Origin: Chiloscyllium plagiosum
Lineage: Eukaryota
DNA: 34,901 nt
Assembly: GCF_004010195.1 (NCBI RefSeq)
Contig: NW_025214105.1
Coordinates: 1 to 34,901 of the forward strand
Direction of reading: 5' to 3'
The notes under the pieces: generated by a model
The model's database searches: none
What the model saw: the letters and a program-made list of their open reading frames with translations, nothing else
What the model was told of the DNA's origin: nothing
Program-made: the position numbers and the translations under genes
Shown here: one piece after another, positions 1 to 34,901 of the stretch
How the letters are laid out: every line of letters starts with the position of its first letter
Position numbering within the stretch: position 1 is the first letter of the stretch

Positions 1-262
1 CTTGAGCAAATGTCTGTGTGGAGTTGGCATTTTCTCACTGTGTCGGCGAGTGTTTCCTCTAGGTGATCCGGCTTCCTTGACACCCAAAAGATATGTCGGT
101 TAGGTGGATTGACTCTGTGAAAATTAACCGTAGTGTCCATAGATGTGCAGGCTATGTGAGTTAGCCATAGTAAATGTAGGAATACCCGATGTGCGATACA
201 CTTTGCAGAGTTAGTGCAGACTGATGGTCTTGGCAGCGTCTATTTGTACGCTGTGCTTTTAT
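1..262 (+). mobile_element. HE1-like SINE, decayed; 5' head cut by the window edge
   Basis: gtctgtgtggagttggcattttctc...gtttcctctaggtgatccggcttcc...gttaggtggattg resembles the better-preserved copies at 14190-14452 (-) and 33202-33560 (+). Confidence 0.7.
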
Positions 263-822
263 GAATTAAAGGAACAACATTCTTGGAGTGCAGTTAAATA
301 TGTCGAGTAGCTTTCATGTGAAGTTAGGGTTCATAATGTCTCTGGGAAAATCTAGATCAATGTGTCAAATCATTTTCAATGAGATAATTGAAATGTTGAA
401 AGCATTTGGATTTGGTCAGTCAACAGCCCAAAATAGACCTGCACGTGAATAATACTGACATTTTGCCTTAACGTTTTGCCTTATTTCTGTGTTCCTACCA
501 ACCCCCAGATAATTCGGATGTGAGGCATCTTACTTCACGCTATTGGACCTCTTCAACAAGAAAAATGCATTGGGTTCCAATCAATTTCTTCCTAAACCTC
601 CCTTGTCAAAGGTATTTAGTATGTTTCGATATCTTAGCCTTGCTGATTATTTTTAAATCCCACAAGCTTTCTTTTAAAAATCAACTTGTAGTTTGTTAAG
701 GTTTTGCATTTCTTTGTGATAATGCATTAATTTTTCAATGTAAAACTTATTAACTTGATCAATTGCAGATTTGAAGATCCATAGTCACAAAATCACAGCC
801 CAGAATATTGTATAACACCTAA

Positions 823-1030
823 GTAGGCAAGTAGAATTTGAGATTGAATTGCTAACTTAACACAGTGGAATTAAATTATCCCTGGCACACTGTGATTGAT
901 TTAAACACAGACCTGGTTGTGCTTGAAACATCATCATTGCTGGCTGGGCATTGCTCCCTATTCTCAATACTTATCCAGTGCACGCATAAGTGCTCAATCC
1001 TTACAGCTGTCTCATTCAATCTGAAGGCTA
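823..1030 (+). repeat. Left arm of a ~200-bp imperfect inverted repeat (partner 2010-2214)
   Basis: Colinear with the reverse complement of 2010-2214. Contains an exact 23-nt match: tccctattctcaatacttatcca (955-977) versus 2062-2084. The ORF track shows the mirrored peptides (CSLFSILIQCT at 865+ and 2216-). Confidence 0.9.
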
Positions 1031-1157
1031 AATATATTCTCACATTAAAGTTAATGTAGCTTGAATGCATCTTTATCTGTTGTCCCTGTTTCAAAAACAA
1101 ACCAAATATGAATTGAAAGATATTGTAACCTGAATGTCCCTGTGGAGATCATCCAGG

Positions 1158-1164
1158 TATAAAT
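1158..1164 (+). promoter_or_regulatory. Candidate TATA box of the GPR139-like gene
   Basis: TATAAAT about 90 nt upstream of the ATG at 1252. Positional inference only. Confidence 0.4.
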
Positions 1165-1251
1165 TAAAGGCTGTAATTCTGTCTCCCTTCAAAGTTTTAA
1201 TTAGCGAGAGTGTCTGCAGCTGAATGTGGCATCTAAATAGCACAGTATAAT

Positions 1252-1315
1252 ATGGAATTATTTCTTAGTGTCAGGAAAATATACTGCATGATTCTTGCTC
1301 TCGTTGGTGTCCCTG
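1252..1315 (+). CDS. gpr139-like: Coding exon 1 of a GPR139-like GPCR (short N-terminus and first half of TM1: MELFLSVRKIYCMILALVGVP + G)
   Basis: Strong Kozak context (aatATGG), in-frame TAA at 1234-1236, and consensus donor G|GTAAGT at 1315/1316 in phase 1. The peptide ends G-V-P and completes TM1 G-V-P-V-N when joined to the phase-1 acceptor at 21890/21891. Confidence 0.8.
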
Positions 1316-1591
1316 GTAAGTCATAAAGACTTGAAAATTTAGAAAAGTTGGTTATGAACTGCTGTCTGCTTTGACTGTGTCACTGTCACAGTTACTCACT
1401 GACCTAGATAAAACATCAGGGAAATATATTGTATAATCAAATGTCCTGAATTAATATTGTTATTTTAATTCCATTACAGTACCTCAAACTAAATATTTTT
1501 GTAACTCAGAGGTTTCAAAATGTATCAGGTCACTGCAGTTACGAGAATATTGTGAATCAGTCATCAGCACATTGAGGGGGTGTCAGGCAAA

Positions 1592-1710
1592 GTGGACTTT
1601 CTGACGTGCAATGGTAATGTTCGTGCCTTTGAGTCAGGAGACCTAGGTTCAGGTTCCATCCATTTCAAATGTGGATAACAGCATCAATGAACAGACAGAT
1701 TAAGAACAAA
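1592..1710 (+). mobile_element. Short tRNA-derived SINE-like fragment, decayed
   Basis: A-box-like gtgcaatggtaatgt and B-box-like ctaggttcaggttcc with tRNA-like spacing. Confidence 0.45.
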
Positions 1711-2009
1711 TGTAATTACTGAGGGTAGTTGGTACTTAGTGCATAGCACTGTGGAATTGTTTCGAATGTGAATCATTATTTGGCTTGATACCTATAACCA
1801 CAGTGATTATGTACGAGTGGGAATATCAGCCAGGGTGGGACTGCGCTGAATCTGACTCACTAATTGAAGCAGAATTCATTGGCTGTTTGCTTTGTTAATA
1901 CTCAAGGAAACTGATTTATCCATTCACAGTATTATCATTGTCTGAACGTAATTCGTAGGACGGAGAATAATATATATTTTTCTCTGTTGGTTGAAGAAAT
2001 TTGTTAACA

Positions 2010-2214
2010 GATCCTAAATATGAATTGGACAACTGAAAGCACTGAGCTTTTTTGCGTGCATTGGATAAGTATTGAGAATAGGGAACAATATCCTGCCAAA
2101 AATGATGTTACTGTCTCATGTACTACCAAGTCTATCTTTATATCATCGCAGTGTGCCCGTGATAATTTAATTCCGCTGTGCTCATTGGATTTCAGTCTTT
2201 CTCTATTTCCCAAC
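2010..2214 (-). repeat. Right arm of the ~200-bp imperfect inverted repeat (partner 823-1030)
   Basis: The reverse complement reads agactgaaatccaatgagcacagcggaattaaattatcacgggcacactgcgatgat..., matching agattgaattgctaacttaacacagtggaattaaattatccctggcacactgtgattgat... at 841 onward. Confidence 0.9.
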
Positions 2215-2371
2215 AAAAACGCGCTAACAGAAACAAATTGTAACTAGTTACCGACAGCTGAAAAGGAGGCTATTTTTTTCTACCATTTTCCAACCCTTTG
2301 GATAATGGCTCAGGTTTACACAAAGCAGACAGTAAGGGTGAAGATGGTTAGTTTTAAAACTAATTAATCGC

Positions 2372-2640
2372 ATTGGCAAAGTGGTGATTTCTCTGGACTA
2401 GTGATTCAAAGGGTCAGGCAGCTTTCTTGGGATGCTGCTTGAATTCGGAAAACAATAGCTGGTGGTATCGAAATTAAAATTTCATCTTGTGAAAGGTGAT
2501 TATAAGACTATAATTGATTGTAGGAAAAGAAAATCTAATTAATTGCTTTCTTGGAATCAGGGAGATCTGCTGACTTTGTCTCGTCTTTACTACATGTAAT
2601 TTCCAAACCACCCTGACGTGTTTGGCTCTGAAGTAGTCAT
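2372..2640 (+). mobile_element. Decayed tRNA-headed SINE-like interspersed repeat
   Basis: gtggtgatttctctggactagtgattca...gctggtgg...ggagatctgc...ctacatgtaatttccaaacc. A related copy lies in reverse at ~19760-19990. Confidence 0.5.
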
Positions 2641-4394
2641 ATAGGTCGCTGTGACGGTAATGAGGAGCAAGTTCAAAAGAACTGATCTTGCAGCACGACC
2701 CCAGGAATCAACTCCACCAACATTGTTCTCGTAAACTGTAGCCTGGACTGTTGGGATAAGTTAGTACGACTGATCTTGTGCTTGTACATTGTTTCAAACG
2801 TTGGCATAGCCTTTAGAAGAGAGGAGTTAAACGTGTGTCATCAGGATAACTTACAGTTAATGAGAGGTTTTGATCTTTATGACCAAAACGGCTGTAAAAC
2901 TGCAGAAAATGTTGGCTTTAAACATCTATGTCTGACTTCACTACCCATGCGCAATTAAAAACCTCTTGTCAACTTGACGAAAATGGTCAGAACATTTAAG
3001 CTCAGTGTGGTAATGCAGACATTTAAATTGGGTATAGCTTTTCTGGTTGCCTCGATCGGTTAACTATATTCGTCCTTATTTATGGGTAATGCAGATTATT
3101 CTCTTGGCGTCCTATTCAAAACTTTTTATTCCCATCTGCCTCAGCATCTATGTAAATAGCTTGAAACGTTTCATGTCGATGTACACAGTTCTTTATACTG
3201 TTAAACTGGTCTCTTCAACTGCAGACTGTCTCTGTTAAATGATGTTTTCCGAAGGTGAAATAAACGTCGGAACTCCAATGAAATAAAAGATAGGCTTTTG
3301 CCTGAGCAAACGAGGTATAGATGGGGATGGCAACAGATGACTCTAACCTGTTGCCAATAAACGGGGCTCTTCCAGGTTATTTGTCAATACAGAACAAGTC
3401 AACATCAGTGATGTATTTTGAAAGCTCAGAGACGTTGTTCCTACTAGTTGCCATGGCTCTCCACGTCGTAATTTATTTTTGCTTCACAGTTCCACGTCAG
3501 AGTCAGAAGAGGGAAGGCATAGCCTGTGCTGGCAGTATTCAAAGCATTTTAGAATTTTGAGGCACAAGAAACATTCACATTGTTTTCAGTCTTTTCAGTT
3601 AAGTATAGCTAAAGTATTTGCTGACAGAAATACTTCTTAATCTTATATTCATCAGGGCATTGCGCAAGAATCAAACTGAAGAAATTCTACTTGACTCATA
3701 ATCCCTAACTGAGCATATCTTGCAGGTTATGCACAATTGAGGATCCCAGTGTTATGCATTGAGAAATCATCACAAGTACATTCGAAGTAAATGGTTTTAT
3801 ACATTAAGTACCCTGAAAACCTACAATAACTACTTTTCATTTCATGATCTTTCAATTCAAATGAATGAATGTTACACTGCGGTTATTGAATTGCACATTA
3901 TGGGATTGAGTAATGTTTGACTGACTGATAATTATCACTGATTTGGATGTAACCTGTCCAGATTTCTGTTCTGCTCTCGGTGGTGCACCTCACTTCAAAA
4001 GGAACATGAGTTTCAAGAAATGGAGGTCAGTCGAGAACTTTAAATTATCATTTTATTAAATTGTGCATAATGAAATAGATCGTTTCGTTAGGAGACAAAG
4101 CGCTTGAATATGTGAAGTATTTAGCAACTGGTGATCAAGGCAATTTAATATTGCAGTTATTCAGAATGATGTTGAATTTTAAGCATTGGAATTAACCTTT
4201 AAGGCAATTTCTGACACTATACTCTTTCATGTGAACACCTCCCCATCTCTATTCTTGCAACCTAGTCATCATGACATTCTACTTGTTTATAAATCATGTC
4301 CTTAGCTATGTTGACCTTAAGTACATTTTTGTTTCTTTCGAAGCAATTCATAGCAAGTATATGTTTCTGGTAAGATCACCATCTATTGCACTTT

Positions 4395-4600
4395 CAAAAT
4401 AGTCCTTGAGAATGTGGTGGTCAGCTGCCAGGTGTGAACGGTTGCAAGGTGGATTGCCTTAAGAAAGAAATTGTCAGGATTTTATCCCAGAGACAGTGAA
4501 GGACAAAGAGACAGGCTCCGATATCCAAAGTGGTGTTGACTTTTTCAATGGTGTCAGACGAGCAGACAGCCAGGAAACTGGAAAGTATTTCATGAGTTGC
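4395..4600 (-). mobile_element. Decayed LINE (CR1/L2 clade) 3' fragment
   Basis: ccttgagaatgtggtggtcagctgcc...ggattttatcccagagacagtgaagga resembles the copy at ~29505-29850. Confidence 0.4.
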
Positions 4601-5064
4601 GGAGTATAGACGTGTTTCGGGGAGTAAGGAAGTGAGTTAAATGCCACAGAATTCCTAACTCCTAGGCTTTAGCTATTGCGTTGATATATTTTAAGATTAA
4701 CGTTGTTCAGTTGACGCAAGTTGTGGAAAGTTCCACCTTCTCCACCTAATGCAGTCACAGATTTATTGTGTTGATCTCACATTTATTAATTTTAGAGAGA
4801 CATTTTAGAGAGACGTTAAATACATTTTCTGTGCTAACACTATCAAAAGCACTCACGATTTTACAAACTTCTTTAGGTTCTCCTTGCCTTCTTGGAGGCG
4901 AAACAAAAGCCGTAAACTGTCTGGTCAATATCAATCAGTTCAAAATTCGTCCTTGTCGTGCATTTGAAACGTAAAATACTGCTCATGTGGAGGAAAGACT
5001 ACACTTGAATACTGTTAAGGAGCAAATAGGCTAAGCTACAGACCTCAGCCCGTATTTGACCGGT

Positions 5065-8000
5065 GAGTCAGCACGATCAGAGCATTCAGTGAGTGATGTT
5101 CGTGAGAATCATTAAGGGATGCCACGCTGTCAGAGCATCAGGACTGATGGGGTGCTGCACTTCAGAGATCAGTGTAGAGAGATGTTTGTTCGTACTCAGT
5201 ACTGAGGGAGAGCCGTTGACTCAGACGGTAAACATCAAGCGAGTGCTGCACTGTCAGATAGTCAGTGCTGAGACAGTACTGCAAAGCCAGAGAGTAAGTA
5301 CTGAGGGGGCGCTGCTATAGCGGGCCTAAAAATGTGCTGCGTATTCAGATTTGTTTAGGACTGAAAGTGTCTCACTGCAAGTGTCATCACTGAAGCAGTG
5401 CTGCACTGTCAGAGGGCCACTACTGAGGAACTGCTTCACTGTCATAGAGTCGGTACTGCAGCAATGCTGCACTGACAGACGGTCAGTTCTGAGGGACAGT
5501 TGTTTTTTTTTCAGAACGTACTTAATAAGGAAGACCCAGAGGATCAATACTCAGGGCGTACTGCACAGTCAGACGCTTAGTACTAAAAGAGTGACAGAAA
5601 GTCACACTGTCAGAGTGTCAATTCAAAAGTTCCACACTGTAAGGGTTTGAAGAGAATGTCAGCTGCACTCTCAGAGTTTCAGCACTGAGGGACTGCTGCA
5701 CTGTCGGTGACAATGCTGAGGGAGTGTTGCACTGCCAGAAGTTCAGTAGAAAGTATATGTATGCTTCACGGCTAAATATTCAGCACTGATGCTGTGCGGC
5801 GTTCTCAGAATGGAAGTACTGAAGGAAACTGGGCTGTCAGAGGTCAGTACAGAGGGATTGGTACACGGTGAGATGATACATAGTAATAGAGTAACAGAGA
5901 ATCCCATTCTCAGAGGATCAGTAATAAAGCTGTGCTGCATTGTCAGAGGGATAGCTGAAATGTTGTGATGCACAGCGAGAGGATCAATACCGGGGCACAG
6001 TTGCAGTGCCGAGGATCAGCACTGAAGGAGTGCTACACGGTCAGATGCTGAGTAAAAGGAGTGTGGGTGATGGTCTAACAGACAAAGGTTCAATTCTAAA
6101 GAAGGGCAGTACGGTCGCAGGGTCTTCAGAGAGGTTGTGCTGTTCTGTCAGTGCTTCAGAAGGTATGCTGCAGTGACTGAGGAAATTACAGAGGTAGTGC
6201 TACACTGTCGGGGGGTCGGTTCTTGGAATTTGCTGCACTGCCAGAGTGCCACCACGGAAGGGCATCTAGAGCGATAGTACCGGGCAAGTGATGAATTATC
6301 GTAATTTCAGAACTCAGTGATTCAGAAACTTTCTCATAATCACGGTACTGAGGGAAGTGATGAACTATAAGAGGGTTCGGAGAGACTGTGAGTTGCACTG
6401 AGAGGATAGTAATCAGGATTCGCCACTCTATCTGATTGTCAGTACAATGGGAGTGCTGCAACGCCAGAATGCTCATACGAAGGAAGCACGGCACTGGCAG
6501 AGAGTCAGCGCTGAGTGTTGCACTGCTGGGGGAATGCATTAAAGCAGTGTTACCCTGTCAAGCGATCAGTACTGAGGGACTGCCGCTCTGTCGGAGAGAC
6601 AGGAGAGAGGGAATGCACTGTTGGTAAGTCAGCATTGAGGCAGTACAGCATTTTCAGTGTCCGGACAGAGGGAATTCTGCCCTGCCAAAACGACAGTTCA
6701 GCGTGAGAGCACTGTCATTACTCAGGGAGGATCATTATTGAGGTAGTGCCAATCTGTCAAGAGGTCATTACGGAAGATATCCTGCAATGTCGGAGGTTTA
6801 GTAATGAGGCAGTCTTTTCTGTGAAAGAGTCAGTAGTGAGCGAGAGCTGCATTTTCTGAGTTTCGTTACTACGGGAGAGTGCCTCATGTTAAAAAGGCAG
6901 TAACAAGGGAATGCTCTATCAGAGGGTTAGGAGAGAATGTGCGTAGCTGCCGCGTGCATGTTATAAGAGTACTGACTGTATCTGAATATCAGTGCTTGGA
7001 GATTGCTGAAGTGCCAGAATGCCGTTACTAAGGAAACGTTGCACTGTCAGAGAGTCTGTATGAGTGCTGCACTGAGGGAAAGTACTAAAGTAGCGTCACT
7101 CTGTCGGAGGAACAGTACTGAGGGAGTTCCAGTCTCTGCAAGAGTCAGGAGAGAGCGAGTGATACACTTTTGGTGAGTCCACACTGAGGCAATGCTGCAT
7201 TTCCAAGTGTCAGGACGGAGGGGATACTGCCTTGCCAGAAAGACAGTATAATGCAAGATACTGTCTTTACTCTGGGGTGTTGTATTTTCAGAAAGTCATT
7301 GCTGAGGGAGTACCACTCTGTCAGGGGTCAGTAGTGAGGGAGATCTGCACTGTCAGAGGGTCAGTGCAGAGGGAGGGCTGCATTGCCAGACAGTGAGTAT
7401 TGAGTGACTACTGCACAATCAGAGTCAATGTTGATAGAGTGCCGCACAATCAAAGGGTCAGTATTGTTTCACAATTAGAGAGCCAGCACTGAGGCTTTTC
7501 GACACTCTCATAACGTAAGTACTGAAGGAACGCTGTGCTGTCAGAGGATCAGGGCTGAAAGACTGTTACGCGTTCAGATCATACTCACCAACAGAGTGAC
7601 AGAGTATCTGACTCTCAGAAGATTAGTACCGAGGCTGTGCCTCACTTTCAGAGGGTCAGCTGAAACACTGTGCTGCACAGCCAGAGGCTCAGGACCGAGA
7701 GAAAGCTGCACTGCAGAGGATCAATACTGAAGGAGTGCTGCACCGTCAGATGCTTATTACGAAGACAGTCAGTGACAGTCTGCCTACCAGCTGGTCAGTT
7801 CTAAGGTTGTGTCGCACTGTCAGAGGGTCTTCAGAGAGGCTCTGCTGTTCTGTTCGTAAGTCATAACTACTGGTTAATTTAATGCACTAACAGCGGGAAA
7901 GTTTGGAGGGAGTGCTGCACTTCTGGAGGGACGATGCATTATCAGAGTTTCAGTCGAGATAGCGCTTGAACGTCAGCGGATCAGTAATGAGAGAGTGCCA

Positions 8001-11000
8001 CACTGTCAGAGGGTCAGAAGAGAGTTTGTCCTGCACTGTTGGTGAGTTAGCAAAGGCACTCAGAGATCCGCAGCTGTCAGAATTTGCACTGGGAATGGTT
8101 CCATATTGACAGTGCTGCACTGTCAGAAGGTCAGTAGATTTTCAGGAGCGCAGTTCTGCGATGTCAGTGTATGTCATAACTTTGCACTACTCCATCTTAG
8201 ACTCAGTACTGCGACGCAGTTGCAATGCCAGAGAGCCGGTAATGAGAGAGTGCTTCACTGTCACAGAGGCAGTGCTGAACTGTCGGAGAGTCAGCACTGA
8301 GGAAAAGATGCACTGCCAGAGGAAAAATACAAAGTTAGCGCTGCTCTGTCAGAGGGTAGGGAGTAATGGAAATCGCATTTTCAGAGGTTCAGTAGGAATT
8401 GTCTTTTGCATTTTTACAGAATCAGGACTGAGGCAATGCTTCACTATCAGAGATTCATAACTGAGAGTGTTGCACGATCAAAAGATCAGTGATGTGGAAA
8501 GTTTGCACTGTCAGAGAGACAGAGAGTGGTTGTGTTGCACTGTCGGTGGTTGGGGTGTGGGGTGGGGGGGGTCAGTACCGTGGGTGCCGCACTCTCCTGA
8601 GTGTAAATACTGAAGGAGTTCTGCACTGACAGGTCAATACTGGTGGAGTCCAGCACTGTCAGTTGGTCAGTTCTGAAGAAGCGCTGCACTTGTCCGAGGA
8701 CAATAGTTGAGACTGCCCCTCTGGGTCGGAGATTCACTATTACGGGAGTGCTGCTTGGTCAGATTTTTTTCGGGCTGAGAGGACAGAGCGTATTGTCAGA
8801 ATGTATTTAATAAAGGAGCGCCACTTTATCAGAAGATAAGTCCAGAAAGAGTGCTGCGGGTCAGATGTTTAATACTGGGAGAGACAGATTGTCTCACTTT
8901 GACAGGATTAGAAGAAAGTTAGCAAGATTTGTAGCACTGTCAGAGTTTCCATACTGAAGGAATACTGCAGTCAGATGGTCACTTCCTAGGGAGCGCCGCA
9001 TTGTCAGACGGTCAGTACTGAGTGAGTGCTGCACTGTCAGAGGGTCAGTACTGAGGGAATTCCGCACTGTCAGACAGACAGTACTGAGGGAGTGCTGTAC
9101 TGTCAGAGGGTCCGTACTGAGGGAATGCTGCACTGTCGAAGGATCAGTACGAGGGAGTGCTGTACTGTCTTAGGGTCATTACTGAGGGAATGCTGCAATG
9201 TCAGAAGTGCAGTACTGAGGGACTGCTACACAGTCAGATGATTCGCACTAAGAGAGAGACATAGGATCCCAATCTGAGAGGGTCAGTACTATGGTTGTGC
9301 CACACTGTCAGGGGGATAGCTGAAACGATGTGCTGCACAGGCTGAGGCTCAGTACCTAGCGAAGGCTAGGTACCACAGAGTATCACTACGGAAGGAATGC
9401 TACACGGGCAGATATATATCACGAAGACATTGAGTTACAGTGTAACTGCCAGCAACCTCTCCTATTTTGATTTACAGCAGTTCTTTCAATGTTTACGAAG
9501 GAAGTACTATACTGTCAGAGGATCAGAGACTGTGATTTGCTGCGTTTGCAATAGAGGTGAGCCACTCGTCTCATTCTCGGTACTGTTGCAATCGCCCAGA
9601 GATCCAGTACTAAGGGAATACTGTCAGTGGGTCAATGCTGACTGCTGCACTCTCAGCGGCTTCAAAACTGAGGGAGGGACGCACTGTCAGAAGGTCAGTC
9701 GAGTCTCTGCTGAACTGTTAGAGAGTCAGATTGGAGGGAGAACTGCACTGTCAGTACTGAAGTAATGCTGCACGGTCAACTGGTTAATACTGAAAGTGTG
9801 AAAGCGTCTCACTGTCAGAGGGGAACGTGAGAGGGTCTGTCGCATTGTCAAAGTTCAGCAATGAGCCTCTGCTGCACTGTCAGAGTGTATGTAATAAGGT
9901 TGCGCTATCTGAGGCTCAGTGCTAGGATGGTACTGAAAGCTAATACTGACGGAACTGCTGCATGTCAGACAGTTAATACAGAGAGAGTGCTGCAATATCA
10001 GAGGGCAAATAGTACGTGATCGCTGCTCTATCAGAAGTATTAGTCCTGATGAAGTTCTCCATTTGAGAGGATGAGGAGAGAGTACTGCACTATCGTGAGT
10101 CACACTGTGACAGCGGCACTAACAGATTGTTAGCATTGACGCAAAGCTCCACGCAAAGTATATTGCCTATGCTGCACAGTTAACGAATCAGCATGGAGGC
10201 AGTGTTTGACTGTTTGAGATTCTTAACTGAGGGAGTCCTGCAATGTCCGAGGGTCAATCCCGAGGCAGTTCGAGCACTGTCAGAGAGTCAGTAGAGGATG
10301 TATACTGCACGGGTAAAGAATTTCCAGTGAAGAAGCGCAGCACTGTCAGTGTATTAGTACTGAGGTAGTGCTGCATTGTCACAGTGTGTGGAACGAGAGA
10401 AAGCCACTTCATCTGATTCTCAGTACTACGGAATGTTGCAATGCCAGAAAGCCAGTATTGAGGGAACGCTGCACTATCACATAGTCAGTATTGAGGGAAT
10501 ACTGCACTGTCAGAGGGTCAGTCTGAGGGAGTGTTGCATTGTCAGCCTTCCTGGGAACTAATACTAAAGAAACACTGTCAGAGTGTCAGTGCAGAGAGAA
10601 TGCTGCACGTTCAGAACGACAATTTTGAGTGAGTGCTGCACTTTCAGTAATGATAGAGAGCAGAGAGAAAGTATTCAAAGGTTTCTGGCATCGCAGCACT
10701 CCCGTAGCATTGTTTCTGATGGAGTGGTACTCCCTTATTATATACACTTTGACAATTCAGCACTCCCTCAGTAATGATGCAACTGACAGTGTTGCAATTC
10801 TTCACTACACATTCTCTACTGACTTTCTGACAGTGCAGGGATTTCTTCAGTACTGACCCTCGCTCAGTGCAGCACTCCCTTGGTTAAGAATCTCTGATAG
10901 TGCAGCCCTGCCTCCGTGCTCATGTGGTAACAGTACAGAACTGACCCTTTCGGTGTGGGGCTCCCTTAAAATTAATCCTTCTGATCAATCGTCGATCACT

Positions 11001-11250
11001 TAATAGCTTGTCTGATGCTGTACCATTCCTTCTGTACTGACTGAAGTCCAGAGTTCCTTCAGTACTGGCTTTCTGACATTGCAGCACTGCCCCAGTACTG
11101 ACTGCGGGTGTTTCATTGTCAGAGGGTTAGTACTGAGGGAGTGTTGCACTGTGAGAGGGTCTGCACAGTGAGAATTCTGCATTGTCAGAGCTCCATTATT
11201 GAGCGATCGTTGCACCATCGGAGGGTCGGTACTGAAGAATTGCTATGCTG
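5065..11250 (+). repeat. Degenerate tandem satellite/minisatellite with a 33-bp unit, consensus GTCAGTACTGAGGGAGTGCTGCACTGTCAGAGG
   Basis: Near-perfect head-to-tail units at ~9011-9240 and recognisable decayed units throughout. The 11-codon periodicity shows in spurious ORFs (QHSLSTDPLTV repeats). The block ~10685-11096 is in the opposite orientation. Confidence 0.93.
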
Positions 11251-11350
11251 TTGGAGCTACCTTCTTTTGCTTGAAACATTAAAAAAACAAAATTGACCAC
11301 TCTCTGATCAGGTCAATGTTAGTATTCTTATGACAGTATTTCAAGGAAAG
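11225..11350 (+). mobile_element. DeuSINE (SacSINE1/AmnSINE1-like) core remnant continuing directly from the last satellite unit
   Basis: ctgttggagctaccttcttttgcttgaaacattaaa...tcaggtcaatgttagtattcttatgacagtatttcaaggaa resembles the remembered DeuSINE text ctgtcggaggtgccgtctttcggatgagacgttaaa...tcaggtggacgtaaaagatcccatggcactatttcgaagaa. Confidence 0.55.
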
Positions 11351-14189
11351 TAATGTAACATTTGTGCATTGGCTCTTATTTGGTTTTCAGCGGCATCCAG
11401 CAACATTTGTCTGCCCTTATGACATTTCCTCAAATGATGCTCTTGGTCACTGAAGAACTCTGTATGTCTACAGATTTATGTAGGAAATCACAGAACAGAA
11501 TGTATCCTCATTCCATATGGAATGAAGGTGTGAAGGACTGCTTTAGGGAAGAATGCTGAAAATGATAACAAAATATTGATAATGCACAAGCAAGAACGAA
11601 GTAGGATAATAACAGGGAATAATGCTTAATATACCAGTTGAGATCACCATCATCACAGGTAGGCAACTACTCGGTTATTAATGTTCCTCCACAGAGACAG
11701 AGAGAAGAATCAAACCCACCTTTTACCTCTGTATTCATAACGAATCAAAGTGAAAACTTTAAAAAGAGCCTCATAATTGGCCCCAATCGTTCCAAAATAC
11801 ACTTCATCAATAACCGATCTCAGACTACAAGTAATCTGTTCTCGATACTCGTTAGAGGTTTCAACAAAAGACCTAGTTTTTTTTTTCATTGTACAATAAC
11901 TTTAGTAGAGCAAAGTTAAACAACACAGTAATCTAATTGGTGCATGCTTTAAACACAAAACCTTTGTTTTCAGCCTTTTTTACACAAATTAGAGACATAC
12001 AAAAAACAGTTAAATAAAATAAAATAGCAAAACTGTTAAAATTACTGAAATGTTTTTCCACATGTGTTATTCCACAGACATAAAAGATGGCTTTTTGGTT
12101 GTTTTTCTGAAGATATCTATCAAGATCATCATTTACGTTCTTTTAGATAAAAGCAATAACACTTATGATTTAGTTTTGCATTTTCTCAGCATCCAGGAAC
12201 TGGCAAAGGAGGTTAGGTAGAGGCTTTCACTTTAACATTGCAATATCGCTGCCAGATTGATTTTTAAAAGAAATGTAGTCGAATAATGCAATTCAAACTC
12301 TGACCACCCCCTGCCAGACTGAGCGTCTGTCGCAAGCGTTCTCACATACCACTTAATATTTTCCATTTGCTTGAAAATAGTGTTTCTGCTCGACTGGCTG
12401 GAGAAAATTCCCATGTGCCTTCCTCTTTAAACGCCGATTTATTTTATTTATTTAAACACAATGCTGAAGCGACTGCAGAACCTTCTGATCAGTGAACCAT
12501 CTAAAATTTATCCAGGCCTGGGTTCGCGAATAAATAAAGGTTTGTTTGAACTGTTTTCTTTTTTTTAAATGCAAGTTGTTACCCATAGACCAAACAGCAT
12601 CTTTAGCTTACAATTCTAACTTCACAGTTCTGAACCAACATTGATTTGTAAAGCAAAAACAAAACAATGGCAACCACGGTGGGGTTGTGGGGGTGAGGCA
12701 TGAGAAAGACGTGGTTGGTGGCGAGGTTTACATGAGGCTGAACATGACGGAAGCCTGGGGCGAGTTTGGGAAGGCAGGAATATATAACATGGCCACCTCT
12801 AATGTTTGAAGATTTTAAATGTGAATTTAAATATCTATTTCAATACTTAAATGTAAAAATGAGTTCAATGGGTGTACTTTAATTGCAATTATGGGCAGGT
12901 GGCTTCAGATTCAAAATATTTAGAAGGGAAAGGAAAATTATTTCGGTTAGAAGACAGATCAATGCTAACCTTCTCTTTTTTACAATTACAGTGTCAGCCT
13001 TTTTGTATTGACGACAGTTGTTGATAATTTTCCTCAGTTTCTGATCAGACTGAGAAGTCGATGACATAAATTTTCTTCAGCATTCTCATAATTTTACAAA
13101 ATGTTTTGAGCAAACCAATGAACACACCACAGTAGGAAGCCTATTGTCAATTAACCCTGTTCAGAGAGTTGAACATACTCAACCACCCAGTAATTGTAGA
13201 CATCCACAAAATTTTCTCAGGGTACAGAGTTAGCAAACACTTTGCACTTTCCATTAAAGAGTGAAAATAAAATACTTATTTTCTTCCGCTGGAAATATCA
13301 CAGGATCTGTGTATTCAATGCCAACAGCAGATTCCATTTAAAAAGAAATAGCACAGGTTTTTCAGCAGTAAAACCCATTGAAACAGAGTTGAAATACAAT
13401 ATTTAATGACTAGGGCGGTTTCTTTTGACGGTATAGAAAGTTTTCCAACTATCAATAGACACACTCATAGCTATTCAAGCACAATTGTTTTCTTCACAAT
13501 TTCAAAAAGATAACATTTTTGTTCTCATTTATGCCTTAAAATCTACCTCTCTGAGTATCTCTATTTTCCAATTTTCCATCTTTAAATTAACTTTATTTCA
13601 AAGCACCGGTATTTGGTGCTTTTCACTTCCTGGTTGCTGCTGATGATATTACCTCAATGTAACTAGTTGCCATTCCACTTGATAACAGCACACACTGAAC
13701 TTGGTAAAACGTTATGCTAACTTGAAGGTGGGAGACGGGAAATTCATGCCACAGTAGATCACCGCACCCTTCTGAGCTGCGTTTTGCAAATTCATTCTTT
13801 GTTGGATCGACATCATGACATAACATTCCTTTAAACCGAGGATGACAAGATGGGTTTTGGAGACTTCTTTAGGAGGAAGGTTTGGAGTAGAATCCTAGGA
13901 CGGCTCTTAATCGTGCTACTTGACAAGACTCAAGCTGACTCAAGCTGAGCGTGTTCTCGCTCTTTCAGATGTCAAAGGGTGGACCTTTGCCCCAAATCTG
14001 CCTTTAACTGAAACATTTTCTTTTCTGAGGAAAGGACAACATTGCACAGTAATTTTTCAACACTACCCTCAGTGATCTAGCTATTCACTGTTTACGTGAG
14101 TTTGTCGAAAAAAAATGAAAGTCTTCATGACCATTTACACAGAAAGTAATCGCTAATTAAAATACTAATCAATTACAAACTATCAGCTA

Positions 14190-14452
14190 AGATTAGATTA
14201 CATTACAGCGTGGAAACAGGCCCTTTGGCCCAATAAATCCACACCAACCCATACCCCTAACCTAACACTACAGGCAATTTAGCATGGCCAATTCACCTTA
14301 CCTGCACATCTTTGAACTGTGGGAGGAAACCGGAGCAAATCCACGCAAAGAACGTGCAAATTCCACACAGTTAGTCGCCTGAGGCCGGAATTGAACCCGG
14401 GTCTCCGGCGCTGTGAGGCAGCAGTGCGAACCACTGTGCCACTGTGCCGCCC
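14190..14452 (-). mobile_element. HE1-family SINE, relatively young, internally shortened
   Basis: The reverse strand begins GGGCGGCACAGTGGCACAGTGG (A box)...GGTTCAATTCC (B box), followed by the HE1 body and a short (TAATC)n tail at 14190-14200. Confidence 0.9.
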
Positions 14453-14596
14453 AACGGGTCTAACTGGTCTAAGAGACTGACGAGAAATTCCTAATTTAAA
14501 ACGACTCCTTCTGGGAAAGGTATTGAAGTTTAAAACTGCAGTTGGATCCATAAGTGGCCAGATGACTTTTAACTTCAACATGTCTGAAGCTCGGCT

Positions 14597-14643
14597 CCTA
14601 ATACATGTTCATTGTCTTTTGTTTTCCATTTGGGCCTCCTCAG
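14597..14643 (+). promoter_or_regulatory. Probable 3' splice acceptor of the muscarinic coding exon
   Basis: Branch-like cctaat (14597-14602), pyrimidine tract ttcattgtcttttgttttccattt...cctcct and CAG ending at 14643, 26 nt upstream of ATG 14670. Muscarinic genes typically have the coding region in one exon with an acceptor just upstream. Confidence 0.55.
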
Positions 14644-14669
14644 TGCTAACTGTACATCAGGGTGAACTG

Positions 14670-16070
14670 ATGGAAAAACCAACAGAACCGAATGGATCTC
14701 TCAGTACCTCGGAAGAGTTTCTTGACACTCAAAGACGGAGTTCTTACAAAATGGGCGAAGTAATCTTCATTGCGATTGTAACGGGATCTCTGAGTGTGGT
14801 AACCCTCGTGGGGAACGTTCTCGTTATTATTTCCATCAAAATAAACAGGCATTTGCAAACTATTAACAACTACTTCATTTTCAGCTTAGCCTGCGCTGAT
14901 GTCACTGTTGGAGTAACCATGAATCTATTCACCATTTACAGTCTCCTTGGCTACTGGCCTCTGGGCCCGGTGGTGTGCGATTTATGGCTTGCTGTCGATT
15001 ACGTTGTCAGCAATGCCTCTTCCATGAATCTTCTTATCATCAGCTTTGACCGCTACTTCTGTGTGACCAAACCCCTTAGCTACCCCGTAAGGAGGACACC
15101 AAAGGTTGCAGGCATGATGATCGCAGCCGTTTGGGTGGTGTCATTTATTGTATGGGCTCCTGCCATTCTGTTCTGGCAGTTCATCGTAGGGCAGAGAACA
15201 GTCAGTGACGGAGAATGTTATATACAGTTCTTCTCCAATCCTGCCGTCACTTTCGGCACTTCAGTAGCTGCCTTCTATCTGCCAGTCACCATCATGGTGA
15301 TTTTATATGTATATATATCACGGGCTAGCAAAAGTCGAATGAACGTGGATAAAAACGAGTCTGGATCTAATAAGGAACCAATTTCCCCCAACCTAGAGGT
15401 GGGTAAGATACTGAAATCGAATCCGAGCAACATATCTAATGCTTCTGTTAGGCTGCCAGAAGTGAAAATGCCAAAAGGTACAATAATCCATGGAAGAATA
15501 ATTGATCATTTCGATGAAAGAGAGGAGGTGTGCTTGGGTGAGTCAACTTCTTCCATTATGATTCCACCAAATAAGAAGTTGGTAGGGTCTATCAGTGATA
15601 ATGGAGATGTCTGTACTGTGATGGATAACTGCAAAGTTTCCTATACAAGGATGATTAATCAACGACAAAACAGTTATGACCATGGAACCACACCTGGAAT
15701 CGTTGCAGATCTTCGAAGCAATAACGGGAAGGATTGGAAGATCACAGAAACTCAAAAAACAAGTAAAATAATTCATAATACTGCTCAGAAGAGAAAGGTC
15801 AGTGTTACGAGAGAAATGAAAGTGACTAGAACCATTCTGGCTATTCTTCTGGCATTTATCATCACTTGGAGTCCATACAATGTCATGGTGCTCATTAGCA
15901 CGTTCTGTCCCAGCTGTATTCCAAACACAGTTTGGAATATCGGATATTGGGTATTTTACATCAATAGCACTGTCAATCCAGCCTGTTACGCACTCTGTAA
16001 TGCTACTTTCAAGAAAACCTTCAAACATCTTCTTTTGTGCCAGTTCAAGAGCAGTGGTGCAAAAAGTTAA
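14670..16070 (+). CDS. chrm2: Muscarinic acetylcholine receptor M2-like (divergent paralogue), single coding exon, 466 aa
   Basis: Unmistakable motifs: [99 protein letters not shown] (M2-type). The ORF-track start at 14523 is a non-ATG codon. Met50 of that ORF (14670) gives a normal-length N-terminus with an NGS sequon. Confidence 0.93.
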
Positions 16071-16133
16071 AGAAAATAAGCCACAAGCAAAATATCATGA
16101 GCACTCCATGTAATGTGATGATGATGACTTTCA

Positions 16134-16139
16134 AATAAA
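16134..16139 (+). terminator. Candidate polyadenylation signal of the chrm2-like gene
   Basis: AATAAA 64 nt after the stop codon, followed by a GT-rich tract (~16157-16176). Confidence 0.45.
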
Positions 16140-16296
16140 TATCTAAAACTACGGGCATGTGATGTGTTTATTGTGTCAGAAAAGACTCAGGTAGACATAT
16201 TACACGCCATTTTTGAAGCACACTTTAGTTTTACCCAATTAATTCGTAATGTCTCTTATCAATGATGGTTTGCTGACGAGACTGGGAGATGTTGTG

Positions 16297-16927
16297 GGAG
16301 CATTTCAGAACTGATAGCCAGACTACTGCGACCACTAGGACTTATAACAGCACACAAACCAACAGCCACCCTCAGACAACCACTCACCAGAACGAAGGAC
16401 CCGATACCCAGCATGAGCAAAACTAATGTAGTGTACAAAATCCCATGCAAGGACTGCACAAAACACTATATAGGACAAACAGGAAGACAGCTAACGATCC
16501 GCATCCATGAACATCAACTAGCCACGAAACGCCACGACCAGCTATCCTTAGTAGCCACACACGCAGACGACAAGCAACATGAATTCGACTGGGACAACAC
16601 TACCATTATAGGGCAAGCCAAACAAAGAACAGCCAGGGAATTCCTAGAAGCATGGCACTCATCCACAAACTCCATCAACAAACACATCGACCTTGACCCA
16701 ACATACCGGCCACTACAGCGGACAGCTGAAACTGACAACCGGAAGCGGCAGGGACAGGCCACTATAAATGCCGGAGGAAACAACACAGAAGGGCTTCACA
16801 GGAGGCTCCCAAGCACTGAGGATGTTACCTAGACAGGGGACGAAACGTTTGCAACAAAAATTTCCAGCTCGGCGAACAGAACTACAACAACGAGCACCCG
16901 AGCTACAAATCTTCACCCAAACTTTGA
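16297..16927 (+). mobile_element. 5'-truncated Penelope-like retroelement: GIY-YIG endonuclease region plus 3' pLTR
   Basis: Uninterrupted frame with NVVYKIPCKDCTKHYIGQTGR...RIHEH...H...HEFDW...REFLEAWH...SIN (GIY-YIG), stop at 16830-16832. Candidate target-site duplication ACTGGGAG(A/G)TG at 16281-16291 and 16928-16938. Confidence 0.9.
16813..16852 (+). ncRNA. Minimal type-I hammerhead ribozyme motif in the Penelope pLTR
   Basis: GCA-CTGAGGA-t-GTTACCT agac AGGGGAC-GAAA-CGTT-TGC: CUGANGA and GAAA core boxes, a stem II with one mismatch, short palindromic helix III (AACGTT), and GCA/TGC stem I. Confidence 0.75.
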
Positions 16928-19759
16928 ACTGGGAGGTGAATTGTCCAATGTCAAATTTGCACAAAAAATTCGAATGGCTGGTGAGATTTGTTCATTATTA
17001 ATGAAAAATTAAATGATCTTTGTGGTGAAGGAAAGCAGAAGTTCAATATTTTCAACATTATCCAAGAAAAAATAGTTGAAAAAAACTGAATTCTCGTATA
17101 AATTCAGTATGTTCGGGTGGACAGCACTTAGCATTGTTGGACAAGTAATGTTTATATGGGGTTATGGACAAATGCACTCGATTAGAACCACTTTTTATTT
17201 GGCTGAGGAAGACTCGAAGTCGGTGCCAATGCTTTCCAAATTATTAAAAATAAATAAATGCGTCACCACTAAATAAATAATAGTGTAAACTAATTTAACC
17301 ATATTTATTTAAATAACACAATGCCTATCGTGTTTCCAGAGCACCTGACCTCTTTTACCGGGTCTTATCATGTCCATTTAATTTATTAGATACTAGCTTA
17401 TTCATTGTTGTGAAAATAAAGAAAACGATTCCTGCTTTTAAGCCACAGATGTTTCAGCTCAAGATCTAGCAATTCACTGTCATGTACCCAGGCTGATATC
17501 TAAGCAACAAACTTATGCATTTCATGTGTTTAAGATCTGTGTCACCATTGAACCAACATTAATAAGAACATAGTCTTGACTACAGTGGACACTGGATAAT
17601 TGGAGCTCACTGCCTTTGCGGATTTGAATCAGGTGGGATTTGACTACTTCGGTCTTTTCCACCTACATCTGCATGGTTGGAGAGCTTGTCATCCTCACTC
17701 TCCATCCCCACTTATTTTCTGTGCCACTCGGCTCAGTGCCATCCCTCAGATTTGCAGCAGGAGCACCAGGTCAGAGGCTAATCTTTTAGTCTTTCCCAAG
17801 TATCCTTTCCATTCCAGCGGGTTTCTGCAAACTGAAAAGACCAAATTGAAACAGTGCGAATTGAGTACAATATACAATGCACTGAGTAGATTTTAATCTC
17901 AAATCGGCTTTCTTAGTTACAATGGATTCATTGCAAAAGTTTACTCTGTTCAGGTGCCCGACCTTCTGGGAAGGATTGGAACCATGTCGCAGGAAATGAC
18001 CTTGGCCTTCCAGCATGTCAAATGGTTGAAATTTCCGCAGCTACAATGTGCTGAATTTCCAAGTGAAAGTGTTAACTTCTCAACTGAGCCGAAATTTCCT
18101 AATATTGGTGCACATATTTCAAGCTAACCTGACATGCTCTCTCGTCGACTCAACACCTGGTTCACTGGAGAAGTGAAATTCAGTATCAGAAAACATCAAT
18201 GTGCCAAATTATGTTGCAGACTCGTTATTATATTCCTCATTAACCCATTGGGTTGACAATAACAATTGCATCTGTCTTGGGCGTTTAGTGGAGTTCTAAA
18301 TCACTAAGCAGAAACAATTACTAAACATTGCTCAGCAACATTGGACGATAGGAAAAATGACATTGCTACCATATAGGGTGAAGAGGGTCATGAAAGGGAT
18401 TTTGCAGTTGTAGGCACTTTTCGTTGGATTCTGTTGGGGCGGGGAGATGAAGGCAAACTGTGCAAAAGAGTACAATCTAGGTCGCAAATACAAGAATTTT
18501 TATTCCAACCGTTAACAACACCAGCGGCAAAAGATGGAAATGGCAAAAATATCAGGGCATTCATATCTGTCTCACCAAGAAGAATCATGTGCGATTGCAA
18601 ATGGGTTCCACAGCCACGTTGGAACAGACCATAGCTAACTCTTCATGCACAGGAAACAGCCAAAGTAGGAAAACCAACAAAGGGAGGCGGTGGGCGGAGG
18701 AACTTTCAGCGTAAACACTCAGGGTAAATAATTTTCAAGGTAAACACAGTAAAATGCTGGTGAAAAGTATAGAAAAGGTAATATCAGTCTTAACTAATAT
18801 TCCATATTATGTAAAATAAGATGAGGTTCGACCAGTACCATCATTTCATATGTTAATGAGATTCATTTTTTCCATCCCTGGTTTTCTCCCTTGTTTTTAC
18901 CAGGTAAATTAAATAGATCTTCTGCTGTTTTTCCCACTAATCCAGATCCAATAATACCAATGGACCCATCTGTCTTGTTTATCCCAGCAATGTCCCATGC
19001 AATCTGATTCCCTGTTTCCCATTGCCTCTTCTATTATTTCCAACAGTCTTCCTGCTATACAAACAAACGAGATACAATCTCTGGCCTTTCATGTCCTTCC
19101 TTCACACCAGCCATGGTCCCAAAGAAATCAATGCAGTTTAAGTACTGACTTCTTTTTATTTCTTCCATGTGAGCAACTATATTCCCTGCTCAAATTGTTG
19201 TCTCCTCTCCACTGAAGACATCAAATGCAGATTGAAACATTATTTTGGGCCCTTCTATTCAGTCCTCAGTCTTTATCCTTAGCTTCCTATTGCTTTGACG
19301 TTTTACTTCTCGGACTACGCTCTCTACCCTCAGTCTCAGATATTATTATATATTTCAGCTCAAAGGAAACATGCCATTTTATATTTTGTTGATTTTATAA
19401 CTTTAAAACTCGCAAAACTCTGTTCACAAACTTCAGGTCATAATTACTGCTTTCATTCTCGTGGGCGGTATATTCATTTATTGAAGGATGGTTATGCACA
19501 GCCACAGAGATAGAGGGAATGTTTTTTTTTCTGTTCTTGCGGTGGGGATTGCTTGATGAGTTACCTGCCTGTGAGATCGTCCAGACTCCTGGAGTCCGCT
19601 TTTATGATGAATCTGGGGAAAGCTGGGTGTGATTTCTGAAATGGTGTCAGTTGTAAATATCATATTTGACTGGCTGACTGGTTTGCTAATGCAGAAAAAT
19701 GCTAATAATGTAGTTTCAATTCCTGGAGATTATAATGAGGACTGTTAAGATTCAAGCAC

Positions 19760-19990
19760 GTTAGTGTGGGTCCGGAGTCACACGTAGACCAATCTACGTA
19801 AGGACAGTATTTTCTTTTCCTAAAGACACAAATAAACAATATGGTTTTTTTCAACAACTGACAACAGTTTCATGGTAACCATTAGATTGTTAATTCCATT
19901 TTCTTTTGTAATTGAATTCAAATTAGCCATCTGTGATGAGAGAATGCAAACATAAGTCCTCAGAGCATTACTTGGAATATATGGATCGAC
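19760..19990 (-). mobile_element. Decayed SINE-like repeat, same family as 2372-2640
   Basis: gtgtgggtccggagtcacacgtagacc...gtaaggacag...cagtttcatggtaaccattag...gaattcaaatt. Confidence 0.55.
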
Positions 19991-21890
19991 AGTATTTTTT
20001 GAAGTTGTATTAATGTTTTGAATTGACTTTTTTTTATTTTTAAATTTAGACCTTCACACTGCATTATTACTGGAAGCGTTTTAGTCCTTTCCTCCATTCA
20101 GATAGAGAGAAATTATTGAATTTGTTACTTGATTATTTGCTTACACCCCATTTTAAATTCTCCTGTAATGCAAACACATTGCCTTTTTTTGCTAATCTTT
20201 ACCATTATAAATAATTATAGTGGATTTTAGAGTCTTTTCTTTTGCTAGTTTTCCCATTTGTACTATGTTATTATTTGAGAATGACAGTGTCCATATTCTC
20301 CTCGGGCAAACTTTGTTTGGTAACTTGAGTTGACAGGTTTTTGATCTGATACAATCCTTATTAGGAGACTTCCCTTATTGAGTGTTTGTGCATGGTGGAA
20401 ATGTATTTTGATTGTTAGTTGTGTATTAGTTCCTTAAATGTTAACTATTGCTGGTCTACCATCAGACATTCCATTGCATTTTCCTCATCCACCATCACCA
20501 AATCTTCCCTCTGATCTTCATATTTTATTTTGTTTAGAATTAAGGCCGTGGTTTCTGATTGTAAACTAAATATAACATCATTCATGTCATGGCCACTCTT
20601 TCGTAAACTATACTTTGCAACAAAGTTTTCAGTTGCCCATCCTTTTTTGCATAATGCACAATCTAAAACAATCTACTGCCTGGATGGTTCCCCAATGTGC
20701 AGCTTAGAAATATATTTCACATGCATATGAAAATTTGTCCCACACAAACTATGCTAGTATTAATGAGGGTCACGTGGTTCATATGTCAATTGAAGTTTTC
20801 CACATTTATTGTGTCAACTCCAGTTTCCAAAATGCCATTTACTTCCTCACTCCTGTATTCTACTCTTTAGTGAACACAGCTACACCACCACCATTTTCCA
20901 GCATACTGCCATTTCTGAATACCACTAATTCACTAATTACTATCGGATCATGCTTATGAATTTATATTTAACTTAACAATTGATGAAAATGATTGCAAGT
21001 GTAAGGCACAAATTTCTTAATTCAGTTTTCTTTACCCACTCTATAACCTTTTGCCCTATCTGTTGACATACTTTTCTGATTTTGTTCATTGTATTTCCTG
21101 CTATACTCTGATTATTATTTTACATTTGCCTTGATCTATTATTGTTTCCTCTCGCTTAAACTTATGGAACCATCTAGATGTGCTCCTTTATTCCCCTATT
21201 CAATTACAGGCTTTGTATCTCCCAATTCAGATGACTTGCCTGAAGACTGACTCCAGCACTGCTTAATTGAAACCCATCTCAACAATGCAGCCACATTTTT
21301 CCAGTACTAGTGTGAAATTATCACAAACTACCAATCAGTATTCTCACAGCAACCCTTAAGTCATACATCAATAACTCTAAACTTATTGATCAAATGCTAA
21401 GTTTTACGTAGTTCAATTTTTGCACAAAGGATTGCCTCATTGAAACTTCTTTTTAGTTCTGTGGCAGATCCTCATACTTGCAATGCAAAACCTCTTTATT
21501 AGACTACCCATGTCATTGGTACCTGCAAGGAGAAATACAACTGGATCTTCTCCCTTCAACTGCAATCTCTTATCCAGCAGTAGAACTGCATATGAAAGTA
21601 ATAGATGTGTTGCTGCCTGCATGAGCAGTTGTGCTGATTGAAGACTTAGAATGATCACCAGTTGTATCGACGAAAATGAAAAAATAAGATTTTGTCAGTA
21701 TCACTCATGTACTGAAGAAGATTGATAGTTTTCCTTGGGGAAATTAAATCCAAAGAAATTAGGTTTATCTTGATTCTAGTTTTGTGACGAGATTGTAAAA
21801 TTTTTACCACCAATCAAACCATAAAAAACAAACAAGAAATATTTAATGAGAAATTGCCAAGCATTTCTTTTTTTCTTCTCTCTCTTACAG

Positions 21891-22846
21891 TCAATTTATT
21901 GGTAATTGTCATCCTATCATGGAAGAAGTGTGGCCTCTCCACTTGCACAACTTACTACCTGATGGCTGTGGCAACAGCAGATCTACTGGTCATCTTCTCT
22001 TCTATCATATTGGATCAACTCATTTCCTATTTTTTCCCAGTATCTTTTCTGGAGATCACTCATGTGTGTAATATCATACTTATTCTTATTTACGTAGGTA
22101 CTGAATGTTCTGTCTGGTTTGTTGTCACTTTCTCACTTGATCGATTTGTAGCCATTTGTTGTCAGAAGTTTAAAACAAAGTATTGCACTGGCAAAACTGC
22201 ACTTGTGATTCTATCAATCACATTCATTGTGATTTGTTTAAAAAACATCCCATTTTACTTCATAGTTGAACCCAGAGAGATGATTGATGATGTTCCTTGG
22301 TTTTGTAAGGAAAAGACAAACTACTATACAGATCCTGCATGGGTGGCATTTGATTGGTTTGATACGATTTTCACACTATTGATCCCATACACTTTAATTC
22401 TCTTTGTCAATGTGCTCACAATCAGACACATTTTAATGATCAGATGGGTCCGGCGGCAACTCAGGGGTGCTGTTGGAAACTGCACTGACCAAGAGATTGA
22501 GAGCAGACGGAATTCTGCAATTTTATTCTTCACAATATCAGGCAATTTCATTTTACTTTGGCTTTTATTTGTTATAAACTTCTTATGTTGTACCATTGCA
22601 GGATATATTCCTGAAAATTACAATGCTTCCTTAAACATCTTTGCAGATGTAGGCATCATGCTGGTGGATTTAAGTCGCTGCACACATGCATTTATTTATG
22701 GTGCCACTCAGTCCAAGTTCAGGGAGCAGTTCAAGAGTGCTGTGAAAAATTCATATACATCAATGTCTAATTTTCTTAACTACTGCTGGGAGCCCCATGT
22801 TTCCAGTAACATTCATCCTCATTTAACTAGAGGTTTCCATAGGTAG
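21891..22846 (+). CDS. gpr139-like: Coding exon 2 of a GPR139-like orphan class A GPCR (end of TM1 to C-terminus); spliced product 339 aa
   Basis: Strong acceptor (tttctttttttcttctctctcttacag|, phase 1). Motifs NLLVIVILS.KKCGLS, ATADLLV (D2.50), CSVWFVVTFSLDRFVAICCQK, FILLW and FIYGATQSKFREQF. No stops or frameshifts. Confidence 0.88.
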
Positions 22847-23030
22847 AACTTGAGCAGTGTTAGTGGAGTGGGGACTGCAAGGGAGGATTCCGGTCAGGTA
22901 ATATTAGTAGTTGGGATTTTGGAGGGGAAAGTCTGAGCTCCCATTTAAGGGGATGGTGAAAAGGAGTGACTGCAGTCTCATCTCTTTGCTAATTATTTCT
23001 AATCCTCAGAAAAGAAAATATCTGTTTAAT

Positions 23031-23036
23031 AATAAA
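23031..23036 (+). terminator. Candidate polyadenylation signal of the GPR139-like gene
   Basis: AATAAA about 185 nt after the stop codon, in an AT-rich region. Confidence 0.35.
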
Positions 23037-23211
23037 GAAAAATATGTATGTATAAAATCACTTGTGTCAATAATCTGTTGTTATTTGAAGTTATTTCTGA
23101 TGATATTTAAATGAAGGTGCCTCTATTTCATTCTCTCATCTGTTTTTCACAGCACTCGCATGGTAGGGAGTGTTAAGGGCCTATGCCCGTATATTTTGGG
23201 CCGGTCGCATC

Positions 23212-23250
23212 CTTCTCTCTCTCTCTCTGTCTGTCTGTCTGTGTCTCTCC
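23212..23250. repeat. (CT)n/(CTGT)n microsatellite
   Basis: ttctctctctctctctgtctgtctgtctgtgtctctc. Confidence 0.85.
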
Positions 23251-24207
23251 ATCCAGCTCTTTCTCTTTTCTTTCACCTTCTGACATTGTTGGGAAACATG
23301 AGCATTGTCGTTAGTTTATCGGCGTCAGCTGTTGCAGTGTTTATCAAGACTCCTGGCTTCGGCAGGCTTGGAGCCTGAACTCATAATTTCATAGGCCTTC
23401 TGCTATGGAGGAGCTTGATGCCCACAGTAGCCCTGCAGTAGGCGCATAGTGGGAGCAGATAGGTCATCATTGGTGTTTGGTGCTCAGTTGGTTGTCGTCT
23501 ACGGCAGAACTTAACGTGCAGACCAAGCTGTATCCTTTGTTCAGCATATGTTTGAGTTCAGCATCGACAGGATGCGACGTCCTTGCGACTTTTGGAGGCA
23601 AGGCCTGGCGACATCAAGAGGCAAGGACGAGCGTGAATTGCTTGAAAGGCTGAGTTTTTTTTTTATATTTCAAAATTATTCCGAAGATTTTGCATTTAAG
23701 AAATTGGTATCAAATTTTCACCATAAGTGGCACATTTGCAAATGTTTCACTGCACTCATGTGAGAATGTGTGACAATAAAACTAATTATAATTCTATTCC
23801 CACCCCCTCCCTCTCTGTTAGGAAGTGGGTTTATCTCCGCACAAGTACAGCAGAGGAACTTATATTATCAAATGAAATAGTAGAAGTAGATCATTCAGCC
23901 ATGGAACAACATCATGGCTCTTCTATTTGTGTTCCAAGTTCTACATTCCAAAATAACACAATAAGATTTGCTTCCCTGCCGAACAAAAACCTATTTGTGT
24001 TAGTTTGAAAATCATTTGATCAATGACTCAACTTCCACTTTTTTCCGATGAAATATTCTAAAGTTACATCGTGATGTAAAGGGAAGACGCCTCCCATCAC
24101 TTACCAATACGTGTGACATTTAGTGTTTTAAATTTGGGTTTCCCTAATTCTGGACTGCCTCACAAAAGGTCACTTTCTATCCTCATCCATGTCAAGGATA
24201 TTTTCGA

Positions 24208-24330
24208 GTCGAGAGTGTGGTGCCAGAAAAGCACAGCAGATCAGGCAGCATCTGAGGACCAAGAGAATCGACCTTTTGGGCATAAGCCCTCCATCAGGAA
24301 TGAGGTTTGCGGGCTGGGGGGCTGAGGGAT
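24208..24330 (-). mobile_element. Penelope-like element 3' tail with a mutated hammerhead motif
   Basis: Reverse strand: ttcCTGATGGa-gggcttatgccc-AAAAggtcgattctc...gatgctgcctgatctgctgtgcttttctggcaccacactctc. The stem II hairpin is intact but both core boxes are mutated. Confidence 0.65.
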
Positions 24331-24334
24331 TTCA

Positions 24335-24640
24335 TTCTCTCAGGATATTCAGGACTCAATACAGTTTGATGAAGTCACCCCTCACTTTTCTCTACTCCAA
24401 TGAAGAGATGTCCAGTCACCCCCAACTTTCCTCTTAAGACAACATATTTATTCCAAATATGAATGTACAAAACCAGCTTTGAAGAGCCAAACGACGCATT
24501 TATGTCCTTTCTTAAATAAGGCAAGTATTCTTGCTCTAATTATTCAAGATGTGGTCTTGTTACTGCTCTGTAAAATGGGAAAATGACATCCTTAGTTTTA
24601 TGTTTAATTCTTCTGGTGATGGAGGCCGTGATGCTGAGAA
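24335..24640 (-). mobile_element. Decayed CR1-clade LINE fragment
   Basis: tcaatacagtttgatgaagtcacccctcacttttctctactccaatga...tcctttcttaaataagg...tattcaagatgtggtct. Confidence 0.5.
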
Positions 24641-25094
24641 AGTCTGTAGCCTTAAAACTTGTCCTTAAACATTAAGAATAAAATTTAGTAATGAATTATA
24701 GAACATGTTTGTTGTACACTACAAAATAAGCCGACAGGCAGAGAGGGTTAGGCCAAATAAAGGGAGAACCCAAGTTATGCAGAAGGTAAAATCATCTGTT
24801 CTCACCAAGTGATAACAGGATGCTCTAAGGCAATTAGGAACTTTTTCCATTATATCAGTGAATCCGTGTAAACAGGACACCAAGTGATAACATTCACAGC
24901 TGTCCCCTGTGAAATTAATGACAGTGTTTGATTCTAACCTCGAAACGAAATTCGGTATCTTCAAAAGCCTTGTAATTAACAGTCAGGTCCCATCAATTAT
25001 AATGGATTCTTGTCACCCTTTAAGCTAGGCAGACACAGAAGGAAAAACATCGTTTCTGTTACAAGACCCTGACTTGAGAGTACAGAAGAACACG

Positions 25095-25152
25095 AGGGAG
25101 ATAGAGAGAGAGAGAAACAGAGACAGACAGAGAGAGAGAGTGAGAGAGAGAG
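25095..25152. repeat. (GA)n-rich microsatellite
   Basis: gagatagagagagagagaaacagagacagacagagagagagagtgagagagagag. Confidence 0.85.
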
Positions 25153-27009
25153 CGTGCATTTTAGTACTGGGACTGCCGAAGCCAGTACAAAACTTTTGGT
25201 GCTTATCTTGCTATGGATTGAACTTGAACTTAATTGCATTTTGGGGACTTTATGATGATTTTGAGTAGCCATAGCTGATTATGAAATGCAAACTCTGTGA
25301 AAGGTAATTTTGATGAAACTTTAACTTGCTCTTCTTGCAGACCATTCTACAATCCTTACCGACTGCCCCACTGCCAATTCTTTCGAATAAGATCTTATGT
25401 CTTATTCGAATTTGAATCACAACCTTGAAAAGAAAGCATGTTTAATTCAAGACTAATGAATCAGTTTAAATGCAACTTGACGGTAACATCTCAGCCTCCG
25501 GTACAGAATGATTCTGTGCTAAGATAAAAAGCAGGACTCTTCTCCCAGCTTAAAATTATTCTGAACCTTATATTGAAGAGATTCTGACACAATCTGTTGG
25601 GAAGCCATTTTATGATCAAATGTTTGCCCTACTTGCTAAGAGTCCATTTTATAAAACAATTGTATCATTGTTTTTACCTAATTGTATCAGACATGCGAGC
25701 TGTGCAAGGATACCTTATGACACCTCTCACTTAATTTAGACTGGTACTTCTTTATAGGAACCCAGCTTGCCAGCAGACCCCTAACTCGTCTGGAATTGTT
25801 TTTCCCACCTGAGGGATAGCTCAAGGCCAGTAAGAGTGATCAGTCAAGCGCACGCAGATATGTCAATTGACTTCTTTTTGTTACGAATTATTGTCTTTCA
25901 CAGTTATCTGTTTAATTATGAGCATGCAGTGTTTTTGTGAACACTTTGCAAAAAGGAAGCCACTTTGTGACAGTACAGCAGAGTAGCCTGCGAGGGCTCT
26001 TAAAGGAAGAGCAATATCCTACTCTCTTAGGTTATTAGAACCTAGTTAGTTTAGCTAAAAGATATCAGTGTAATGTTGTAACAGTGATGCTATTGGTAAA
26101 TAAAGGGGATAACTAAAATTAAACTAAACTGTCTGTAAGTGTTTTTTTTAATTCCAGATTAACAAAGAGTATGATCTCTGGAATGAGCCAAGAGAGGCTT
26201 ACAAGTTGAATCCTCAGAGGATTCCCTGGACCGTCTCAAATCTGTACTTTTACAATGCGAGGTCAGAGACTGGGACCAGGGTGATACACGATGAAATGTT
26301 TGATACCTAAACTTGCTAGCTGCTTGTTTGGTCCTGGCAGAGTCCCTCCCTGCTTTCTACGACTGGTAATGGTGATGAGTTTTCTCTTTGCATATTCTAC
26401 GCCTCACTTGTGTAAACCTTCCAACATCAGTTCTCTCTCCTGAGACAAGCGAAGATTCTAACCATGCTACCTTTATAGTAATCTGTTTATTGACTTCAAG
26501 CAGGAGAACTGCGGAATTTAAAACGCGGGTCGGAAAGTCAAGTTCTCCAAGCTGATCATGAGCCGTGACCTTTGTGAATAGCATAAATAGCTCCATTTGT
26601 GAAATAGTTCCTCATCTTCCTACTAATGATCCTGTTTGGTGAAGTAATAGTTATCTCATGTTTTTAATGTCGTAACATTTTCAACGACCCATCCAGAAGG
26701 GATTATTTCACATCAAACAGAACTTTAAAGGAAAAGCAAGGACAACTGAGTCAAAGCTTGCAGAATGTTTAAGATTTTCAAAGTGAAATTAAAGGATGAT
26801 AGAGTGAGAGAGCAAGAGAGACAGTGATAAAGACAGGGAGGCAGAGACACATAGATAAACATAGAGAGAGATGGAGGCGGAGAGGGTCAGGTACAGTTTT
26901 GAACCTTATGATCCAGGCAGCTAAATGCCCAGCCTAATCACGAACTGAACTGGACTCTCCATATCTATTCTGTAGCTAGAAAAACAGACCAGAGGCTGGG
27001 AACCCACCA

Positions 27010-27450
27010 GCATGTAATGACACTCCCTTCCTCCTCAAAGCATGTTCACCATCTACAGGACACGAGTCAGCCGTGTATTGAAAGCGGTTCAGTTGCCTGG
27101 ATGAATGCGCCTTTAACAATATTCGAGAAGCTTGGTATTACCCAGATTAAAGCATGATTAGCATGCCGTCTATCACATTTAATATACAGACCCTCCATTA
27201 TGGATATGCAGAGGCAGTACATGTGCCAAGTATGAGATGTATTCAAAAATTCAACCCGGCTCTGTTGGCACCTTCCAAATTCTTGAACTCTATCACTTCA
27301 TAAGTCAAACAGAAGATGCAGGGGAACATCACAATTGCACGTTCCCCTCCAAAACATGCACCATTTCACTTTGGATACATACCACTTCTCTTTATTGTCA
27401 CTGTATCCAATCCTAGAGGTCGCTTTTGTCACAGCACTGTGGGTGGCAGT
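27010..27450 (+). mobile_element. Decayed LINE (CR1/L2 clade) ORF2 C-terminal fragment
   Basis: Remnant codons read PQSMFTIYRTRVSRVL...VAWMNAPLTIFEKLGITQIKA, resembling the post-RT segment 'LSTIYKAQVRSVMEYSPLAWM...LKKLDTIQDKA'. Confidence 0.6.
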
Positions 27451-27610
27451 ATGGTGACATGTACTGCGCAGATGAGAGGAGATTACAGATTGGGAGAAAT
27501 GGAAAGATTAAGGAAGGTTAGACACATGTGAAGGAAGATAGAGCTGGGGAGGTTATAACAATAGGGAGGGTTTTTGGGAACAAATGATAAAGGGAATTAA
27601 TTATGATCAA

Positions 27611-27690
27611 ATAAAACAAAGAACTGCAAATGCTGGAGATCTGAAAATAGAAATTGCTGGCAAAACTGAGCAGGTCTGATATGTCATGGA
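27611..27690 (-). mobile_element. Short Penelope-type 3' terminal fragment
   Basis: The reverse strand ends ccagcatttgcagttctttgtttt, similar to the terminus of the PLE copy at ~32950-32981. Confidence 0.45.
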
Positions 27691-27914
27691 CCAGGTCAAA
27701 CCCCCTCAAAATATTTCAAGAAGGCAGTCCAGACCCTAACTTTTCTAGTTGCTTTAAGCAAGTGAAAAGTGTTTATTCCAGCAGTGATGCAGCTAGCCAA
27801 ACCACTCAGTTTTAAACAAAACAGAATTTTTTTACAGATGTACAAAAGAATATCGAATTTAGAATGGCATAAATATTTGAGAATAAAACCAACACGATAA
27901 AGCAACTTAATGAT

Positions 27915-28157
27915 GTTAAAAATCACACCACACCACATTATTGTCGAGCAGGTTTACTTGGAAGCACCAGTTTTCAGACTGGTGCTCCTTCATCAGGTGG
28001 TTGTGGAGTATGTGATTATAAGACACAGAATTTATAGCAAAGGTTTACATTACAGCTCCGAAAACCAATGCTTCGAAATAAAACTGTAGGACTATAAACT
28101 GGTGTGGTGTGATTTTTAACTTAGTACACCCACGTCCAACACCGGCTCCTCCAAATC
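27915..28157. mobile_element. Inverted pair of Penelope-type pLTR fragments
   Basis: 27915-27980 is an imperfect reverse complement of 28053-28120 (tggtgtggtgtgatttttaac shared exactly). The minus copy retains the CTGATGA...GAAA hammerhead boxes. Confidence 0.65.
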
Positions 28158-29504
28158 TCAACTTAATAAGGCTGTTCTAAGTACTTGCAACATCACCAGA
28201 AACATCTTCTTGGCAAATAAAAAGTAAAAACAAACACAGGTTCTTACAGGAGAGATGTCAGAGAGAAGTTTTGTTTGTTCCCAGATAAAACTTGACCAGC
28301 AGCTGCCAACAAAAACAGCATGCTCAAACCAAACCAAGCCGAACTCTGAACTGGGAGAACTGGCCACTGCCCTTTCATTGTACAGGTGTTTTAAGCAAAC
28401 ACATTTAAAAGCTTCTTCAAGTAGTTAAACCAGAACATATCAGAACTTCTGAATTTATGAACCGACCGACAAAAAAATCAAGGGTAAAGTAACCTTGTTG
28501 AAGGGGCAGAATTATCATTGGCATCATCTGCGATAAGAAAGTTTTGAGAACTGAATAATTGTGGAGCACACACTAGCCCCTGTGAAAGTCCCTGAAATAA
28601 TATTTGCCTCCAAAGTCTTTCATGCAGAAATTATTTCAAAGGCACTCTCCACCCTAACAGCAATGTGGGAGTAATGTCACCACACCAAATACAGCTGATC
28701 TTGGATATTAGAAGTGGGATGATAATTGCAAGTTAGCCAGTGACAAACACAAGATAAAAGTCTGATTTCCATCATTGTAAGAAGCAATTGTGAGGAAACA
28801 ATAATTCCTGGTCTTTCCAGCAAAACTCACATCCTGAGGACAAATAACAGTGGATTTGAATTGAGACTTCTTTGTAAATTAAATAACTTTTTAAAAAGGA
28901 CCCTATACACAAAATATCCTCACGATGCACCTCCACAAAACATTCTTTTTTTTCTCCTCAGTTGTGTCCCCACACCCCCTCCTCATTCTCCAAATCCAAT
29001 CCTTGATCTTCCATTGACTCTGTTGGGACTTCTACAGAGACAAAATAACTACAAATGGAAAGTCATTGGTAGACTGAGAATAATTTGGTGTGTAAGACTG
29101 ATGAAAGGTACCACACAGACAATGATGACAGTGCAAGAACAGGATGATAATGATGATAACAGAATTAAGAGGATAGCTCCAATTGGAAGTGTTGACTGAG
29201 GCGAAGCTCTCTTCGCTGGCAAGAGAAGGTTGGAGGGTTACATAATAAAACCTTTAAAGAAATGAAAGTGGTTGGAGGTGGACACAGAAACTTCCATTGG
29301 TATTAAACCAGAGAACACAGAAGCCAAGGCCATACATATAAATTAACCATAAATCAAAACAAAAATACATATAAAACAATCACAAATCAAATAAAAAATG
29401 ATTGATTTTGAATATATTTTTAATAGTGCAGACTCATACTGCCCAAAGGGTCTCTTTTGTACTCCACCAATATATAATAAAAAGAATCTTTGGGACTGTG
29501 GAAT

Positions 29505-29850
29505 GTTTTTGTTTTATTCATTCACAGGATGTGCACATCACTGTCTAAGCCAACATTTGGTGCCCCTTTCTAATTGCCCTAGAAAAGAAGAGTGGCTGCC
29601 TTAGCTATTTTGTTCAATGAGATGCAGACATCCACAATGCCGAGGAGGGGTTATGATTCAGTGACAGTGAAGGAATGTAGATATAGCTAGTGTGGGGCTT
29701 GGAGCAAAACATTCATGCCCTCGTGTTTCCATTATCTGCTGCCCTTCTCCAGGGTTGTAGAGTTTGTGGATTGTAAAGCACTATTGAGGAAGTTTTGATT
29801 AGTTGCATCATTCTGGAGTGTTTACTTACTACTGCCACTGTGATGGAGAA
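29505..29850 (-). mobile_element. Decayed LINE (CR1/L2 clade) 3' end
   Basis: ttttattcattcacaggatgtg...gccaacattt...ctaattgccctaga...gtgacagtgaaggaa...tctgctgcccttctcc. Confidence 0.55.
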
Positions 29851-30104
29851 CCTTTAATGCTACTTTATTCCGGGGGTGGGGTATGTGAAGTGTTTTGGGG
29901 ATGGAAGTGGGATGGGGATCTGGTTAGCTCCTGGAAAGCTAGTTTGCAACATAGAGTTAAAATGGCAGTAAAGTTTCTATTCCTTTATTCGTTGAGATTA
30001 CCTTTAAGCTCTGCCTTCTGATGCTCACCTCTTGCCTGAGACTTGGTGACTTTCAGACTAACATTGCCATCAATTGTCCTGAAACAATAGTGCTTGCAGT
30101 TACA

Positions 30105-30263
30105 GTGGTGATATTTAAGATACATTTTGATAAGTACATGAATGGTGAAGTTTTGAAATGATGTGGGCGAAACGCAGGTAGGTGGGACTAGTTTAGTTTG
30201 GGAACACGTTTGACGGGGATTAGTTGAACAAAAGGATCTGTTTCCATGTTATATGACTCTATG
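30105..30263 (+). mobile_element. CR1/HER1-type LINE 3' end
   Basis: atttaagatacattttgataagtacatgaat...gcaggtaggtgggactag...ctgtttccatgttatatgactctatg, a typical 3' UTR and tail. Confidence 0.7.
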
Positions 30264-30519
30264 TCATTACACCGGACTAGTCACAATCTGCCAACACCAG
30301 GACGATCCACTTCTGCTTACTTTCTGTCAGACAACTGAGAGACCATGTCACTGCATTACTTCCAATCCCATGAGCTTTAACATGGTAACTAATCTCCTGT
30401 GCAGAACTTCAACAAAAACCTTCAGAAATTCAAATTGTACAATGTCAATTCTGCCAAAAAAACTTCCAAAATTGAGAATTAGTGATGGACATTCAGACTA
30501 TCAGTATGAATTTGACTAA

Positions 30520-30770
30520 TCACCTAATTCAGTCCCCTGTTTTGATTTTTTCCCCCATACCTTTTGATCTTGTCAGACTTAAGGTCTATATCTAACTCCT
30601 TCTTAAAAACATCCAATATTTTGTTCTCAACTACTTTCTGTAACAGAAAATTCCATAGGCTCACCACTCTCTGGGCAAAGACAATTGTTCTTACCTCAGT
30701 CCTCAATGGCCCACCCCATATCCTTACACTATGACCTCTGGCTCTGTACTTCCCAGTCGTGAGGAGCACC
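30520..30770 (-). mobile_element. CR1-clade LINE ORF2 C-terminal fragment
   Basis: The translation RARGHSVRIWGGPLRTEVRTIVFAQRVVSLWNFLLQKVVE...FKKELD matches the CR1 motif TRGH...FFxQRVVxLWNxLP...FKxxLD. Confidence 0.85.
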
Positions 30771-31434
30771 CATCATTAATAATCATCATTCTTCTAAACT
30801 CTAGTGAATATAATCCTAGCCAATTAAGTCCAACCACTTCAGGAATCAGACTGGGGAAACAGATTTGTCAATGATGCTTTCCCATTTTCAAATCCATGCT
30901 GACAACATTGAGTCAGATCATCATTTCCCAACTGCCCGTTTATGCAGATTGCTCATCATCAGTATAAATCTAAATTTTCAACTCTTCAGAATAGATTCCA
31001 TAAGCCGAATTAAAAGGGTGGCTCAATTAAATGAGTATTGAAGCAGGTCGTTTACAAACTGTGGATACCCAACCTAGTTTAGGTGCCAGAGAAGCAAATG
31101 TGTCAAAATGAGAAAAAATATCACATTTATCTGACAATATTTGAACTTTAATCAGGTTTAAAAATAATTATAAATAAAACTCATTTCCATTGAGACAATC
31201 GTGGTGAATGATAAGAAGATGAAGGAAAGAAGAGTCCTTCAGCAAATCTTATGACCTTAATACAAACATGAGATGTAGGAGCTGAAGATAGCCAATCAGC
31301 TCATTGAGTCTTCTCCTCCATTAAATGAGATCCCAGCTTGATCTGAAAATCCATAACTTCACTTTCCTGTCTTATTCCCATAATCCTTGATCCCTGATCT
31401 GCTTAAAAATATGCAATTCCTCTGATTCAGGAAT

Positions 31435-31720
31435 CCAAACCATGCGATCATAGTCAAAGGATTAATGGTCAGCCATTCTCCAATGAACTGGGGAAAAACA
31501 ACTTCAATCAATACAGTGAGAAACATTGGAGTTCACAATTTCAGGGAGCTGAAGATGCTCAGTTATTGATTATGTTCAAGGCAGAGTTTGATAGATTATT
31601 AGATACTTAGGGAAGTAATGGGATTGAAGGATCGGGCACTAAAATGCAGTTTTTAAGTCCAGATCCTGTTGATGGCAAGAGAGGCGCTCGGATCTTAATG
31701 TCCTCCTGCTTCTATCTCTA
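31435..31720 (+). mobile_element. Decayed CR1-clade LINE 3' fragment
   Basis: gatgctcagttattgattatgttcaaggcagagtttgatagatt...tcctcctgcttctat. Confidence 0.55.
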
Positions 31721-31779
31721 ACAAATGGAGTAAATTGAGAAATTTGCGTGATGGAATGAACCTTATACTATTGAACAGC

Positions 31780-32981
31780 TTAGCTATTCCCGTAACTACC
31801 TGCACTACACCTCCTCCCACCCAATATCCTACAAGAACACCATCTCATTTTCCCAACTCCTCTGCCTCCACCGTGTCTACTCAGACAAGGAGACATTTCA
31901 CTCACAAGCATCCCAGATGTCCACCTATTTAAAACAATGTGCTTTTCCCCCCTCTGTCTTCGAGACAGCCCTCCATCACACCTCATCCATTCTCCATTCC
32001 ACCGCTCTCAACAACCCCGCTTTCCAAACTCAATAAAGACTGGGTTCCCTTGTCCTCAGCTACCACCATACTAGTTTCCACATGCAACTTATCATCCTTA
32101 ATCCTTCTACCAACTCCAAAAATAACTCATCACCAAAAATATCTTCCCCTCCCGCCTCCATTGGCAATAACCATTCCCTTCGCCAAGCCTTGATTTGCAC
32201 CATTCTCCCCATCAACAACCCGAACCCTCAGGTAGTAGCCCCTGCAACCGTAAAAGATGCAAAGCCTCCCACACCTCTCTCTCCAGGGCCCCAAACAGTC
32301 CTTCCAGGTGAGACAGAGGTTCATTTGCCTCTTCTGCAATCTCATTTGCTGTCATCAGTGCTCCTGAAATGGTCTTCTCTGCATTGAACAGAGCAAAGTT
32401 AAACTCAGGGCACATTTCACCGAGCATCTCAGCCGGTCTTGCAAGAGTCGACTTGACACCCTAGTCACCATCCATTTTAGTTCTCCTCCCACTCCTCCAA
32501 CAAGACCATCCTCAGCCTTTTCCATTGCCGCAGTGAATCAGACCTCAAATTGGAGGAACAGCAATCTTCCACCTGGGCAGCCTACAGCCCGGACAACTTA
32601 ACATTGAGTTCTCTAATTTCAAATAACCTTCCTAACCATCCACTAACTCCTTCTCTAGCCCATCCTCTTCCCTTCCATTCCTCTGATCGACCCTTCCTTC
32701 CAGCTACTAACTGGAATCAGTCTTTGCATCGACCAAGCAGGTCATATATTTTACCTGTGTTCGCCCATACCCACCTCACGACTGTTCTGCTCTCCCCATC
32801 CAATACCCTTTCCCACCCCCTTTTATCTGCAGCTCCTCTTATAATCACACCTAGCCCTGAAGGAGGGTTACATACAAAATGCTGATTTCTCCACTTCTTG
32901 ATTCTACCTGTCTTGCTGTGTTCTTTCAGTCTCTTGTTTGTCTACCTTGGATTCTAGCATCTGCAGTCGTTTTTTTGTCTC
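31780..32981 (+). mobile_element. Decayed Penelope-like retroelement: RT C-terminus, GIY-YIG region and 3' tail
   Basis: Frameshifted remnants YLHYTSSHP.SYKNTISFSQLLCLHRV, PCNRKRCK, QGPKQSFQVRQRFIC and KLRAHFTEHL. Degenerate hammerhead at ~32857-32885 (ctgaagga gggttacatac aaaa). Confidence 0.8.
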
Positions 32982-33201
32982 GAACTCTTCCCATCATCCC
33001 GGAAGTTTGAGCTGCTTTTATTCAGATCTAAGCTCACAGTATTACTGTATATAACTGATCCCAAAATGAAAATTGGATTGATTGACCAGAAGTTTTAGAT
33101 TTACAATTTGATTGCCATGATACTTCATATATGAAGATATTCTCAAAAGGCTGCCGAAGTGCTTTAAATAAAGGAAGATCAAAATTTATCAGACAAATTA
33201 T

Positions 33202-33560
33202 CAGCATGGTGGCTCAGTGGTTAGCACTGCTGCCTCACAATGACAGGGATCCAGTTTTGAATCCATTCTTGACGAATATTTGTGTGGAATTTGCATATTC
33301 TCCCCGTGTCTGCGTGGGTTTGCTGCAGGTGGTCCGGTTTCCTCCCACATTCCAAAGATGCATAAGTTACGTGGATTGGCCATGCGAAATTACCCATAAT
33401 ATCCAGAGTTATGTAGTTTAGATGTGTTAGCCAAAGGATTACAAGGATTACCATATGCATGGTTGCAAGGGTAGGGTGTTGGGATTCTCTTTGGAGGGTT
33501 TGCGTGGACTCATTGGGCTGATTGGCCTGATTCCACATGGTAGAAATTCTATTCTATTCT
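33202..33560 (+). mobile_element. Near full-length HE1-family SINE
   Basis: tRNA-like head ggtggctcagtggttagcactgctgcctcac, body tgtgtggaatttgcatattctccccgtgtctgcgtgggttt...ggtttcctcccaca, and (ATTCT)n tail. Confidence 0.88.
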
Positions 33561-33654
33561 CAAAAAAGATCAACAAAAACACAAGCTATCTTACATCATA
33601 TAGGAAGTAGCTGAAAAAGTCTTTAATCTGCAAACAATCCGGCTAACCTCGAGG

Positions 33655-34110
33655 AAGTACAGAGCCGGTAGTAGGCATTATTGTTCATAAAAAGGAACTG
33701 GACATTCCACTTCAAACAGAGTGCTCGGGTTGAAATGTCAGAAAGTTATGCCAAACTTGTACCAAACTGTGGTTAGATCATGCTTACAAACTGCATGCAG
33801 CGCTGTTCACTGTATTATCAAACATATTAAAAATAAAAGAATTTCAGAATTACCCCTGTAAAATTACAGAGCAGGCCATGGCAAACTGAGATCAGAGAAA
33901 TCGCTTGCCTCAGAGAGTAGTTAGCCTGTGAAATTCTCTACCACAGGAAGTAGATGAAGGGGAAAAAAAACCCACTGAAACTGCTCAAGAAGGAATTAGA
34001 TAAATTTCTTATGTCTAAAGGGGTCGAAGGGAGAATGTGTGAACAGGAGGCAGCTTTGGATTAAAAATCATGATCTTAATGAATAGTGGAGCAGGCTGCA
34101 AAGGTTAAGT
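33655..34110 (+). mobile_element. Decayed CR1-clade LINE fragments
   Basis: gttatgccaaacttgtaccaaactgtggttagatca...tcagagagtagttagcctgtgaaattctctaccacaggaagtagatga...gaatagtggagcaggct. Confidence 0.65.
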
Positions 34111-34389
34111 GGCGTATTGACAGAAATTATTGCTCAGTTGCAGTTAACTCCTCAACAGTTTGTTGTTTGTGTTGTGCTTTGCAAAGATTTATCTGGTCTG
34201 CTATCTCTTCTGCCACCCCGTTATAACTTTCCCTGTGGAGGGAAACTCCCTGCACATTGATGATCAAAGGTGTTACACCACAGGGAGTGAGACACTGAAC
34301 AGTGATAATCTAAGGAATGGTTTTCCCAGTGGTGACAGTGTGAGGGGTATGAGGTGCAGGAGGTAGAGAATAAGGCAAATGATATGTCG

Positions 34390-34812
34390 ACCGTCATAGA
34401 GTGAGGATTTGTGTATAGGAGCTTCACTGCAATTGTCCAGGGACTTGGTGAGATCACATTTGATACTGAGTGCAGTTTTGATGTTAACTGATGACAGATG
34501 CTTTGGCTGTAGAGGGATTGTATCAAAGCTTTACCAAACTGATTCCTCGGATGTTGGAAAAATGTTTGAAAAGAGACTGGTTTAGCTAGAGTTACATTTA
34601 TTGGACTTGAGAAGAATGGGGTAGAGGGGTGGATTTTGTAGAAACCTATGAAATAATAACACGACAAGACAGCTTTAGCACTAAAGAAATCAAAGGTTAT
34701 GGGAGAAAGTGGGACCAGAGTACTGAGTTGAATGACCAGCCATGATCATATTGAATAACATGGCAGGCCTGATGGGCTGAATGGCCTACAGCTGCTATTT
34801 TCCATGTTTCTA
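34390..34812 (+). mobile_element. Decayed CR1-clade LINE fragments with 3' tail
   Basis: ggacttggtgagatcacatttgatactgagtgcagtttt...cagccatgatcatattgaat...gggctgaatggcctacagctgctattttccatgtttct. Confidence 0.65.
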
Positions 34813-34901
34813 CACGTTTTTTCTTCGGGATATGTAAAGAACTGGAGATAGAATAGTGTGCACCTTCATTCAGAGGGAAATCCTAGGACTGATGGGGGGG
34901 T

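What the first reader, a model, noticed from the sequence alone, without database searches (positions are those of the whole stretch)
1252..22846. Muscarinic receptor gene nested on the same strand inside the ~20.6-kb intron of a GPR139-like gene
Seen: a 64-nt coding exon at 1252-1315 (phase 1, GTAAGT) supplies the missing N-terminus and TM1 half for the phase-1 exon at 21891, giving ...ILALVGVP-V-NLLVIVILS. I found no better first exon between 16.9 and 21.9 kb and no alternative GPR139-like second exon between 1.3 and 14.6 kb. Recalled knowledge: vertebrate GPR139 is split by one intron at the equivalent TM1 G-x-P-x|N position. Inference: intron 1316-21890 contains an intact chrm2-like gene in the same orientation. 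Same-strand nesting of one GPCR in another is uncommon because the inner acceptor and poly(A) signal compete with the host intron.
Basis: partly seen in the sequence, partly recalled or inferred. Interest (0 to 1): 0.8.

Follow-up and report, generated by a model that had tools for sequence, protein, structure and literature searches.

The report
Muscarinic exon borrowing another receptor's promoter
In a shark, a copied acetylcholine-receptor coding exon sits inside the intron of an unrelated receptor gene and probably has no start of its own but is spliced to the host's first exon, so that one promoter could make either of two different receptors; the layout is real and repeated, but no RNA has yet shown the splice.

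Summary
The layout is real. Exon 1 (1252-1315) and exon 2 (21891-22846) join into an open 339-aa GPR139-like frame, an intact chrm2-like ORF lies between them on the same strand, and no other exon 1 or 2 exists in the window. Two colinear paralogues on contig C37 carry the same order and satellite, so a misjoin is unlikely. I doubt it is an independent nested gene. The muscarinic copy is a DNA duplicate of the CHRM2 coding exon whose ancestral splice acceptor is mutated; the next AG (14642-14643) is phase 1 and joins exon 1 in frame (496 aa). Of 17 near-full-length copies read, 16 have a same-strand GPR139-like exon 1 upstream; in 12 of 13 non-nested units its own exon 2 is broken or gone. Three copies lack their own ATG. 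One Hemiscyllium database model already joins such an exon 1 to the muscarinic ORF (1 of 163; a prediction). Best reading (0.6): shared promoter and first exon, alternative last exons. RNA test inconclusive: no reads on either gene. The roughly 25-copy shark CHRM2 expansion was not found in print.

The parts
1158..1164 (+). TATA box of the GPR139-like first exon
   Evidence: conserved in copy A; in copy B a 3.7-kb LINE-like insert separates it from the ATG
1252..1315 (+). GPR139-like coding exon 1 (21 codons + 1 base, first half of TM1), phase-1 donor at 1316
   Evidence: E=3.7e-20; donor identical in copies A and B
5100..11300 (.). degenerate 33-bp satellite, present at the same place in copies A and B
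14189..14453 (.). high-copy short repeat (SINE-like), insertion specific to this copy
14548..16277 (+). block homologous to the parental CHRM2 locus (C19): end of intron, coding exon, start of 3' UTR; further pieces near 13.9-14.1 kb and 17.4-17.6 kb
14632..14633 (+). position of the parental CHRM2 acceptor AG (phase 0), here GG; also GG in copies A, B and C67815
   Evidence: alignment; that this AG is the parental acceptor is inferred from its place after the pyrimidine tract
14642..14643 (+). first AG after the pyrimidine tract: predicted acceptor of the muscarinic exon, phase 1, in frame with exon 1
   Evidence: database models P0006, P0244, P0014, P0253 join at the equivalent site
14670..16070 (+). 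chrm2-like ORF, 466 aa, intact
   Evidence: dN/dS 0.15 in the membrane part against copy A
16266..16930 (+). young high-copy retroelement remnant with a faint GIY-YIG match, in the muscarinic 3' flank; absent from copies A and B
   Evidence: E=0.036, below cut-off
17243..17254 (+). ATTAAA/AATAAA pair, candidate poly(A) signal of the muscarinic exon, matched in copy A once the insert is discounted (an unconserved AATAAA also lies at 16134)
   Evidence: use is inferred
21891..22846 (+). GPR139-like exon 2 (rest of TM1 to stop), phase-1 acceptor
   Evidence: candidate AATAAA at 23031 read

Best explanation
One transcription unit with two alternative last exons. A few kb of the CHRM2 locus (end of the last intron, the single coding exon, 3' flank) was duplicated as DNA into a shark GPR139-like tandem array and multiplied with it. 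The copies take promoter and first exon from a GPR139-like gene. In this unit and its two sisters the muscarinic exon lies between exon 1 and exon 2. Transcripts from the TATA at 1158 either splice 1315->14644 and end after the muscarinic exon, giving an M2-like receptor (with a 30-residue hydrophobic N-terminal extension if exon 1's ATG is used, or the plain 466-aa protein by leaky scanning), or skip it and splice 1315->21891 to give the 339-aa GPR139-like receptor. The host receptor is the weaker partner and is under relaxed constraint. Shown: layout, frames, conservation, selection signatures. Inferred: both splices, the promoter use, the protein products.
For: (1) DNA copy with limited flank: homology of the 17 copies to C19 CHRM2 runs from at most about -3.3 kb to +2.2 kb of the ATG, and no GPR139-like exon lies in 22.3 kb around C19 CHRM2. 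(2) 16 of 17 near-full-length copies read have a same-strand GPR139-like exon 1 or its remnant upstream (4.5-24.6 kb in the 14 tabulated); the 17th had only about 2 kb of upstream DNA fetched. (3) In 12 of 13 non-nested units that exon 1's own exon 2 is broken or absent, including 7 of the 8 whose muscarinic ORF is open. (4) In 9 of 14 tabulated copies the first AG after the tract is phase 1 and open into the ORF; here the join gives 496 aa with no stop. (5) Copy A has ATG->ATA and no Met before TM1, yet an open ORF with membrane-part dN/dS 0.15; its orthologues P0004 and P0244 in two other species have the same Ile and an open frame; a second clade (15.951, 15.998) also lacks the Met; all three have an in-frame exon-1 ATG. 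(6) P0253 = XP_060706660.1 (Hemiscyllium) has residues 74-116 matching exon 1 (60-69%) joined to the muscarinic ORF at the phase-1 acceptor. (7) The only strong donor conserved in all three copies between 1300 and 14640 is 1316. (8) In copy B a 3.7-kb insert parts TATA from ATG and both downstream coding exons are broken. (9) Exon 2 is still open in the window and copy A (neutral survival 0.0005, substitutions only) but dN/dS is 0.61 against 0.24-0.31 in five other pairs (Fisher p=0.004 and 0.005 against two of them).
Against: No RNA read covers either exon or junction, so nothing is shown at transcript level. P0253 is 1 of 163 muscarinic-like proteins tested, its first 73 residues match dispersed repeats, so the model is at least partly ab initio; models P0006, P0244 and P0014 use the same acceptor with unrelated first exons, and the window's own model P0242 simply extends to an intronic ATG. 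A search for short proteins carrying the muscarinic N-terminus found none. Donor retention is not significant in the fair comparison (7 of 7 against 8 of 11, p=0.25), nor is the complementarity of lost ATGs (p=0.45) or their fit with phase-1 acceptors (p=0.23); the copies share descent. In 5 of 14 copies the first AG is not phase 1 and open, so exon 1's ORF would be an out-of-frame upstream ORF. Only 3 of the 8 exon-1s ahead of open non-nested muscarinic ORFs keep a strict TATA. Exon 1 shows no measurable protein constraint (dN/dS 0.7-1.25 on 21 codons). Copy B also lacks the 12.2-14.2 kb stretch, which could hold an own promoter. A CTG precedes copy A's ATA, so a non-AUG start is possible.
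Confidence: 0.6

Rival explanations
1. Classical nesting: the muscarinic ORF has its own promoter inside the intron, and the host splices 1315->21891 over it in other cells or at other times.
For: The window's copy keeps its own ATG (14670) and an in-frame upstream ATG (14580), as in models P0242 and P0002. 12.2-14.2 kb is conserved with copy A at about 68% and missing in broken copy B. CHRM2 has several promoters (PMC6298421 passage citing Krejci 2004), one of which could lie in the copied flank. Exon 2's acceptor is stronger (20 of 21 pyrimidines) than the muscarinic one (16 of 20).
Against: No conserved donor or TATA near the muscarinic exon; 68% is no higher than the intron median of 70%; copy A has no ATG; the acceptor region is kept in all copies; exon 1 persists ahead of 16 of 17 copies.
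Confidence: 0.2
2. Takeover: exon 1 now serves only the muscarinic exon, and exon 2 is an orphan in early decay, as in most other units of the cluster. There is then no host transcript and no nesting.
For: Exon 2 of the window and of copy A break 26 and 27 of 146 family-conserved columns, the two highest of 30 paralogues; dN/dS 0.61-0.71; exon 2 is broken in copy B; no database protein above 64% identity among the 120 listed of 413; another DNA run has a 2-nt deletion at 22797 in the tail.
Against: Both frames are still open after dS about 0.25 (neutral survival 0.0005); acceptor conserved in all three copies; about ten of the changes are shared by both copies and so predate their split.
Confidence: 0.14
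3. Artefact: a misjoin at the satellite, or a closer first exon that was missed.
For: The window is a small unplaced contig (39,052 b with a 1,606-N gap just after the window); no contig of run X1 spans the stretch.
Against: Two colinear paralogues with the satellite in the same place, one without any gap; run X1 covers 30 of 30 bins; three Hemiscyllium orthologues on one contig; profile scans find no closer exon.
Confidence: 0.04

Closest known systems
Vertebrate CHRM2 (muscarinic M2 receptor)
   Same: Best solved relative is human M2 (E=2.7e-169); the amine-binding Asp-Tyr of TM3, the W-x-P-Y-N of TM6 and both TM7 tyrosines align unchanged (their roles are recalled). Coding region in one exon. 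The parent copy is on C19.
   Different: One of about 25 full or broken copies on C37 in a clade with M2-like proteins of other galeomorph sharks (support 100, quick tree). PMC6298421 (abstract and passages) found no non-tetraploidisation duplicate in any vertebrate it analysed; the species list seen names no shark. One-residue deletion in TM2 and Cys->Phe in TM7; parental acceptor lost.
Shark 'probable G-protein coupled receptor 139' family
   Same: Same two-exon build with a phase-1 intron in TM1; at least 125 matches in this genome; 55-64% identity to proteins so named.
   Different: Intron of 20.6 kb holding a muscarinic exon, against about 1-4.5 kb in the seven intact non-nested class I genes mapped; relaxed selection. 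Only weakly similar to human GPR139 (E=4.8e-9), so the name is a label, not orthology.
Host/nested gene pairs (PMC11694760)
   Same: A coding unit wholly inside a long first intron, same strand.
   Different: Here the inner unit probably shares promoter and first exon with the host, which is not a host/nested pair in that paper's sense; I saw passages only.
Promoter and exon capture by duplicated coding exons; alternative last exons (recalled: retrogenes spliced to host exons; clustered protocadherins and UGT1A as the mirror case of many first exons and shared last exons)
   Same: A promoter-less copy is expressed through a neighbour's first exon; choice between acceptors and poly(A) sites decides the product.
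   Different: The copy is DNA-made, not a retrocopy (it keeps intron sequence); both last exons encode whole receptors of unrelated GPCR families; the unit was then multiplied as an array. These comparisons are from memory, not from a call.

Membership tests
Nested gene pair (independent inner gene) | inner coding sequence wholly within a host intron | tested here: met
   at DNA level, in 3 of 17 units
Nested gene pair (independent inner gene) | host transcript splices across the inner gene | tested here: inconclusive
   no RNA read on either gene; the lay (20 kb cap) could not hold both exons
Nested gene pair (independent inner gene) | inner gene has its own promoter and shares no exon | tested here: inconclusive
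   no conserved own donor or TATA found; no start-site data
Shared first exon with alternative last exons | compatible donor and acceptor, open frame for both products | tested here: met
   496 aa and 339 aa, no internal stop
Shared first exon with alternative last exons | both junctions seen in RNA | tested here: inconclusive
   empty; one database model of the exon1-muscarinic join in another genus, support unknown
Muscarinic M2 subfamily | groups with CHRM2, not CHRM4 or M1/3/5 | tested here: met
   (quick tree)
Muscarinic M2 subfamily | orthosteric residues kept | tested here: inconclusive
   TM3 Asp-Tyr, TM6 Trp/Tyr/Asn and TM7 Tyr kept; TM7 Cys->Phe and a TM2 deletion
Muscarinic M2 subfamily | binds acetylcholine, couples to Gi/o | not testable with these tools
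   needs expression and assay
Retrocopy | no parental intron sequence, spliced 5' end | tested here: not met
   parental intron aligned upstream of the acceptor, up to about -3.3 kb in some copies
Shark GPR139-like family | two coding exons, phase-1 intron in TM1, family-level similarity | tested here: met
GPR139 orthologue (human GPR139) | one-to-one orthology by tree and synteny | not tested

The most novel reading that the evidence does not exclude
Across galeomorph sharks a whole array of new muscarinic receptors is driven by captured GPR139-like first exons; in units like this one a single promoter switches by last-exon choice between two unrelated GPCRs, and the first half of the host's TM1 has been reused as a signal-peptide-like leader (peak hydropathy 2.7 over 11 residues) that lets some copies drop their own start codon.
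Probability: 0.35. Interest if true: 0.8.

Novelty: new variant of a known kind. Interest (0 to 1): 0.62.

Why it matters
Muscarinic receptors are held to have multiplied only by whole-genome duplication (PMC6298421). A shark array of about 25 CHRM2 copies, at least 9 with open frames on C37, is an exception, and the layout suggests why it was possible: the coding exon escaped its own promoter and took over those of a fast-multiplying receptor family. If the splices are confirmed, it is a natural case of one promoter yielding either of two unrelated receptors, with paralogues caught at different stages (host intact, relaxed, dead) and a one-step RT-PCR test. It also explains why annotation gives these copies invented N-termini.

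Tried and rejected
RNA: no RNA holder was listed for 14700-22846. The one lay (3201-23200; runs X5, X6, X7, X1) read about 2% of X5 and 6% of X6; X5's 1,059 reads fell in 5 of 30 bins, all repeats, X6 gave none, X7 gave depth 1.5 in one exon-2 bin and no listed joint. No verdict either way. Candidate exon 1 at 19467: rejected. My first guess that exon 1 at C37:14746323 spans a 26-kb intron with a muscarinic copy: no such copy there. Donor-retention test: the figure printed (13/13 vs 0/3) used a miscount and a grouping chosen after seeing the data; one search gives 15/15 vs 3/6 (p=0.015) and, with dead units grouped fairly, p=0.25; I rely on neither. Rows dropped: the 14.958/14.895 pair from the dN/dS comparison (14.895 has a frameshift and was read in the wrong frame); the rows for 15.755 and 15.785 (wrong anchor), replaced. 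The careful tree did not finish; the quick tree is cited. Search for short proteins with the muscarinic N-terminus: 0 of 2 candidates. Donor weights are generic recalled frequencies. Literature: GPR139+shark gave 4 papers, none on this by listing; muscarinic+chrm2+elasmobranch 0; GPR139+cartilaginous+expan 0; muscarinic+shark+genome+expansion 3, unrelated by listing; alternative last exon/shared first exon/GPCR 0; searches for the 5' structure of CHRM2 and the GPR139 intron gave nothing usable. The library lacks most subscription journals and I opened no supplements, where shark gene-family tables could list these copies. Earlier scan notes: none relevant. Only 686 kb of the roughly 2.1-Mb cluster was read.
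Full report
Setting. The window is bases 1-34,901 of a small unplaced contig (G000:C100700, 39,052 b, a 1,606-N gap follows) in a 3.56-Gb genome. The nearest named proteins are from bamboo sharks.

Observation. Exon 1 (1252-1315) has an ATG, 21 codons plus one base, a G|GTAAGT donor and a TATA box at 1158. A DNA profile of 20 paralogous first exons finds it at E=3.7e-20 and nothing else in the window. Exon 2 starts after AG 21889-21890, at the place shared by 29 of 30 top paralogues; a profile of 32 second exons finds no other copy or remnant in the window. The join gives 339 aa without a stop. The ORF at 14670-16070 is an intact M2-like receptor. A weak candidate first exon at 19467 failed.

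Not a misjoin. Contig C37 holds two colinear sister units, A (15.35-15.384 Mb, no gap) and B (15.42-15.449 Mb), 70-80% identical, with the same order and the satellite in the same place. Each of the three muscarinic copies has its own Hemiscyllium orthologue, and Rhincodon contributes one sequence at the base of the clade (quick tree), so the triplication predates those genera's split. Another DNA run covers 30 of 30 bins of 3201-23200, though no contig spans it. First-exon and second-exon trees put the three units in matching 'class I' clades (support 0.975 and 1.0), as expected if the two exons are one gene.

The cluster. C37:14.7-16.8 Mb mixes about 25 muscarinic-like copies or fragments with GPR139-like genes. 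I read 686 kb of it. All C37 copies in the tree and the window form one clade (100) with M2-like proteins of Cetorhinus, Scyliorhinus and Mustelus; the slow-evolving parent is on C19. The copies align to the parent's intron and 3' flank from at most about -3.3 kb to +2.2 kb, so they are DNA duplicates of the coding exon, and the parent has no GPR139-like exon within 22.3 kb. Of 17 near-full-length copies, 16 have a same-strand GPR139-like first exon or remnant upstream; the 17th could not be judged. In 13 of them the muscarinic exon follows a 'class II' exon 1, with what is left of its exon 2 in between; that exon 2 is broken or absent in 12 of 13, and in 7 of the 8 units with an open muscarinic frame. 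Only the window, A and B have the muscarinic exon ahead of a full-length exon 2.

The acceptor. The parent has an AG 36 nt before the ATG, after a pyrimidine tract. In the window, A, B and C67815 it reads GG. The next AG (14642-14643) is phase 1, the phase of exon 1's donor, and the join is open: 496 aa, with a hydrophobic leader. Nine of 14 tabulated copies have such a phase-1 first AG. Copy A has lost its ATG and has no Met before TM1, yet it is open, has dN/dS 0.15 in the membrane part, and its orthologues in two other species show the same Ile. A second clade (15.951, 15.998) lacks the Met too. All three have an upstream exon 1 with an in-frame ATG. The only strong donor conserved in window, A and B ahead of the muscarinic exon is exon 1's. 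In B, a 3.7-kb LINE-like insert separates TATA from ATG and both coding exons are broken. A profile-free search with the 15.951 copy then returned XP_060706660.1 of Hemiscyllium, whose residues 74-116 match exon 1 and run directly into the muscarinic ORF at that acceptor.

Against this reading. That model is 1 of 163 tested and begins with repeat-derived residues, so it may be wholly a prediction. No RNA read lay on either gene. Donor retention, ATG complementarity and phase fit are each non-significant when tested fairly (p=0.25, 0.45, 0.23), and the copies are related by descent. Five of 14 copies have an acceptor that would leave exon 1's frame as an upstream ORF. Strict TATA boxes survive in only 3 of 8 relevant first exons. 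The window's copy has its own ATG and could be transcribed from inside the intron.

State of the host. Exon 2 is open in the window and A although a neutral sequence would survive that divergence with probability 0.0005, which argues that it was translated, and exon 1 is the only first exon on offer. But dN/dS is 0.61 against 0.24-0.31 in five other pairs, and these two break the most family-conserved columns, 26 and 27 of 146. The host looks alive but under relaxed constraint, or recently abandoned.

Mechanism. Most likely (0.6): one promoter and first exon, two alternative last exons; the muscarinic exon intercepts splicing and ends the transcript, or is skipped in favour of the stronger exon-2 acceptor. 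Rivals: independent nesting (0.2), full takeover with an orphan exon 2 (0.14), artefact (0.04). How the nested order arose (insertion into the intron, or deletions within the array) cannot be told from these data.

Known or new. Same-strand nesting is common in mammals over all biotypes (PMC11694760, passages). Promoter capture by duplicated exons is a known kind (recalled). PMC6298421 (abstract and passages) reports no local muscarinic duplicate in the vertebrates it analysed. Five searches found no paper on the shark array, its mixing with GPR139-like genes, or a first exon shared by two GPCR families; the single proteins are in databases under automatic names. Verdict: real, a new variant of a known kind, interest 0.62, mechanism awaiting one RT-PCR.

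Noticed in passing
G000:C37:14.7-16.8 Mb (L032-L059, L078-L146): About 25 CHRM2-derived copies or fragments interleaved with GPR139-like genes; M2-like and GPR139-like proteins also share single contigs in Cetorhinus, Stegostoma, Rhincodon and Scyliorhinus torazame (equal contig lengths), so the mixed array may be old.
   Followed up: partly
L139-L142 (C37:14746230-14773201): A first exon is followed by a broken exon 2 and, 26 kb on, by an intact exon 2 with no first exon between: the same skip layout with two GPR139-like last exons.
   Followed up: no
L086 (C37:15424952-15428641): 3.7-kb LINE-like insert between TATA box and ATG of copy B; its Hemiscyllium orthologue P0007 has an open muscarinic frame.
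   Followed up: partly
window 14670-16070: One-residue deletion in TM2 and Cys->Phe in TM7 against human M2, which may change ligand binding; the TM2 deletion is also in several other shark M2-like proteins.
   Followed up: no
L034 (C67815) and L062 (C29968): Two small contigs 93% and 98% identical to the window's muscarinic and exon-1 regions; with raised DNA depth over the ORF in run X1 this points to a fourth, recent copy.
   Followed up: no
window 1224-1250: Short out-of-frame upstream ORF just before exon 1's ATG; an upstream ATG at the like place in copies A and B.
   Followed up: no
window 18902-18904: An AG with a pyrimidine tract conserved in all three copies, directly followed by GT; no function assigned.
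   Followed up: no
window 22797: Run X1 has a 2-nt deletion in the long C-terminal tail of exon 2, which runs about 20 residues past the family's usual end.
   Followed up: no
genome-wide, contig C8 above all: A pattern for GPR139-like first exons matches 224 places, 56 of the 100 listed on C8; the family is very large and I found no paper on it.
   Followed up: no
window 24214-24305, 27915-28156, 33204-33398: Further multi-copy repeats; no gene recognised beyond 22846.
   Followed up: no

Follow-up and report, generated by a model that had tools for sequence, protein, structure and literature searches.

Results

Receptor genes in the window

The window, that is, the whole stretch of 34,901 nucleotides that was analysed, is contig C100700 of a 3.56-Gb genome, and the public proteins most similar to it bear the names of bamboo and epaulette sharks. 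It holds the two exons of a GPR139-like receptor gene with a CHRM2-derived (chrm2-like) receptor exon between them.

1158..1163, forward strand: TATA-like box (TATAAA), putative GPR139-like promoter; position and upstream motif the same in a paralogous cassette
1224..1250, forward strand: upstream ORF (uORF) of 8 codons ending just 5' of the exon-1 ATG; upstream ATG at equal offset in two paralogous cassettes
1252..1315, forward strand: coding part of GPR139-like exon 1, 64 nt (21 codons plus 1 nt); candidate leader of the chrm2-like product
1316..1321, forward strand: phase-1 splice donor GTAAGT
14580..14582, forward strand: intronic in-frame ATG, a rival start used by P0161 (the public model of the window locus) and by P0002
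14632..14633, forward strand: position of the parent's acceptor AG (-36), GG in the window by alignment with the parent gene (L005); the public parent models P0297 and P0288 splice at -36
14642..14643, forward strand: acceptor AG (-26), in frame with the phase-1 donor
14644..14669, forward strand: 26-nt linker; untranslated (5' UTR) in the parent, coding sequence in the predicted fusion
14670..16070, forward strand: CHRM2-derived receptor ORF of 466 aa (Pfam 7tm_1, E 1.3e-62; tree; 7TM dN/dS 0.10-0.24 in three pairs)
16134..16139, forward strand: candidate poly(A) signal AATAAA of the proximal (chrm2-like) last exon
21891..22846, forward strand: GPR139-like exon 2, the distal last exon (acceptor AG 21889-21890; best solved-structure match GPR139, E 4.8e-9)
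23031..23036, forward strand: candidate poly(A) signal AATAAA of the distal (GPR139-like) last exon

Joined to 21891, exon 1 is open for 339 codons and encodes a GPR139-like receptor, the closest characterised relative of which is GPR139 according to the solved-structure search. The intron is of phase 1 and lies within TM1, and the acceptor phase is the same in 30 of the 30 GPR139-like loci shown. As the original prediction had it, the coding part of exon 1 supplies half of TM1 in this product, namely the first half. The exon-1 ATG stands in a strong context (A at -3, G at +4), the identity of exon 1 to a paralogous cassette peaks at 0.90 (median 0.73), and comparison of the window's GPR exon with its closest paralog gives a dN/dS of 0.58. 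With 7,832 first-look candidates in the genome, the GPR139-like family is very large. No second homologue of exon 1 was found in the window, and four other window ORFs gave no match in Pfam. Two small patches of the intron, at 1890-1959 and 13094-13163, are conserved. Sequencing runs (4 of 16) were mapped on positions 1000-20999, outside which the exon-2 acceptor lies; X1 and X2 are DNA, the X5 reads fall on repeats with a depth of 0 at exon 1 and at the unique chrm bin, X6 gave 0 reads, and these runs have no bearing on the junction.

Exon 1 joined to 14644 is open for 496 codons through the chrm2-like ORF, so the fusion is in frame and stop-free as proposed. The AG at 14642-14643 has the best pyrimidine tract (15/19) among the 14 AGs from 14400 to 14680. 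The weaker AG at 14659-14660 leads to a uORF of 22 codons whose stop ends 4 nt before ATG 14670, and the AATAAA signals at 16134 and 23031 are both present; these two details had also been read correctly. ATG 14670 itself is in a weak context (C at -3). The original prediction had cautioned that frame compatibility may be a matter of chance, and the caution was well placed. Three more upstream AGs (14484, 14541 and 14589) are also in frame and open, and the parent stretch that matches the 26-nt linker is likewise stop-free, which means that the openness of the linker is inherited. Since other AGs fit too and the parent linker was already stop-free, the frame fit alone is not above chance, and the evidence that does exceed chance comes from the paralogs.

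Descent and conservation of the CHRM2-derived copies

The window ORF encodes a class A 7TM receptor that groups in a tree with CHRM2 rather than CHRM4. Its protein matches approximately 25 copies and fragments clustered on C37 (14.9-16.8 Mb), about half of which are fragmentary or bear stops, and one conserved gene on C19. The public proteins that cluster with the conserved C19 gene are mostly named M2a, and public annotation already lists the chrm copies as "M2-like". In the DNA tree the C19 gene, hereafter the parent, is ancestral to all 18 copies from the cluster and the window, with modest support for the common branch (88/93; 96/92 in the protein tree). Over 20 kb of parent upstream DNA, parental homology is detectable only to ~0.2-0.6 kb upstream of the chrm ATG, and the copies are therefore DNA duplicates that carry the acceptor and, within the 20 kb examined, lack the parental promoter. 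A quick unrooted tree places carpet, mackerel and ground shark copies in one group (SH-aLRT 99) apart from ray copies, from which a single origin of the shark copies is tentatively proposed. Intact orthologues are present in several sharks.

The dN/dS of the 7TM region is 0.09-0.34 in 12 of 12 pairs of chrm copies, and the third intracellular loop is near-neutral in some pairs. Each of the 10 intact copies aligned retains D3.32 and DRY. The window copy keeps 15 of 17 pocket or motif positions, the changes being A5.43S and C7.42F, and other copies vary at 6.52, 5.42, 7.39 and 7.42. Since D3.32 and DRY are kept while positions 6.52, 5.42, 7.39 and 7.42 vary, the pattern suggests that the copies are amine receptors with altered selectivity.

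Recurrence of the exon 1-chrm cassette

Homologues of exon 1 were sought in ~725 kb of DNA made up of the window, the surroundings of the C37 copies and the 20 kb that lie 5' of the parent. The exon-1 profile found 24, of which 17 were in its training set; the best score in the reversed-sequence control was 8.2 bits. A same-strand homologue lies 4.5-25 kb upstream of 18 of the 19 chrm copies examined, six of these 18 homologues being outside the training set, and the sole miss is a 3' fragment at 15965148. The count of 19 leaves out L004, L018, L019, L024, L026, L028/29 and the copies at C37:15714062 and 16798855. A comparison with paralogous loci had been proposed as a check, and it was there that the same arrangement was recovered. 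The remaining six of the 24 homologues have only their own GPR exon 2 downstream, and the profile search detected none in the 20 kb that precede the parent. When two exon-1 regions of the older clade were used as DNA queries, few long matches came back. Judged from the paralogs, the arrangement exceeds chance when the family is taken as a whole.

Five groups are strongly supported in both the chrm tree and the exon-1 tree (L016 with L017; L006 with L007 and L027; L009 with L011; L010 with L013; the window with L002 and L003), and therefore exon 1 and the chrm exon were copied together. Such congruence is a mark of co-duplication, not proof of splicing. Within the older exon-1 clade (100/100), 12 of 13 exons have a chrm copy downstream, the order placing GPR exon 2 between exon 1 and the chrm exon. 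In the window, L002 and L003, exon 1 is of a different clade and it is the chrm exon that comes in the middle, followed by GPR exon 2; these three loci align collinearly at ~72-77% identity. The two exon-1 clades and the two gene orders point to two captures. Exon 1 is open to both the chrm exon and GPR exon 2 in the window, L002 and L009, the product of the latter join being 334 aa at L002 and 319 aa at L009.

Acceptors, start codons and decay of the host exon

The parent has AGs at -36 and -26, the former out of frame with the phase-1 donor. The -36 AG has been lost in four supported clades (the window group and three others) by at least three different base changes, and 11 of 12 such copies retain the in-frame -26 AG; all 10 intact copies keep one or the other. 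The chrm ATG is kept in the window and lost in L002, L009 and L011. L002 and L009 are intact, each with an exon 1 that is itself intact and in frame, and neither has a Met before residue 83-84, which lies past TM1; L011 shares the loss but carries a stop. The loss is common to the orthologous proteins P0005, P0176 and P0282. Under neutrality the chance of remaining free of stops after ATG loss (P0) would be 0.05-0.08 in three L009 pairs and 0.23 in the L002 pair, so that this test of the ATG-less copies is suggestive, not decisive; in its strongest pair (P0 0.002, P0012) another Met precedes TM1.

GPR exon 2 is gone in 6 and decayed in 5 of the 12 older-clade cassettes, one interval containing 2,986 N. 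Where the GPR exon is lost or decayed in these cassettes, the GT donor of exon 1 persists before 6 of 6 intact chrm copies and is absent before two chrm pseudogenes; over all copies examined, the difference between intact copies (9 of 9 with the donor) and broken ones (5 of 7) is small. Decay of the host GPR exon is absent in the window, L002 and L009. Among nine intact copies, exon 1 is in frame in five (the window, L002, L006, L009 and L012, the last via its second AG only) and gives only a uORF in L010, L013, L014 and L016, with frames that end 4-66 nt before the chrm ATG. The chrm ORF is intact despite a stop in exon 1 (L013) or a frameshift (L010). Because exon 1 is in frame in five and a uORF in four of these nine copies, the gain common to the family would be the captured promoter and not the leader.

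Public gene models

The join of exon 1 to the chrm exon occurs in four public models from three other sharks (XP_060706660.1, XP_048375722.2, XP_072406588.1 and XP_048376193.2), all of them predicted models of the older clade that may not be mutually independent. The first residue of XP_048375722.2 is the exon-1 Met itself; in XP_048376193.2 a frameshift in exon 1 makes that exon fit the -36 AG. The public model of the window locus and its Hemiscyllium orthologue start at ATG 14580, and of 8 public proteins from the window clade none has a window-type leader. In the L002 cassette a stop interrupts the 14580 frame, and the parent has no such ATG. A profile of the exon-1 peptide matched 1 of 162 and 2 of 119 proteins, P0233, P0223 and P0282 were recognised by eye, and a search with the junction region of P0012 matched P0012 only. 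The equal length of P0002 and P0161 (496 aa) is a coincidence, both proteins starting from the intronic ATG. Neither P0174, a chimeric model composed of exon 1, a portion of the GPR exon and chrm, nor P0223, whose leader is short, was counted as a further join.

The predicted leader

The predicted leader of 30 residues has a best Kyte-Doolittle mean of 2.75 over 11 residues and of 1.85 over 19; the complete TM1 of the GPR product reaches 2.85. Its 19-residue mean would also fit an uncleaved anchor, and differs among copies (1.26-2.35); the leader from ATG 14580 is hydrophobic as well (11-residue mean 2.06). A basic n-region and a hydrophobic h-region are present, with a charge of +1 before the core and -2 after it. 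Under the positive-inside rule such a distribution favours an N-in/C-out orientation, and therefore the N-terminus of the receptor, which keeps an N-glycosylation sequon in the window, would be outside whether or not the leader is cleaved. The structure prediction of P0172 (mean pLDDT 46) was uninformative on the leader.

The leader would probably target the membrane as a cleaved signal peptide or a signal anchor, leaving the receptor N-terminus outside. Cleavage, as supposed in the original prediction of a signal peptide, is possible and no better than tentative, an uncleaved anchor is somewhat less probable, and the remaining probability falls to a leader with no targeting role. The hydrophobicity and charge are compatible with the signal peptide proposed, but the family as a whole can do without the leader, since exon 1 would be no more than a uORF in four of the nine intact copies.

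Discussion

The findings are best explained by a DNA-level copy of the CHRM2 coding exon that, with its acceptor and apparently without its promoter, would have been inserted beside a GPR139-like gene in a shark ancestor, where it may have become an alternative last exon (a splice trap) of the GPR139-like promoter and coding exon 1. The cassette would then have been duplicated many times, with GPR exon 2 decaying in most copies. The window lineage probably represents a second capture, in which another GPR139-like gene received a chrm copy in its intron and neither ORF was disrupted. Loss of the -36 AG would have shifted splicing to the -26 AG and so brought exon 1 in frame. We infer that exon 1 of the window can be spliced either to 14644, giving a chrm2-like receptor with a hydrophobic leader of 30 residues, or to 21891, giving the GPR139-like receptor. 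Since the context of the exon-1 ATG is stronger than that of ATG 14670, the extended protein would be the main product of the former join. We consider exon capture highly probable in at least some cassettes. For the window locus itself a capture of promoter and first exon, of the kind described for rodent FPR and V1R genes but with a coding exon, is likely, and the production of both receptors from window exon 1 is on balance probable. The original prediction that two receptors share one first exon gains strong comparative support from the recurrent cassette, the lost start codons, the persisting donors and the public joins. The public model of the window locus itself, starting at 14580, speaks against it.

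It is also conceivable that the chrm2-like copy is a passenger in a 13-kb intron, expressed from its own non-coding exon and promoter or unspliced from ATG 14580, that exon 1 belongs to the GPR139-like gene only, and that the frame fit is due to chance. P0161 and P0002 do start at 14580 with a hydrophobic leader, the window copy retains its own ATG, a SINE lies just upstream of it, and the two conserved intron patches could be read in the same way. However, the stop that closes the 14580 frame in the L002 cassette and the missing ATG in the parent argue against that start, L002 and L009 would have no usable start unless there is an upstream coding exon, and orphan exon-1 donors persist where the GPR exon has gone, so that we regard a passenger as unlikely.

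Promoter capture could also be real while exon 1 serves mainly as a 5' leader exon, leaky scanning or re-initiation allowing the receptor to be translated from the downstream ATG, and the in-frame peptide having no signal function. The copies in which the exon-1 frame ends shortly before the chrm ATG (four of nine intact), and those in which an exon-1 stop or frameshift accompanies an intact chrm ORF, would fit this. It is impossible for the ATG-less L002 and L009, however, and is opposed by the strong exon-1 and weak 14670 start contexts in the window and by a public model that regains frame by a frameshift, which makes it improbable. Least probable is that the chrm copies are mostly unexpressed duplicates carried along by a fast-duplicating GPR139-like array: the fragmentary or stop-bearing half of the cluster and the near-neutral third intracellular loop are as this would have it, but the constraint on the 7TM region in 12 of 12 pairs, D3.32 and DRY in every intact copy aligned and the intact orthologues in several sharks are not. 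The dense distribution of GPR139-like exons, with 1,970 matches to the exon-1 donor motif in the genome against 14 in the control, counts against a reading as capture.

Returning to exon capture, its elements have parallels in known systems. Alternative last exons, nested genes and class A GPCRs with exon-encoded signal peptides are known arrangements. As with alternative last exons generally, the window has one donor, two acceptors and a poly(A) signal after each, but here the two last exons encode near-whole receptors of different families. As with exon-encoded GPCR signal peptides, the predicted hydrophobic leader is on a separate exon, but it is half of the first helix of another receptor. 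The human GPR139 gene has its intron inside TM1, and the window gene likewise has two coding exons split inside TM1; unlike GPR139 itself, it belongs to a shark-expanded family with thousands of exon matches, and its exon 2 is only weakly similar to GPR139 (E 4.8e-9).

The closest precedent is found in rodents, where vomeronasal Fpr-rs3/4/6/7 are under a V1R promoter and Fpr-rs1 is under a V2R promoter (PMC7873101). The rodent and shark cases have in common a single-exon GPCR downstream of the promoter and exon 1 of another family (in the shark a putative splice trap), pseudogenisation of the host coding sequence (in the shark its absence or decay in 11 of the 12 older cassettes), expansion of the cassette by duplication and, probably, two captures (PMC7873101). 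The shark case differs in that the captured exon 1 is coding (half of TM1), is in frame in several copies and would replace the start codon in two, and in that the window, L002 and L009 retain an undamaged host receptor.

With CHRM2 the shark copies share clear descent, D3.32, DRY and most of the pocket aromatics. A study of vertebrate CHRM genes reports no duplicates outside the whole-genome duplications in the species analysed, and contains the word "shark" only once, in the title of a reference (PMC6298421). Unlike vertebrate CHRM2 as treated in that study, the shark has ~25 local copies, varied pocket residues and a foreign first exon (PMC6298421). A literature search covering few subscription papers and no supplements found no description of the shark CHRM2 cluster or of the shared-first-exon arrangement.

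If the proposed capture is correct, it would be the second vertebrate case of one GPCR family hijacking the first exon of another, and possibly a case of a coding half-helix turned leader, with one exon feeding two receptors. The N-termini of many public models would then be corrected, and there would be a handle on the site of expression of the unexplained GPR139-like family. In contrast to the vertebrates analysed in PMC6298421, the shark lineage has ~25 local CHRM2 copies in which the amine-binding Asp is kept and the pocket varied, apparently driven by borrowed promoters. More speculatively, and with considerable doubt, these copies may form a shark-private amine-sensing family that arose from CHRM2 by repeated trapping of a GPR139-like promoter and coding exon 1, with the half-helix reused as a signal sequence via at least three routes (acceptor shift, start-codon replacement and compensating frameshift); at such loci one promoter would pick the receptor by the choice of last exon, possibly in sensory cells.

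Sequence content of the cassette intron and its flanks

The intron between the GPR139-like exon 1 and the CHRM2-derived (chrm) exon, together with the sequence just beyond the latter, contains the following features in the window:

1890-1959, short conserved intron patch
5000-11300, degenerate G-rich tandem repeat with a 33-bp unit
13094-13163, second short conserved intron patch
about 14190-14445, SINE-like element of very high copy number, ~200 nt 5' of the chrm acceptor
16266-16900, high-copy element directly 3' of the chrm poly(A) signal

The tandem repeat occupies a large share of the intron, and each of the two paralogous cassettes carries it at the corresponding intron as well. When the three cassettes were compared, the two patches were conserved above background. 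The SINE-like element is missing from the paralogous cassettes, and RNA reads with poly(T) loose ends were observed at it in the window. The element downstream of the poly(A) signal carries an ORF with a motif resembling that of the GIY-YIG endonuclease of Penelope-like elements; a Pfam search with this ORF gave no match.

Further copies in the genome

Two small contigs, C67815 and C29968, share 94-96% identity with the chrm exon and exon-1 region of the window. Since DNA depth in sequencing run X1 was 2-5 times higher at the chrm exon than at exon 1, additional near-identical copies may be present in the genome. Within the cluster of CHRM2-derived copies on C37, the chrm pseudogenes at 15098064 and 15104130 are near-identical and lie in opposite orientation with 5 kb between them. 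GPR139-like exon-1 motifs number in the order of two thousand across the whole genome and are spread over many contigs; a literature search on this large family found no paper.

M2 and M2-like proteins of other species

The ray M2-like copies (including P0170, P0177-P0179 and P0187) form their own set, placed outside the shark group. In the basking shark M2-like model P0168, the ancestral Met has been lost through a small deletion and the public model assigns a long upstream exon; P0168 is possibly one more ATG-less cassette. Public CHRM2 isoforms from a shark (P0297) and a gecko (P0208) each carry a short in-frame N-terminal extension, the first residues of which are alike in the two proteins; the shared extension hints that an extended isoform of the parent CHRM2 gene is old.
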